A stretch of DNA of 64,000 bases from a bacterium (GTDB lineage: Bacteria > Zhuqueibacterota > Zhuqueibacteria > Residuimicrobiales > Krinioviventaceae). The notes beneath the pieces were generated by a model. The model made no database searches, was not told the origin of the DNA, and saw only the letters and a list, made by a program, of their open reading frames with translations. The stretch is from the NCBI GenBank assembly GCA_963693055.1, contig OY843751.1, positions 3,008,001 through 3,072,000 on the forward strand. Reading direction: 5' to 3'. Below, in pieces: positions 1 through 64,000 of the stretch (positions are counted from its first letter, which is position 1; each line of letters begins with the position of its first letter). A program made the position numbers and the translations under genes.

Positions 1-708
1 GCCGCAAGAACCACAGGTTGGTGCGGTAACTATAATTTGTCCATTTGCATTTTCTTCATTTACTGCAAGCGCATAAGATGTTAACAATGCATTTTGTTTG
101 AAATGCGGACCTGATAATTGAGCTTTGCGATAATAAGAACAGGCTTTACGCGGTAAACCCAAGCCACCGGGAAGAACACCTTCTTCTACAATTCCACGTT
201 CAATGGATTCGTTCATGACAGTCCAAACCTGTGTCAGGAAATCCCATATTTCAGGGCCTTCCACAGATTCTACATATTCCCAAAAAGACTGGCCGGTTTT
301 TAGCAAATGTTCAAGTATTGACTTCATTGTACGTAAAGGGTAGATGGATTTATCCTCATGCTCAACCCCTTCACTAATTGCACCACCACCAATACTAAAT
401 ACTTCCCATGTATCTGTTACTTGAGTATTAACATCAAGTGCTTCAAAACGCATTCCATTAGGATGAAAAGGTAATGATTCATCCGGTTTCCATACAAGCT
501 CTAATTTATCATCCCCCAGTACTTGATGCAGAACAATGTCCGTAAGGTGCCCCTTGCCTGTTGCAGCAAGACTTGCATACAGGGTCACCCGGAAAGATTC
601 TGCATTAGGATTCCTCCCAAGAAATATCTCTGCGGAATGTCTGGGTGCCATAGTATGACTGCTTGATGGTCCGGCACCTATTCTGAATAATTCTTTAATA
701 GATTCCAT
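1..708 (-). CDS. sdaA: L-serine ammonia-lyase (Fe-S serine dehydratase), 5' part; runs off window start
   Basis: Not in ORF track. Manual translation from ATG at 708: MESIKELFRIGAGPSSSHTM...LYASLAATGKGHLTD, and near the window edge YALAVNEENANGQIIVTAPTCGSCG. These are SdaA signature motifs. Confidence 0.9.
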   Translation of the reverse strand, partial: MESIKELFRIGAGPSSSHTMAPRHSAEIFLGRNPNAESFRVTLYASLAATGKGHLTDIVLHQVLGDDKLELVWKPDESLPFHPNGMRFEALDVNTQVTDTWEVFSIGGGAISEGVEHEDKSIYPLRTMKSILEHLLKTGQSFWEYVESVEGPEIWDFLTQVWTVMNESIERGIVEEGVLPGGLGLPRKACSYYRKAQLSGPHFKQNALLTSYALAVNEENANGQIIVTAPTCGSCG

Positions 709-743
709 TAAACATCCGGATTCAATATAAAACTTTTAATTTT

Positions 744-772
744 AATATAATTAATCATGAAATCAAAGGCAA
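744..772 (-). promoter_or_regulatory. sigma70-like promoter for sdaA
   Basis: TTGCCT-N17-TATATT on the minus strand, about 35 nt upstream of the ATG. Confidence 0.5.
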
Positions 773-773
773 G

Positions 774-1700
774 TTATCGTGTAAATAGAGGTCCTTCAGG
801 TTTATCAGGCCAGGTAAGATTATTTTTATCAAGATAATTTTTCAGTTTAAAACCAAGCATTTTATAAATCAATTTTGCAACTGCAAAAACAGAATTTATA
901 TCATCATTTTGGAGACTCAGTTCTACAATATCAAATCCTACAACTTTTTTATATTTGAAAATACTATACAAGATTTCCATGATTTCATGCCACAAGAAAC
1001 CACCAGGTTCAGGTGTTCCGGTACTGCGTATTACACTCCAGTCAAAAACATCAACATCTAGCGTAATAAAAACAGGATCAGGTAGTTCTGCCAATGCTTT
1101 TTCAAGGTCGAATCCCTCGTAACGGATTTTATGCATGCTTATACATTGAATGTTATTTTCTTTGACAATTTTAGCTTCAACGGCTTCCATGCTGCGAATA
1201 CCGAGTTGCAATGTATGAGGCGACATTTCTCGAATTCTTGACATAACAGAAGCATGGCTAAATTTACTACCCATATATTGATCGCGCAAATCTGAATGTG
1301 CGTCGAGTTGTATACAACTCATTTTTCCATAATGCTCAGACAGTGCTTTAAAATATCCCGAACTGATTGAATGATCACCACCAATAACGACTGTGAATTT
1401 ACCTTTTTCTATTAATGATTTGGTTTCATTGTAAAGCACATCAAGCATTGCTGAGGGGTCAGCAGGTATTACAGGAGTGTCAATAGTGGTAATACCCATA
1501 CGGTAAGGTTCAGCATCAATAACTTCATCGTATAATTCCAGTTGAGAAGATGCATCCAAAACGGCATCGGGAGCTTTTGCTGTTCCAATCCCATACGACA
1601 CACCTCCTTCGTATGGGAAAGGCAATAAAGCAACAGCAGAAGTTTCAAAATCAGTAAATTGAGAATCAATATCAAGGTATTGAATAGGGTTTAACTTCAT
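774..1700 (-). CDS. speB: Agmatinase (ureohydrolase family)
   Basis: GGDHS, DAHSD, DVDVFD and TGTPEPGG Mn-binding motifs; overlaps the upstream gene by 4 nt. Confidence 0.9.
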   Translation of the reverse strand: MKLNPIQYLDIDSQFTDFETSAVALLPFPYEGGVSYGIGTAKAPDAVLDASSQLELYDEVIDAEPYRMGITTIDTPVIPADPSAMLDVLYNETKSLIEKGKFTVVIGGDHSISSGYFKALSEHYGKMSCIQLDAHSDLRDQYMGSKFSHASVMSRIREMSPHTLQLGIRSMEAVEAKIVKENNIQCISMHKIRYEGFDLEKALAELPDPVFITLDVDVFDWSVIRSTGTPEPGGFLWHEIMEILYSIFKYKKVVGFDIVELSLQNDDINSVFAVAKLIYKMLGFKLKNYLDKNNLTWPDKPEGPLFTR

Positions 1701-2767
1701 CGTGAGGTATCCAGCGTTTCTATAAATTGGGGTAATTGTTTAATAATATTTTTAGGCTCTTTTTTATCACACAAATCATAAACATAAAAAGCCAATAATG
1801 GGAAAATGATACTGTAATCCCCCCAAATCTGTACAAGCTTATCCTGATTAGCAGAATGATATTTACCCCACGTTACAGCTTCACCAAAAGTACAACCAGA
1901 AAGACTGCCTTCTCTTTCCAGTGCTGTACCAATCTGTAATCCTCTATCAGCACCTTCAAAATCAATAGAAAGAATCTGACTAATGGTTGGACCGGTTTGC
2001 TGTATAAAATTTTTAGGTCCTCCACCTCCCAATTCTACAAAACCAGTAGCAGGAGATGAATAAGCAATTGCAGCAGAATCAAAAACATCTTTTTGCCCGG
2101 ACAAACGGACAGGGTAACCTTCTCGATCTGTTCTGGCAAGGTTCATTGCTATAGAATGATTTGATAAAGAATCCCAAAATATCGGGACTCCTAAACGTGC
2201 CGAAGTGGCAGTAAAACTCAACTCGGGATGCGGGGCATTTTCAAGAACCCACATACCTAAATGATAATTAAACTCCCAGCTTGACATTGCTTTGTCTTTA
2301 AGCTCATTGTGCTTTTCTATAATAAATTTTCTTATAATTTCATCCTGAGCTTCAAGTGTTTCTTTTTCACGGATACCAATATCGTAAATACGGGTATCTC
2401 CATATTGACGTAGTATATCATCGTCCCAATCCGGATTAATGGATTTAACAGGTAAACTGAATGCAAAATGCAGATCATGGTAAACCTGTGCTCCGGTTGA
2501 ACAAATAACATCTATATATCCGGATTCGAGCAAAGATATGACCATTCCCCCCATACCGCCGGCAATTCCTGCTCCAGCGATACCAAGCCAAATCACATCA
2601 TTATCATTGATCATCCGTTTATAAAGGTCTGCACCTCGATATACATTGCGAGCTTCAAAACTGGTTTCCCCCATAAATTTGACCAATTGTGGTATACTGG
2701 ATTTTTGTTTAATTTTATTTGGAACAAGATTCGGGAAATCGTGAAACATGGATTTATAATGAGTCAT
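1697..2767 (-). CDS. Deoxyhypusine synthase-like protein (homospermidine / aminobutylagmatine synthase candidate)
   Basis: STGAQVYHDLH, GGGGPKNF, GSLSGCTFGEAVTWGK (catalytic Lys motif), GDYSIIFPLL. Confidence 0.88.
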   Translation of the reverse strand: MTHYKSMFHDFPNLVPNKIKQKSSIPQLVKFMGETSFEARNVYRGADLYKRMINDNDVIWLGIAGAGIAGGMGGMVISLLESGYIDVICSTGAQVYHDLHFAFSLPVKSINPDWDDDILRQYGDTRIYDIGIREKETLEAQDEIIRKFIIEKHNELKDKAMSSWEFNYHLGMWVLENAPHPELSFTATSARLGVPIFWDSLSNHSIAMNLARTDREGYPVRLSGQKDVFDSAAIAYSSPATGFVELGGGGPKNFIQQTGPTISQILSIDFEGADRGLQIGTALEREGSLSGCTFGEAVTWGKYHSANQDKLVQIWGDYSIIFPLLAFYVYDLCDKKEPKNIIKQLPQFIETLDTSR

Positions 2768-2779
2768 ATCTCTTCTTTC

Positions 2780-3334
2780 TCAGTCAAGTAACATTACAGC
2801 ACATGATACAACAGTTGTATACAGACCATCTTTATGGCCCTTTGCAGATTTGGCAATACTACGGCTAACAAATTGTTTCTGTCCTACAATGTACAATTCT
2901 CTTCTCTCATCCCAGGCAGCGTCCGGATCAAGTTCGATTCCCAAAGTAGATGCAAGCATTGTTGCAGCAAGGTCTTCGGCAAAATCACCAGATATCTTGG
3001 CTGATTCCCCAAAAGCATGGTGTTCGCTAATATAACCATATTGTTTTTTATCTTTGGGTTGAGCAAGGCCTATGGCTGCAGAAAGCAGACGGTTTGGCTC
3101 GTTTGTACATTCACGCGCCATCACAACAAAGGTTACTTGGCCTGCCCTTAAACTGTCCATCCCCTCTTTTTTCGTAATAATTTTACAGGCAGGAGGAAAA
3201 ATACTGGATACCTGTACAAGGTTACATTTTTCTACACCTGCATCACGCAATGCAAGTTCAAAGCTTTGCAGTTTGTTTTTATGATAACCTACACCTTTGG
3301 TGAAAAACATACGCTTGGGAATAAAATTGTTCAA
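2780..3334 (-). CDS. pdaD: Pyruvoyl-dependent arginine decarboxylase
   Basis: SFELALRDAG, NLVQVSSIFPP (Ser-Ser self-cleavage site), YGYISEHH; TTG start with GGAGA RBS. Confidence 0.92.
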   Translation of the reverse strand: MNNFIPKRMFFTKGVGYHKNKLQSFELALRDAGVEKCNLVQVSSIFPPACKIITKKEGMDSLRAGQVTFVVMARECTNEPNRLLSAAIGLAQPKDKKQYGYISEHHAFGESAKISGDFAEDLAATMLASTLGIELDPDAAWDERRELYIVGQKQFVSRSIAKSAKGHKDGLYTTVVSCAVMLLD

Positions 3335-3376
3335 CTTGTTTCTCCTTAAAAAATATTGTTTTAATAAAAAGGAAAA

Positions 3377-3405
3377 AAATTAATGATATAATTTTTCTTT
3401 TGCAA
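3377..3405 (-). promoter_or_regulatory. sigma70-like promoter for the polyamine operon
   Basis: TTGCAA-N17-TAATTT on the minus strand. Confidence 0.5.
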
Positions 3406-3446
3406 CAATTATTTTTCAATTAAATATACAAGACAAATTTGCCTCA

Positions 3447-4862
3447 TCAATTCTGTATACGTATAAACTCAATTCGTCGATTTAGTGATCTTCCTTCTTC
3501 TGTTGCATTTGTAGCTATTGGTTTGTCGGGACCAAAGCCTACAGTTTCTATACGTTCAGCACCAATACCTTTAGAAACAAGATAACGTTTGACAGATTCC
3601 GCACGCATTCCCGATAAACGTATATTCAAATCTCTTGAACCGGTATTATCTGTATGTCCACGCACCTGGACAGCCATTTCAGGGTAATCAACCAGAGTTC
3701 TGTATACGGCGTCAAGAACCATTTGAGCATTATCAGATAATTCAGAACTACCCGACTTGAATGTAACACCTTTTAAAACGATAGGTGCTTTTGTTTCTAT
3801 CATAACTTCGGGTTTTTTATCGGGACAACCATCATTGTCTTCAAATCCATTAACGGTTTCAGCTTCATTCGGACATTTATCAAGATTATCCGGAATTCCA
3901 TCTTTATCATTATCAGGATCCGGGCATCCATCTTCATCCTGAAATCCATCTTTATCTTCAGCTTTTAATGGACATTTGTCATTTTTATCGAGAATACCAT
4001 CATTATCATTATCCGGGTCAGGGATTCCATCGCTATCTTGAAAGCCGTCCAAATCTTCAGGATCATTGGGAGCTTTATCCAAATCATCATTAATTCCATC
4101 ACCATCATTATCATAATCAGGGCATCCGTCAGTATCCTGAAATCCATCAAAATCTTCAGGTACTCCCGGACATTCATCCAGCTTGTCTTCTATGCCGTCA
4201 TTATCCGTATCTTTCCAGCCACCAAAATAAAAGTTGAGGCCAAACCGGGCTTCAATATTTCCGGTTTGAACATCACCAAAACCAGACATATCTTTATCTT
4301 GTGCAAAAAGTTGCTGGTAACGTAAGGAAAAATCGAATGCAAAATTTTCACCTACAAAAAACTCTGATCCTGCACCTATATTCAACAATGCATTTTTTTT
4401 GATTCCGGAGACCTTATCACCTTTGGGTGTCAAAGGAATGACTGAATCATTATTACTGATATTGCGCAAATCCCAAAAAAGAATTCCTACTCCACCAATG
4501 AAATAGGGATTAATAGATTTTTGGGGTAATAAATTATATTTCATATTAACTGTAATTGGGTATAAATATGTTCTAAAGGGGCTGTTAGGTTTTACCAGCA
4601 CATATTTACCCAATCCGGATTTTGAATCATCAAATGCTCTATCCCAACCTGATGCAATATCTAAATTGATTCCATATTTAGGATTAATTGTATAACCAGC
4701 ATCTAACCCAAACCATGGACTAGCCATACTATCATCCTGATCACCACCTACAAGCTTTGTTACACTGCCAAAAACACCAAATTTTAATTTACCCGTACTT
4801 TGTTCACCAAAAACCAATCCTGCCATACATAATAAAACAATTACAACATTGTAGCGTTTCAT
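3447..4862 (-). CDS. OmpA-family outer membrane protein: beta-barrel, thrombospondin type-3 Ca-binding repeats, peptidoglycan-binding domain
   Basis: Signal peptide from MKRYNV (ATG 4862, GGAGGG RBS); DxDxDGIxDxxDxCP repeats; GHTDNTG...LSGMRAESV...NRRIEF. Confidence 0.9.
   Translation of the reverse strand: MKRYNVVIVLLCMAGLVFGEQSTGKLKFGVFGSVTKLVGGDQDDSMASPWFGLDAGYTINPKYGINLDIASGWDRAFDDSKSGLGKYVLVKPNSPFRTYLYPITVNMKYNLLPQKSINPYFIGGVGILFWDLRNISNNDSVIPLTPKGDKVSGIKKNALLNIGAGSEFFVGENFAFDFSLRYQQLFAQDKDMSGFGDVQTGNIEARFGLNFYFGGWKDTDNDGIEDKLDECPGVPEDFDGFQDTDGCPDYDNDGDGINDDLDKAPNDPEDLDGFQDSDGIPDPDNDNDGILDKNDKCPLKAEDKDGFQDEDGCPDPDNDKDGIPDNLDKCPNEAETVNGFEDNDGCPDKKPEVMIETKAPIVLKGVTFKSGSSELSDNAQMVLDAVYRTLVDYPEMAVQVRGHTDNTGSRDLNIRLSGMRAESVKRYLVSKGIGAERIETVGFGPDKPIATNATEEGRSLNRRIEFIRIQN
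3820..4215 (-). repeat. Four approximately 33-aa TSP3-like tandem repeats within ompA
   Basis: Units of DxDNDGIxDxxDxCPxxxEDxDGFQDxDGCP visible in the translation. Confidence 0.85.
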
Positions 4863-4943
4863 CTCACCCTCCCCGGTTTTCCGCCGGCACAAATTTGCAG
4901 TTTTAATTAGACATCATATTTTGAAATAATTAACCCTTGAATA

Positions 4944-4972
4944 ATTATATCAAGTTTAAAGACCAATATCAA
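4944..4972 (-). promoter_or_regulatory. Near-consensus sigma70 promoter for ompA
   Basis: TTGATA-N17-TATAAT on the minus strand. Confidence 0.7.
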
Positions 4973-5002
4973 GAGAAAAATTACAATAATGAAATTGAAA
5001 AA

Positions 5003-5836
5003 TTATGTACTTTCATCAGGCATACCTTCAGGAGTAATAGCTTTGTTTCGTAAGCAAGTAATGATCTCTGAAGCAATTTCTTCAATGGGTTTGTTTGTCA
5101 CATTTATGATTTGCCAATTGGGGTGATTATTGAATAAACGGTTGGCATATCTTAGTTCATTTTGTACATGTTGAAGTTGGGCATAACTGCCTGTTTTACC
5201 ACCAAGATAGTCATCGCGTGCCTTTCGTAATACAGATAAACGTGTTGCATCAGTAGTCAAGCCAAATACCCGATCATTAGGAATATCAAATATTTCTTGT
5301 GGTAAAGGTATATCAAGAACTATGGGTATATTAGAAACCATCCAGCCCTTGAATGCTAAATATATACTCAATGGTGTTTTAAATGTTCTTGAAACACCCA
5401 ATAGTACAATTTCTGCTCGCTCAACTTGATTAATCCGAAGACCATCATCATGCCTAAAAGCAAATTCCATAGCTTCAATACGCTTAAAATAAGATTTATT
5501 CAACTCCCTGAACAAACCCGGCTTACCGACAGGGTTAATATCCAACAGTACAGTGAGTTGAGCCAAAAGCGGTCCCATTAAATCAATGGTTTCAATGTTG
5601 AACAACTTTTTATTTTCTTCAATAATACTTCGTAACTCGTCAGAAACTACTGTATGAGCTATAAAAGCATTAGTATTGGTAGCTTCTTTAAAAACAGCCA
5701 AAACTTCATCTTTGCAAGTTACACCGGGTCTGGTATGAATCGTAACTTTGTCTTCAGAAAACTGTGTCAAGGCTGCTTTTAACATTTGCTCTGCCGTTTT
5801 ACCTGTTCCATCCGAAATAATGTAAATTGAATTCAT
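5003..5836 (-). CDS. ppsR: PEP synthase / pyruvate phosphate dikinase regulatory kinase-pyrophosphorylase (DUF299)
   Basis: ISDGTGKTA, YFKRIEAMEFAFRHDDG, GVSRTFKTP, TNKPIEEIA. Confidence 0.9.
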   Translation of the reverse strand: MNSIYIISDGTGKTAEQMLKAALTQFSEDKVTIHTRPGVTCKDEVLAVFKEATNTNAFIAHTVVSDELRSIIEENKKLFNIETIDLMGPLLAQLTVLLDINPVGKPGLFRELNKSYFKRIEAMEFAFRHDDGLRINQVERAEIVLLGVSRTFKTPLSIYLAFKGWMVSNIPIVLDIPLPQEIFDIPNDRVFGLTTDATRLSVLRKARDDYLGGKTGSYAQLQHVQNELRYANRLFNNHPNWQIINVTNKPIEEIASEIITCLRNKAITPEGMPDEST

Positions 5837-5960
5837 AATTCTTTTCCTCTTTTACCCCGTTTTGTTTATAGAACAAGGTATTTGTCATTGCATATTTCTA
5901 TATTTTTTGTTAATTTTTAAATAAATAACGCTAAACATAACGACAAGATAAGCAGAAATC

Positions 5961-6917
5961 ATGAGAATAGTAGTTCTGGATGGATTTACAACAAATCCCG
6001 GTGATTTAAGCTGGGATGCATTATACAAAATTGGCGAATGCCAGATATATGAACGAACACCACGAGAACTGGTTCTGGACAGAGTCAAAAGTGCCGATAT
6101 TGTTCTAACAAATAAAACCATATTAGATCGTGATATGTTGTACGCTATGGATAAATGCAAATATATTGGTGTTATGGCAACAGGTTACAATGTTGTCAAT
6201 CTGGAAGCTGCATCAGAAAAAGAAATTATTGTTACAAATGTTCCAGCGTATTCTACTAAATCTGTTGCTCAAATGGTATTTGCACATATATTAAACCTTA
6301 CACAGCATGTTGCTGCACATTCCGAATCCGTTACGTTTGGCAAATGGTCATCAAATAAAGACTTTTGCTATTGGGATTATCCGTTAATCGAGCTTGCGGA
6401 TAGAACAATTGGTATAGTTGGCTTGGGTAGAATTGGTAAACAGGTAGCTAAAATTGCCAATGCCATGGATATGCATATATTGGCATATACAAAACCGACT
6501 GAAAAAGATGTGCCAGATTATATTACAATTACTAACAAATTGGATGACGTTTTTATAAAAAGCGATTTTGTAACATTGCACTGTCCACTAACAAAAGATA
6601 CTGAAAATATAGTTAATGCAGACAGGTTGAGAATGATGCGGTCAACATCATTTCTAATTAATACCAGTCGTGGTCCACTAATTGACGAAATAGCGCTTAC
6701 TGTAGCATTAAACAAGGGTTGGCTTGCGGGAGCAGGATTAGATGTTCTTTCCGAAGAACCTCCCCGCCCCGAGAATCCATTGTTCAGTGCACCCAATTGC
6801 TATATAACACCTCACATCTCATGGGCTACCCGCTCAGCAAGGAAAAGACTATTAGACACTGTAATTAATAATATACAATCATATATTAAAGGTAACGTAC
6901 AAAACCAGGTTAATTAA
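5961..6917 (+). CDS. D-2-hydroxyacid dehydrogenase (glycerate dehydrogenase / hydroxypyruvate reductase type)
   Basis: LDGFTTNPGDL, GIVGLGRIG, LHCPLT, INTSRG, LDVLSEEP, TPHISW. Confidence 0.9.
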   Translation: MRIVVLDGFTTNPGDLSWDALYKIGECQIYERTPRELVLDRVKSADIVLTNKTILDRDMLYAMDKCKYIGVMATGYNVVNLEAASEKEIIVTNVPAYSTKSVAQMVFAHILNLTQHVAAHSESVTFGKWSSNKDFCYWDYPLIELADRTIGIVGLGRIGKQVAKIANAMDMHILAYTKPTEKDVPDYITITNKLDDVFIKSDFVTLHCPLTKDTENIVNADRLRMMRSTSFLINTSRGPLIDEIALTVALNKGWLAGAGLDVLSEEPPRPENPLFSAPNCYITPHISWATRSARKRLLDTVINNIQSYIKGNVQNQVN

Positions 6918-6918
6918 A

Positions 6919-7446
6919 ATGCCCAAAACGAATACGATACTGGTGCATACATGCTGTGCACCTTGCGCTGCCCCCTCGGGAGAGAAATTGATGCTGGAAG
7001 GATATCAGGTCACATTATTTTATAGCAACTCTAACATTTATCCTCTTGAAGAATATGAAAAACGTCTTGCTGAAGTCCGCAAACTTGCTTCTATATGGGA
7101 TATTTTGGTAGAAGAAGACATCTATGACCACAAAAAATGGCTACAACATGTAAAAGGGCTGGAAAATGAACCGGAAAAAGGCAGCCGATGTGCAAAGTGC
7201 TTTGACTTTAGCTTAAAAAGAACTGCTGAATTGGCTGACAGGCTTGACTTTACAGCTTTTACAACAACCCTCACCCTCAGTCCTCACAAAGTCTCAAAGA
7301 TGATATTTGAAATTGGCAAACAATACCCCAAGTACGTACCGTTTGATTTTAAAAAAGAAAACGGATTTTTGAAAAGTTTGCAATTATCAGAAAAATATGA
7401 TCTATACAGACAAAATTATTGCGGATGTGAATTTAGCCTTCGTTAA
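6919..7446 (+). CDS. queH: Epoxyqueuosine reductase QueH (DUF208)
   Basis: HTCCAPC, RCAKC, SPHK, YRQNYCGCEFS. Confidence 0.9.
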   Translation: MPKTNTILVHTCCAPCAAPSGEKLMLEGYQVTLFYSNSNIYPLEEYEKRLAEVRKLASIWDILVEEDIYDHKKWLQHVKGLENEPEKGSRCAKCFDFSLKRTAELADRLDFTAFTTTLTLSPHKVSKMIFEIGKQYPKYVPFDFKKENGFLKSLQLSEKYDLYRQNYCGCEFSLR

Positions 7447-7582
7447 TTCAATCTCAACATTACTGTCGTAAGAATCAATTATTGTATTATTATACTAGAG
7501 TTTATCTAGTACAATTTAATAGAAATAATTATATTGCTGCTTACGTTGTATAGTTTGAGAAGCAGTTAACATTTATAGTAAT

Positions 7583-8077
7583 ATGAAAAAAATAATATCT
7601 ACAATTTTATTAATTTTCTACTTTACCAGCAGCTTTGGTTTTGCTCAAATCAACCATATCTGCAGCATGGCGCTATCAAATGGAACAGATCATTCTGATG
7701 CTAAATGTACTTGTCATGTGGTAAAATCTAATGTGTCAGAACCCAAATCTGATCAAAGTAGCTGTTCAACAGAATTAAATCAGAATGAACAGGAAGCATC
7801 AAGCTGCTGTACTGTTGATACATCAGAAAAACCTGACAATGAACTTGACCAGACAAAGTATGGTGAAATACAAATTACTTTAAACTGCTGTAGTTTTGAA
7901 ATTAATGTAAAAAATAATGACAGTTTTACATTTCCTACAATTGAAAAAACTGTAGCTGCAAATCATTCAATCAATATTGCAATATCAGAAATTCAGGTAT
8001 TTAATCAACAATTACCCGTATTAAATATTAACACCTCTCCTACTATTTTTTCAATCAATCTTCCACTCTTGATTTAA
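7583..8077 (+). CDS. Secreted Cys/His-rich protein upstream of metal efflux genes (HYC_CC_PP-like putative leader)
   Basis: Signal peptide, HICSM, CTCH, SCC and CCS clusters, C-terminal SPTIFSINLPLLI. Confidence 0.6.
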   Translation: MKKIISTILLIFYFTSSFGFAQINHICSMALSNGTDHSDAKCTCHVVKSNVSEPKSDQSSCSTELNQNEQEASSCCTVDTSEKPDNELDQTKYGEIQITLNCCSFEINVKNNDSFTFPTIEKTVAANHSINIAISEIQVFNQQLPVLNINTSPTIFSINLPLLI

Positions 8078-8088
8078 AATCAAGGCAC

Positions 8089-8112
8089 CAGTCCGTCCGG
8101 ACTGTATTTTTT
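8089..8112 (+). terminator. Short hairpin plus U-tract between the leader ORF and cusC
   Basis: CAGTCC-gtcc-GGACTG followed by TATTTTTT. Confidence 0.45.
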
Positions 8113-8155
8113 CAATTTTAAATATAACAATCCCATAACTGTAATGGAGAGTCCC

Positions 8156-9397
8156 ATGAAGACACTTTTAGTTATATGGGTAGTTTTTATCTATTCGTAT
8201 GCATACGCGGAAACAAATACATTACAACAGTGGATTCAAACTGCTCTTGAAAACAATAGAGATGTATCAGTACAAAAGTTAAAAGAACAAATGTCTGAAT
8301 TTGATGCTGATATAACCAGCGCACTTCCGGATCCTGTCTTTATGACAGAATTCAGAGGTATGCCTATAGATCCTATTGATCTCGGACAAACCAGTGAATG
8401 GATGTTTATGTTGCAGCAAACGTTTCCATTTCCCGGAAAACTGGGTAAAAACAAAGAAATTGCAAATATAAACTTAAAAATACAAAATCAGCAATATTTA
8501 GCAACAGAGAACCGGGTTGTTGCCATAGTAAAATCACTTTACTATCAAAAATTGTATTTGAAACAAAATATCAACACCTATAATGAAATAGATGAAATAT
8601 TAACCTCACTATTGCAAGTGGCTGATATTAAATACAAGAGTGGTATGATATCTCTTGTGGATATTAATAGATTCTACATTCAACAGGAAAAAAATCGCAA
8701 TAAAATAGTAGCATTTGAACAATTAAATCGCTCATTGGATTTAAAAATCAACAACGTTTTGGGTAATCCTTTAAACACACAATTACCCCCTTTAGATGAG
8801 CCAATAGATTTGATGCATCCCCTTCCATCAAACACACAAATAGACTCGCTCTTGAAAAGTAATAATCCTGATCTTGAATCTACCGTTTTAAAAGTTCAAA
8901 CGGCTGAATTGGATTACAAATTATCAAAACTTGATAATTACCCGGATATTACAATCATGGGTGGGTATATGGCAATGTACAATATGCCGGACAGGCTCAT
9001 GGGAAGAATATCCATATCACTCCCCTTCATGCCGTGGTCATCAAAAAACACCAAAGCAAGAACACAAAAAACAAAATTATTGATTGATCACAACATTACT
9101 CAAAAAACAGATTTACTGGAAAAGTTGAAAAATGAATCTGGTGACATTTTATTAAATTTAAAATCTATTAAAAGTCAATACACAACATTTATTGACAAAA
9201 TATTGCCGACAAGTAAACAAAATATCGATTTGTTGATTACAGCGTTCCAAACCAGTTCTGTTGATTATGCAGATTTACTAAAAAGCATCAATGACTATTT
9301 ATCACTAAAAGTTGAAAAAGAAAAACTTTTATTTGATTACAGAGTAAAGTTGGCAGAACTTGAAGTTATTACAAGTTCTCAAATAATAGAAAGGTAA
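8156..9397 (+). CDS. TolC-family outer membrane efflux protein (CusC/CzcC-like)
   Basis: ALENN, LPDP, QQTFPFPGKL, YPDITI; first gene of an RND triad; start at MKTLL after GGAGA. Confidence 0.85.
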   Translation: MKTLLVIWVVFIYSYAYAETNTLQQWIQTALENNRDVSVQKLKEQMSEFDADITSALPDPVFMTEFRGMPIDPIDLGQTSEWMFMLQQTFPFPGKLGKNKEIANINLKIQNQQYLATENRVVAIVKSLYYQKLYLKQNINTYNEIDEILTSLLQVADIKYKSGMISLVDINRFYIQQEKNRNKIVAFEQLNRSLDLKINNVLGNPLNTQLPPLDEPIDLMHPLPSNTQIDSLLKSNNPDLESTVLKVQTAELDYKLSKLDNYPDITIMGGYMAMYNMPDRLMGRISISLPFMPWSSKNTKARTQKTKLLIDHNITQKTDLLEKLKNESGDILLNLKSIKSQYTTFIDKILPTSKQNIDLLITAFQTSSVDYADLLKSINDYLSLKVEKEKLLFDYRVKLAELEVITSSQIIER

Positions 9398-9402
9398 TAA
9401 TC

Positions 9403-11580
9403 ATGAAAAACACAAAAATTTCAAGCAAAATATTTATTATCACTGTAATATTTGCAGTAGGTATGTTTATCGGTTCATTGTTCAACAATTCAGATACACC
9501 AAACCAATCAGAGCAAACAGTATCAGCAACTGTTTGGACATGTTCAATGCATCCACAAATCAGACAACCCGAACCGGGACAATGCCCGATTTGCGCAATG
9601 GATCTAATTCCTGCAACAAGTAATAACACAAATTCAAATAATGCAATACCAGAATTAAAACTTGGTAAAGCAGCAATCGCACTGGCAGATATAGAAACAT
9701 ACAAAGTTAAGGGTGGTTTACCGGAAAAAAATATGCGTCTATTCGGATCAATAGTGATAGACGAAACACAAAAAGGAAATATTACCGCATGGTTCCCGGG
9801 TAGAATTGAAAAACAGTTCATAAATTATAATGGAGCAAGGATTCAAAAAGGTGATCCGCTTGTCAAGATTTACAGTCCTGAATTATATACAGCGCAAAAA
9901 GAATACCTGGCAATACTAAACAGTCCCAATTCCATGGTTTCAGCAGAATCTGCTGCAAAGAAACTCGAGTTATTGGGATTAACAACTGATCAGATAAATG
10001 GAATCAAAGAAAATGGCCAGGCAATGGAATATATTACAATCAAGTCACCGGTTAACGGCATTGTACTCTCTATTAATAGTCGAGAAGGTAATTATGTTAA
10101 AACCGGGAGCTCAATATATGAGATTGCAGGTCTGGATCAGCTTTGGATAGAGTTGGAAGCCTTTGAATCAGAAATATCCTGGATAAATAAAGGCTCACAG
10201 TTAACATATAGTTTGGATGCAAAACCAGGTCAAGAATATCATGCATCAATTGATTTTATTGAACCTGTTATGAAAAACGGAACACGTACATCTGTTATCA
10301 GAGCTACCATTAATAATAAAAATGGTGAAATAAAACCGGGTATGTATGTGACAGGTGAAATTAAAACAGTATCATCAGTAACAAACAATAATGAATTGTT
10401 AATTCCGGCCTCTGCCCCACTTTTAACCGGGAAAAGAGCAATTGTATATATTCAAGACAAGCATGACAAAGGTACATTTTATGGCAGAGAAGTTAAACTG
10501 GGCAGCCTGGCAAATAATATGTATGTTGTAAAATCTGGTTTGAATGCAGGGGACAATGTGGTAACAAGAGGTAATTTCAAGATTGACAGTGCACTTCAAT
10601 TAATGGGTAAAACAAGTATGATGTCTGCTTCAATGATCGGCAATATGAATATGGAAAATGAACACAAGGAAACAGAACACCCGGCAGAACACTCTATGCA
10701 ATCACATGCCATGGATGAAAAATTACCATCAATGAGTTCTGATCAAATTGATGAATTATATAATCGATATTTTGAATTGCAAAAAAATCTAAGCCTTGAT
10801 GATTTGGAAAAAAGTAGAAAAAGTGCCAAACATATTTTAAATGGTTTGAAAACAATTGACAGCAAAAACAATACATTAGAAAAAATTGAGAATGCTTCAC
10901 AGGAAATAGTAAAATCAGAGTCAATTCAACAAGCAAGAAAATCTTTTCATGAAATTTCAAATATTATGATTGAATTGGGAAACCAAAAAATAATGCCGGC
11001 AAACAGCAATATTTACAAAATTCATTGCCCCATGGCTTTTGATAATACTGGTGCAAACTGGCTGCAAACCCATAAAGAGGTTGAGAATCCATATTTTGGG
11101 TCACAGATGTATCATTGTGGCAGTGTTGAAGCAACCCTTCAGGAATCTGCAAAAAGTGATATTGATGTAGAAAATATTTATTTATCATATTTTGATTTGC
11201 AAAAAGCGTTAAGCAAAGATGATCTTGAAAATGCCCAAAAAGCATCAGCAAAATTGGTAAAGATGTTACCGAAAAAAATGAGCAGCTCTTTAGAATCTAT
11301 AAAAGCATCAGCGGTTTCAATTAGCAATTCCGGATCAATTGATGATGCAAGAACTAAATTTCAACCGCTTTCAAATGCAATGATAGATCTGGCAAAAACG
11401 AATAAAATACCAGCAAATACAAATCTGTATATTGTTCATTGCCCTATGGCATTCAATAATACCGGTGGGGATTGGTTACAGACACACAAAAATGTTGAAA
11501 ATCCATATTTTGGTTCACAGATGTATCGTTGTGGAAGTGTTACTGGAACAATAAAAGAAAATGACAAGGGAGAGCAATAA
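9403..11580 (+). CDS. cusB: CusB-type RND periplasmic adaptor with N-terminal heavy-metal-binding domain and two C-terminal DUF3347-like domains
   Basis: WTCSMHPQIRQPEPGQCPICAMDL; YSPELYTAQKE; two copies of HCPMAF.N.G..WLQ....VENPYFGSQMY.CG. Confidence 0.85.
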   Translation: MKNTKISSKIFIITVIFAVGMFIGSLFNNSDTPNQSEQTVSATVWTCSMHPQIRQPEPGQCPICAMDLIPATSNNTNSNNAIPELKLGKAAIALADIETYKVKGGLPEKNMRLFGSIVIDETQKGNITAWFPGRIEKQFINYNGARIQKGDPLVKIYSPELYTAQKEYLAILNSPNSMVSAESAAKKLELLGLTTDQINGIKENGQAMEYITIKSPVNGIVLSINSREGNYVKTGSSIYEIAGLDQLWIELEAFESEISWINKGSQLTYSLDAKPGQEYHASIDFIEPVMKNGTRTSVIRATINNKNGEIKPGMYVTGEIKTVSSVTNNNELLIPASAPLLTGKRAIVYIQDKHDKGTFYGREVKLGSLANNMYVVKSGLNAGDNVVTRGNFKIDSALQLMGKTSMMSASMIGNMNMENEHKETEHPAEHSMQSHAMDEKLPSMSSDQIDELYNRYFELQKNLSLDDLEKSRKSAKHILNGLKTIDSKNNTLEKIENASQEIVKSESIQQARKSFHEISNIMIELGNQKIMPANSNIYKIHCPMAFDNTGANWLQTHKEVENPYFGSQMYHCGSVEATLQESAKSDIDVENIYLSYFDLQKALSKDDLENAQKASAKLVKMLPKKMSSSLESIKASAVSISNSGSIDDARTKFQPLSNAMIDLAKTNKIPANTNLYIVHCPMAFNNTGGDWLQTHKNVENPYFGSQMYRCGSVTGTIKENDKGEQ

Positions 11581-14500
11581 TGCAAGAAACCAGAGATAAA
11601 AAGAATCTAACAGATTCCATTATTTATTTCCTCTTAAATAACAAGATTGTTGTTGTAATGGTATTGATACTGGTTCTTGTTTGGGGTATTCTGGTTGCTC
11701 CTTTTGACTGGCCATTTTTCCGTGAATTACGCACCCCTGTTCCGGTTGACGCAATACCGGATATTGGAGAAAATCAACAAATCGTATTTACAAAATGGCC
11801 GGGGCGTTCCCCGCAAGACATTGAAGACCAGGTTTCTTATCCATTAACAGTATCATTGTTAGGAATTGCGGGAGTAAAAAGCGTTCGCAGCTTTTCAATG
11901 CTAGGCTTTTCTTCAATCTATATTATCTTTAATGAGGATATTGAATTTTACTGGTCGCGTTCCCGGATATTGGAAAAATTAAACAGTCTTTCACCGGGTA
12001 CACTTCCAGATGATGCGAATCCTGTTCTGGGCCCCGATGCTACAGCATTGGGGCAGGTTTTCTGGTATACACTTGAAGGTCGTGATGAAAACGGCAATCC
12101 TACAGGAGGCTGGGACCTGCAGGAACTACGTTCCATTCAGGATTTTCAGGTTAAATATGCTTTGATGGGAGTCAGTGGCGTAAGTGAAGTCGCATCAATT
12201 GGTGGTTTTGTTCAGGAATACCAGGTGGATGTTGATCCCAATGCTTTACGGGCATACAATATAACACTCGAACAAGTCATTAACGCTGTGAGAAACACAA
12301 ACCGTGATGTCAGTGCAAAAACCATTGAAGTGAATAGAGTTGAATATGTCATTCGTGGCATTGGGTTTGTAAAAAACACGAATGACATTAAAAAAACAGT
12401 TATCAAATCAAATGGTGATACACCTGTTTTTATTGAAAATGTTGCACATGTCACCCTGGGTCCCGCTTTGCGTCGAGGAGCTTTGGATAAACAAGGAGCC
12501 GAAGCTGTTGGTGGTGTAATAGTCGTCCGATATGGCGATAATCCTATGCAAGTAATTCAACATGTCAAAGAAAAGATTTCGGAAATTGCACCAGGATTAC
12601 CTCAAAAGATATTATCTGACGGTACACAAAGCAAGGTTACAATCGTACCATTTTATGATCGGACCGGTTTAATCAAGGAAACACTGGGGACGTTGGAATC
12701 TGCACTCATACAACAAATATTAATTACCATCATTGTTGTAATATTGATGATCATGCATTTCAAGAGTTCGGTGTTAATCTCTGGCCTTCTCCCTATTGCC
12801 GTTATCATGACCTTTATCTTTATGAAGTTATTTCATGTGGATGCAAACATTGTCGCTCTATCAGGTATTGCAATAGCAATTGGTACTATGGTAGATATGG
12901 GAATAGTCGTTACGGAAAACATCGTAAAACATCTGGATGAAAAAAACAATCTCTCATCCTTGATGAAAATATATAATGCAACAAAAGAAGTTAGTGGTGC
13001 GGTTTTTACGGCTGTAATGACAACAATAATCAGTTTCTTGCCCATCTTTACATTAGAAGCTGCCGAAGGTAAATTATTCAAACCTTTGGCTTTTACTAAA
13101 ACATTTGCGCTAGCTGCATCATTGGTTGTTGCATTATTTGTAATTCCTCCTTTTGCACATTTATTTTTCAAGAACAAGAGTAAAAAGAGTGTAATGGGCA
13201 CACTTTTTTATGGCCTGTTCGTACTGGTAGGAATTGTTGTAACCGTTAAGACAAGTATCATGGGTGGTCTGGCAATCCTGATTCTTGCTCTGGCCGGTGG
13301 CATAAAACCCTACCTGAAAATAGACAATATGATAATCGATAAATATACCAACTATGGTGTAATATTTATTGTTTTAATATTTTTAACTTCAAGCTGGCTT
13401 CCCCTTGGTAACGATAAAGGCATCTTGCTAAACCTGGTTTTTGTAGGGTTAATAGTTGCAATGTTTATATTCTTTTTCACATATTTCATAAAAATTTATC
13501 CAGGAATACTAAAATGGGCATTGGATAACAAGATGAAATTTTTAACCATACCCATCATTGTATTATTTTGGGGATTACTGGTCTGGCAGGGATTTTTTAC
13601 AATTTTCGGTTGGCTGCCTCAACCGGTTCTAACATTCAAGCCTGTATCCGTTTTTGCGCATGCTTTTCCGGGATTAGGCAAAGAGTTTATGCCGCCTCTC
13701 GATGAAGGTGCATATCTGTTCATGCCAACCACTATGCCGCATGCGTCCATTGGTGAGGTAATGGACATTATGCGTAAACAGGATATGTCAATAACCAGCT
13801 TACCAGAAGTCAAATCCGCTGTGGGTAAACTCGGTCGTGTGGAATCTCCTCTTGATCCGGCACCGGTATCCATGATTGAAACTATTATTGATTATCATAA
13901 TAAATTTATTACAGATGATAATGGTAAAATTTTGAAATTCAAATATGATGCAGATTCAGTGGGTTTTGCGGTTGATAAAGACAACATCCAGGTTCATGCC
14001 AATGATGGATTGCCTTACATGGTCAAAGGAATTCATTTACGAGATGAGAACGGTCAACTCGTTCCTGACAGATTTGGCAAGCCGTTTCGTATATGGCGTC
14101 GTCCACTTGATACCGAATTAAATCCTGGGCAAAAGGCCTGGGAAGGTATTCAAACTCCGGATGATATTTGGGATGCTATTGTTAAAGCAGCGGAAATACC
14201 TGGTGTTACATCTGCACCCAAATTACAACCTATTAGCGCCAGAATCGTCATGTTACAAAGCGGAATGCGTGCACCTATGGGTATCAAAGTAAAAGGCCCG
14301 ACCCTTGAAACAATAGAGCAGTTTTCACTTGAACTGGAAAAACTACTCAAAACAATACCAGTCATACGTAAAGAAACAGTCCAGGCTGACAGGATGGTAG
14401 GTAAACCCTATCTTGAAATAGAAATTAACAGAGAAAAAATTGCACGTTACGGTATACATATAGAAACCGTGCAAAACATAATCGAAACTGCAATTGGCGG

Positions 14501-15437
14501 CAAAACCATTAGCATGACTGTAGAAGGACGAGAACGCTATCCCATTAGAGTACGATACATGCGTGAACTGCGGGACAATATTGAGGCCATTGAAAATGTG
14601 CTGGTATCATCTCCATCAGGTGAACAAATTCCGTTAAAACAATTGGCAAATATTCAATACAGACGCGGTCCCCAGATGATTAAAAGTGAAGATACATTTT
14701 TGACCGGATACGTTATTTTTGACAAGATCAAAGACGCAGCCGAAGTTGATGTTGTCGAACAGGCCAAATCATTCATAGAAACAAAAATTAAAAATGGTGA
14801 ATTGGTTGTACCTCACGGTGTCAGTTATATGTTTGCGGGTCAATATCAAAACCAGATCAGGGCACAAAAACGACTCGCGCTTATATTACCCTTGTCATTA
14901 TTTGTTATATTTATGATTCTGTATTTAAAATTCAGGTCTATACCCGTATCGCTATCAATATTCAGCAGTATTGCCGTAGCCTGGGCCGGCGGATTTATAT
15001 TCATATGGTTGCATGGACAAAGCTGGTTTTTAAATATTCCACTGATTGGAAATAGTTTGCGTGATATATTTAACATTCATCCGATAAATATGAGTGTAGC
15101 CATTTGGGTTGGTTTTCTGGCATTGTTTGGCATTGCTTCTGATGATGGAGTTATCATTGCCAGTTATTTACAACAGCAGAATGAAAAGAATAAACCGGGA
15201 ACGGTTAAAGGAATTCGTGAATCAGCAATGCAGGCAGGATTAAAAAGAGTGCGTCCCTGCATGATGACAACAGCCACAACTGTATTGGCATTATTGCCTG
15301 TATTGTCTTCGAGCGGACGAGGTTCAGACATTATGGTGCCTATGGCAATACCGGTATTTGGAGGTATGCTGGTTGTTATGATATCTATGTTTATTGTTCC
15401 GGTACTTTATGCCTGGCTGGAAGAAAGAAATCTTTAA
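11580..15437 (+). CDS. cusA: CusA-type heavy-metal RND efflux permease (Cu(I)/Ag(I))
   Basis: DAIPDIGENQQIVFT, GPDATALGQ, AIAIGTMVD, GKEFMPPLDEG..FMP, DPAPVSMIET, RVRPCMMT; CusA-type Met positions retained. Confidence 0.9.
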   Translation: MQETRDKKNLTDSIIYFLLNNKIVVVMVLILVLVWGILVAPFDWPFFRELRTPVPVDAIPDIGENQQIVFTKWPGRSPQDIEDQVSYPLTVSLLGIAGVKSVRSFSMLGFSSIYIIFNEDIEFYWSRSRILEKLNSLSPGTLPDDANPVLGPDATALGQVFWYTLEGRDENGNPTGGWDLQELRSIQDFQVKYALMGVSGVSEVASIGGFVQEYQVDVDPNALRAYNITLEQVINAVRNTNRDVSAKTIEVNRVEYVIRGIGFVKNTNDIKKTVIKSNGDTPVFIENVAHVTLGPALRRGALDKQGAEAVGGVIVVRYGDNPMQVIQHVKEKISEIAPGLPQKILSDGTQSKVTIVPFYDRTGLIKETLGTLESALIQQILITIIVVILMIMHFKSSVLISGLLPIAVIMTFIFMKLFHVDANIVALSGIAIAIGTMVDMGIVVTENIVKHLDEKNNLSSLMKIYNATKEVSGAVFTAVMTTIISFLPIFTLEAAEGKLFKPLAFTKTFALAASLVVALFVIPPFAHLFFKNKSKKSVMGTLFYGLFVLVGIVVTVKTSIMGGLAILILALAGGIKPYLKIDNMIIDKYTNYGVIFIVLIFLTSSWLPLGNDKGILLNLVFVGLIVAMFIFFFTYFIKIYPGILKWALDNKMKFLTIPIIVLFWGLLVWQGFFTIFGWLPQPVLTFKPVSVFAHAFPGLGKEFMPPLDEGAYLFMPTTMPHASIGEVMDIMRKQDMSITSLPEVKSAVGKLGRVESPLDPAPVSMIETIIDYHNKFITDDNGKILKFKYDADSVGFAVDKDNIQVHANDGLPYMVKGIHLRDENGQLVPDRFGKPFRIWRRPLDTELNPGQKAWEGIQTPDDIWDAIVKAAEIPGVTSAPKLQPISARIVMLQSGMRAPMGIKVKGPTLETIEQFSLELEKLLKTIPVIRKETVQADRMVGKPYLEIEINREKIARYGIHIETVQNIIETAIGGKTISMTVEGRERYPIRVRYMRELRDNIEAIENVLVSSPSGEQIPLKQLANIQYRRGPQMIKSEDTFLTGYVIFDKIKDAAEVDVVEQAKSFIETKIKNGELVVPHGVSYMFAGQYQNQIRAQKRLALILPLSLFVIFMILYLKFRSIPVSLSIFSSIAVAWAGGFIFIWLHGQSWFLNIPLIGNSLRDIFNIHPINMSVAIWVGFLALFGIASDDGVIIASYLQQQNEKNKPGTVKGIRESAMQAGLKRVRPCMMTTATTVLALLPVLSSSGRGSDIMVPMAIPVFGGMLVVMISMFIVPVLYAWLEERNL

Positions 15438-15439
15438 AT

Positions 15440-15477
15440 AACAAGCGCCAATATAAATTTATTGGCGCTTGTTTTAT
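15440..15477. terminator. Intrinsic terminator between convergent genes (probably bidirectional)
   Basis: AACAAGCGCCAATA...TATTGGCGCTTGTT perfect inverted repeat. Confidence 0.8.
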
Positions 15478-16034
15478 TTAGAATAATTATAATAATATTC
15501 ACCCATATATACAGTAGCAGTTTCCCCTTCTTTGGCAATAACATCACTTTCATATATGGTTTGAATTTCACCGTGGCCTATAATTCCCAAAAATATATAA
15601 TTTAAACCAATAACTCCTGCAACAACTCCCTTTGCCTGAGTTTCTTCTAAAGATAAATTGCTGTTAGCAACAACACGAAAATGATCTTTGAACAATTTTT
15701 CATATTCACCCCATTGATCAAATTCCGATGTCCAGTTTTGTTGTGCTTTTTTATAATCCTGATAGTCTTGAGAATCAAAATATTGTTGTGACGAATCGTA
15801 AATTGAAAAATCAAGAATCATAACTTTGACTTCTTCAACAGATTCTGCTTTTAAAATATGTTGAATATTTTCATTAATACCCGAATCCGGGGATAAAATC
15901 AAACGGGGCAGCTTGCTGCTTTCCGAACTGGTAAATTTAAATAAAAGTTGAGTAGTATCATCAGGAGAATTGGGCTGCTCGTTACATGACAATAGCATTC
16001 CCAGAGCAAAAATCATGAATAAAAATTTCTTCAT
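15474..16034 (-). CDS. Hypothetical lipoprotein
   Basis: MKKFLFMIFALGMLLSC lipobox; ATG 16034 preceded by GGAGG. Confidence 0.7.
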   Translation of the reverse strand: MKKFLFMIFALGMLLSCNEQPNSPDDTTQLLFKFTSSESSKLPRLILSPDSGINENIQHILKAESVEEVKVMILDFSIYDSSQQYFDSQDYQDYKKAQQNWTSEFDQWGEYEKLFKDHFRVVANSNLSLEETQAKGVVAGVIGLNYIFLGIIGHGEIQTIYESDVIAKEGETATVYMGEYYYNYSK

Positions 16035-16050
16035 ATATCCTCCAATATCA

Positions 16051-17163
16051 TTATTGGAAATAATAGCGAACACCGCCATTAAGCTTAATACCGGTTAATC
16101 CTGTGCTTTCATCAGTATTTTTTATATTACCAAAATAAAACCGGGCTCCCCCATCAAAAACAAGATTCTTTCCTAATGGATGTTGATAACCGCCTCCAAA
16201 TCCAAACAAGGTTGCTCCACCAGTGTCCCATTCGTTATTGCCATACAATTTCACATCAAACAAGGCAGAATATCGAACATTGTTCTTGGGTGGAAACAAC
16301 AATTGGCCCATTATTTCAAATTCATTTCCATTGCTGTTTTTCCGTTCTTCTTTAAAAACATCTCCAACACCGGTTTTATTTTTCCCTTTAATTTTTTCTC
16401 TCACAAAAAGTATCATGTCAAAAGAATTCATTGGGGCCCTCAATGTTCCCTGCAACATGAATCGATTACCACTTTTAAAAATATCTTGATCATTTCCCTG
16501 ATCACTGCCATAAAGGGTATAGACTAGATCAGCAGTAATACGCATATCCCGATTCATTAATGTAACATTTCGTTCTAGCCCACCTGTTATGGTAAACTCG
16601 TTACCTGGTTGATAATCATATTCAAAGTCGTCAAAGGGCTCAAAATTATCTTTCATTAAATAACTGACACCCGCACCCAAAACATATTCTCCATATTCGT
16701 AAGCGGTTGCAATTCCAAGATTAATGTCTCGTCCCTGGCCAAGATATGGAACACGAAAATTCATTGCCCTCACAGACAATGCGTTAGCCACATTATATTC
16801 CTCAACAGTTAACGCATTTTTACCCGATGGAAGAACCATTCCAAATGTAAACAAGTAGCGTTCGTCTTTAGTTAGATAATGTCCGCGTAACCTAATGTCA
16901 GACATACCATTCAAAGAATGGCTATCCCCGGAATTGAAAGAGGAAAATGCGGGAGATGTAATAACATCAATCCTTGATCTTGGATTTATGGGATAAACAA
17001 ACGTAATGGGTAAAGCAAATTGAGTAATACGATCTGATTTGGCATTCCAGGTTTCAAAAGACAATCCTGCAATTGTATTCATTTGTCCCTGCAAGCGTGG
17101 AGTATATGATTGTCCAAAAGCCATATTGAAAACAACAATTAAAAGAATTATAACCTTTTTCAT
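16051..17163 (-). CDS. Hypothetical outer membrane beta-barrel protein
   Basis: Signal peptide, alternating amphipathic strands, C-terminal GGVRYYFQ. Confidence 0.65.
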   Translation of the reverse strand: MKKVIILLIVVFNMAFGQSYTPRLQGQMNTIAGLSFETWNAKSDRITQFALPITFVYPINPRSRIDVITSPAFSSFNSGDSHSLNGMSDIRLRGHYLTKDERYLFTFGMVLPSGKNALTVEEYNVANALSVRAMNFRVPYLGQGRDINLGIATAYEYGEYVLGAGVSYLMKDNFEPFDDFEYDYQPGNEFTITGGLERNVTLMNRDMRITADLVYTLYGSDQGNDQDIFKSGNRFMLQGTLRAPMNSFDMILFVREKIKGKNKTGVGDVFKEERKNSNGNEFEIMGQLLFPPKNNVRYSALFDVKLYGNNEWDTGGATLFGFGGGYQHPLGKNLVFDGGARFYFGNIKNTDESTGLTGIKLNGGVRYYFQ

Positions 17164-17182
17164 TCAAGTCTCCACATACAGG

Positions 17183-18670
17183 TTAATGGATTGGTACAAT
17201 AATTTCTATATTTGCAGTGTTGCCAAAAGTTGGCTGGTTTTGTTCCTGCACAGGCTCACGTGATTCAACGCCGGGAATAAAACCAATATCAATAATAATC
17301 TGTGTATTCTGCATTCGATCCAGCAAAGTAGGTTCTTCAATACCACCTGAATATTCAGCAGTACTTTCGCCCACAACTGTTGCATCCATAGATCTCTCAC
17401 TTGCTGTTGATGGTGAACTGTCTGCCACAGATACGGTCTCATCAGTTTCAGATGCTTCCTCGGTTGTTTCTGCCGATTCAGTTGTAGCAAATGCACTGGA
17501 CTCTGCAGGTTTAGAGGATACATCCTGAAACTGGGTTTCTGCGACCTGTATAAGATTTTCAATTGGACTAATGGGCACATTTAAATCCTGCATTATGGAT
17601 AGTTGTTCCTGAGCCATATCAAATTCAGGATCTTGTTGCAGTGCTGTTTCAAATTCCTGTTCTGCCTGTTCATACATTCCCTGATCACTGTAATCTATGG
17701 CCTTACAATACGCCATAAAAGCAAGCATACTTTCGGTAGGAACTTTACGTATGTTATCAATTTCTTCCTGATTGAGTTGAATGCCCATTTTATTAATCAC
17801 ACTGAAAACAAGGTTTTTTTCCAGTTTAAAAAAACTTTCCAGATTACCAATCACATCCTGGGTATTAAAATCCCCGGTTCGGGTTTGGGTAATGCCGGCA
17901 TCAATACGAAATTGTTCATCCGCAAGATCAATAAAAGCACCGTTTACTATTTCAGATGCGCCTAACAATTTCCCTACACGTGGAGCAGATTGTGCGTCAA
18001 CCAGCCCTGTTGTACCGAGTCCAATTTCCTCAAGTAATTGCTGCATTCTCAAACGTTCAACAACCGTTAAAGCATTTGCCTTTGACAGGTCTGTGATCAT
18101 CATTTCAGCAATACCTTTTTGCAAAGGAGTTAATGCTGAATCTGAACCCATGTATTTAAAATAAACAACAGCAATAGTTTTATCTTTAATGTGTATAGTA
18201 TCCAGATTTGCTTCGTTTTGAATAGTATAAGCAACATCTTGACTAATTTGTTTTCGGGTAAGCTTTTCGAGACGCTTTTTCAAGTCGTCTCTGAGAGAAG
18301 AGTTTGGATCAACAATATTGAACTTGCGATAAGCGTCAATTGCATTATCAAGATTATTATTGATCTCATAAGCAGCGCCAAGATAGAACAAGGATTTGCC
18401 ATCATCAGGTTCCTTTTTTAATACCTGATTAAATGCTTCTATAGATTTTTCAAATTCAAGGTTTTGAAAATAAGCAAGTCCCAGATCCCTCAAAATAGCC
18501 GTATTTTCAGGATCCTCTTCAAGCGCAGAGTTTAAATAAGAAATTGCTTCAGTAAAATTATCGCTGCTTAGTTCTTTTTGCCCGAGTTGGTGATTAGATG
18601 ATGTGGTAGCACAATTTGCAAAAAAAAGAAAAATAACGATGATTCCTATACCCCAAAAACGGAACTTCAT
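17183..18670 (-). CDS. TPR + CsgG/TolB-N-like domain lipoprotein
   Basis: FFANC lipobox; TPRs; TIAVVYF...LTVVERLRMQQLLEE...GKLLGA CsgG-like motif; acidic linker. Confidence 0.7.
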   Translation of the reverse strand: MKFRFWGIGIIVIFLFFANCATTSSNHQLGQKELSSDNFTEAISYLNSALEEDPENTAILRDLGLAYFQNLEFEKSIEAFNQVLKKEPDDGKSLFYLGAAYEINNNLDNAIDAYRKFNIVDPNSSLRDDLKKRLEKLTRKQISQDVAYTIQNEANLDTIHIKDKTIAVVYFKYMGSDSALTPLQKGIAEMMITDLSKANALTVVERLRMQQLLEEIGLGTTGLVDAQSAPRVGKLLGASEIVNGAFIDLADEQFRIDAGITQTRTGDFNTQDVIGNLESFFKLEKNLVFSVINKMGIQLNQEEIDNIRKVPTESMLAFMAYCKAIDYSDQGMYEQAEQEFETALQQDPEFDMAQEQLSIMQDLNVPISPIENLIQVAETQFQDVSSKPAESSAFATTESAETTEEASETDETVSVADSSPSTASERSMDATVVGESTAEYSGGIEEPTLLDRMQNTQIIIDIGFIPGVESREPVQEQNQPTFGNTANIEIIVPIH

Positions 18671-18803
18671 ATACCCTCCTTACAATATATGAATAACATT
18701 CAAAATTCGTAACAGAATTTTGTACAACTTTGTTCCGTTTTGACCAAAGAAATTTTTTAATAATTTAAAATATGGAAAAAGGATTTTAAAATTGTGACAA
18801 CAA

Positions 18804-18983
18804 TTATTTTCTAACAACAATAACCTGTTTTCTAGCGCCGTTATTAATAATCAAAGCTGCAATTGTACCGGGTACCCATCCACAGATGGTAAGTATAGTT
18901 GTAATTAAAATACTGCCGCATCCCCTGTCAAGAACAGCCAGTGGAGGAAAAACAATACATAATAAAACTCTGAAAAATCCCAT
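18804..18983 (-). CDS. YqaE/Pmp3 family small membrane protein (59 aa)
   Basis: Not in ORF track. MGFFRVLLCIVFPPLAVLDRGCGSILITTILTICGWVPGTIAALIINNGARKQVIVVRK with PPLAV and GWVPG motifs; GGAG RBS. Confidence 0.88.
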   Translation of the reverse strand: MGFFRVLLCIVFPPLAVLDRGCGSILITTILTICGWVPGTIAALIINNGARKQVIVVRK

Positions 18984-19035
18984 AAAAAATTCTCCATCTA
19001 AATTTATTTATTATACACATTTTTTATAAATTTAT

Positions 19036-21354
19036 TCACGATGTTTTTTGAAAAACCTGAAATGTTATAGTTTCCTTAAAGCCATCCTGGTCCTGTACAG
19101 TTAATTGATGAATACCGGGATCAAGAGAAACCGGGAAATTGTGTATATCCTGTGTTTCACGCAGATACTTTCCATCAAGATACCAAAAGATACGAGAAGA
19201 AGGATTATGATGTTTCGCAGAAAAAACTATTTTTTCAAGCTTGCCATCAAAATCTCTGGGCACAAGAATCTTTATTCCACTTAAAGGGTAAATCAATTCC
19301 AAATTAGTGATATTTTGCTGAACAGGACAATTCCGTGCATGGTTGGGTATTTCATCACAATGCACCCCCTGTTTTTCCAACACTTCTTTAACAAGTGGCG
19401 GTACAACATACAAATTAACAGATGTTGTTTGTTTATTGTGCCAGCATAAAGAACAAACAGCATCACCGTTTTTTTCATCAACAATATATTGTTGATGAAA
19501 TGGACAATAACCTGGGATATAGCTGTTTTTAGGACGTTCAATCAATACCGTTTCAGAACAATCAGGTCCTGCAGGGTAACCACTCTGTTTACAGCATTCT
19601 ATTAGAACCAAATCATCCTTGGGTTTATCAAACCAGATCTCTTTTTGAGGATCAGTCAAAGCATTGAACAAATCAAACATCATGGGTGCAGCACACGAAG
19701 CGCCGCTGATTGAAGCGTTCCCTTCGCCGGTAAAATTACCAACCCACACTCCAATGGTCCATTGTTTATTTACACCAATGGCCCAACCATCTTTTTGACC
19801 ATAGCTTGTACCAGTCTTCCAGGCAACAGGCACCTGGTCATTAAAACGCTGCCAGTAATATTCAGAACCGGGACGCTGAAGATATTTAAGCGTTTCCAGG
19901 ATCTGCCACGAGCTCCCTTTGCTATAAAGTTGCAGATCACCTTCAGTTGCCTGATTATTTTTATACGTGACAGGTACATGCTTACCCATATTACCCAACT
20001 CGACATATAATTGTAGCAACTCCCACAAGCTTGCTTCTGCTCCTCCCAAAATGAGTGACAAACCATATCCATCAGGAGATCTGAACAAATGTTTGAATCC
20101 TGCTTGCTGTAAAAAGAAATAAAAGTCATTAATGCCATATTGGTTCAACAATCGCACAGCCGGCACATTCAATGATTTTACAAGCATTTCTTCGATTGTA
20201 ACCAATCCGTGAAAAGTTTTAGTTGCATTTTGTGGCGCAAATGTACCATAAAATGTGGGTACATCTTTTAAAACAGATTGGATAGTAAATGGCCCCCTAT
20301 CCAGCACATTTGCCGCAAGAAAGGGTTTTAGCAAACTACCAGTTGATCGGGAAGAAATTACACCATCAACCTGGCCTTGATTATCATTATCAAAAAAATC
20401 GTGGGAGCCCACATACGCACTAACGTTACCTGAACCGGTTTCGGCAATTAAAAGTGCAGCATTTTTTATCCCCATTGAAGATAACCAATTATAGTTAGCA
20501 TCCATCATCTGTTCAGCAATAGCTTGCACATCCAGATCGAGGGTTGTATGGATTAAATCCTGGGTTGATTCATTTTGTTTTACAAATTCGGTAAAATGAG
20601 GTGCTAGAAATGGCAGCTTTTTGGTACCAGTAGGTAGCGGTTCATCACAAGCAATCAAATAATCCGTTTTATCAATAATATTAGTATTGAATAATTTCAA
20701 GAGTAAGGTATTACGCTTATTAAAAAGTTGCTCCCTACCCTTTTCCAGATTCAATAAACCGGGTGAATTGGGCAAGACTACAAAAAGCGCAGCTTCAGCC
20801 CAGGTTAATTCAGAAAGGGGTTTATTATAGTAACAATAAGATGCTGCGGAAATACCAACAATGTTGCTTCCCATGGGCACATGCGCGGCATAATATTTTA
20901 AAATATCATTTTTAGACACATGTACAGAATAACGGAATGCCTGCGCGCATTCCAATAGTTTATTTAGCACAGTTCTTGGCTTGGGTTTGGCTAGTCGAGC
21001 AACCTGCATGGTTATTGTACTGCCACCACGTTTCACACTACCCGATTTTATATTAATAAAAGCTGCATTAACAATTGCTTTAACATCAAAACCAGGATGT
21101 CTGTAAAAACGTTTATCCTCAAAGAGTATTAATGATTTGACATATTTATCAGGAAGGACCATCTCTTCCATGGGGAAACGGTACTGCTCATCACTGCTCA
21201 AAAAAGCACGTATTAACCGATTTTCCTGATCAAAAACAAGAGTAGAGTAATCACATTGAAAGATATGTACAGGCCTGTATATCCAAATCAGGTAAATTAA
21301 AACCAGAATAAATACAGGCCCATATAAATTTAAATACTTTTTAGAGAGACTCAT
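19036..21354 (-). CDS. pbpC: Penicillin-binding protein 1C
   Basis: EDKRFYRHPG, RGGSTITMQ, SLLK (SxxK), SLN, KTG, C-terminal BiPBP domain; adjacent to A2M. Confidence 0.93.
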   Translation of the reverse strand: MSLSKKYLNLYGPVFILVLIYLIWIYRPVHIFQCDYSTLVFDQENRLIRAFLSSDEQYRFPMEEMVLPDKYVKSLILFEDKRFYRHPGFDVKAIVNAAFINIKSGSVKRGGSTITMQVARLAKPKPRTVLNKLLECAQAFRYSVHVSKNDILKYYAAHVPMGSNIVGISAASYCYYNKPLSELTWAEAALFVVLPNSPGLLNLEKGREQLFNKRNTLLLKLFNTNIIDKTDYLIACDEPLPTGTKKLPFLAPHFTEFVKQNESTQDLIHTTLDLDVQAIAEQMMDANYNWLSSMGIKNAALLIAETGSGNVSAYVGSHDFFDNDNQGQVDGVISSRSTGSLLKPFLAANVLDRGPFTIQSVLKDVPTFYGTFAPQNATKTFHGLVTIEEMLVKSLNVPAVRLLNQYGINDFYFFLQQAGFKHLFRSPDGYGLSLILGGAEASLWELLQLYVELGNMGKHVPVTYKNNQATEGDLQLYSKGSSWQILETLKYLQRPGSEYYWQRFNDQVPVAWKTGTSYGQKDGWAIGVNKQWTIGVWVGNFTGEGNASISGASCAAPMMFDLFNALTDPQKEIWFDKPKDDLVLIECCKQSGYPAGPDCSETVLIERPKNSYIPGYCPFHQQYIVDEKNGDAVCSLCWHNKQTTSVNLYVVPPLVKEVLEKQGVHCDEIPNHARNCPVQQNITNLELIYPLSGIKILVPRDFDGKLEKIVFSAKHHNPSSRIFWYLDGKYLRETQDIHNFPVSLDPGIHQLTVQDQDGFKETITFQVFQKTS

Positions 21355-24300
21355 TTATTTTACAACAGTCTCATCACCGGCCAAACGAGCGTAATATTCG
21401 GGAGAATACATGGCCTCAACTACCACCGGAGGTATGCGATAGGTGCCTTTGAATGTGGGATTCAAATGGGCGGCAAAAACAACCTCTCGGTATTTGGGTA
21501 AATCAAAGAACCAATTGATACGATCATCACGTATATCCATATAATCGCCGCTGGCAGGATTATTCTTTTTTACCCACTGCGGTAATTCTTCACCATTTAC
21601 ACGATGGTTGATAATCTCCCAGCCAGCAGGAAAAATACTGCTCAATGCCAGCTCTTCAAGCGTACCAACATATTCACTTTTGACTTTATAGATTACCCAA
21701 AAAGATTTGCCCTGTTCCAGATCCTTAACAGAAATGGGATATCCCTCTTCATTGTAAAATTTACGGTCAACCAGAATCCCCTGAGTTTCTGTTCTTATGC
21801 GATCTGTTACAGGAATACCTTCAACCTGCAATGACACATAAACAGGATCACTGCTCTTTGTTGTAACGGTAATTTGTTTATTCAAAGCATTAGAAATATC
21901 TAATACCTGCTGTGCTTGCTGTAATTCTACATCTTTAAACTTTTTACCATCAACACTGACTGTAAATTTAACATCGCCACCATTTCCAGGTGTTTTTGCA
22001 TACAATTCACTTGCTGCCAGCAATACTATTGCTGTTTCCTGAGTAGAATGCCAGCTTTTTGCTGAAAAACCATCAAATACCTTTTTAAGGATGAATGAAG
22101 CTGTTTTTGTATCATCCATTTGTAAGCATAGGTATGCAATCATTGCCCGGTCACGCAAGTCAGATCCATAGGTACCACCCATCTCGCGATAGGGTTTAAT
22201 TTGCCATTGTGACTGGTCGACTTGCTTTGCCGCTTCCTTTTGACCGGCTAAATAATAGGCGGTTGCCAGGAACTTACGTGACAAAGGATCAAGATCATCA
22301 AGGTTATTCTCCCTTAACAAGTTCATGGCACCCATATCCGGTTTTTCAGCAAGAGATAACAAATACAAACGATAAGATTGGTACCGATGATTTAATATAT
22401 TTGTAGTCCTTGCCATTTGTTTAGAACTGCTAATCCAGTGATTGTAGAGATTATCCGGCACATAATATCCTTTTCGTTTTGCTAGAATCAAAAAATGTCC
22501 GGCATAACTGGTTGCCCAGTCATTATAATCATATCGATAATAGGATGAAAGTGGCCAGTAAGAGAAACCGCGTGACAACTTAAATGAAGCAAGTCGCTCT
22601 ATGGCGTTATTTACATTTTGAGTAATCATGGATTTTTGGTGATCTCTAACATTAATCAGATCATCAAGAAACAATTGTGGAAATGCGGATGATACGGTCT
22701 GTTCTAAACATCCATAGGGATATCGAATTAAATATTGCAGGCGCTCATCAACATTCAGATTCGGGATTTTTGAAAAAACAAGTTTTGCTGCATTGGTTCC
22801 TTCATAACCAAAAGGTTTGGGAGCCAAAACCAGGTCAGCACCTTTTACAAGCAAAGTATCCAGAACGTCTGTGTAATATGGATTTGGACTTGAAACAGGT
22901 AATTCTACAGTATAATCCGCGGAAAACTCTCCGGAAATTGCTTTGATTATTAACGTGTCTGCTCCTATACGATTTCCAACTTTGACCTTAAAATTAACAG
23001 CATCATCACCAATATTGGTAAAAGTTAATTTCTTTGATGCTCCATCTAATACAGTCATATTTGATGTAGTTGATAATTGAACAGTAACATCCCTTACACG
23101 TTCATCCATTGCAAAAACAGTAACAGGCAAATCAAATGTATCACCCGGGCGGCCTACACGGGGTACGGTGGGCAATACCATTAACGGTTGCTTGACAGGA
23201 ATGGTCTCTTCTAGAGATACATAGCTATTTCCACTTGTCCCTACAACCATTACTTTAACCGAACCCACATAGTTGGGCATTGTAAAAGAGGATTCAAGAG
23301 TTTCACCGGGTTTAATTTCAATGGGTTCCTGGAACAATACAACAGGTTTAAAGCGCTTCACCTGGGCTTTGTCCATTCGTTTTAAACGGGCTTCTTCCAG
23401 CATGCCTCCGCCAATAGTAAAGTACTGGTCCATATCAGGGAACAGCATACCAAAAATCTCATCAAAGTTATCCAATGTTTGAACAGCCAGCATTATTTTC
23501 TGATAAAAATAATCCCAGGGAGATGGTGTATCAAATGCAGTTATATCCAGTAATCCTTCATCAACAATAGCTATTGTTACCGATGATGTTTTTGAAGCAT
23601 TGGAATGGATCTTGACTGAAAAATCCTGTTTGGGTTCTAATGATTCAGGTACCGATAACGACAATGGCAAACGAGAATCTGCATTTTCAACGTAAATAGG
23701 TTTTACGCCATACATTCTCAAGGGCAGATCATTATCATCCTGAGTTTGCGGTTGAACTATAAATATAGAAGCATACACATTGGGTACCATTTCATCATTC
23801 AGTTCTATTTTGAATTGGGTCTGATTACCTGAAATCTCTTTCCACTCGTGATGCAAAACCTGGTTACCTTGCTCAATTGTCAGGACTGCAATACCTTTAG
23901 AAGGTGTATCAAAAGACAGTTCAGCCGTATCACCAGCTTTATAGACATTTTGATCAGAACTAATTTGCAGAAAATTCCGCTCATCTGTCTCTTGCGCTAC
24001 AACTCCCCTGCTCCATTTGCTAACATAGAAAAAGAAGCCGGTTTGATGTCCCGACTCTTCATCTGTCACTTCAATATAATGTCTTCCATAATCCTCAATT
24101 TTAATTGAATGATTAAATGGCTGATTGGTAGATGTATAAAGTTCAGTAGAAATTTTAAATGTTGAACTCGCTTTTTTGAAATTTCTTCTGTCTTCATCAT
24201 CATAGTGCCACCACCAGTGGCCCTGTCCAACAAAAGTTTCAACTTTTAATTTACGACCGGAAACAGCATTTCCTTCCTGATCTACGGCGACTATTGGGAT

Positions 24301-26856
24301 TTGATAAGATTCACCAAAACTGGCGTTGCCATATTCAAATACATTTTTAATTCCGCAATAACTTTCAAAAGGTGAAAGTGTAACAATTTTAAAATTATCG
24401 GTAAAGCCACCACCTTTTTCATAGACTGTTGAATGCAAAGAACAGCGTACAAGTGCATTAGCCCGATCCAGAGAATCAAAAGTATAGTTGATGATGGTTT
24501 GCCCCTGATCATCAAGATTCTTTTCAATTATATTTTTAAACTGCTGATTGAACGATTTAAGAGGAGATTCAAATATAAAACCAGGAAAAGAGCTGGAAGT
24601 TAAAGACTTGTGTGTTAACACGGCTTCAATTCTGGTTTTCAAATTAGCCGCAGGTGCACCAAAAAGATATTTAGATGTTAAAGTGCCTTTCAAAGCAATT
24701 GGGCGTCCGGAAAGAAAGTCAGGTACATCTGTATATACTTTTAAACGGTTGGGTTTTATAGTCTCTATTTTAAGATTTTTGGAAAAATGTTGATCAGCAA
24801 TATCCAGCATTGCCGTCCAATCCCCTGTGGGATCAGTTAATTCAGTAGGTATAGGAAAATACACATGCCCATTAGGACCGCATTGTGTTTTACGCTCAAG
24901 TACCTGCTGACCTCTTGAATTTTTCACTTTGAGAATAACCGGCTGATTCTCTGGCGGGTTTTTTTTATCAAAACGAATGATTGCAGAAAAATGAACGGTA
25001 TCACCGGGACGATGAACACCTCTATCCGTATACATAAAAGCATCAATTCCGCTTTTTGATCCTGCATGACCGGCAATATCAAAAGAATTCATTTCCCAGC
25101 CAGGATGGTCCAATTTGACCAATGCTATACCGGAATTGTCAATACCATAAAGATATGATCCCTTTTCTTTAAAAAAGACATAACCACTTGAATTGGTAGT
25201 ACCTGTTTCCAAAGGTTTGTTTTGATAACTGTACATAGTCAACTTTAATCCTGATGCCGGCTTGGCAGTCAAAACATCAATTGCCTGCACATGCACTCCA
25301 TCACCGGCTTTTTTAACAGCCAAACCAATGTTGGAGGAAATCAACAACTTGTTGGAATTTCCACGGGAATAATAATAGCCATATTGGGTAGGATTGTTGT
25401 AATAATCATCACCGGAGAAATACAATGTATTATCGGCAATTTCATTTTTACGATTGACCGGTCTTCCGGTAAGGTCATCTTTATTGAAATTTAGTTGTAC
25501 AACAAATGCCGAGTTTTTTTTGTTTTTTAAGATTAGACCAAGATCGAATTCTGTCTTAATCCATTGGTTCTTTTGTGTTGTTATGTCAAGTTTCTTTTCA
25601 TAAATGGTTTCACCAACCCGATTTATATCTCTAAATTCATTATCCCATCCATAGGGATCAGAATTCAGGCTTTTATCTTTGATCAAATTTTCCTGAATAA
25701 AAAAGCCAATATTTTGTGGAAATATCTCGTAGACTTTAACATCCATCCTGGCAATATTAACAGATTTAAATTGTAATTTAAAATCATTGGATGCGGGTAA
25801 ATATACTCCCTTTGAAAGCCATTCGATTTCGGGTTTAATATTATCCAAAGAAAATTTTTGCGTAAAGTCATCTTTTAACAAAGTACCATATATGGATGGG
25901 AATCCTTTAGTAATGGTAATCTGGTATTCTATACCCGGAACAAAAGCACCATTGACTTGCAAATATTTAGACTGGATCTTTAATTTATGTTCAACCTGTG
26001 GAGATATTCTGACAAACCCGGAAAGATCAGTATTCGATTTTATAGGTTCATTAAAGCGAAAACCATAGGTATATAGCTTTGAATCGGGATCGCTCATATC
26101 CATATCACCAACAACCCGAAACTCGTCAATTCCGGCAAGTATAAAAGAGTAAGACCAATCATTATTATCTGCCGTATATGATTTTGGCAATGAGAAAACA
26201 AGACTTTTGCCCTGACGTGTGCGGTTCATTTTTTCGGTTACTACAGCTACCTGATTATTTGCACCGGAAATCTTTAAATCAAAATCAATTTTTCCAGAGG
26301 GTCCCTTAATCGTTAGATCTTTTTTTAGCCGATCAAGTTCTATATCCTGCGAAAATGTAATAACTCCCGCAAATTGAACGACATTCTGCATTTCCGGAAC
26401 CGGTGCAAAATCACCCGTTACATTTACAATTTCCTGCTCCGCAACTTTGAATGTGAATTCAAAATCATCTACCTGTGCTTGTTCGCCAAATGCAATTTTA
26501 CCATTAAACACACCTTTAACTGTTTTACCGGGAGGTAATTGAGTTTCAGCATTAAAAACAATCAGACGCGTATTAAGCCATGTAGCGGTTCCCTTAATTC
26601 GTGGATCAAAAGAAAAAGGATTATGATCCAATTCATTTCCCACAAAATGTTCCGAAACTATAGGATCTCTGAACTGAATTTCTATCCGGGTTTTAGATGA
26701 TACCAAAGAAGGAGGATATTTTACAATTTCGTTCTTTAATTCGATTGTATCCTTTTGCAGGGCAACACCCGGACTTGATTGTTCTTTATGTTGAGGTTTC
26801 TCCTGACATGACAAAAGCAACAAAGCAATAAACAGAAACGCTAACAGTTTTTTCAT
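21355..26856 (-). CDS. Bacterial alpha-2-macroglobulin lipoprotein
   Basis: LLLSC lipobox, TDRGVHRPGD, AIVDEG, thioester motif YPYGCLEQ, DIRDDR, EAMYSP. Confidence 0.93.
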   Translation of the reverse strand: MKKLLAFLFIALLLLSCQEKPQHKEQSSPGVALQKDTIELKNEIVKYPPSLVSSKTRIEIQFRDPIVSEHFVGNELDHNPFSFDPRIKGTATWLNTRLIVFNAETQLPPGKTVKGVFNGKIAFGEQAQVDDFEFTFKVAEQEIVNVTGDFAPVPEMQNVVQFAGVITFSQDIELDRLKKDLTIKGPSGKIDFDLKISGANNQVAVVTEKMNRTRQGKSLVFSLPKSYTADNNDWSYSFILAGIDEFRVVGDMDMSDPDSKLYTYGFRFNEPIKSNTDLSGFVRISPQVEHKLKIQSKYLQVNGAFVPGIEYQITITKGFPSIYGTLLKDDFTQKFSLDNIKPEIEWLSKGVYLPASNDFKLQFKSVNIARMDVKVYEIFPQNIGFFIQENLIKDKSLNSDPYGWDNEFRDINRVGETIYEKKLDITTQKNQWIKTEFDLGLILKNKKNSAFVVQLNFNKDDLTGRPVNRKNEIADNTLYFSGDDYYNNPTQYGYYYSRGNSNKLLISSNIGLAVKKAGDGVHVQAIDVLTAKPASGLKLTMYSYQNKPLETGTTNSSGYVFFKEKGSYLYGIDNSGIALVKLDHPGWEMNSFDIAGHAGSKSGIDAFMYTDRGVHRPGDTVHFSAIIRFDKKNPPENQPVILKVKNSRGQQVLERKTQCGPNGHVYFPIPTELTDPTGDWTAMLDIADQHFSKNLKIETIKPNRLKVYTDVPDFLSGRPIALKGTLTSKYLFGAPAANLKTRIEAVLTHKSLTSSSFPGFIFESPLKSFNQQFKNIIEKNLDDQGQTIINYTFDSLDRANALVRCSLHSTVYEKGGGFTDNFKIVTLSPFESYCGIKNVFEYGNASFGESYQIPIVAVDQEGNAVSGRKLKVETFVGQGHWWWHYDDEDRRNFKKASSTFKISTELYTSTNQPFNHSIKIEDYGRHYIEVTDEESGHQTGFFFYVSKWSRGVVAQETDERNFLQISSDQNVYKAGDTAELSFDTPSKGIAVLTIEQGNQVLHHEWKEISGNQTQFKIELNDEMVPNVYASIFIVQPQTQDDNDLPLRMYGVKPIYVENADSRLPLSLSVPESLEPKQDFSVKIHSNASKTSSVTIAIVDEGLLDITAFDTPSPWDYFYQKIMLAVQTLDNFDEIFGMLFPDMDQYFTIGGGMLEEARLKRMDKAQVKRFKPVVLFQEPIEIKPGETLESSFTMPNYVGSVKVMVVGTSGNSYVSLEETIPVKQPLMVLPTVPRVGRPGDTFDLPVTVFAMDERVRDVTVQLSTTSNMTVLDGASKKLTFTNIGDDAVNFKVKVGNRIGADTLIIKAISGEFSADYTVELPVSSPNPYYTDVLDTLLVKGADLVLAPKPFGYEGTNAAKLVFSKIPNLNVDERLQYLIRYPYGCLEQTVSSAFPQLFLDDLINVRDHQKSMITQNVNNAIERLASFKLSRGFSYWPLSSYYRYDYNDWATSYAGHFLILAKRKGYYVPDNLYNHWISSSKQMARTTNILNHRYQSYRLYLLSLAEKPDMGAMNLLRENNLDDLDPLSRKFLATAYYLAGQKEAAKQVDQSQWQIKPYREMGGTYGSDLRDRAMIAYLCLQMDDTKTASFILKKVFDGFSAKSWHSTQETAIVLLAASELYAKTPGNGGDVKFTVSVDGKKFKDVELQQAQQVLDISNALNKQITVTTKSSDPVYVSLQVEGIPVTDRIRTETQGILVDRKFYNEEGYPISVKDLEQGKSFWVIYKVKSEYVGTLEELALSSIFPAGWEIINHRVNGEELPQWVKKNNPASGDYMDIRDDRINWFFDLPKYREVVFAAHLNPTFKGTYRIPPVVVEAMYSPEYYARLAGDETVVK

Positions 26857-26879
26857 GATAATTCCAATGTTAGAATAAA

Positions 26880-27584
26880 TTATTGTTCGGATTTATTATT
26901 CTCAATATCCTGAATAAGATCCAGATTTTCAATGGTTACATGCTCCGGTGCAACAGCACCCCCGGAAACGATAAAAGTCATGGCTTCATCAACAGACCAG
27001 GTTGTAGAGATCACCTTATCCATTGGTACTATTTCAAGATACCCCGAAGTTGGATTTGGAGTTGTAGGGATATATACTGCAGCTAATTTTTGTCCCGTAT
27101 GTTCATCGGTAAAAGTACGAGTTACAAATCCTACAACCTTCATCTCTTTATGAGGAAAGTCAACCAACACAACCCGCTGAACACCGTCGGGTTTTTGTTC
27201 AAGAGCGGAAACAAGTTTTTTTGATGAACCATAAATATTCTTAACAAAAGGTATCTGGTTAACTATGGCATCAAACCAGGACAAAATTCGTTTACCAAAT
27301 ACCTGTGTTGCTACAAATCCTAGAATATTAATTGAAACAATGACAAGTATAATTGCAACAAGTGTTGTAAACCATGGATGTAACAACCAATTTGCTATTT
27401 GAGGAGAATACGGCTGTATTATTGAAACTACCCCTTGAACAGCAGGTTCTCCAACCTTAATTATAAGATCCAGCAAAAACTTGACAATAACAAAGGTAAT
27501 TGCTATGGGTATTATTGTAAGCATACCAGCAATAAAATGCCTTCGAATTTTGGCAAATAACCGGGCTTTATGTTTTTGTATCAT
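26880..27584 (-). CDS. DUF502 membrane protein
   Basis: IPFVKNIYGSSK and VYIPTTPNPTSG; start at MIQKHK after GGAG. Confidence 0.88.
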   Translation of the reverse strand: MIQKHKARLFAKIRRHFIAGMLTIIPIAITFVIVKFLLDLIIKVGEPAVQGVVSIIQPYSPQIANWLLHPWFTTLVAIILVIVSINILGFVATQVFGKRILSWFDAIVNQIPFVKNIYGSSKKLVSALEQKPDGVQRVVLVDFPHKEMKVVGFVTRTFTDEHTGQKLAAVYIPTTPNPTSGYLEIVPMDKVISTTWSVDEAMTFIVSGGAVAPEHVTIENLDLIQDIENNKSEQ

Positions 27585-27639
27585 TATTTCTCCATTATCG
27601 ACAATATCTGCGCCGGCAAACAACGACTATCCCGGATGT

Positions 27640-28350
27640 TTAATTCTCGGCCTGAGCTCTTAGGTCAGGAAGCAATACAATCTCAATTCTACGATTCTGG
27701 CTGCGACCCTCTGCTGTTTCATTACTGGCAACAGGATGAAATTCAGCAAGACCAACAGACTCGAGACGAGTGGGTTCAATTTCTACAGTTTCTTGCAAGA
27801 AACGAACCACATTTGAGGCTCTCGCATTTGATAGTTCCCAGTTTGTGGGATATTTTAATTTTAATTTTGAACTAATTGGAACATCATCCGTATGGCCTTC
27901 AACCCGTATTATTTTATTTTCAGTATTTTTTAAAACATTCCCCACACGTTCCAAAACTTTAACGCCTTCTAAAGTTATATCAGCTTCACCTGAAGGAAAC
28001 AAAATTTTATCAACCATGCTTACAGATAACCGGTCAGCCATTCGGGTTATTTTAATTTTCCCATCCTCAATCTCTGTTTTCATATCTTCAACCAGCTCAT
28101 CAAAAGTTCCCTTGAGTCTGGAAATTTCATCTTCTTTTTCCCTCGATATCTCAGAGATCTGGGTTTCAAGCTCTTTAACTACTGTTTCCTTTTCAGATTT
28201 CAATTTTTGAATTTCAAAATCTTTTTCCTGAATTTGATCTTTTAAATGATTAATATCATGAGCAATTTTACCATTTTCATTATAGAAATAAAAACCTGCC
28301 AAAGCCAGTAATAGTGCAATAATTGCAACTATTATCAGTGCAATTCTCAT
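27640..28350 (-). CDS. MotB/OmpA-family peptidoglycan-binding membrane protein with coiled coil
   Basis: N-terminal TM helix, coiled coil, ILFPSG, VEGHTD, TNWELSNARA, NRRIEI. Confidence 0.85.
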   Translation of the reverse strand: MRIALIIVAIIALLLALAGFYFYNENGKIAHDINHLKDQIQEKDFEIQKLKSEKETVVKELETQISEISREKEDEISRLKGTFDELVEDMKTEIEDGKIKITRMADRLSVSMVDKILFPSGEADITLEGVKVLERVGNVLKNTENKIIRVEGHTDDVPISSKLKLKYPTNWELSNARASNVVRFLQETVEIEPTRLESVGLAEFHPVASNETAEGRSQNRRIEIVLLPDLRAQAEN

Positions 28351-28468
28351 AAAGCTCTCCTTTCAAACATGGAAAACAATTAAAGCAAAGTTAAAAGATT
28401 ATCAGGTTAGTATTCTTGACATAAAACACAAGATTGGTAAAAAATATTCAGATTTAACAAAAAAAAGA

Positions 28469-28711
28469 TTATTCAAACAAATCCCCCTGAATATCAGACG
28501 ACTTGTTTGATGATTGAGATTTCAAAGTTTCAATTCGTTCTTCAAGCGCTTCAATTATAAGATAATGATCTCCGGACATGAGCTTGCAATCAAATTTATT
28601 TTCAAGATCGGCAAGCGTTTCATCCAAATTCAAATAGCATATTTGCAGCGCTTTTAAATCATGAAATTTAGACCAGTATTGGTCCCAGTTGGGTAAACGT
28701 GTTTTGGCCAT
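28469..28711 (-). CDS. Hypothetical 80-aa protein
   Basis: GGAG RBS; fills the gap after the M23 gene; ends QGDLFE. Confidence 0.65.
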   Translation of the reverse strand: MAKTRLPNWDQYWSKFHDLKALQICYLNLDETLADLENKFDCKLMSGDHYLIIEALEERIETLKSQSSNKSSDIQGDLFE

Positions 28712-28733
28712 GTTTAGCTCCTAACAGAATGCA

Positions 28734-30803
28734 TCAATCTATCCAAAAGGTGTGTTTACGGGTAGCGATGTTTCCGCAACGATCTTTAACAAACAATTCC
28801 AGGGTATGCATTCCTTTTTTTAAATTGTGTTTCGGTTTATAAGTCAAAGTCAGATGTTCAGGATCGTAAACAGCAATCACCTTCCTTCCATCCAACTTTA
28901 TTATCCGGTCTTTTTCATCATCAATTCCAGATAATGTATCTTTAATTACAGCTTTGAATACAGGTCTGAGGTTGGTTAAACGGCTGTTATTACCGGGATA
29001 AAAATACATAATATCCGGTTTTTCATCGTCAATGATCAGTGCATGTGTACCAAACGTTCCCACATGTCCACCAACTGAATGGTTAGAGCGATCATATTCA
29101 CTACCAAAATATCGCCACGATTTACTACCGCTCTTGTAATAAATACCAACCTTTTCAGCAGGTACGTCAAGCTGATTCATCTTGATCATGACATGAGCAC
29201 CTTTAAACAAGGGTACATCTTTGGGATCAATACTGTAAATATTACTGGCAAATTTGTATTTACTTGTATCAACTGCTTTAGTCTTTTCAGCCCGGACAAA
29301 TACAGGTTTATATAAAGAGTTATACGAGAAAGATATTGTACAGGAATCATCCGGAATAGTGATGGTTTTATTGGTTCTGAAAGGAATGGTTACAAAATCT
29401 ATGCTCTCACGTTGTCGTAAAAATTCATACAAATCTCCACCCAAAACACTCAAAGTTATAGGTCCCTCATCATGTGACGATAACGGAATAGCACCAATAA
29501 ACTTGTTTTGTATTTTGGATAAAGATAAAGGATGTGATACATTGTTTGCAAAACGATATGTAACGGCAATAGAATCAGGCAGTTTGATAACAGGTGTCAA
29601 TTCCAAACGTAGGTGACTATCATAAAACTGGTGTTCAATATTGAAAAATTGAGTATCAGGACAGGTGAGATGATTTGCCAACAATAAATCGGTATTGTGT
29701 ATACTGTTTTGTACCACAGAATTATCTTTAACAAGTAATTTGCCAATAACCTGACTGGTATTTCCCCAAAAATCTTTAGCAACAATTCTAAAAGAATGCT
29801 CACTTCCACTTATTATTCGAGTTCCTGCAAAAGATTGATAATCAACATTTTCATCTTTTGTAAAATAAACAACTCCATAATAAGAATCATTATCCGCATA
29901 AAACGGTAATGTATTTCCAATATCACGGTAAAGCTTGTAGAAAAATCCCATTCCCCACTGGTTTAACCTAAATTCACGGTCAAGAATTGCCAAATGATTT
30001 TCATTATATGAAAATTTGCTATAAACCGAAGAAAAGATCAACTTGTCATCAATGTACAGTTGGTTTTTAAAGGTACCAAATTTATTAGTAATTTGGTCCA
30101 TTTGATCAAACGCATCAACACCAAAAGCTACCAAACCATTTACAATAATTGGTGAACTCAGGGTATAATATTGAGATTCCAAACGCTGGGTTCTGTATAC
30201 GCGGGGTTTATAATCATAATTAACTGTTGAAAAAGCATCCATAGGTACAAGAGCAACTTTGGTTATCTCAGGGGCAGTAAAATCTACAACCTTGTAACCT
30301 TTTTGCAAAGGATTTATAGGCCTGCCAGAAGCATCTCGCATTTCAAAATGCAGGTGCGGGTAACCAATACCGGTTTGACCGGAATATCCTATTACATCAC
30401 CCTTTTTAAAAGGAAACTGATCCGGCTTACAAAATGTCTGAACTTCGTAATTATCCCGATCTAATTGAACTTGCCAGATATAATCCTCAAGTTCATCATT
30501 AAAACGTTCAAGGTGGCCATAAACAACTGTTTCTCCTGTATCCAATGTCAGGTATAAAGCCTTACCATATCCAAAGGGTGAAACGCGAATACGAGAAATA
30601 TATCCATCGCGAATGGCAAAGATTTCATAACCTGTTTTTCCCCAGGTTTTTATATCTATACCCGCATGAAATCTTCCGGGTCTGTATTCAGCAAAACTTG
30701 AAGTCAACGCACGACTGGCATCAGTTGGCCATCGGTATTCATCTTCCTGAGCATTTAAAAAAGTAACGAGAAGGATAATTAAAAGTGGTAGTATTTTTTT
30801 CAT
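28734..30803 (-). CDS. M23 family metallopeptidase with C-terminal Ig-like extension
   Basis: Signal peptide; HAGID (HxxxD), YGHL, PHLHFE (HxH). Confidence 0.88.
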   Translation of the reverse strand: MKKILPLLIILLVTFLNAQEDEYRWPTDASRALTSSFAEYRPGRFHAGIDIKTWGKTGYEIFAIRDGYISRIRVSPFGYGKALYLTLDTGETVVYGHLERFNDELEDYIWQVQLDRDNYEVQTFCKPDQFPFKKGDVIGYSGQTGIGYPHLHFEMRDASGRPINPLQKGYKVVDFTAPEITKVALVPMDAFSTVNYDYKPRVYRTQRLESQYYTLSSPIIVNGLVAFGVDAFDQMDQITNKFGTFKNQLYIDDKLIFSSVYSKFSYNENHLAILDREFRLNQWGMGFFYKLYRDIGNTLPFYADNDSYYGVVYFTKDENVDYQSFAGTRIISGSEHSFRIVAKDFWGNTSQVIGKLLVKDNSVVQNSIHNTDLLLANHLTCPDTQFFNIEHQFYDSHLRLELTPVIKLPDSIAVTYRFANNVSHPLSLSKIQNKFIGAIPLSSHDEGPITLSVLGGDLYEFLRQRESIDFVTIPFRTNKTITIPDDSCTISFSYNSLYKPVFVRAEKTKAVDTSKYKFASNIYSIDPKDVPLFKGAHVMIKMNQLDVPAEKVGIYYKSGSKSWRYFGSEYDRSNHSVGGHVGTFGTHALIIDDEKPDIMYFYPGNNSRLTNLRPVFKAVIKDTLSGIDDEKDRIIKLDGRKVIAVYDPEHLTLTYKPKHNLKKGMHTLELFVKDRCGNIATRKHTFWID

Positions 30804-32068
30804 AATTCGTCGAGTATTTGTGCCAGATAACGGGTTTGTGATTTTCGATCAAATTGTTTAACAAACATTTGATCAGTGGTTTTCATTTCCAAATTTTGGG
30901 TTAAAAGTAAAACAAGATTATTTTTAATTTGTGTAATATCATTCGGATTTGATAATAAAGCCAGTGAATAATCTTTTAATAATACAAAAGTATCAGTAAC
31001 ATTGCTGATACATATAATGGGTTTAAATGAACCCAAATATTCAAAAGTCTTGCCGGGTATAAATGTATCTTGGGCTGTGCCTGTTGCAATCAATAACAAA
31101 GCATTCGAAGCTTTAACATAAGCGATAGCATCATTGTGCTGTTGAAATCCAACAATTTCTATACAGTCTGCAATGTTATACTTGTTTGCCAGGTTACTCA
31201 GGTTACCTGTTACATCTTTGCCAACAAACCGAATTAATAATCTTTGATACAGTTCGGGAGTTTCTCTTTTCAACAAATCCAGCGCTTTGAAAAAAGGTTC
31301 AGGATCGCTGAATTTTGAAATCACACCACTGTAGGTTATTATGTACTTTTCTGCAGGATTTCCATCATCACCTTTAAAATCATCAGGATCATAGCCATTT
31401 GTTATAAGGTAATGTTTTTGGTTAGGATTAATGTCAGCAAAAACTTTTTGAATTCCTTCAGAAACACTAATGACTGCATCAGCAGAATGAATAACAGAAC
31501 GCTGATATTTTTGATGTAAATAACGCTGTATGAATGTAGGCTCGTATACTACATGCCCACCAGCCCAATCGTCCCTGAAATCAGCAATCCAGGAGATATT
31601 GAACTTTTTCTTGATTTTCATTGCTAGCAGATGTGTAGAATGCGGTGGTCCGGTAGAAATTACAGCATCAAAAGATTCATCAGAAAACAATTTGCAAATT
31701 TTTCGAAAAGCCAACCAATTCCAAAGAATTTTAGTATCCGGAATACAAAAAAAAGCAAATACCTTTTGATTCAGAAATTGCATCAATGATGATGGTTTCA
31801 TTTCAGCACCAACAGTAGATGTATTTTGGGCAGGTTTCATTTTGTACAACAATCTCTGCGGATCCCATGAACCGGTACGAATAACCCTGATGTTTTTCAA
31901 ATCATCCAATAGAGAAGCATCTTTGGCCCAATAAAGAATATCTTTCACAGTAATGACAGTTGGCTCCCAATTATTATGAGGAAGGTATTTCACAAATTTG
32001 GTCATCCTTTGTGAACCGCCTAAACCCAAAGGTGGAAAGTAATATGAAAGTACAAGAACCTTTTTCAT
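30800..32068 (-). CDS. GT4-family glycosyltransferase
   Basis: SYYFPP, STGPPHSTH, ADFRDDW, PGKTFEY; ATG overlaps the epimerase stop (TGATG). Confidence 0.88.
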   Translation of the reverse strand: MKKVLVLSYYFPPLGLGGSQRMTKFVKYLPHNNWEPTVITVKDILYWAKDASLLDDLKNIRVIRTGSWDPQRLLYKMKPAQNTSTVGAEMKPSSLMQFLNQKVFAFFCIPDTKILWNWLAFRKICKLFSDESFDAVISTGPPHSTHLLAMKIKKKFNISWIADFRDDWAGGHVVYEPTFIQRYLHQKYQRSVIHSADAVISVSEGIQKVFADINPNQKHYLITNGYDPDDFKGDDGNPAEKYIITYSGVISKFSDPEPFFKALDLLKRETPELYQRLLIRFVGKDVTGNLSNLANKYNIADCIEIVGFQQHNDAIAYVKASNALLLIATGTAQDTFIPGKTFEYLGSFKPIICISNVTDTFVLLKDYSLALLSNPNDITQIKNNLVLLLTQNLEMKTTDQMFVKQFDRKSQTRYLAQILDEL

Positions 32069-32943
32069 CAATACTTTCTCCCCAGGGTAAGATAAGTTTT
32101 TTCGTAAATCTTGTATCCCAACCATAGAACATGATTGAATGGCTTGTCTTGCATTTTTTTCCAGCGTTCAGCAATTTCTAAAAAACGGTTATTCTGAAAT
32201 ACGCGTCCCAGTGCTAACATTTGTCGAACATGGAGTTCATGATACATGTGCGAAGCAGGACGTTTAATTGTAAAAAGATCATAACGGGTCCAAAATCCCA
32301 TATCCCATTTCTGCCAATGCTCAAGAATTGTATTGGCTCCCTTGTTAGCAAGATCATTCCATTGAGATTCGTTGCTATATAAAGCAAAATCCTTAACTCC
32401 TAAAAGCGCAAAAATAAATCCATTCAAAACATGCGGGGCAGGCATTGCAGGATATTCTTGAAAAACAGGACTATTATTATCAATATAATCAGTCACTCCC
32501 TGATTCAAAACAGGATAAAGAAATGTTTGAATAGCCTGTTCTGCAATATCTACATATTTTTCATTTCGGGTTTCCTGATATGCTCGCAACAAGAGAGAAA
32601 CAGCTTCTCCCTGTGCCATTCCAGATATCCACGGAGGTTTGGGGCCATATAGAGGGAGTTGAAAATCCATGATCCAGGCCAAGGTGCCATTTTTCCAGGA
32701 TCTTGCATTCTCCACCAACCAGTCTGCACAATGCATCGCCAAATGGGTAGAATGCTTGTAATCCAATTCTTCTCGAAAACTGAAATGATGCAAACCAAAC
32801 TGAGAAATGGTAATAGGATTATATTTCAATCCAATATTTCCACCATAATCTACTCTGGGTAATCCGTCAGAATCAAAACTATATTCATCAAAGTCTTCCA
32901 GACCGCGCCAGTCAACAGGATATTTATAAGGTATATCAGCCAT
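32068..32943 (-). CDS. D-glucuronyl C5-epimerase C-terminal-domain protein
   Basis: YNPITISQ, WISGMAQG, FQEYP, HVLNGFIFALLG, RYDL, YHELHVRQ. Confidence 0.85.
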   Translation of the reverse strand: MADIPYKYPVDWRGLEDFDEYSFDSDGLPRVDYGGNIGLKYNPITISQFGLHHFSFREELDYKHSTHLAMHCADWLVENARSWKNGTLAWIMDFQLPLYGPKPPWISGMAQGEAVSLLLRAYQETRNEKYVDIAEQAIQTFLYPVLNQGVTDYIDNNSPVFQEYPAMPAPHVLNGFIFALLGVKDFALYSNESQWNDLANKGANTILEHWQKWDMGFWTRYDLFTIKRPASHMYHELHVRQMLALGRVFQNNRFLEIAERWKKMQDKPFNHVLWLGYKIYEKTYLTLGRKY

Positions 32944-32968
32944 TCATTTCCCGGTTAATCAAATATTT

Positions 32969-32997
32969 AAAATACAAAAAAAATATGAGGAATGCAA
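32969..32997 (-). promoter_or_regulatory. sigma70-like promoter for epimerase-GT4-M23
   Basis: TTGCAT-N17-TATTTT on the minus strand. Confidence 0.4.
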
Positions 32998-33018
32998 GAG
33001 AGGTAAAAACAATACAAT

Positions 33019-33735
33019 TTATAATAAATAATCTGGCTTTACATGCTTCATGGATTGAAAAATATTTTCCCGGGCACCATGGTGGTCTTGCTCAATTTTA
33101 TAAAGTAATTCTTTAACATATTGTCGCTGCGAATGTCCATCCGTAGGGCATTCCTGATCAAAACATGGAATTGCATTTTCTACAGCATAATTTTTTATCA
33201 TTTTCTCGCTTACAAACAACAAGGGTCTAATAATATGAAATTTCCCCTTGAGGATTTCCAATTTGGGGGGCATGGTACTAATATTTCGACTGAATATCAT
33301 ATTCAATAACAACGTTTCCACTATATCATCTTTATGGTGTCCAAAAACAACTTTATTACAATTCAACTCTTCAGCAGTTTCGAATATCTTTTTACGACGG
33401 ATACGTGTACACAAAAAACATGGATTTTCCAGATTTTCTTCACTATGCGAATATGGGCCAATGCTTGTCCTGATAATTTTAGCTTCTACACTAAGGGAAT
33501 CAAAATAATCCTGCATAATCTTGCATCGGTTATCTGCATTTTCGCCAAATCCCATATCCACATAAAATGCAAACAGTTTTATATCTTTACCATAAATAAA
33601 AGAACGGTGCTTTAATACTTTTAATAAAGACATAGAATCTGCACCACCGGAAACACATACTAACACCCTGTCTCCTTTTTCAAGCAGATTATATTCCCAT
33701 ATTGCTTTGTCTAATCTAGAAAAAAGTTTTTTCAA
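33019..33735 (-). CDS. TtcA-family PP-loop tRNA thiolation ATPase
   Basis: SGGADS PP-loop, CFLC, GHHKDD, IIRPL. Confidence 0.85.
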   Translation of the reverse strand: MKKLFSRLDKAIWEYNLLEKGDRVLVCVSGGADSMSLLKVLKHRSFIYGKDIKLFAFYVDMGFGENADNRCKIMQDYFDSLSVEAKIIRTSIGPYSHSEENLENPCFLCTRIRRKKIFETAEELNCNKVVFGHHKDDIVETLLLNMIFSRNISTMPPKLEILKGKFHIIRPLLFVSEKMIKNYAVENAIPCFDQECPTDGHSQRQYVKELLYKIEQDHHGARENIFQSMKHVKPDYLL

Positions 33736-35810
33736 AAACCAGCTTCCTGTCGTTTATTGGCAATAACCTGTTCCAACTTTTCAATGAAAGCTTGTGCTTG
33801 CTTACGGCCGCCATGAACTCTTCCATCAGACAGTTCTATACCCTTTTTCACTTCAACAAATCCAATACTTAATTTGCCTTCCTTAATATGGGCCAGACCC
33901 TGTTGATACAAAACTTCAGCAAGTTTTGCAGTATCATTAATTTCAAGTGCTGTGTTTACACCATTGTCAAAATATTGCTGTGCGGCGTTCCAGTTTTGCA
34001 ATTGTGCCTCTAATTCTCCTAGGTAACGATAACTGTCAATCATTAGAGGATAATTTTTTAAAAGCCTTCCATTCTGCAATGCTTTTTGCAAAAATGGATT
34101 TGCCTCAACATATTGTTTATTTTTTAGAGTTATAACGCCCAAATTAAGATCAATATATGAGGTATAAAATTTATCATCAAGCATTTCAAAATAATTTTTG
34201 GCAACAATGAAATCGTTTTTAGCTGTTTGCAAATTATTCAAAGCCAAATGAACCAATCCCAGTTCATAACGGGCACGTGCAATATCAGGTTCACTTTGCA
34301 AACCATTGGCCATTGCCAAATATCGTTTAGCAGCAATTTCCGCTTTATCCAATGCATTTACTTTTCTATATATATAAGACAATTTACTCTGTGGAAGCAT
34401 TGCTCTAAATGTATCTTTTAAATAAGCGTACTGTTTTACACTTTTTTCATGATGAAGAATCGCCAAAGATAGATCCTTTTTAATCTCGAACAAAAGCCCC
34501 AAATTATAATGAATTTCAGCAACACTTGCAGAATCCACTGGCGGATTTTTTTGGTTCAATAAATCCTGATATATCTTTTCAACAGTTGACCATTGCTGTT
34601 GCAAACCTGCTTGTTTAGCTTCCTCAATTCTGCATAAATTTTCACCAAATTGATCATTCAAAGCTCGAAAAGAAGCTCTGGCATAATCAAGCATTTGTAT
34701 GGATTGATCAAAGCTGTAAATGGTACGACAAAATGCTGCGAAATTTAATCCAATCCAGGGTTTTAATGGCGATGCAGCTTCTAAAAATCGATAAATCATG
34801 TTATAATTATCGAATAATTGTTGTTTAAATACATCCGTTGTCATGAGCCCTGAAACCCAGTTGTGATGCATTATCTGTGTTCTGTAAATAAATAATGGTA
34901 AATTGGTCTTGTTCAACTCCAATTGTGTTAACGCACCATTGTCGTTCAAGACTATTGAACAAAAAGTATTTGGATTAAATTGATCAGCACCCTGCTGAAA
35001 GCTGAAAAAAGGTTCAATAAGGGGCACATGAGGATATTCAACTTGCAGTGCCGGAGTATTGGGGCTTGAATATGGAAATACCATTGTAACAGGTTCATTT
35101 TTCTTTTTAGAAAAATCCAATGCAAAACGGGCTGAATATTGATTTGTCATATTGGCCATATCCATAGCAGATAGATCTTTGCTGGAAATCATTTTATATT
35201 TTAGAGAACCATTCCAATAAGCACTTTTATTATCAAAAAAGGTATTATTGATTACATCCAATGTTTTTGATAATAGAATATTTTTAGAATCATCTGTAAA
35301 CAAGAGGATACCAAAATCAGTGTTTTCAAAGGAAACACCATATTGACCCCATTGATTATTTACCAGATTTTCATATATACTGATCTGAGAAGTAATATTG
35401 CTAATTACAGAAGACGCTTTCAAATTCTGCAAACCAACTTTTTTTTCGTTTAATACAATACCAGATGGAAACTCTAATAAATGCATTGAAAACAAATTAT
35501 CTTCAGCATTTACAAAAAGTAATAAATCCAGATTTTTCTCATTGTGGTATTCAAATAAATTCACCGGACTTATAATTTGTGCAAAATCAATTGAAAAAGG
35601 GATTTTGAAATCTTTATCAGGATAAATATTTTCATTCAATCGTAAGTAATTTGAATTTTTAATCCCTGATTTTAATTGATCAAAATATGCGGCCATCTCA
35701 CCAGTCCATAATGTATCCTTTCCCCTTTTTATTATTGCAATATTTACAGGTTTGGCAATAACCTGCAATGATAAAAACAATATGATAACTACAAAAAATA
35801 CTTTACGCAT
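33732..35810 (-). CDS. Hypothetical exported protein with C-terminal TPR array
   Basis: Signal peptide MRKVFF...VIA; TPR-like helices (YNLG, YELG, RYLG, YQQG) in the C-terminal half. Confidence 0.65.
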   Translation of the reverse strand: MRKVFFVVIILFLSLQVIAKPVNIAIIKRGKDTLWTGEMAAYFDQLKSGIKNSNYLRLNENIYPDKDFKIPFSIDFAQIISPVNLFEYHNEKNLDLLLFVNAEDNLFSMHLLEFPSGIVLNEKKVGLQNLKASSVISNITSQISIYENLVNNQWGQYGVSFENTDFGILLFTDDSKNILLSKTLDVINNTFFDNKSAYWNGSLKYKMISSKDLSAMDMANMTNQYSARFALDFSKKKNEPVTMVFPYSSPNTPALQVEYPHVPLIEPFFSFQQGADQFNPNTFCSIVLNDNGALTQLELNKTNLPLFIYRTQIMHHNWVSGLMTTDVFKQQLFDNYNMIYRFLEAASPLKPWIGLNFAAFCRTIYSFDQSIQMLDYARASFRALNDQFGENLCRIEEAKQAGLQQQWSTVEKIYQDLLNQKNPPVDSASVAEIHYNLGLLFEIKKDLSLAILHHEKSVKQYAYLKDTFRAMLPQSKLSYIYRKVNALDKAEIAAKRYLAMANGLQSEPDIARARYELGLVHLALNNLQTAKNDFIVAKNYFEMLDDKFYTSYIDLNLGVITLKNKQYVEANPFLQKALQNGRLLKNYPLMIDSYRYLGELEAQLQNWNAAQQYFDNGVNTALEINDTAKLAEVLYQQGLAHIKEGKLSIGFVEVKKGIELSDGRVHGGRKQAQAFIEKLEQVIANKRQEAGF

Positions 35811-35831
35811 CACACCCTCCATTATAATGTA

Positions 35832-37025
35832 TTAATCCCGAATCCATTGTGAGTCATAACGAGTTTGTAACAGACTGGCACGCGTTATGGATTGTTCTCC
35901 AAATTTTTCTCTTACTTTATCCAGTACTGAATCTATTTGCTTATCAGACTGTTTTATCTTTTCAAAAAGATCCATCTGCTTTTCATTTTTTTCAAGATGA
36001 GATAATGAAACACCAAGCAGCCTGACTTTGGACGTTCTTTCAAAAGAGTAAAACATATCTTTTATCTGATCAAACAGTTCATTCGTTGAGGAAATGACCA
36101 TTGAAAACGAACGTGAGCGGGTAAAAGTACTGAAATCAGATAACCGAATTTTCATAGTTACTGTTTTACCCCACAATTGTTTTCGACGCATTTCTCTGCA
36201 CAACTCTGTACATATAAATAACAAAGTTTGAATCAATTTATTTTCATCATCTTGGTCATGTTCAAAAGTAATTTCTTTACTAATGGATTTTGCTGCTGTA
36301 TATGACTCAATCTGCCTGTTATCTTTGCCATTAGCAAGCTGCCAGAAATGGAGTCCTGATTTTCCAAACTTTTTTATTATTTCCTGTTGCGAATGCTGTG
36401 CCAAATCGCCAATGGTTCGAATACCCATTTTCTGCATATGCGGCAGTGTTTTCTTTCCAACTCCCCATAATTTAGAAATATCCAATGGTGAAAGAAATTC
36501 CATTACCTTATCTTCTTCAACAACTACCAGACCATTCGGTTTTTCCAGATCAGAAGCTATTTTTGCTAAAAACATGCTGGGGGCAATACCAACAGAAGCA
36601 GTAAGTTGGGTTTCATCATATATTTGTTTTTTAAGAGCTATTGCAGTATCTCTGGGTGTTTTGTAAAATTTATATGTATTGGAAATATCAAGAAAAGCTT
36701 CGTCAATACTCAAAGGCTGCATATCTGGAGAATAAGATCCCAATATTTTCATAATCTGCTTGGATACGCGCGCATATTGAGCGCCACGGGTGTGAACATA
36801 TATACCATGGGGACACAATCTATATGCCTGAGATATGGGCATTGCTGAATGAATACCAAATTTTCGAGCCTCATAACTGCATGTAGATACTACTCCCCTG
36901 CCTTTCCCTTTTTTGGGATCAGAACCTACAATTACCGGTTTACCACGATATTCCGGATTGTCTCGCTGTTCAATCGCAGCAAAAAAGGCATCCATATCAA
37001 GATGTAAGATGATACGAGGTTTCAT
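35832..37025 (-). CDS. dinB: DNA polymerase IV (Y family)
   Basis: HLDMDAFFAAIE, CSYEAR, SIDEAFLD, SDLEKPNG, clamp motif QMDLF. Confidence 0.95.
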   Translation of the reverse strand: MKPRIILHLDMDAFFAAIEQRDNPEYRGKPVIVGSDPKKGKGRGVVSTCSYEARKFGIHSAMPISQAYRLCPHGIYVHTRGAQYARVSKQIMKILGSYSPDMQPLSIDEAFLDISNTYKFYKTPRDTAIALKKQIYDETQLTASVGIAPSMFLAKIASDLEKPNGLVVVEEDKVMEFLSPLDISKLWGVGKKTLPHMQKMGIRTIGDLAQHSQQEIIKKFGKSGLHFWQLANGKDNRQIESYTAAKSISKEITFEHDQDDENKLIQTLLFICTELCREMRRKQLWGKTVTMKIRLSDFSTFTRSRSFSMVISSTNELFDQIKDMFYSFERTSKVRLLGVSLSHLEKNEKQMDLFEKIKQSDKQIDSVLDKVREKFGEQSITRASLLQTRYDSQWIRD

Positions 37026-37849
37026 TATTTTGGCTTTTGCATGACTATAAAAGAACGTACCCCATTAGGTATAATTTTGATCAGTACACGGTCAAGATAA
37101 AGAAAATGGGTTACGTTGTAAATAAAATTGGTAAACCGATGAAAAAAAGATTCATTCCAAATTGCAAATGCTTCAGATCTGATATATTTATTCAAGATCC
37201 TACAACTCAACAACAAAATTACAGGTAACTTTGTTGCATATTTGACTTCTTTTTCAAATGATCCAAATTTTAAAGCCTGCAAGCCTTCTTTTTCTGCCAT
37301 TTCCACCAGCTCATAGGGTTTGTAAGCAGTATGAAAATAGCTGTCGCCGCATTCGCAATCCACATCGTATGTTGTTAAAGATCCTACTGCCATATAAGTG
37401 GGACGAGTACGGTTAAAATTCGGGGTTGTAAGTAACGCAATACCACCAGGTTTAAGTACAGTGGCTATGCCGTTAAATATTTCCTGAGGATTTAAACAAT
37501 GTTCCAATACTTCGCTGCACAAAACATGATCAACACTGCTTTCAGAAATACACAGCTTTTCGGCATCAGAAACTGCAAGGTTGACTGGTTTTTCCCGATG
37601 TGCCTGTTTCAACACACTAAAACTGAGATCGATCCCAAAACGGGAACCATTATCGTAATGCTGTAAATACATCCCCCGATTGGTACCAATCTCTAACAAA
37701 GATCCCTTGAAAGAGTTTAAATATTTTAATACAAATCGCTTGCGAAGTTTTCCACGAAGCGTTTGATAAACAATCTCTTCTTCAGGGTATTTTTCGCCAC
37801 ACTGTTCATAAAACTTTTTCAAAGCTGTTTTTTCATCCATTCTTAACAT
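37025..37849 (-). CDS. Class I SAM-dependent methyltransferase
   Basis: LLEIGTNRG, GIDLS, CSEVLEH, LKPGG, TTPN. Confidence 0.85.
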   Translation of the reverse strand: MLRMDEKTALKKFYEQCGEKYPEEEIVYQTLRGKLRKRFVLKYLNSFKGSLLEIGTNRGMYLQHYDNGSRFGIDLSFSVLKQAHREKPVNLAVSDAEKLCISESSVDHVLCSEVLEHCLNPQEIFNGIATVLKPGGIALLTTPNFNRTRPTYMAVGSLTTYDVDCECGDSYFHTAYKPYELVEMAEKEGLQALKFGSFEKEVKYATKLPVILLLSCRILNKYIRSEAFAIWNESFFHRFTNFIYNVTHFLYLDRVLIKIIPNGVRSFIVMQKPK

Positions 37850-39338
37850 TCCTCAAAACGGGTAATCCCAATAGAATGGATTTCATTTTACTCAATTCGG
37901 ATGGTTCAAAGAACCGCATAACAAAGAGTAATACCGGAAATGCGAATAGCAGTAAAGATTTCAATATCAAGCTGCTTGCAATCCAGGGTTGAATACCCAA
38001 AACATATACAACAGCTGCCGCAATTACAATTTTTATTACACGCATCCATTCGTACTCTATTTTGTAAAGCTTGGCGGCTACTGTATAAAGAGAAATTGAC
38101 ATAATAATATAAGCAATAACCCGTGCCCACGCTGCTCCCATAATCCCTAAAACGGGTATAAGAGTAACGTTTGCTATTACATTACCCAACATACCTGCGA
38201 TGGTAATAAATGGTAAATATTTTGTTTTTTTATAAAGATAAATTCCAATAATAAAATTTAAATATGCAGCGTAAAATATATAGGCCAGAAAAATAACAGG
38301 AACAACCTTTGTAGCTGGCCAAAAATCAGATCCAAGAATAGTAAAACCACCAATATTGAGTCTTACAATATCTTCAATAAAAAGAGTTAATCCCACATAT
38401 ACAGCAAAGCAAGAAAGAATGACATAGGTAAAGACTTTTTGAAAAATTGCTTTGGCATTATCCTGTTTTGATGTAGCCAAAAAATAGGGATGCCAGGCAA
38501 ACCGAAAAGCGGTAACAAACAAGGCCATAAACATTCCCAGTTTTGCGCCCTGGCTGTAGAGCCCCGCTGCATCAATACTATCCATGCGTTCAAGCAAAGG
38601 CCTGTCTATAGTATCCATTAGTGAAACAGATAATGTTGATGGCAGGTATGGCAATCCAAAAGCAAGCAGCTCTTTCAAAGTAGAAACAGACAAGGTGAAT
38701 CTAAAACGCTTGATAATAATGGGTAATTGTAAAATGACTGTTAGAAATGAGGCCCAAAAGTTTGCTAAAAAGATTCCTTCAATACCACTTTTTAATCCCA
38801 GGATGTAAACAGCATTAAACGTAACATTAATTATTACATTCAAAAATTTGAAAAAGATAAACATAACAGGACGTTCTTCAGCCCTTAATGCCAGAAAAGG
38901 CATAAAAGACAAGGCATCAAAAAACAAGATTCCACATATGATCTTTATCAAATATGTCAGATCAATATTTAACGCATGGGTCTGTTCATCAAATAGTATA
39001 TTTGCAAAAAAACCGGAATTAAAAAACAAAACAAGTGTAAACAAGATGGATGTTATAAAGATTGTCAAAAACGCGGTGGACATGATGCGTTTTTTGCCTT
39101 CCTCTGAATCTTCAAGGATGTAGAAACGGAAAAAAGCCGTGTCCAAACCATAGGTATAAATAATCGTAAAAACTGCAAGGTAAGCAAATAAAACGCCGGC
39201 TACACCCATCTCTGCTTCATTAAATAGATTGGTATGTAATGGCAGCAATAAAAATACAATCATACGATTGACAATATGTCCAATTCCATATACCGCCGAA
39301 TGCTTGAACAAGCGTTTTATGCTGTTAAAAATTGACAT
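37833..39338 (-). CDS. Wzx/MOP-family oligosaccharide flippase
   Basis: KHSAVYG, YGLDTAFFRF, many TM helices, DRPLL, IMGAAWA. Confidence 0.85.
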   Translation of the reverse strand: MSIFNSIKRLFKHSAVYGIGHIVNRMIVFLLLPLHTNLFNEAEMGVAGVLFAYLAVFTIIYTYGLDTAFFRFYILEDSEEGKKRIMSTAFLTIFITSILFTLVLFFNSGFFANILFDEQTHALNIDLTYLIKIICGILFFDALSFMPFLALRAEERPVMFIFFKFLNVIINVTFNAVYILGLKSGIEGIFLANFWASFLTVILQLPIIIKRFRFTLSVSTLKELLAFGLPYLPSTLSVSLMDTIDRPLLERMDSIDAAGLYSQGAKLGMFMALFVTAFRFAWHPYFLATSKQDNAKAIFQKVFTYVILSCFAVYVGLTLFIEDIVRLNIGGFTILGSDFWPATKVVPVIFLAYIFYAAYLNFIIGIYLYKKTKYLPFITIAGMLGNVIANVTLIPVLGIMGAAWARVIAYIIMSISLYTVAAKLYKIEYEWMRVIKIVIAAAVVYVLGIQPWIASSLILKSLLLFAFPVLLFVMRFFEPSELSKMKSILLGLPVLRNVKNG

Positions 39339-39364
39339 CTTGGATTTCCAGTACTAATGACCTG

Positions 39365-40153
39365 TCATAACGTATACATATCAGGATGACGGTCAGTGAA
39401 TAAATTATTGAGAGGATTTAATTGTTTATTTCGTGCTTTTTCAGGATCAATCTCAACTACCTGTACATCTTCTCTTGAATCAGATGAACGAACAAGAATC
39501 TCTCCCCTGGGACCCGTTATTTGACTCGTACCTGTAAAATCCACAGAAAGCTCACCCCTTACATCAGAACCAATTCGGTTTGCGGTTACTGCATATACGC
39601 TGTTTTCAAGACATCGAGTTACCATTGCATTCTGGCAATATGGCATAACAAGATTGGCACTGTGGCAAATCAGATCTGCTCCTTGCAGTGCTAATGACCG
39701 CATAGATTCCGGAAAAATCCAGTCAAAACAGATCATCATGCCGACTTTGATTTCACCTATATCTTGAACAGAAAATGGAATATCTCCCTGATCAAAACAA
39801 ATCTTTTCTTTATTAAAAAGATGTATTTTTCTATAAACAGAAATAAATCCATCCGGACCGGACAGAAAACTTGAATTATATACATTCTCACCAGACAGTT
39901 CAGGTAATCCGGCAGAGATATAGCATTGCTTTTGTTTTGCAAAGTTTGTCAAAGCTTTACATGTAGGGCCATCTGGAATTGGTTCAGCAAAACTTGCAGA
40001 TTCATCCCGATCTTTAAAAAGGTACCCCGTATTAAACAACTCGGGAAGCACATAAAGATCAGCATCTTTAGACTGCAACAGCTCTAGTGCATGGAGAACA
40101 TTTCGTTCTACCTGACCAAAATCACAATACATTTGAACAAAAGCTACACGCAT
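39365..40153 (-). CDS. Carbon-nitrogen hydrolase (nitrilase superfamily)
   Basis: Glu-Lys-Cys triad: LPELF, YRKIHL, MICFDW. Confidence 0.9.
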   Translation of the reverse strand: MRVAFVQMYCDFGQVERNVLHALELLQSKDADLYVLPELFNTGYLFKDRDESASFAEPIPDGPTCKALTNFAKQKQCYISAGLPELSGENVYNSSFLSGPDGFISVYRKIHLFNKEKICFDQGDIPFSVQDIGEIKVGMMICFDWIFPESMRSLALQGADLICHSANLVMPYCQNAMVTRCLENSVYAVTANRIGSDVRGELSVDFTGTSQITGPRGEILVRSSDSREDVQVVEIDPEKARNKQLNPLNNLFTDRHPDMYTL

Positions 40154-40164
40154 AAGTTCTATCC

Positions 40165-41064
40165 TTAATCCTGCACTACATTATTTGTCAAGAGCCCCAG
40201 TCCTTGAATTGTTGCTTCAATTCTGTCACCGGGTTCAATAGGTAATGTACCTTCCGGAGTTCCTGTACAAATAACGTCACCGGGTTCAAGGCTTATGTAT
40301 TGGGTAATATATTCTATCAATTCCGGTATTTTGAATACCATATCTTTGGTATTTGCTTTTTGTCGTATTTCACCGTTAACTCTGAGTTCAAGATCCAGAT
40401 TGTGGGGATCTTCAATCGCGTCAGCAGGTACCAGAAAAGGTCCCATAGGAAGGAATGTATCCATACCTTTTGGCAATGACCAGGGATGTCCTTTTTTAAT
40501 ACAATCACCCTGCATTGCACGAGCAGTAACATCATTGGCAATAGCATAACCAGCGACATATTCCATTGCTTTTTCTTGCTTAACATATTTAGCATGTTTG
40601 CCAATAACCACAGCTAATTCGATCTCATGATCAACACGTCCAATACCTTCTGGTATGCGAATATCTCCATCTACCGGCAGTAAACTGGATGGAAACTTGG
40701 AAAAAAACATGGGTTTCTCAGGCACTTTGGATTTCCACTCTTCTGCATGAGCAACATAATTTCTTCCCAGGCAAATAATTTTTGAAGGTCTTGAAATGGG
40801 TACATCAAAGCGAACATCACCTTTGATAACAAGATCATCAAGGGTACGAAATTGTTTTATTTCATCAAGTACTTCAGTTATAACACTGTTGGAAAAGTTT
40901 TCCATTTCAATCATGATCTGCAGGAAATAATAATCCGGGGTTTGCGGAGAACTTTTCAATTCTTTGAATATCTGCCAGATATAGGTAAAATCAAGACGTT
41001 TACCGTCAACCTCTACACCTATACGGGGCTGACCTTTTGTCGTAAGATATGAAAAGGCACGCAT
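40165..41064 (-). CDS. Fumarylacetoacetate hydrolase family protein
   Basis: KIICLGRNY, DHEIEL, NDVTAR, KGMDT, GDVICTGTP. Confidence 0.9.
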   Translation of the reverse strand: MRAFSYLTTKGQPRIGVEVDGKRLDFTYIWQIFKELKSSPQTPDYYFLQIMIEMENFSNSVITEVLDEIKQFRTLDDLVIKGDVRFDVPISRPSKIICLGRNYVAHAEEWKSKVPEKPMFFSKFPSSLLPVDGDIRIPEGIGRVDHEIELAVVIGKHAKYVKQEKAMEYVAGYAIANDVTARAMQGDCIKKGHPWSLPKGMDTFLPMGPFLVPADAIEDPHNLDLELRVNGEIRQKANTKDMVFKIPELIEYITQYISLEPGDVICTGTPEGTLPIEPGDRIEATIQGLGLLTNNVVQD

Positions 41065-41185
41065 GCAACAAATCCTCCGGTTTGATTTATCTAAAATAAT
41101 AATTAACTTGGGACTATTATATTAAAGTAACGTGTAAAAAACAAGTTAAATATAGGCAACGTTAACAAACATTCAGAATATTATT

Positions 41186-42802
41186 ATGAAAATCAGAATA
41201 CACCAACTCTTTTTAAAACTAGAGTATAAAGAAAGTGATATTTTAAAATTTGCAGCAAAAAAATTAAACTGCAAGCCTGAATCTTTATCAATCATCAGAG
41301 TGAACAAACGATCCATAGATGCACGCCCCAGACATCCCGAACCTTTGTACACTTTGTCTGTTGATGTTGAATTTACCGGAAACAATTTATCCGGTAAATT
41401 TAAACCAAACGAAGTTCAAATTCTATCAGAACCGGATAATCTTGTCTCAAATTTTTCACCGGTCAAAGCCCACAATCCATTCCCTCCAGTTGTTATTGGA
41501 GCAGGACCCGCAGGGCTCTATGCAGCTTTGGTTCTTGCCGAATCGGGATTAAACCCCATACTCATCGAGAGAGGGTCTGCCGTTTCGGAACGTTCAAATC
41601 ATGTTGAACAATTTTGGACAAAAGATATTCTCAACGTAGAAAGTAATGTCTTGTATGGAGAAGGAGGCGCCGGACTTTTTTCGGATGGCAAACTGACTGC
41701 CCGCAGTAAAGATAAACCCCGTATCCGATATCTGTTACAAACACTGGTAGAAAACGGAGCACCTAAAGACATTTTATTAGATTGGGAGCCTCACGTAGGT
41801 ACTGATCTGCTAGCCACTATAGTTCCCAGTATGCGTAATAAAATCATATCGCTTGGTGGTACCGTTAAATTCAATTCTCAATTAATTGATCTGGTAAAAA
41901 AAGATAAAAAGCTGGTTGCCGTACAACTCGAGAATGAAACCATTGAAACAAATCACTGTATTCTTGCAACCGGACATAGTGCACGGGATGTTTATGATAT
42001 GTTACATCAGGCAGGTGTTCCCTTACAGTCAAAGCCCATTGCAATTGGTGTGCGTGTTGAAGTTCCTCAAATACAGGTTAATCATGCACAATGGGGAAAA
42101 TTTGCAGAGCACCCCAAACTGGGTGCAGCAAGTTACCGGTTAACACGAAAGAGCCAACAGAACGCACGTGCCTGTTATAGCTTTTGCATGTGCCCCGGTG
42201 GAACGGTAATATCTTGTGCATCAACAGAGGGTGAATTTACAACAAATGGCATGAGTCATTCTACCAGAGGCGGAAACTTTGCAAATGCCGCATATCTGGT
42301 CCCTGTAAATCCTGACGATTATTTTAATGCAATAGATCCATCAGGACAGAATGTACTTGCCGGGTATCGCTATCAACAGGAGATTGAGAAAAAAGCATAT
42401 CTAGCCGGTGGTGGAAATTATCATATACCTGCCTCTACTTTGCCGGATTTTTTAAATAAAAGTCATCCTACCTCCATCCCCAATGAACGATCCTGGCATT
42501 TTGCTTTTCCAGCAAACCTATATGATATTTTACCTGAATTCATTACAAATACATTAAAGGTTCAAGTCCCTCAAATGCTCAAAGAATTAAACAGAGTTGA
42601 TCCTGGTGATGTATTAATCTATGCACCGGAAACGCGCAGTTCAAGTCCTATTCGTATAGAACGTAATGAAAATGGCGAATCTACAGGATTAACAGGATTG
42701 TTTCCGGCTGGTGAAGGTGCAGGTTATGCAGGAGGAATCGTTAGTTCTTCAATAGATGGTATCAAAGCGGCAGAAGCAGTTATTAAGTCAATTGTGACAT
42801 AA
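41186..42802 (+). CDS. FAD-dependent oxidoreductase (COG2509-like)
   Basis: GAGPAG, GEGGAGLFSDGKL, FCMCPGG, ETRSSSP, GEGAGYAGGI. Confidence 0.88.
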   Translation: MKIRIHQLFLKLEYKESDILKFAAKKLNCKPESLSIIRVNKRSIDARPRHPEPLYTLSVDVEFTGNNLSGKFKPNEVQILSEPDNLVSNFSPVKAHNPFPPVVIGAGPAGLYAALVLAESGLNPILIERGSAVSERSNHVEQFWTKDILNVESNVLYGEGGAGLFSDGKLTARSKDKPRIRYLLQTLVENGAPKDILLDWEPHVGTDLLATIVPSMRNKIISLGGTVKFNSQLIDLVKKDKKLVAVQLENETIETNHCILATGHSARDVYDMLHQAGVPLQSKPIAIGVRVEVPQIQVNHAQWGKFAEHPKLGAASYRLTRKSQQNARACYSFCMCPGGTVISCASTEGEFTTNGMSHSTRGGNFANAAYLVPVNPDDYFNAIDPSGQNVLAGYRYQQEIEKKAYLAGGGNYHIPASTLPDFLNKSHPTSIPNERSWHFAFPANLYDILPEFITNTLKVQVPQMLKELNRVDPGDVLIYAPETRSSSPIRIERNENGESTGLTGLFPAGEGAGYAGGIVSSSIDGIKAAEAVIKSIVT

Positions 42803-42837
42803 AAAAAGCCCGGCTCTCTCATTCCGGGCTTTTTTTT
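42801..42837. terminator. Bidirectional intrinsic terminator
   Basis: AAAAAAAGCCCGG-loop-CCGGGCTTTTTTT between convergent genes. Confidence 0.9.
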
Positions 42838-42865
42838 CATCATCTTTGGAGGAAGATGTTACATT

Positions 42866-43492
42866 TTATTTCATAAACTTTTTATAGCGTTCATTAATGC
42901 GTCCCCAATGCAAATTATCAAGAAAATTATCGATATATGTAGCACGTCCGGGACCATCTTTATGATAATATGCATGTTCAAACACATCCAGTGAAATCAA
43001 GGGAATACCACCCCAAATTGCACCATATTGATGTTCATCAACCAGAACATTTAACAGTCTCTTTGAGTAGAGTGAATCAAACACGAGTAATCCCCAGCCA
43101 CTCAACTTGGCAGAAAAAGCGGTTGCTTTAAAGTCTTCTTTCCACTTTTCAAAAGAACCAAACTCTTTTTCAATAGCAGCCAACACATCGGGACCTTTTG
43201 ATGGATCACCATCTCCACCCATTACTTCCCAATATACATCATGAAGCAATGCACCAGAGTGGTTCCAGGTCAGTCTTCTTTTCAGTTCACCAATTTCGCT
43301 GTAATTGCCATTGGCTTTTGAGCGGTCTGAAGATTCCAAACCTTTTTCAATTGTATTAAGCGCTGCTACATAACCTTTATGGTGTTTATTATAATGCCAG
43401 TCCGAAGTTTCCGGACTAACAACATTCGACAACAATGTTTTAGCTTCTTCATCGCTATAAGGGCGATTTCCAATTTTCCATTCGTATGACAT
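42866..43492 (-). CDS. Fe/Mn superoxide dismutase
   Basis: HYNKHHKGY, LHDVYW, SGWGLL, DVFEHAYY; likely start MSYEWK at 43492 (TAAGGAG RBS) rather than the track's 43624. Confidence 0.92.
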   Translation of the reverse strand: MSYEWKIGNRPYSDEEAKTLLSNVVSPETSDWHYNKHHKGYVAALNTIEKGLESSDRSKANGNYSEIGELKRRLTWNHSGALLHDVYWEVMGGDGDPSKGPDVLAAIEKEFGSFEKWKEDFKATAFSAKLSGWGLLVFDSLYSKRLLNVLVDEHQYGAIWGGIPLISLDVFEHAYYHKDGPGRATYIDNFLDNLHWGRINERYKKFMK

Positions 43493-43634
43493 GATGTTCT
43501 CCTTAATGTTGTTCTTTATCCTTTCAAGCAAGGATGTATACAACAGAACCCTATTACCGGTTATTCCAAATTTTTTAAAAATGATAAATATTATGATATT
43601 CATTAAAGAGGCAGAATGGGCCAAGAATTCATGC

Positions 43635-43663
43635 TTGCAATTTTTAATTAAAAGTCGTATTGT
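43635..43663 (+). promoter_or_regulatory. sigma70-like promoter for the TPR-TonB operon
   Basis: TTGCAA-N17-TATTGT. Confidence 0.45.
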
Positions 43664-43777
43664 TTGGAATGTATTTTATAAAATGTAAAACAACGTAATG
43701 AATGCAAAAACAATGGAACCAGCACTCTTTTAATATCGTCTATTAATATAATAATCAATTATTTATCCGGGAAGAGA

Positions 43778-46700
43778 ATGATAAAAAAACTTTTTCTATT
43801 TCTGATCCTGTTTAATTCGGTTTATCTATTTGCACAAACAACCGGTTCACAGGCCGATAATGACTTTTATGTTGCTAAAGGAATGTATAACGATCAGTTA
43901 TATGATCTGGCAGCATCTCAATTTCGGGAATTCCTCAGTAAACATGGAGACAATTCTTTGGCTGAGGAAGCACAATTCCTGCTTGGAGAATGCTATTATC
44001 AAAGTGGAGATTATTCACGTGCTGTAACGGAATATAAAAAATTATTATCCGATTACCCGGCTATTGGTTTCAGGGACAAAGCCTATTATCGTATTGGAGA
44101 AACCATGGTTAATTCAGGCCAATATGAAGAAGGTATAAAAGCATTTCAAATCTTTTTGTCACAATACCCCAAAAGTACTTTGTTGACAGATGCGTATTAC
44201 TGGTATGCCGAAGCATTATATCATACCGGAAATAACACCAAAGCACTTGAATATTATGCGCGTGTCTATAATATGGACAAATCCGGTCCCCTGGCTGATT
44301 ACTCTTTTTATTCTGCTGCATTTATTTATGAAGAAATGAAAAAATGGGACCAGGCTCTTAAAGCTTATCAACTTTTGTTAAAAAATCACCCGTCAAGTCC
44401 GCTTGTACCACAAACCACCTATCGGATGGGTTTGGTCTATTTTGGTAAAAGCGAGTATGATACAAGTATAAAAATCCTGAATAAAGCGATCAAGAATTAT
44501 CCCCAAAACGATATGCGTTTTGAAGCCCAATATTTTATTGGAGAATCATATTTCAAGCTTGAACAATATGTAAAAGCGCTTGAAGCCTATAATTTGGTTG
44601 CTGTTGTTCCTGACAACAGTTATGCCGATGATGCGCATTACAGTATGGGATGGGCATATTTTAAGATTAACCAATTTGAAAATGCAGCACTCTCTTTCTC
44701 CCAAGCGGCTGAGATCAGTAATTCCAAAGGAATCATTTCATCATCATGGTTTCAGGCTGGCAGAAATCGCTTAAAACTGGGGCAAACAGATCAGGCATCA
44801 CAACTTTTTAAAAGAGTCATTCTGAACCACCCGGATTCCAAAGATGCACCCAACGCTATGTATGAACTGGGTTCTATCGATTTTGATGCCAAACAAATTG
44901 CAGGCGCAAAACAATATTTTCAGGATATTGTAGACAAATATCCGGATTCTTCTATAGCAGGTCAGGCCTCCCTTATGATTGGAGAATGTTACCTTTTGGA
45001 TAATGATCCAGAAACAGCTTTAAAGGCATTTCAAACAACGGAAACCTCATACCAATCTGCTTTTATTCAGGCAAATGCATTATTCAAGATGGGTAAACTT
45101 TATTATAATACCGGTGATTATAGCAAAGCGCTTGAATATTTTAACAAAGTAAATGATAAATATTCAAATCAACTGGTGCATAGTGAATCCATGTTTTGGT
45201 TTGCGGAGACATTGTTTAAAACAAATGATTTCAAACAGGCATTAGCAGCTTATGATAAATTTATAAAATATTATCCCAATTCTCCCAAACTTGCAGAAGC
45301 ATGGTATGGGCTGGGTTATGCTGCAATTAAAACAGACAACTTTCAACAGGCTGAAAATGCGTTCAAAACCGCAAACAAACTTGCAGACAATCCATCTTTA
45401 AAAATTGATGCATTATTGAGAATGGGAGATGCAATTTTTAACACCAAAGAATATATCCGAGCCATTACCTATTATGAAAAAGCGTTAAATACAGATGCAT
45501 CTCATTCTCAAAAAGCAGAAGCTAATTTTCAAATTGGTTATTGTTATTACCGTAATACCAATTTCCATGTTGCAAAAAAATCATTTACCACTGTAACACA
45601 AGAATTTGGTGATACACAATATGCAGCAGAAGCGCAATATATGATTGGCAGATGTTCATTTCGTACCAATGATTTTCCTGAAGCCATAGCAGAATTCAAC
45701 TCTCTGTTGAGTAAATATCCCAAGAGCTCTTTTGCTGATGACGCAACTTATGCTATTGGAGACTGCTATTATAACCAGGGTGACTATGATAACGCAATAC
45801 AACAATACCGCAAATTGCTAGATACTTTTCCCAAAAGTGAATATGTGTCGGATGCTGTAAATGGCGTACAATGGTCAATGATGCAAAAAGGTGAATCTGA
45901 TGATGCCATGAATATGGTTGATGATCTTTTACCCAAAATAGACGATCCCAATGTTGCTGCCAAAGTGTTGATACGTAAAGCTGAATTTGCAGAAAACATG
46001 CAGCAGTATGATCAGGCAATTGCACAATATCAGCTTGTTTTAAGAGATTACCCCACCTCGGAAGCTGCTAAAAGTATGTATTATCATATTGGCAAAGTTT
46101 ATAATAAATTCAAAGACCCGGAAACCGCTGTTACAACTTTACAAAAGCAATGGGTACAATTTCCAGATACCAAAGCCGCGGCAGAAGCATTACTATTGGC
46201 AGCATTGATACATCAACGTCAAGGTAATCATGATGCTGCTATAGAAACTTTTGATAAATTCATCGGCAATTTCCCCGATCATGACAAGCTTGCAGAAGCA
46301 AATTATCTGGCTGGTAACTCATGGTACAGCAAAAACAACATGGAAATGGCCATCAAGTATTATCAAAATGCTATTACAATTAATAACAATGCAAGAACAA
46401 CAAACCAGGCAAATATCGGACTTGCCAGAATTTATATCAAAACCGGCAAAACCGAACCGGCTGAAAGTATTTTACACAGTCTCACCAGCCAAACAACAAT
46501 CGATGCAGATCTTGCGGCTGAAGCACATTATCTCATTGGTGAGGTTTACAAGGCACGTGAGGAATATCAAAATGCAGTAGTTGCATTCTTGAAAATAAAA
46601 TATATATTTACAACGGAAACGGATTGGGTTGTTCGGGGTATATACCAGGCTGCATTATGTAATGAAGAATTAAAAAAATATGACGAGTCTAGACGTCTCT

Positions 46701-46786
46701 ACAATTCAATCATTCGGGAATACCCCAATCAAACGGAATATCAGGAATACGCAAAGAACAGGTTGCAGCAATTGGCAGGGAAATAA
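43778..46786 (+). CDS. Large exported TPR protein (CpoB/BamD-like repeats, 1002 aa)
   Basis: Signal peptide then continuous A.Y..G..Y.....Y..A...F..L...YP.S repeats. Confidence 0.85.
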   Translation: MIKKLFLFLILFNSVYLFAQTTGSQADNDFYVAKGMYNDQLYDLAASQFREFLSKHGDNSLAEEAQFLLGECYYQSGDYSRAVTEYKKLLSDYPAIGFRDKAYYRIGETMVNSGQYEEGIKAFQIFLSQYPKSTLLTDAYYWYAEALYHTGNNTKALEYYARVYNMDKSGPLADYSFYSAAFIYEEMKKWDQALKAYQLLLKNHPSSPLVPQTTYRMGLVYFGKSEYDTSIKILNKAIKNYPQNDMRFEAQYFIGESYFKLEQYVKALEAYNLVAVVPDNSYADDAHYSMGWAYFKINQFENAALSFSQAAEISNSKGIISSSWFQAGRNRLKLGQTDQASQLFKRVILNHPDSKDAPNAMYELGSIDFDAKQIAGAKQYFQDIVDKYPDSSIAGQASLMIGECYLLDNDPETALKAFQTTETSYQSAFIQANALFKMGKLYYNTGDYSKALEYFNKVNDKYSNQLVHSESMFWFAETLFKTNDFKQALAAYDKFIKYYPNSPKLAEAWYGLGYAAIKTDNFQQAENAFKTANKLADNPSLKIDALLRMGDAIFNTKEYIRAITYYEKALNTDASHSQKAEANFQIGYCYYRNTNFHVAKKSFTTVTQEFGDTQYAAEAQYMIGRCSFRTNDFPEAIAEFNSLLSKYPKSSFADDATYAIGDCYYNQGDYDNAIQQYRKLLDTFPKSEYVSDAVNGVQWSMMQKGESDDAMNMVDDLLPKIDDPNVAAKVLIRKAEFAENMQQYDQAIAQYQLVLRDYPTSEAAKSMYYHIGKVYNKFKDPETAVTTLQKQWVQFPDTKAAAEALLLAALIHQRQGNHDAAIETFDKFIGNFPDHDKLAEANYLAGNSWYSKNNMEMAIKYYQNAITINNNARTTNQANIGLARIYIKTGKTEPAESILHSLTSQTTIDADLAAEAHYLIGEVYKAREEYQNAVVAFLKIKYIFTTETDWVVRGIYQAALCNEELKKYDESRRLYNSIIREYPNQTEYQEYAKNRLQQLAGK

Positions 46787-48471
46787 TGAAAACGAAAATA
46801 CTTTTATCCTTATTATTAATCGTTCCGGGGTTGCTGTTTGCTCAAAAAGTGGTTGCTCCCCCCTCTCGTATTACATTGCCATCGGATACGACACGTGTGG
46901 TACCGTCTTCATCCAAGGTTAACAGTCAAGATTCAACCTTGACTGTTCCCGAAGTACTTATTTATGGAAAAGATAAAACCACCAGAAATGTTAATGATAA
47001 AATCGATTTTAACCGGGAAACGCCAACGCTTTACAAACCTCAGCTTGAGCATGATCCTGTTAACAATATGATTACAAGTACACAAAACAAGCCTGAATAT
47101 GAAAGAACCTCAAATACAATGCAGCGTATGTCTTGGGCTGACTTGACAGGTGGTGGCTTTTCAACAGTAATTGCAAATGCCGGTTACTGGCAACGTATCA
47201 AAAAAGGGGATTTCAGAGTCAATGGAAATATTGATCGCAGCAGCGGTCAATATGATAACAGTGATTACACAATGGCAGGTCTTTCTGGTAATTTACATTA
47301 TATCTTCAACAAATCAAAAACTACTTCGTTCGCGGAATTGAATTCAAAAGATTTGGGTATGTTTAACTATCTTGGCAAACCACATATAAAACGCAACATC
47401 ACCAACCTGTATGCCGGTACAGAATGGTATTTAAACGTTAGTAAACTAGCGGACAGCAAGATTGGTTTTTATTTCAACAATTTATCAATAACAGATGATT
47501 CCAGCGCAACCGTTAATACCAGAGATCAGTTTACCTATAAACTATTCGGTGAATATAATCAACAATTTAAATATGCCATGGTCAAAGGTTTTGGTAATTT
47601 TGAAAGAGATTCTGATGATCTGGATAGAGTAAGCAATCATTCACATTTTGGCGAGTTAGGAGCAGAATTCAGTGGAAATCCTATAAGCACAGTAATGTTG
47701 TCAGCAGGATTAAAATACCAGTCTTTTAACTCTAACTTTTTAACATCTATTGACAAGGCTGCCCCCTTTGCCAAAGTTAATTTAATGCCGGTTAAAAACA
47801 TGGGCGTTACGTTACTGTACCAGAGTGGATTAGAATATACTCCTTTTACTGAATGGCTTTCTCAAAATCCATATGTGGTTTCCGGAATTGCAAGTACAGC
47901 CAATGAATTGAAATATAGATTACAATTTGATGTACAATATGAGCCCAAAGAAGGAATGCATCTGTTCTCAACCATTGATTATAAAGGATATGATCAATAT
48001 ATTTACTGGAACAGTCCCGATACTACAATGAATCCCATATCATTGAATAATCTGAACGATATGGATTTGCTATCTTTTAGTTTGGGTGGAAAATTTAATC
48101 TTTCTGAACGTTCAAGATTACAAATTGGGTTTACGAAATATCTGCCCAGTCTGAACGATACTACCGGATTTGTTCATAAAAATGTACCCTATATACCTGA
48201 ATATATGGTTCCTGTTAAGCTTATAATTGAACCTCTGAAAGGTACAACTATTTCTGTTGATGCTGAAATAATAGGTAAAAAATATATTGCTTCCAATCTG
48301 GATGAAACATTATCCGGTTATACTGTGTTTAATATTTCCGTGCAGCAATCATTTGGAAAAATATCTGCACATGTTAAATTACAAAATCTATTTGATTCTG
48401 AATTTAGTTATTGGTATAATTATCCACAAAAAGGTGTTCATTTGTTGGCAGGTATTAGCGCCAGATTCTAA
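46786..48471 (+). CDS. TonB-dependent-receptor-like outer membrane barrel (short N-terminal region)
   Basis: Signal peptide, TonB-box-like VPEVLIYG, TBDT C-terminal signature LQNLFD..F..W..YP..G.....GISARF. Confidence 0.7.
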   Translation: MKTKILLSLLLIVPGLLFAQKVVAPPSRITLPSDTTRVVPSSSKVNSQDSTLTVPEVLIYGKDKTTRNVNDKIDFNRETPTLYKPQLEHDPVNNMITSTQNKPEYERTSNTMQRMSWADLTGGGFSTVIANAGYWQRIKKGDFRVNGNIDRSSGQYDNSDYTMAGLSGNLHYIFNKSKTTSFAELNSKDLGMFNYLGKPHIKRNITNLYAGTEWYLNVSKLADSKIGFYFNNLSITDDSSATVNTRDQFTYKLFGEYNQQFKYAMVKGFGNFERDSDDLDRVSNHSHFGELGAEFSGNPISTVMLSAGLKYQSFNSNFLTSIDKAAPFAKVNLMPVKNMGVTLLYQSGLEYTPFTEWLSQNPYVVSGIASTANELKYRLQFDVQYEPKEGMHLFSTIDYKGYDQYIYWNSPDTTMNPISLNNLNDMDLLSFSLGGKFNLSERSRLQIGFTKYLPSLNDTTGFVHKNVPYIPEYMVPVKLIIEPLKGTTISVDAEIIGKKYIASNLDETLSGYTVFNISVQQSFGKISAHVKLQNLFDSEFSYWYNYPQKGVHLLAGISARF

Positions 48472-48497
48472 ACAAACAGAAACAAGGAGTCACAATA

Positions 48498-49139
48498 ATG
48501 TCCATGATTGAAATCATCCTCAAGGGCGGTGTAATGATGATCCCCCTGGCCCTTTGCTCGGTAGTTGCACTTGCAATATTGATTGAACGGCTGGTATCTT
48601 TGAGAAAAATACAAATCAATGCCCGTACGTTTGTATTACAAGTCAAAAATCTGCTTCTTAGAAACCGAATTGATGAAGCAGTAGTTATGTGCAAAGAAAC
48701 ACCAGGCCCCATTGCTAAAATCACGCATGCAGGTTTGATGAAGCATGACCGTCCGCGCGAAGAAATCAAAGATTCCATTGAAGGCGCAGCCAAAGTCCAA
48801 ATTTATCATCTTGAACGTAATTTGGGTGTATTGGGAACTATAGCAGCTATTGCACCCTTGATCGGATTTTTGGGTACGGTTACAGGTATGATCAAAGCTT
48901 TTATGCAAGTTCAAACACTTGGCGGTAGTGTAGATGCAAGTGTATTGGCTGGCGGTATATGGGAAGCATTAATTACTACAGCAGCTGGTCTTAGTGTTGG
49001 TATTCCCGCATTGATTTTTTACAACTGGTTATTAAGCAAAGTTGAACGTCACGTATTTGATATGCAGGAAAGCTCAAACGAACTTATGGATGTATTCCTG
49101 GAAAAGGAGATTCAGAATGAACATCGAAACATCGCGTAA
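48498..49139 (+). CDS. exbB: MotA/TolQ/ExbB proton channel
   Basis: GTIAAIAPLIGFLGTVTGMI, GIWEALITTAAGL. Confidence 0.9.
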   Translation: MSMIEIILKGGVMMIPLALCSVVALAILIERLVSLRKIQINARTFVLQVKNLLLRNRIDEAVVMCKETPGPIAKITHAGLMKHDRPREEIKDSIEGAAKVQIYHLERNLGVLGTIAAIAPLIGFLGTVTGMIKAFMQVQTLGGSVDASVLAGGIWEALITTAAGLSVGIPALIFYNWLLSKVERHVFDMQESSNELMDVFLEKEIQNEHRNIA

Positions 49140-49518
49140 ACGGATGGTAATGTTTTCCACCATCTCTTTGACCGATATTGTTCTGCTGTTACTAATCTTT
49201 TTTCTGCTGACTTCATCCTTTGTGGTTCAGCCGGGAATCAAAGTCAAATTGCCTAATGCAGCAAGTGGTCAGCAGGATGATTCGGATAAAATCTATGTCA
49301 CCATTACTTTGGACAACCAGATATTTTTGAACCAGAGACAGGTTTCCATCACCCAACTCGCGCAGCAAATGGGTCAAATGTTGAATGAAAATCCGCAAAA
49401 AATGGTTGTGATTAAAGCAGACAAAGACCTGTCACTTGAAAGAACAATCCGTATCGTAGATACTGCAAAGCTCGCCGGTGCTGAACGGTTTATGATTGCA
49501 ACTGAACCAGGATTATAA
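49117..49518 (+). CDS. exbD: ExbD/TolR biopolymer transport protein
   Basis: SLTDIVLLLLIFFLL with conserved Asp, KVKLP, IKADK; start MNIETS after AAGGAG. Confidence 0.9.
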   Translation: MNIETSRKRMVMFSTISLTDIVLLLLIFFLLTSSFVVQPGIKVKLPNAASGQQDDSDKIYVTITLDNQIFLNQRQVSITQLAQQMGQMLNENPQKMVVIKADKDLSLERTIRIVDTAKLAGAERFMIATEPGL

Positions 49519-49522
49519 TTTT

Positions 49523-50317
49523 ATGAAAAATCTTTTTCAAAATTTAAATCTTAATAAAGCAATGGGAATATCTGTAATCTTTCATTTATTCCTTGTGCTA
49601 TTGTTTTATCTGGTGCATACCCAGATGGTTATGCCATCACCGGAATATGCGGAAATTTCATTTATGTCAAGTTCCAGCAAGACAGTACCCGTATCTACCA
49701 GACAACAAGCCAGACCACAGCCACCTAAACCCGTTACAAAGAAACAGGAACCAGCTCCAGAACCTGTTGCAAAAGAAGAAAAAACTCAACCGATTAATCT
49801 CCCAAAATTCAGAAACAGGTTGGATGAAGAAACAGAAATGATTAAACGGGATTATGGCAAAATGGATGCTTCATCATCAGCACAAAAAATAACACCAGAC
49901 AATTCTGTTTATGATCAACGCGCGCAAGCAATACCGGACGATAATGACAGGAGCTACTACCCTACCCCTTCCACTACAGAGAACGACGCAAAACCTTCTC
50001 TGGTAGAAAGAGATGGAGTAAAGCCGGGTGACTCGAATCAACCCTTTACTATTGAGGGTGATGCAGCCAAACGAACGTTGGTTAAAAAAGTTATCCCACA
50101 ATATCCACCGGGGCTGCAAAAAGAAGCTACAGTCAAAATAAGAGTTTTTGTTTTACCCAATGGTGAAATCGGTCAAATGCTTCCCGTACTTAAAGGAGAT
50201 TCGGTATTGGAAGAGATTACTTTAAAATCGTTAAGAGAATGGAAATTCAATCCATTACCTCCGGGTGAAAACAAAACTGTGCAAGGTATTGTAACCTTTA
50301 GATATGAATTAAGATAA
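49523..50317 (+). CDS. tonB: TonB-family energy transducer
   Basis: TM helix with S..H motif (SVIFH), Pro/Lys-rich linker, PQYP...WKFNP C-terminal domain. Confidence 0.82.
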   Translation: MKNLFQNLNLNKAMGISVIFHLFLVLLFYLVHTQMVMPSPEYAEISFMSSSSKTVPVSTRQQARPQPPKPVTKKQEPAPEPVAKEEKTQPINLPKFRNRLDEETEMIKRDYGKMDASSSAQKITPDNSVYDQRAQAIPDDNDRSYYPTPSTTENDAKPSLVERDGVKPGDSNQPFTIEGDAAKRTLVKKVIPQYPPGLQKEATVKIRVFVLPNGEIGQMLPVLKGDSVLEEITLKSLREWKFNPLPPGENKTVQGIVTFRYELR

Positions 50318-50385
50318 AAATAATTTGAAATTCCCATTTTTTTTTATAATTTAACAATTGTAATTTAAAAAAAAGGAGCTGTCTA

Positions 50386-50991
50386 GTGAAAGTGTTTTAT
50401 ACTCTACTGATCGTATTGTTATCATCAAGCTTTGTTTTAGCAGAAGAAACACTTTTCAGTGGAGATATTACTCATGGAGGTTATGGCGGCCCCAGTTTCA
50501 AAGTCGGTAAAGTATACAACAGTACCGCATTATGGGTTGGTGGAGGCGGCGGCTGGATCATTAACCATCAATTCGTTATTGGTGGCGCTGGATATGGAAT
50601 GGTTTCTGAACTCCGTGCCCCGTCAGTTGTTCAACCCGTAGACGGTACAGATCTTGAATATTTTATTGATCTGGGATATGGCGGTTTGCTGCTTCAATAT
50701 ATTGCTAATTCAGACAAACTCGTTCACTATACTATAGGAGCACTCGTTGGTGCTGGTGGTATCAGTTATTCTGACAGAAGATCTACAACTGAATATGAAA
50801 TAACAGATAGTGACGCCTTTATGGCTATTGAACCCGGGCTGGATGTTGTATTAAATATGACCCGTAATTTCAGACTTGCGTTTGGAGTTAAATACTTGTA
50901 TATATCTGGGTTAAATGGAATGCCGGGATTAGAAAGTTCAGATATCAGCAGTCCCCAATTTCATATAATGCTTAAATTCGGTACTTTTTAA
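50386..50991 (+). CDS. Hypothetical small outer membrane beta-barrel
   Basis: GTG start with AAGGAG; signal peptide; Gly-rich strands; ends LKFGTF. Confidence 0.65.
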   Translation: MKVFYTLLIVLLSSSFVLAEETLFSGDITHGGYGGPSFKVGKVYNSTALWVGGGGGWIINHQFVIGGAGYGMVSELRAPSVVQPVDGTDLEYFIDLGYGGLLLQYIANSDKLVHYTIGALVGAGGISYSDRRSTTEYEITDSDAFMAIEPGLDVVLNMTRNFRLAFGVKYLYISGLNGMPGLESSDISSPQFHIMLKFGTF

Positions 50992-51791
50992 AGATGGGTA
51001 CCTGCCCAAATAACAAAAACTGCCATAGGATATAATAAAACCTGAGCCAATAAAGTCCCTGCCACCCTGCTAATAATCATAAAAACAATACATTTCGAGT
51101 AATAATAAGGACTAGTCTTTCCTTCCAGAATATCATCCGTTAATAGTGAAAAGAATGGATCCACAAAAATCACCAAAATCACGGTAGCCATTCCAGTTAA
51201 CAATGGTGCAAAGCTCCCCGAAGTCAATCGTAATTCAGGATTTAAATACGAAGCCAGCATAGTAGCAAGAGACCCCGCAGTTAAAAACGCAACTGCAATA
51301 AAATTCAATCCAATGATTCTTTTAGGGATCGATTTAATATTCTTTAAATGTTTGAAATTATCTGAAGACGGAATTTTAAATTGTTCTTTAAATTGCCTTA
51401 TACCACTTTTGGTAAAACTGTGAACAATAACCCGGGGAATTGAGCGGTCAATATTAAAACGTTGTACAAACTTTATCAATATCCTCCTGAATGTAGGCAT
51501 TAACACAGCACCGGTAATTGTGCCCAACGTAGCAGCAAACAAAATATAATAGAAATAGTGGGTAGAGGGATTCAAAATTCCGGATCTAAGGTCTGTCTCA
51601 ACTTTTTTGGCAAGAATGGGCACCTGCAATGCATTGGCAGTACGAGACAATAATACCAGAATATTAAACAAGGAAAAAGAAACGGTCAGTCTGCCTGTTT
51701 GAATGCCAACCAGCCTGACTGAATACGCCAAAGTATTTATGGTGTGAATAATAAATGTAAAAATAAATACAAATATTATTGAATGTGACAT
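50988..51791 (-). CDS. amj: Lipid II flippase Amj (DUF2837)
   Basis: HTINTLAYSVRLVG, SLFNILVLLSRTAN, PELRLT, G.AT..L..FVDP..S..TD, SRVAGTLLAQ. Confidence 0.85.
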   Translation of the reverse strand: MSHSIIFVFIFTFIIHTINTLAYSVRLVGIQTGRLTVSFSLFNILVLLSRTANALQVPILAKKVETDLRSGILNPSTHYFYYILFAATLGTITGAVLMPTFRRILIKFVQRFNIDRSIPRVIVHSFTKSGIRQFKEQFKIPSSDNFKHLKNIKSIPKRIIGLNFIAVAFLTAGSLATMLASYLNPELRLTSGSFAPLLTGMATVILVIFVDPFFSLLTDDILEGKTSPYYYSKCIVFMIISRVAGTLLAQVLLYPMAVFVIWAGTHL

Positions 51792-51792
51792 T

Positions 51793-52548
51793 TTAAAAAC
51801 TTGTAGAAAGGTTCAAACTAAACCTGGGATCATTATTAACTGAATCAATTTGAAAATTCATATCCATAACAGACTGATCGATATTCTTATTATGCTTGTA
51901 AACAGACCAAACCGCATCAATCGCACTTACCACATGATTTGCCAAAATTGCGCCAATAACAAAAGTTGCTCGGTTATCTGCACGATCAGCAGAAATTCTC
52001 AACTGTTCATAATTATGCTGATAAGTAGCATTTTCCCAATCCCAGTACATACCTTCTACATCATAATAGTATTCAGGGAGATTGCGGTCTCTCAACTTTG
52101 CAGCATTATATTCATTAATATTGTCATAATTGCCCAGATCAACAAAATATGACTCATCTTTATTAGAAAGATCAACACCAGCATAAGAAGCAGCATATGT
52201 CTTGTATTCATCCTTGCGCCATTCACGAAAAGTAACCAAACCGGAATAAGCCAGCCACAAAGTAACTTCAGAAGCAAAAAAGTATTGTGCTTTTTTTGTG
52301 TTGCCGGTATAACGTTCACCTAAACCGGGAAGAATCATAGACATTAAAAATGCTTTCCCCTTATTCTTGGGAACCATAGAATTAACAGAAACATCTTTGT
52401 CCATTTTTACCTGGGGTGTACCCTGGGCTAAAAGCAAATCTTTATTCAAAAACAAATCATGAGACAAAGATCCTGTCTGGGCTTGAATCGTCGTTACAGT
52501 TGTTAAAAAAATTAGTATTGCTAACAATGCTTGTTTCATATAATTCAC
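51793..52548 (-). CDS. Hypothetical membrane protein (DUF5683-like), paralog B
   Basis: KAFLMSMILPGLGERYTG; NHVVSAIDA; C-terminal Phe. Confidence 0.6.
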   Translation of the reverse strand: MNYMKQALLAILIFLTTVTTIQAQTGSLSHDLFLNKDLLLAQGTPQVKMDKDVSVNSMVPKNKGKAFLMSMILPGLGERYTGNTKKAQYFFASEVTLWLAYSGLVTFREWRKDEYKTYAASYAGVDLSNKDESYFVDLGNYDNINEYNAAKLRDRNLPEYYYDVEGMYWDWENATYQHNYEQLRISADRADNRATFVIGAILANHVVSAIDAVWSVYKHNKNIDQSVMDMNFQIDSVNNDPRFSLNLSTSF

Positions 52549-53369
52549 CAGTTCATTCGTAAGGTTAAAGCTGTGTATTGTTTGTTATTATAATATCTGG
52601 GTTCTAAACGGAGTGCAGTTTGAACTTTATTATTGTGTATTTTGGTACTCCAGGCAGCTTCAAAAGCACTTATAATGTGATTAAATACGGCAATAGTTAC
52701 ACCTGTAGTGGCACGTTTAAAAGCCTGATTGCTGGCATCTCGGCGATCTTCATAATGCAGCCGATTATCTGAAATGTATTTATTGTGGGTCATTTCACTT
52801 ACATCCATATTGATATTATAGCTGGGATCAGAACGAAAATCATCCCATCCCCAGTTGAATTGATAATATTTGCCAATCATTTCATAATACTGTTGGTCTT
52901 TTTCAACATGCAAACCATGGCTGAATGCTGATTGTTCCCAATTACGTAAAGCGTCCAAATCATTGGATGGTAAACCGGATTGAACAGAAATCCAATTCCA
53001 GTATTCATCTTCACTCCAATGTGTGTCAGCATAATCCTGAAATTCGTTTTCTATATCGGTTCCTTCCGCATCATTTACAAAATACATAGCCCACGATGCA
53101 GCTTCTACTGTTAAAAAGCCCAAGGCTTTTTTCCACGATCCATTATAATATTGGCCGGCACCGGGTATTACCAAAGAATAGAATAATGCTTTTTTAACAG
53201 ATTTCACATCATTATTTTGAACAATTGCAGCTGACTGGGATCCGGCCTCTACATCATTCATTACAATAAGGGGTGCAGTTGTGTTTTGCAGATATTCCTG
53301 CCAATCAGTCTGTTGGGCAAAAACAGATACAGCAAACATTAAACATAGTAGTAATATTTTTGCTTTCAC
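52545..53369 (-). CDS. Hypothetical membrane protein (DUF5683-like), paralog A
   Basis: KALFYSLVIPGAGQYYNG; QQYYEMIGKY; NHIISAFEA; C-terminal Trp; GTG start after GGAG. Confidence 0.6.
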   Translation of the reverse strand: MKAKILLLCLMFAVSVFAQQTDWQEYLQNTTAPLIVMNDVEAGSQSAAIVQNNDVKSVKKALFYSLVIPGAGQYYNGSWKKALGFLTVEAASWAMYFVNDAEGTDIENEFQDYADTHWSEDEYWNWISVQSGLPSNDLDALRNWEQSAFSHGLHVEKDQQYYEMIGKYYQFNWGWDDFRSDPSYNINMDVSEMTHNKYISDNRLHYEDRRDASNQAFKRATTGVTIAVFNHIISAFEAAWSTKIHNNKVQTALRLEPRYYNNKQYTALTLRMNW

Positions 53370-53388
53370 TTTAAACTCCGTATTGGAT

Positions 53389-56300
53389 TTAATCCTGAAA
53401 ATCAAACAACAAACTTATATAGTGACGCCATTCATTACCATAGGTATAACCTTCGTGCTCAAATTCGTCGAGAGAATATGCGCTTGAAAATTCAAATGCT
53501 GTAGGGAATCCATAAAACGAGAATCCTGCAAAACGAAGATTAACTCCGGCGTCTTTTTTAAAATTATCTAACTTGATCTCATCTGAATCAAATGCATTAC
53601 CATAATCAACAAACGCACCCAAATAAAGATTGTTTGTAGTTATGTGCAAAATTCTTTTCTGGAAATTTTTAAAAATAGGAAATCGATAGGTAAAACGTCC
53701 CACCAAAAGTTTTCTTCCCTCTATACTGTAAAACGGATACCCTCTTAAACCTGGCAAACCACCGGCAAAAAAGTTGAAAAAACTATCTACCGGACGATCA
53801 ATCCAGCCGCCTATAAGATTTACATCAAGAGCATGATTACGGGTAAAGGGAATTCCATAGTACTGGTGCATATTCAACTGCACCCGGCTGTAATTAAATT
53901 TCGTATAGACTTCCTGAGGTGTTCCATATTCATTATCTGTGGCAAAATCATCAAAAAAATCATTCATCTCATAGGTGTACTGGATATCTAGTTTCATTCC
54001 AGAGGTTGGATTAATTGAAGAATTTAAACTGGGTGCTATCCAATCTGCATCCCATTGTACACCAAAATGATTACCTACAAAATATGTATTGTTGGGTGAA
54101 ACCCATTTCACATTTTGAAAAAAGAAATCTTTGATCTTGGATGTATAACGCTGATGGCTATACCAGGCTCTTACACCCAGATCCTTTGTAACATGAAAAC
54201 GTGCACCAATATCAGCTTCCAATATATTGAACTGAATATCCACAGGTGCTTTTTCGGGATAATCTTCAATTACATCAATTGAACGCTTGATATTGCGAGT
54301 AAAAGCGTATAATTCTAAAAAGATAACAGGTGGTAAATGACGATATTCAAAAATGGCAAAAGCATCTAAATCCATTCGATGGTTCATAGCTACTCCACCG
54401 AGAATGGAATATCTTTCCAATATATCACTTGCGTAAAAATAGGTGCCCAGCTTGACTTTATTAGAGTCAACCATAACTCTGGGTAAAACCATCATTTGAC
54501 CATAATCCATGGAATAGGGTTCTGCTTTTACATCCGGTAACTTTGTATCATCATAATGTCTGGCTTGAGCAAATCGGTCACTCTTGAACAAATTGTCCAG
54601 CTCCGGTGCAATATCATAAGCAGCAGGATAAACAAGTTTAGAAGCATCAATGGGTTGAATATCTTCAATGACAGCAATTTTATAACCGTTATATTCAAAG
54701 TGAGAATATACAAGTTTATTATCCTGAGAAACTGACGGCATAAAGGCACCGCCAATAACATTGGTAACCGGTTCTGGTTGTGCACCATCAGTTTTTACTC
54801 TGTAAATATTGTGTATGCCTGAACGGTCCCATGCAAAGTAAATATAATCACCATTAGGTCCATAAACCGGATCACGCGCGTCACCATATTCAGTAACAAC
54901 ATTATTAATTTTCTTTGACTCAATATTTACCGTTTTAATATCACGTCCATGATGGCGTGATTGAGAAAATACAATATTTTTGCTATCCGGTGAAAAACGT
55001 GGAGAGTAAACGCCTTCACCTTGCGTAAAATTTGTTAGTTCTGTAAAATTTTTCGCATATTTATCCAGCATCATGATATTATCTGTACCATCTTTTTGAA
55101 CGATACAGACAATATGCTCACCATCGGGTGACCAATCCGGATCGATGGAACGAAGACTGGAAGTTAATTTTTTCTCTTTTTTGGTAACAAAGTCATAGAC
55201 ATATAAATCAAAGAAATGTGACATATCCTCAACACGATGTCTTTTTTGATACAAGAGTTTTTTACCATCAGCTGACCAGGCAACGCTTCCATTGATACCG
55301 CCTTTGATAAACTGAGATTTATCAGTTTCCACATCATAAACAAACAACGAAGTCAAAGAAAGATAGTCAGAAGTTTTACTTCCACAATATGCAATTTTTT
55401 TACCGTCAGGAGACCATACAGGTGAAATATTGCCAATGCCTTCATCAATAAGTAATTTACCAGTTACCTGATTTGCTTTAACTGTTTCTAATCTTTTTGC
55501 ATAATAGGTATTCAAATGCTCTTTCCACTCATCATAGAATGTATAGGCATCTTTACCGGTAACATTCTTGATTGCACCATTCACGGAAAAGTTGAATTTC
55601 TTTTTCAAATCCTGAGTAATGGTTTTAAGGGATTCTTCACCATAGTTATGGGCAATATAACGGGTTAGTGCGTATCCCGCATTATAGGTCCGTTCGTTAC
55701 CCAGACTATTTTTACCAAAAACACCCATTTCATCAAAACTATGCAGCTCGTCATTTACAACTGCTGTACGAATAAGCATATCGCGATGTGTGTCCCAGCG
55801 ATCATAATCCAGACCGGAAATCATGTATTGGGCCATTCCTTCGGCCAACCACATTGGCACAATAGTCATAGGAATTGCATAAGATGCAATCTGGTTCGGA
55901 TAACCATACAATACATCGGGACGTTTTTCCTGCTCATAACCGATCCATTGTAAATACAATGCCGGCACGCGTCTGGCCAGTTTGCGAGACGCACCCAAAG
56001 AGATCATATGGCTAAACTCGTGGGTAACAACATTACGAAGCCAGTTGTGGGTTCCTCGCAGAATAAATGTCATCTGCGGTGCCCAGATTTCTACCTTGTT
56101 ATCATAATAATAAGCAGCACCATTTGAATTGTCATCAAAATCTTTAATAATAAAATGAATTTTACCATCAGGACGATAATCATACAAATCGGTGACAGGT
56201 TTATAAATGTCCTCTCCTATTTGCATAACAACACGAGCTGTCCGCTCAGCACCTTCATGGAAATGGACTTTGAAATGTTCCGATTCTATGGTATACCAGT

Positions 56301-56391
56301 CAAGTTCAGGATGTGTATAGTTGAATTCCTGGGCAAATATCTGGATGTTTAAAAATATAAATAATAAAAAGTATATCCGTTTCATTAGCAT
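53389..56391 (-). CDS. Gluzincin (peptidase MA-like) + PD40/TolB beta-propeller + Omp85-like barrel fusion
   Basis: HEFSH and WLAEG; WSPDG/FSPD PD40 repeats; FAGGLPGLRGYP resembling the Omp85 loop-6 motif. Confidence 0.72.
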   Translation of the reverse strand: MLMKRIYFLLFIFLNIQIFAQEFNYTHPELDWYTIESEHFKVHFHEGAERTARVVMQIGEDIYKPVTDLYDYRPDGKIHFIIKDFDDNSNGAAYYYDNKVEIWAPQMTFILRGTHNWLRNVVTHEFSHMISLGASRKLARRVPALYLQWIGYEQEKRPDVLYGYPNQIASYAIPMTIVPMWLAEGMAQYMISGLDYDRWDTHRDMLIRTAVVNDELHSFDEMGVFGKNSLGNERTYNAGYALTRYIAHNYGEESLKTITQDLKKKFNFSVNGAIKNVTGKDAYTFYDEWKEHLNTYYAKRLETVKANQVTGKLLIDEGIGNISPVWSPDGKKIAYCGSKTSDYLSLTSLFVYDVETDKSQFIKGGINGSVAWSADGKKLLYQKRHRVEDMSHFFDLYVYDFVTKKEKKLTSSLRSIDPDWSPDGEHIVCIVQKDGTDNIMMLDKYAKNFTELTNFTQGEGVYSPRFSPDSKNIVFSQSRHHGRDIKTVNIESKKINNVVTEYGDARDPVYGPNGDYIYFAWDRSGIHNIYRVKTDGAQPEPVTNVIGGAFMPSVSQDNKLVYSHFEYNGYKIAVIEDIQPIDASKLVYPAAYDIAPELDNLFKSDRFAQARHYDDTKLPDVKAEPYSMDYGQMMVLPRVMVDSNKVKLGTYFYASDILERYSILGGVAMNHRMDLDAFAIFEYRHLPPVIFLELYAFTRNIKRSIDVIEDYPEKAPVDIQFNILEADIGARFHVTKDLGVRAWYSHQRYTSKIKDFFFQNVKWVSPNNTYFVGNHFGVQWDADWIAPSLNSSINPTSGMKLDIQYTYEMNDFFDDFATDNEYGTPQEVYTKFNYSRVQLNMHQYYGIPFTRNHALDVNLIGGWIDRPVDSFFNFFAGGLPGLRGYPFYSIEGRKLLVGRFTYRFPIFKNFQKRILHITTNNLYLGAFVDYGNAFDSDEIKLDNFKKDAGVNLRFAGFSFYGFPTAFEFSSAYSLDEFEHEGYTYGNEWRHYISLLFDFQD

Positions 56392-56394
56392 TCT

Positions 56395-59289
56395 CTACTT
56401 AACCACTGCAATTTTTATAAACTGAACTGAAGTATCATTAGAGCCGCTGGCTTCAATACGTGCCAGGTATGCTCCACTTTGTACATTACCAACATCCCAA
56501 CGAACCTCATGGTCACCGGGTGTTATTCCGCTTCCGGTTAATTCTTCTATAAATTCACCGGCAATATCGTAAATGCGAATACTGACTGCACTAACCGACT
56601 GGTTCAATCGGTAACGTATATTACTAAACCCACTATCAGCCGGGTTAGGATAACAATAGGTTCCCTTTTCAGACAAAACCTTTGTAGATTCTGTCGACTG
56701 ATGAGTGTCACCTGCAACACTGAAAGAATTTTGATTATTTCCACCATAACTGGTCCAGTTCTTGTCAGATGCCAACGTTACATCAAGATTAAAAAGATAA
56801 AAATATCCATCCGTTGAAATCACTCCACATTCCTGTTTTCCATCACCATCCATATCAACCAGGATTGGAGATACATGTACAGCACTGCCTACAGAAAGAG
56901 GAAAACCTTCTACCATATCACCATTTGAATCATGCGCAGTTAACTGGCCTCCCTGTGTTGCGTTGATTACAATTGCACCATATTCATTTGTAATCGCAAT
57001 CAATGGACTTGTCTTTTCTCCAACCAAATTATCACTTGTTAAATGAGCAGGAAAATTGGAAACAGGAGAATTTTCATAATTATATCCACGAATATCAGAT
57101 TGATATTGTCTGAATAGTTCAGGCAATCCGTCATTATCCATATCACCAACAGCAGGAAGCGTAGATGCAAACATGGGTTCTGCCCCCACATTTCCATCAA
57201 AATCTGCCAAAGTGATAAAAAAGGATTGGGCTTCACTATTAATGTTTTCTGATTCCAGAATAGTTAAGTCAGTTGAATACAATGTATAATCACCATTTTG
57301 ATTTACAACACCCAAACCCGTACCGACCAAAGCTGCAAGTCCGGTAATTTGAGATTCTGTGGTGGAAATTTGTTCAACTATTTCCAAAGTGTCCGTTACA
57401 TTTAATTTTACCAGGCTGCCATCAGTACCTGCAATAAATACAAAAGTTGCATTATTTTCGGTTAAAACAACTGGACCTGCTGTAGGTAAACTGAAATTTA
57501 AATCTAAATTTGAAATTTCAGCTTCGTTACTATTATTAAAAGTAATTAAATATACTTTACCATGTTGGCTGACAAGTATCAACTCTGATGTACCATCATT
57601 ATCAAAATCTGTTATTGCTGGAGGTAAATTAAAATCATCAGTCAAATCCAGTAATTTCGTTTCAGAAGTATTGTTTAATCCATTACCTGCCTTGTTCCAA
57701 ATATGTAATTTTCCCAATTTGGTCAATCCGGCAATATAGGCTTGATTATTGACTGAAATGTTTTTCAAAGAACCGTTAAAAAATTCAGAACCCACATTTT
57801 TAGGAAATCCATCAGCCAGTCTGTCATTTTTGACAGAAAAAGTCATAACCGTATCATTATCACTAATGTTAAAAATATGAATATGACTTTTTGAACCATC
57901 ATTGGCATTGCTGTTTGGAATGGTATAGGGAGACAAAGCTACTGTGTCAGTTTGATTATTTACATATTTATGAGATTCATTATCTGCCCAATAGGGATCA
58001 TAATAGTCACCAGATTCAGCTCCCGAAGCAGCAGAAAACAAATCATAATAATATCCCAAATCCTGTGCACCGTCACTTTCAACCAGATCAACCCCGCGAT
58101 GTTCACGGTCGTTATTAATACTGTTAGTAGCAAGACTGTCATTGATAATATCTTCATCAATATGCCAGATCAGCAATCCCGATCCGGGTATTCCAAAATC
58201 ATATTCATCAATACTGGTTATAACACCCAGTTCACTATCAGCAGTTACATTGCCTTGAGTATCAAATTGGGCCCTGTTTCCGTTTTCATCACGGCCAAAT
58301 GTCACTTTATCTTTAACAGGATCCGTTTGGCGGTTTTCAACAAGAAAATATTCGGTAGAAGATATTGGAATTTTATAGATATGAGGTGCAGAAGCCGTTG
58401 TGGTTGTACCAATTTTCAAATCCGTACCATGAGTTACAACAACTGGCTCTTCCCAACCCAAATACACTTTCATCCAGGCACAGGGATACGCGGGAATTAA
58501 ACCCTGCATATTATATGATCCCTGGTCCATCAAACCCCAACGCCCAATACCTGCAGTACCATCAAGTGTGTTAAACATACTGGGCATACCCAGCTTGCTG
58601 CCCATGAGAAGGGTCATTGTACCCAAAAGACCCAGTTCATAACCTTCCTGACTTTGTGATTCTGGTAATATAATTCCTTCTTTAATAAAGATACCATCAC
58701 CAACATCAATCCCCTGATAAGTGCTGCTGCCCTCACCTAAAGTAGTTTGCAAGGTTTCAAAATCAAGATAAACAGATTGAATGTCATAAGGAGTTGCATC
58801 AAAATCAAAAGCAAAATCACTACCAATTCCAGCATGAAAAATAATAACACCATCATACTTGGAAAAGTCAGGATTATCACTCTCTATTGCCATGTTAATT
58901 ACATCTCGAAGCAATTCTGACCAGCGTTGATTTTTAAGCTCATCATCTTCCTGTCCACTGTAATAAACCATATTTTCAGACAAGGTATAGACTTGATTTT
59001 CACCTTCAGGCAAAACATCAGCTTCAATAACTAGCTGATCATTAGAGATTCTGGCAAAATAATTCTTTAATGCCAGCATTTGATGCTGAAAATAAGTACG
59101 ATTGTGAGGTGGTTTATCAATATTAAATTCACTCTCGTTACCCATATCAAACAAACCATCTCCGGTGGTGGTTGCAAGTTGATCTTGTTCAAATTGCGCA
59201 CGTAAAACCAAATAATTTAGATTACTCGATTGAGCAAATAATAATGGTGTCAGAAATATAAATAGAATTAATATGCTTCTTTTATACAT
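56395..59289 (-). CDS. M6 (immune inhibitor A)-like domain, degenerate active site, with FG-GAP repeats and C-terminal T9SS/FlgD-Ig sorting domain
   Basis: IIFHAG, GRWGLMDQGS, AWMKVYLGW, EYFLVENR, GLLIWHID; DFDNDG/DMDGDG repeats; YCYPNP...IRIYDIAG...WD...SGAY...KIAVVK. Confidence 0.75.
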   Translation of the reverse strand: MYKRSILILFIFLTPLLFAQSSNLNYLVLRAQFEQDQLATTTGDGLFDMGNESEFNIDKPPHNRTYFQHQMLALKNYFARISNDQLVIEADVLPEGENQVYTLSENMVYYSGQEDDELKNQRWSELLRDVINMAIESDNPDFSKYDGVIIFHAGIGSDFAFDFDATPYDIQSVYLDFETLQTTLGEGSSTYQGIDVGDGIFIKEGIILPESQSQEGYELGLLGTMTLLMGSKLGMPSMFNTLDGTAGIGRWGLMDQGSYNMQGLIPAYPCAWMKVYLGWEEPVVVTHGTDLKIGTTTTASAPHIYKIPISSTEYFLVENRQTDPVKDKVTFGRDENGNRAQFDTQGNVTADSELGVITSIDEYDFGIPGSGLLIWHIDEDIINDSLATNSINNDREHRGVDLVESDGAQDLGYYYDLFSAASGAESGDYYDPYWADNESHKYVNNQTDTVALSPYTIPNSNANDGSKSHIHIFNISDNDTVMTFSVKNDRLADGFPKNVGSEFFNGSLKNISVNNQAYIAGLTKLGKLHIWNKAGNGLNNTSETKLLDLTDDFNLPPAITDFDNDGTSELILVSQHGKVYLITFNNSNEAEISNLDLNFSLPTAGPVVLTENNATFVFIAGTDGSLVKLNVTDTLEIVEQISTTESQITGLAALVGTGLGVVNQNGDYTLYSTDLTILESENINSEAQSFFITLADFDGNVGAEPMFASTLPAVGDMDNDGLPELFRQYQSDIRGYNYENSPVSNFPAHLTSDNLVGEKTSPLIAITNEYGAIVINATQGGQLTAHDSNGDMVEGFPLSVGSAVHVSPILVDMDGDGKQECGVISTDGYFYLFNLDVTLASDKNWTSYGGNNQNSFSVAGDTHQSTESTKVLSEKGTYCYPNPADSGFSNIRYRLNQSVSAVSIRIYDIAGEFIEELTGSGITPGDHEVRWDVGNVQSGAYLARIEASGSNDTSVQFIKIAVVK

Positions 59290-59332
59290 AGCAGGTCCTA
59301 TGGTCTGTCATAATCAAGATACAATGTCATTT

Positions 59333-59374
59333 TAAAAAATTGTGCACAGTCTTTACTTACAAACTGTGCACAAG
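59333..59374 (-). terminator. Intrinsic terminator / stabilising hairpin after porV
   Basis: Minus strand: TTGTGCACAGT...ACTGTGCACAA followed by a T-run. Confidence 0.7.
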
Positions 59375-59388
59375 TCAAAATCTAATTT

Positions 59389-60489
59389 TTAGAATACAAA
59401 TGATAATGAAAAACGCATTGTATTAGAAAGTGGGTGCCCCTCACTTGCAGCTACATAACCAAAATCAAAACGATACATGTTGTACTGAATACCAGCACCA
59501 AAAGAGGTGAATTTTACTTTACCGGGTTCATCCCAATAGTAACCGGCACGTAAAGCAATCAGATCGCCATACCAGTACTCAAGTCCTGTACTCAAGATTC
59601 CATTAAAAATGGTGGTTTCGCCAACAAGCTCTTCCTTTTCATCATCACCCAGGTTTTCATATTCTTTTTCAACAACGGTCCAGGGAGAAGTAAATAATGC
59701 TTTATACCAGGCATCAGATGTACCATCAGCATTACGCTTAACCATCATGTGGTTCATATCACCAACCCAAGTCAATTTATTAAATTCATCATCAATGAAT
59801 TTGTAGGCAAAACCGACTTTTAAATTGGTTGGCAATGGATCAGCCTGGGCTGCATCAATATAGGTAATTTTGGGACCCATATTGGAAAGATTAGCACCAA
59901 AGCTCAATTTACGATGGAATGGTATTTTATAAATGGTTGATAAATCAAATGAAAAAGCATTTGCTTTACCATCGCCCTGTTCTGCACCAGCGCCAACACT
60001 GGAAAGATTTGAGCGAATGTAACGTAAACCAACGCCTACTGCCCAATCCTGGTTCAACTTTGTACCATAAGTAGTAGAAATTGCAAACTCGTAACTGCTA
60101 AATGTACCCAAAGGATCCGGCCCCGATTCATCAGTTATGGTTTGTTCACCAAGATTCAGATAAGTCAAATTAACACCAAAACTACCCAAACCCTCAACAG
60201 ATTGACGGTAAGCAGCAAAGTCGTAGTAAAGATCGGAACCAAATTGCGGCAGCCAATTGGCATGCATCAAGGTTAATTCACGTCCTTCAAGAAATCCCAA
60301 TCCCGCAGGGTTCCAGAATACTGCTGTTGCATCATCCGCTAATGCAACAAAGGCTTCACCCATACCAGCAGCTCTGGCTCCGGGAGAAATCTGCAAAAAC
60401 AACACTGCGGCTTCACTCACAGCATAAACCTGGCTGGCAGAAAACAGCACTGTTGAGATTGTAATCAAAGATAAAATCAGCTTTTTCAT
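59389..60489 (-). CDS. porV: PorV/PorQ-family outer membrane barrel (T9SS shuttle-like)
   Basis: AVLFLQISPGARAAGMGEA, AVFWNPAGL, HANWL, NMGPKI.Y, LPTNLK.G, HPLSNTMRFSL. Confidence 0.85.
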   Translation of the reverse strand: MKKLILSLITISTVLFSASQVYAVSEAAVLFLQISPGARAAGMGEAFVALADDATAVFWNPAGLGFLEGRELTLMHANWLPQFGSDLYYDFAAYRQSVEGLGSFGVNLTYLNLGEQTITDESGPDPLGTFSSYEFAISTTYGTKLNQDWAVGVGLRYIRSNLSSVGAGAEQGDGKANAFSFDLSTIYKIPFHRKLSFGANLSNMGPKITYIDAAQADPLPTNLKVGFAYKFIDDEFNKLTWVGDMNHMMVKRNADGTSDAWYKALFTSPWTVVEKEYENLGDDEKEELVGETTIFNGILSTGLEYWYGDLIALRAGYYWDEPGKVKFTSFGAGIQYNMYRFDFGYVAASEGHPLSNTMRFSLSFVF

Positions 60490-60517
60490 CAGAGTATACC
60501 TCCTGTTATCACATAGT

Positions 60518-60702
60518 AAAAAAAAATCCGAACCTAAAAGAGTTGCTCCCTAAAGAAGTTACCCTTTTACATTCGGATAATATATTCCATGGGCAAGCTT
60601 CATAGTTCGCAAACAGGTTTAAATAATAAAGAATTAAAGTTATTTCAAATACCAATCAGTTAATTTAATTAAACCTATAACGAACTTTAATAAGCTTACT
60701 CC
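60518..60702 (-). ncRNA. Putative structured leader or ncRNA upstream of porV (two long hairpins, second followed by a U-tract)
   Basis: Imperfect inverted repeats at 60591-60702 and 60526-60578; several mismatches become G-U pairs only on the minus strand. Confidence 0.5.
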
Positions 60703-60724
60703 TTGTTTGTGATTAAATCTAATA

Positions 60725-60753
60725 AAATTACGAATATAAAGCTATAGAGTCAA
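60725..60753 (-). promoter_or_regulatory. sigma70-like promoter for the porV leader
   Basis: TTGACT-N17-TAATTT on the minus strand. Confidence 0.6.
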
Positions 60754-60813
60754 GCAGTTTTTGTTTAAATTAAAACTGATAATCTCTGTGCCTTTCGTAA
60801 TTTAACAAATTAC

Positions 60814-62163
60814 TTACTGAAAAAGTTCCTCAATTGCGGAACAAAATTCATCCATTTCCTGTTTTGTGCGTTTTTCTGTAACTGCTATCAGTAAGGTATT
60901 ATCCATATTATCAAAATACGGTTTTAACTCAATACCTGCCAGAAATCCTTTATTACTCAACAACTCAATATACTCACTAACAGGTTTATTCGAGTTGATG
61001 CGTATCACAAATTCCTTAAAAAATGGACGATCAAAAACAGGTTCAATTCCAGGAATTGCGCACAATTTATCAAACAGATAATGGCTTTTTTGCAAACACA
61101 AATCAGCGATTTTTGGTAATCCATTTTTACCCATCAAAGCCATATATATTGTTGCAGCCAAAGCTACCAAGCCTTGATTGGTACAAATATTCGATGTTGC
61201 CTTTTCTCGTCGAATATGCTGTTCACGAGTTTGCAATGTTAAAACAAATCCGCTCTTGTTATTTTTATCAACGGTTTTCCCTACAATACGTCCGGGCATC
61301 AACCTAACAAGATTTTGTTTTGCGGCAAAAAGTCCCAAATATGGACCGCCAAAATTCAAGGCATTACCTAATGCCTGTCCTTCTCCAGTAGCAATATCCG
61401 CACCATAACTTGCAGGTGGCTCAAGAATTGCAAGAGAAATAGGATCATTGGAAGTCACAAAAAGTGCTCCTGCCTGATGTGTAATATCTGACAATTCCTG
61501 CATTTCTTCAAGGCTACCAAAAAAGTTGGGGTGTTGTACAATAACTGCTGCAACCTGATCATTAATCTGGTTTTTCAATGCAGATATATCAGTTATTCCG
61601 TTTTCTACAGGAACAAGAATAACATTTATCTCTCTTCCATGAGCATAAGTTTTAATAATATCTACATAATTGGGATTTAATGCACCCGATAACAAAACTG
61701 TATTTCGTTTCGTATAACCTGTTGAAAGCAGCATTGCTTCTGCCAAAGCTGATCCACCATCATATACAGATGCATTTGCTACATCCATACCGGTCAATTC
61801 ACATATCATGGTTTGGAATTCATATATTGTTTGTAACGTTCCCTGGCTTACTTCGGGTTGATACGGAGTATATGCGGTATAAAATTCCGAACGTGACAAG
61901 AGATGTTTTACAACAGAAGGAACATAATGATCATATGCACCTCCACCTAAAAAGCAAACATTTTCAAGACAATTACTATTTTTAGCTGACAGCTCAGACA
62001 TATGCTTCATAATCTGAAATTCTGATAAAGCTTCAGGTAATTTCAGTTCTCCTTTGAACTGCAACGCTTGTGGTATATTGTCTATTAATTCCGAAAAAGA
62101 GTCAACACCAATGCTATCAAGCATTTCCTTTTTATCTGATTTCGTATTCGGAATAAAACCCAT
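60814..62163 (-). CDS. gcvPA: Glycine dehydrogenase (decarboxylating) subunit 1
   Basis: FLGGGAYDH, EFYTAYTPYQPEVSQG, REQHIRREKATSNICTN. Confidence 0.95.
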   Translation of the reverse strand: MGFIPNTKSDKKEMLDSIGVDSFSELIDNIPQALQFKGELKLPEALSEFQIMKHMSELSAKNSNCLENVCFLGGGAYDHYVPSVVKHLLSRSEFYTAYTPYQPEVSQGTLQTIYEFQTMICELTGMDVANASVYDGGSALAEAMLLSTGYTKRNTVLLSGALNPNYVDIIKTYAHGREINVILVPVENGITDISALKNQINDQVAAVIVQHPNFFGSLEEMQELSDITHQAGALFVTSNDPISLAILEPPASYGADIATGEGQALGNALNFGGPYLGLFAAKQNLVRLMPGRIVGKTVDKNNKSGFVLTLQTREQHIRREKATSNICTNQGLVALAATIYMALMGKNGLPKIADLCLQKSHYLFDKLCAIPGIEPVFDRPFFKEFVIRINSNKPVSEYIELLSNKGFLAGIELKPYFDNMDNTLLIAVTEKRTKQEMDEFCSAIEELFQ

Positions 62164-62177
62164 AAGAAGCCTCAAAT

Positions 62178-62555
62178 TTAACTTATAACGTTTTTATAAT
62201 CATCTGCACTTAACAGACTGTCTAATTGACTGGCATCAGACAGTTCAATTTTAATCATCCAACCTTCGCCATAAGGATCTTTATTTACAGTTTCAGGTGC
62301 GTCTGTTAAAACATCATTAACCTCTTTAACCTTGCCAGAAAGGGGTGCAAAAAGATCAGAAACTGCTTTAACAGCCTCTACGGTACCAAAAGCATCCATT
62401 TGATTAACTTCTGTACCTACTTCAGGCAACTCTACAAAAACCAGGTCACCCAATTCACCCTGTGCATAATCAGTAATACCTACAGTAGCAATATTGCCGT
62501 CTACTGATACCCATTCATGTTCTTCAGTGTACTTAAATTCAGCCGGAATCTGCAT
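62178..62555 (-). CDS. gcvH: Glycine cleavage system H protein
   Basis: [17 protein letters not shown] (lipoyl Lys), DPYGEGW. Confidence 0.96.
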
Positions 62556-62565
62556 TTTGGCCTCC

Positions 62566-63906
62566 CTAAAATTTAAATGTTTCTAAAAATTTAGTATTAA
62601 AATTCCCACTACGAAAGTCTTTATCCATGAGAATTTTTTTATGTATAGGAATAGTAGTAGCTACACCTTCAATAATAAACTCGTCCAATGCTCTAAGCAT
62701 TCGAACTATTGCTTCTTCCCTGTCTTTTCCATGTGTAATTAATTTTGCCAAGAGAGAATCATAATAGGGTGGAATCTTGTATTGATCATATGCATGAGAA
62801 TCCACACGTACTCCATGACCTCCGGGAACATGAAAATTGGTTATAACTCCAGGTGAAGGACGAAAATCCTTAAAAGGATCTTCAGCATTTATCCGGCATT
62901 CAATAGCATGACCACGAAGCTTGTATGATTTCATGCGTTCATCCAGCTTTTCTCCAGCAGCAACCTTGATTTGTTCTTTAATCAAATCAATATCGTTAAC
63001 TTCTTCTGAAACCGGATGTTCAACTTGAATACGGGTATTCATTTCCATAAAATAAAAATTACCTTCATCGTCCATCAAAAACTCGATGGTACCGGCACTA
63101 TTATAATTCACTTCACTCGCACCCTTGGAAGCTGCCAAATTCATAGCATCACGAGTCTTTTGAGTTACTGCCGGTGAAGGTGATTCTTCAATCAATTTCT
63201 GATGTTTGCGCTGTATAGAACATTCACGTTCGCCCAGAGATATCACATTTCCAAAATTGTCACCAATAAGCTGGATCTCGATATGTCTGGGACTTTCAAA
63301 AAACTTTTCTATATATAAAGCAGGGTTATTAAAAGCAGAATTCGCCTCTGCACCGGCAGAACTAAATGCATTGCTCAAGTCTTCTTTTTTTCGAACAACT
63401 CTCATTCCTCTGCCACCGCCGCCGGCAGATGCTTTAACTATGATGGGGTAACCAATTTCTTCGGCAATTTTATACGCTTCATCGATGGTTTTAACAATAC
63501 CATCAGAACCTGGTATTACAGGAACACCTGCTTTTTTCATTGTATCTTTAGCAAAGGCCTTGTCTCCCATACGTGTAATCACCAAAGGATCGGGGCCAAT
63601 AAATTTTATGTTACAACTCTCACAGATTTCAGCAAAATGCGCACTTTCTGCTAAAAAACCATACCCCGGATGAATTGAATCCGCATTGGTTATTTCAGCA
63701 GCGCTGATAATTTGTGGAATATTTAAATAGCTTAAATGACTGGGACCAGGGCCAATACAAACAGCTTCATCTGCAAAATTCACATGAAGGCTGTCAGCGT
63801 CGGCTTCACTATAAACAGCAACAGATTGAATTCCTAGCTCTTTACAGGCTCTTATTATCCGTAATGCAATTTCGCCACGATTTGCAATGAGTATTTTTTT
63901 AAACAA
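62566..63906 (-). CDS. accC: Acetyl-CoA carboxylase biotin carboxylase
   Basis: [45 protein letters not shown]. Confidence 0.96.
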
Positions 63907-63934
63907 CGAGCTAACTCTCTTTAAATTATTGATT

Positions 63935-64000
63935 TCATGAAGGTTCTACAAGAAATAAAGGTTGATTATATTCAACCGGCTGAGCATTTTCAACCAAAAT
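63935..64000 (-). CDS. accB: Biotin carboxyl carrier protein, C-terminal end (partial)
   Basis: Manual translation [21 protein letters not shown], typical BCCP C-terminus directly upstream of accC. Confidence 0.85.

Follow-up and report, generated by a model that had tools for sequence, protein, structure and literature searches.

The window, a 64,000-nucleotide stretch of bacterial DNA, carries a cassette of porV, an M6-like gene (M6i), a WD40-Omp85 gene and two DUF5683 genes that is a widely conserved cell-envelope block, and this cassette likely (at a rough probability of 0.55) serves as the module for assembly and docking in a type IX secretion system (T9SS) without the GldKLMN motor. The reading is based on the gene block, its ties to porU and sprA, the predicted folds of its products, a dead M6 site, an intact gluzincin motif, and the SprA and PorU encoded at other loci of the genome. 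All features named in a preliminary description of the locus were found where it had placed them, on the minus strand (Table 1), and the last five genes, from M6i to amj, are nearly contiguous, with spacings of 3, -17, -4 and 1 bases. As had been assumed there, the lineage lies outside the Bacteroidia, and its relatives are KSB1.

Table 1 Features of the porV-led block, in window coordinates
Feature	Position	Strand	Basis
Likely sigma-70 promoter, TTGACT-17 nt-TAATTT	60725..60753	-	sequence; family alignment
Conserved structured leader RNA, ~186 nt, likely attenuator	60518..60705	-	folding, covariation, model R1
porV, main PorV orthologue here (CTD carrier)	59389..60489	-	NF033709, NF033710, PF19572
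Terminator-like hairpin, porV/M6i interval	59334..59373	-	13 pairs + T-run
M6i, M6-like protein, inactive protease	56395..59289	-	NF052323, TIGR04183, model
WD40-Omp85 protein (gluzincin-PD40-Omp85)	53389..56391	-	model, fold matches
DUF5683 protein A	52545..53405	-	PF18935 31.1 bits, alignment
DUF5683 protein B, paralogue of A, same layout	51793..52548	-	PF18935, alignment
amj (alternate lipid II flippase)	50988..51791	-	PF10997, E 2e-81

Gene order, on which the preliminary description had let its proposal depend, is conserved for porV, M6i, the Omp85 gene and DUF5683 A and B across KSB1 loci, where porV was adjacent in 39/40 cases, the Omp85 gene in 38/38, and DUF5683 A was followed by B in 36/36 (33 scripted calls and three ORF-boundary cases confirmed separately). 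The comparison outside KSB1 drew on 80 metagenome loci for which a Rhodothermales homologue was the seed, with counts corrected for ORF-boundary cases. There, porU lay ahead of porV in 41/43 loci, porV ahead of M6i in 51/51, and M6i ahead of the Omp85 gene in 69/73, with a single DUF5683 gene downstream in 49/54; most of these loci have one DUF5683 gene rather than a pair, and five have none. In several lineages, the cassette follows porU/porV or sprA. Alternatively, the block may be an ancient envelope operon whose parts work independently, in which porV serves the T9SS, M6i is an ordinary conserved cargo or adhesin, and the Omp85 and DUF5683 proteins perform general outer-membrane assembly or quality control under shared regulation. 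The terminator-like hairpin that splits porV from the downstream genes is consistent with such an arrangement, as is a KSB1 locus (L164) with DUF5683 directly after porV, but we consider it unlikely, since the order is kept across KSB1 and Rhodothermales-side clades with gaps often below 50 bases, and since the Omp85 gene, once out of the porV block, adjoins sprA (back to back with it in four metagenome loci lacking M6i). Of 11 terminator-like sites, a number near the 8.1 expected by chance, the hairpin itself (59373-59340) is the longest, and it appears loosely conserved, with a folding energy of -10 kcal/mol or better in 32/39 loci and a U-tail in 13/39, as raw counts without a shuffle control.

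The preliminary description had included amj in the unit, a membership that did not hold up, as the gene was present in only 2/36 and 3/48 evaluable loci; judged by gene order, amj is a passenger, a local addition that is co-oriented here and lies outside the conserved cassette. An in-window TPR-ExbBD-TonB operon, convergent on the cassette, was found in just 5/41 loci, and the genome has several ExbBD/TonB sets at loci unlinked to the cassette.

Searches of the whole genome found further T9SS components away from the cassette. The porV product scored 311 bits against NF033709 (cut-off 90) and 242.6 against NF033710, slightly below its cut-off of 250, and 22 PorV-family genes were above cut-off, the next best at 206.7 bits versus 310.9. 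SprA was identified as a 2104-aa ORF (C1:5668021-5674335) above the TIGR04189 cut-off and was present in 119/121 KSB1 genomes, and two PorU genes scored 883 and 876 bits (cut-off 420). The genome encodes at least 150 CTD proteins (of 264 candidates, 150 were scored and all were above cut-off), and 178 ORFs carry the CTD start motif. Because the genome contains SprA, two PorU, 22 PorV-family and at least 150 CTD proteins, the cassette is not stand-alone. This result goes against the simplified pathway first proposed for the locus, a self-contained route with the Omp85 fusion as translocator, PorV as the CTD-binding partner and a lipid-linked glycan provided by Amj. Its six co-oriented and mostly contiguous genes, together with the translocation known for some Omp85-family proteins according to passages of PMC4104836, lend this pathway some appeal, yet it is largely refuted and very improbable, given that SprA and two PorU are encoded elsewhere, that amj is so rarely present, and that the modeled Omp85 protein has no POTRA domain and a barrel only of BamA size, so that a role for it as translocator was not borne out.

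A genuine link connects the locus with type IX secretion and, as had been suspected, the system appears to be non-canonical. The window was correctly described as having no sprA, porU or porKLMN; above-cut-off matches to sprA and porU lie elsewhere, and GldL, GldM and GldN had none anywhere. A full canonical T9SS elsewhere in the genome, which the preliminary description had named as a competing account, was thus found in part, with the translocon and sortase present and the GldKLMN energy chain not found. GldM was detected in 0/121, GldN in 0/61 and GldL in 0/31 KSB1 genomes, with models that were also silent in 14 control genomes. GldK reached at best 104 bits (cut-off 350) in this complete genome, from partial matches of a kind that Bacillus also gives. 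The PorP/SprF model TIGR03519 reached at best 22 bits here (cut-off 90), and PorZ (PF21544) was found in 1/26 genomes (E 1e-10), not this one, both models again being silent in the 14 controls. In the only Bacteroidia record checked as a positive control, a 388-kb Parabacteroides replicon carrying sprA, gldM was absent. Since the GldL, GldM, GldN, PorP and PorZ models were silent in the controls, a motor may exist that has diverged beyond their reach.

Compared with the Bacteroidota T9SS, which consists of SprA/Sov, PorQUVZ attachment and GldKLMN/PorKLMN, the system here shares SprA, PorV, PorU and type A CTD cargo, and the porU-porV adjacency is matched in the non-KSB1 loci. It differs in its 22 PorV-family genes and in GldK, GldL, GldM, GldN, PorP and PorZ being undetected, the latter by searches lacking a working positive control. 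M6i, the WD40-Omp85 protein and DUF5683 are absent from the T9SS parts named in the portions of T9SS papers that were compared. A precedent is found in Melioribacter and Ignavibacterium, where a passage of PMC11705866 gives PorV, SprA and Plug as the only T9SS proteins; the likeness lies in PorV and SprA occurring without the other T9SS proteins searched for. That passage is a one-line remark on two genera, whereas the pattern here is phylum-wide and includes PorU, at least 150 cargo proteins, the cassette and the leader.

With no motor detected in a phylum that has SprA and, in this genome, at least 150 CTD proteins, we considered whether the cassette replaces the motor, with M6i, the Omp85 protein and DUF5683 pulling or releasing PorV-cargo complexes from SprA by a surface binding ratchet or by proteolytic release. 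In Flavobacterium, the energy-requiring step is the ejection of carrier-substrate complexes from SprA, according to passages of PMC10994853 and PMC12635249, and no conserved motor candidate was found beside sprA in 21 loci (ExbB/ExbD-like genes in 3/21), both consistent with a replacement, as is the position of the cassette after porU/porV or sprA. The five proteins, however, all lack an anchor in the inner membrane, no energy source is obvious in any of them, and the unlinked ExbBD/TonB sets could provide energy, making this substitution improbable.

The M6i product consists of an M6 (InhA-fold) protease domain (residues 16-490), a beta-propeller (490-838) and a type A CTD (875-964). It matched NF052323 over its full length at 558 bits (cut-off 600), TIGR04183, and TIGR03296 at E 5.5e-18, and the predicted model (pLDDT 87.8) aligned with InhA2 (4yu5) at Z 21.6 and rmsd 3.8 over 373 residues. 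The preliminary description had called it a pseudo-protease, and this was confirmed, as the HExxHxxGxxD zinc motif is replaced in 41/41 aligned homologues and 58/58 metagenome copies; in two intact M6 paralogues of the same genome, the motif aligns onto the lost zinc position of M6i. The full-length match and the lost zinc motif agree with NF052323, the NCBIfam entry for T9SS-dependent M6-like inactivated metalloproteases, which is an annotation model; no work on what it does, or on its place in this cassette, came up in the literature search. M6i was present in 117/121 KSB1 genomes, as a rule at a single locus, and in this near-universal, usually single-locus distribution it resembles a machine part, unlike cargo. 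No plasmid match for M6i was found. Its likeness to PorZ is a generic propeller likeness (TM 0.17), and Foldseek matches were dominated by propellers.

The Omp85 protein combines a gluzincin domain (25-305), a TolB-like propeller (308-575) and an Omp85 barrel (~630-996), with a predicted model (pLDDT 87.9) that matched TolB at Z 27.4 and BamA at Z 21.9, 21.6 and 20.3; matches to TamA were weak. The HExxH motif and downstream Glu are intact in 39/39 KSB1 and 80/80 metagenome copies, and by this motif the N-terminal domain is a predicted gluzincin. Passages of Heinz and Lithgow 2014 (PMC4104836) already catalogue WD40-Omp85 as a subfamily and liken it to a BamA-BamB fusion, with a TolB-like propeller replacing POTRA before the barrel, as here; those passages mention neither an N-terminal gluzincin nor a connection with the T9SS nor a function shown by experiment, and their Metallo group carries PF00149. 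Two further gluzincin-propeller-Omp85 paralogues occur in the genome away from T9SS core genes, so the architecture is not T9SS-specific. Both the catalogued subfamily and the paralogues are in keeping with the operon of independent parts.

DUF5683 A, 25% identical to B, has a signal peptide, an SxxxPGxG helix, a soluble insert, an NHxxS helix and a beta-hairpin-like C-terminal segment whose last residue is an invariant Trp; PF18935 matched 29/34 members of the B family. Look-alike clusters were found in Ignavibacteriota and Zixibacteria for A and in Fidelibacterota for B. Profile search found no solved relative, DUF5683 goes unmentioned in the lipocone paper, and a relationship to the Borrelia P13 porin (look-alike score 0.79) was rejected after Pfam gave no support.

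Under the assembly-and-docking reading, cargo would exit through SprA, PorV would carry it by its CTD, and PorU would cleave and anchor it, as in Bacteroidia. M6i would be exported by its own CTD and probably remain at the cell surface in permanent association with PorV and PorU, a binding scaffold in the place that PorZ occupies in Porphyromonas. The protease and propeller of the Omp85 protein are likely on the periplasmic side, from which the protein may insert, trim or quality-control outer-membrane T9SS parts, most likely the co-encoded DUF5683 proteins. The possible divergent motor, the Omp85 paralogues away from T9SS loci, the single or missing DUF5683 gene outside KSB1, the low PorZ similarity and the lack of covariation in the alternative pairings of the leader all argue against this reading.

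A wider and tentative possibility, of low probability, is that KSB1 and several sister FCB lineages have a full-scale T9SS without GldKLMN, in which the cassette supplies release or assembly under the control of an undescribed RNA switch, and that this motor-free form is the older one, the gliding motor having been added later in Bacteroidia. The published inference, in passages of PMC12635249, places the origin of the T9SS within the gliding apparatus, and a motor-free-first history, if true, would reverse it; the pattern found here bears on this secretion-first versus gliding-first question. Current models hold GldKLMN essential for pulling cargo from SprA, and a phylum without a detectable motor raises the question of what ejects the cargo. 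The cassette also offers three unstudied conserved proteins, homologues of which occur in groups that can be cultured; one of the clades is anchored by a Rhodothermales protein. Among the top-ranked literature matches listed, none dealt with the cassette, a KSB1 T9SS or a porV leader.

In transcription attenuators and in the expression platforms of riboswitches, a hairpin on the 5' side precedes an intrinsic terminator near the start codon, and some segments have two pairing options. The porV leader shares these properties, with an invariant 5' motif, a long hairpin P1 (arms ~60686-60677 and 60611-60602), an intrinsic-terminator hairpin and U-run (60578-60518) ending ~30 nt ahead of porV, and segments that might pair in two ways, and it differs in having no match to any Rfam family. 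Folding was far better than in shuffled sequences (z -6.45, 0/200 shuffles as good), and the hairpin and U-run were present in 84/90 distinct porV upstream regions. Covariation exceeded that in 500/500 shuffles, with 9/21 pairs changed on both sides, and 85.6% of leader cells were paired compared to at most 53.6% when slid, a contrast inflated by the structure having been drawn from the same sequences. Two alternative pairings of five pairs each were 94% and 86% paired with no covariation, and disruption of the terminator would cost ~8-14 kcal/mol. From these features, the leader likely acts as an on/off switch that would stop most transcripts before porV unless a trans factor blocks formation of the terminator.

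Leader model R1 matched 105/121 KSB1 genomes, with one match in this genome, and found no match in 53 of the 80 non-KSB1 metagenome loci, though most of these start inside porU. Fourteen secondary copies were found, 10 before porV-family, PorU-like or CTD-protein operons and 4 before other envelope genes. The leader may be a new cis-regulatory RNA that acts on operons for secretion and the envelope. Three other identities were rejected: the sole 6S RNA (RF00013) match in the genome lies elsewhere (C1:2762068) and is below cut-off at 36.4 bits, the reading frames and stops of a leader-peptide gene are not kept in the alignment by inspection, and a target of a NusG paralogue is at odds with the single NusG-family gene in the genome. 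Upstream of the leader, a loose promoter pattern was found in 54/69 loci, a raw count without a shuffle control; the likely promoter at 60753-60725 is too weak for a consensus promoter scan and is conserved in 4/4 aligned family sequences.

The host genome, which contains the window, is complete at 6.5 Mb, and the positions given for six genes in the preliminary description were borne out. A family scan identified PorV (NF033709, 311 bits); M6i, an M6-like inactivated metalloprotease with a type A CTD, the T9SS cargo domain (NF052323, 558 of 600 bits); the Omp85 protein, which matches PD40 and, weakly, gluzincin and TamA; and two DUF5683 proteins followed by Amj. M6i is present in 117 of 121 genomes of KSB1, the candidate division of the source genome. 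Among 40 M6i loci picked for long contigs across families, porV adjoins M6i in 39, with an insertion in the one exception, the Omp85 gene comes next after M6i in 38/38, and DUF5683 A then B lie downstream in 36/36 (33 counted by script and three boundary cases confirmed), so that this part of the proposed gene order is kept across KSB1. In another 80 loci, a set that overlaps the first, the counts were 71/72 for porV, 69/70 for the Omp85 gene and 50/53 plus three boundary cases for the DUF5683 pair. The inclusion of amj did not hold, as it was found in 2/36 loci, both from the window's own family, and in 3/48 of the overlapping set, and it is therefore a local addition. The accC-gcvH-gcvPA genes beside the leader are probably an ordinary neighbourhood.

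Beyond KSB1, matches to the Omp85 protein profile carried the source names Marinimicrobia, Latescibacterota, Electryonea and Rhodothermales (the lookups covered 30 proteins, and 8 clusters had a taxon name). A metagenome scan was seeded with the Rhodothermales homologue, and of its 508 loci the best 80, which include near-duplicates, were kept; in these M6i lies ahead of the Omp85 gene in 69/73, porV ahead of M6i in 51/51, porU ahead of porV in 41/43 and a single DUF5683 gene after the Omp85 gene in 49/54; the script counted 65, 51, 40 and 47, and reading at ORF boundaries added 4, 0, 1 and 2. One upstream gene was scanned and matches PorU (1023 bits). Four of these best 80 loci lack M6i and have the Omp85 gene back to back with sprA, and in three more sprA lies a few genes downstream. 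Full-length metagenome copies group outside KSB1/Marinimicrobia in a FastTree tree with a named anchor in the Rhodothermales clade only.

Profile searches of the whole source genome located SprA outside the cassette, two PorU genes over the cut-off with three longer PorU-like genes below it, 22 PorV-family genes, the best-scoring being porV of the window, and no fewer than 150 CTD proteins, a lower bound from scoring 150 of 264 candidates; the CTD start motif occurs in 178 ORFs. Beside these parts, the stand-alone export pathway proposed in the preliminary description retains very little probability, while a tie between the cassette and the T9SS is highly probable. GldM, GldN and GldL, parts of the Bacteroidia motor, had no match in the source genome, and GldK and PorP had weak partial matches at most. 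Across KSB1, SprA was found in 119/121 genomes, GldM in 0/121, GldN in 0/61 and GldL in 0/31, and the PorZ propeller model matched 1/26; since the GldM, GldN, GldL, PorP and PorZ models matched no control genome either, and an intended positive control for GldM yielded no match, these parts are reported as not detected. The KSB1 system probably does lack a Gld-type motor, and the same pattern is noted for Melioribacter and Ignavibacterium in PMC11705866. In Flavobacterium, according to PMC10994853 and PMC12635249, the motor is required for ejecting carrier-cargo out of SprA. Genes for ExbB, ExbD and TonB, a weak lead to another energy source, form with a TPR protein and a likely barrel a set kept in 5/41 loci; ExbB/ExbD-like genes lie near sprA in 3/21.

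In the predicted M6i model (pLDDT 87.8), an InhA-fold domain (Z 21.6) is joined by a propeller (best Z 27) and the CTD. Its zinc motif is lost in 41/41 aligned homologues and 58/58 metagenome copies, and the protease domain keeps many invariant residues, which points to a retained, putative binding role. With PorZ, M6i has only a generic propeller in common. In the model of the Omp85 protein (pLDDT 87.9), a gluzincin domain accompanies a TolB-like propeller (Z 27.4) and a barrel of BamA type (Z 20-22), and POTRA domains are absent; HExxH is intact in 39/39 and 80/80 copies, and Omp85 topology would place the protease in the periplasm. Both DUF5683 proteins have a signal peptide and a pair of conserved hydrophobic helices, and their C-terminal segment, similar to a beta-signal, has a last residue that is mostly aromatic; DUF5683 is named in two papers, neither of them on this family as judged by title or abstract. 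The Omp85 protein belongs to the WD40-Omp85 subfamily, as defined in PMC4104836, and all cassette protein families are already catalogued. Literature searches found no published description of the cassette, the phylum-wide motor absence or the leader.

Taken together, the cassette is likely an assembly-and-docking module of a T9SS without a Gld motor (probability roughly 0.55). Following the known T9SS, cargo would leave via SprA, be carried by PorV and be processed by PorU. M6i may be a resident surface subunit, because it occupies a near-universal single locus, lies beside porU-porV, has a dead active site and PorZ is undetected; fold, intact motif and linkage suggest for the Omp85 protein a role in assembling or trimming outer-membrane components of this system. 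With the motor undetected, the cassette might instead replace it, a reading we consider unlikely. We hold a reading of the cassette genes as independent parts under co-regulation to be unlikely too; their conserved order speaks against it.

A hairpin and U-run lie 27-106 bases ahead of porV in 84/90 distinct upstream regions and often sit so close that a second promoter would not fit; porV expression thus likely hinges on read-through of this predicted terminator. An alignment of 46 leaders (from 54 of 140-205 nt; 69/82 fitted the anchor pattern) contains an invariant 5' motif, the P1 long hairpin helix and a terminator whose base is conserved in sequence. Pairing and covariation were stronger than in any of the 500 shuffles or of the slid controls, a contrast inflated by relatedness and a hand-drawn structure. 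The four helix arms have one 5-base word in common, so antiterminator pairings are possible; these alternatives had no covariation. No Rfam family matches the element, and its identification as 6S RNA was rejected. The leader model, R1, matches 105/121 KSB1 genomes, training sequences included, and once in the source genome. Twenty off-locus matches were fetched, five being the main porV on other contigs and one a contig end; of 14 secondary copies, two of them weak matches, eight stand ahead of a lipoprotein-led operon that includes porV paralogues (paralogue seen in seven), three ahead of a nucleotide-sugar dehydrogenase (wza/wzz-like genes seen in one), and one each ahead of a PorU-like gene accompanied by a porV paralogue, a C25-like CTD protein and an outer-membrane barrel. 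The lipoprotein-led operon of locus L249 has a second leader copy in other KSB1 genomes and none in the source genome.

Features in the window and the source genome (G000:C1), with fetched loci (L-numbers); labels for the LptF/LptG-like pair and ~300-aa protein are by sequence reading, not family scan
Location	Strand	Feature	Remark
window 43778-50317	+	TPR protein, 561-aa likely barrel, ExbB, ExbD, TonB	convergent with cassette
window 50386-50991	+	201-aa ORF, secreted, barrel-like; no Pfam or NCBIfam match	4-base overlap with amj end; present just here and in a same-genus genome
window 60814-63906	-	accC-gcvH-gcvPA	ahead of leader; gcvH <=2.3 kb from porV in 24/40 loci
G000:C1:5668021-5677124; L126-L145		sprA	back to back with two-gene LptF/LptG-like pair, 19/21 loci; followed by ~300-aa conserved secreted protein, 12/21
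G000:C1:5656090-5665402 (L248)		1103-aa secreted protein, 1607-aa PorU-like gene, PorV2-like gene	downstream of sprA; 1103-aa protein in 6/21 loci
L170-L181		~220-aa gene	Rhodothermales clade; between Omp85 gene and single DUF5683 gene
G000:C1:4309579-4312467; 5267175-5270369		two more gluzincin-propeller-Omp85 paralogues	HExxH intact; apart from T9SS core genes
G000:C1:2762068-2762248	-	candidate 6S RNA	under Rfam cut-off, 36.4 of 46.4 bits
G000:C1:6300086-6304664 (L249)		lipoprotein, 493-aa propeller-like protein, two tandem PorV-family genes	
G000:C1:214952-220646		tandem pair of M6 proteases	zinc motif intact
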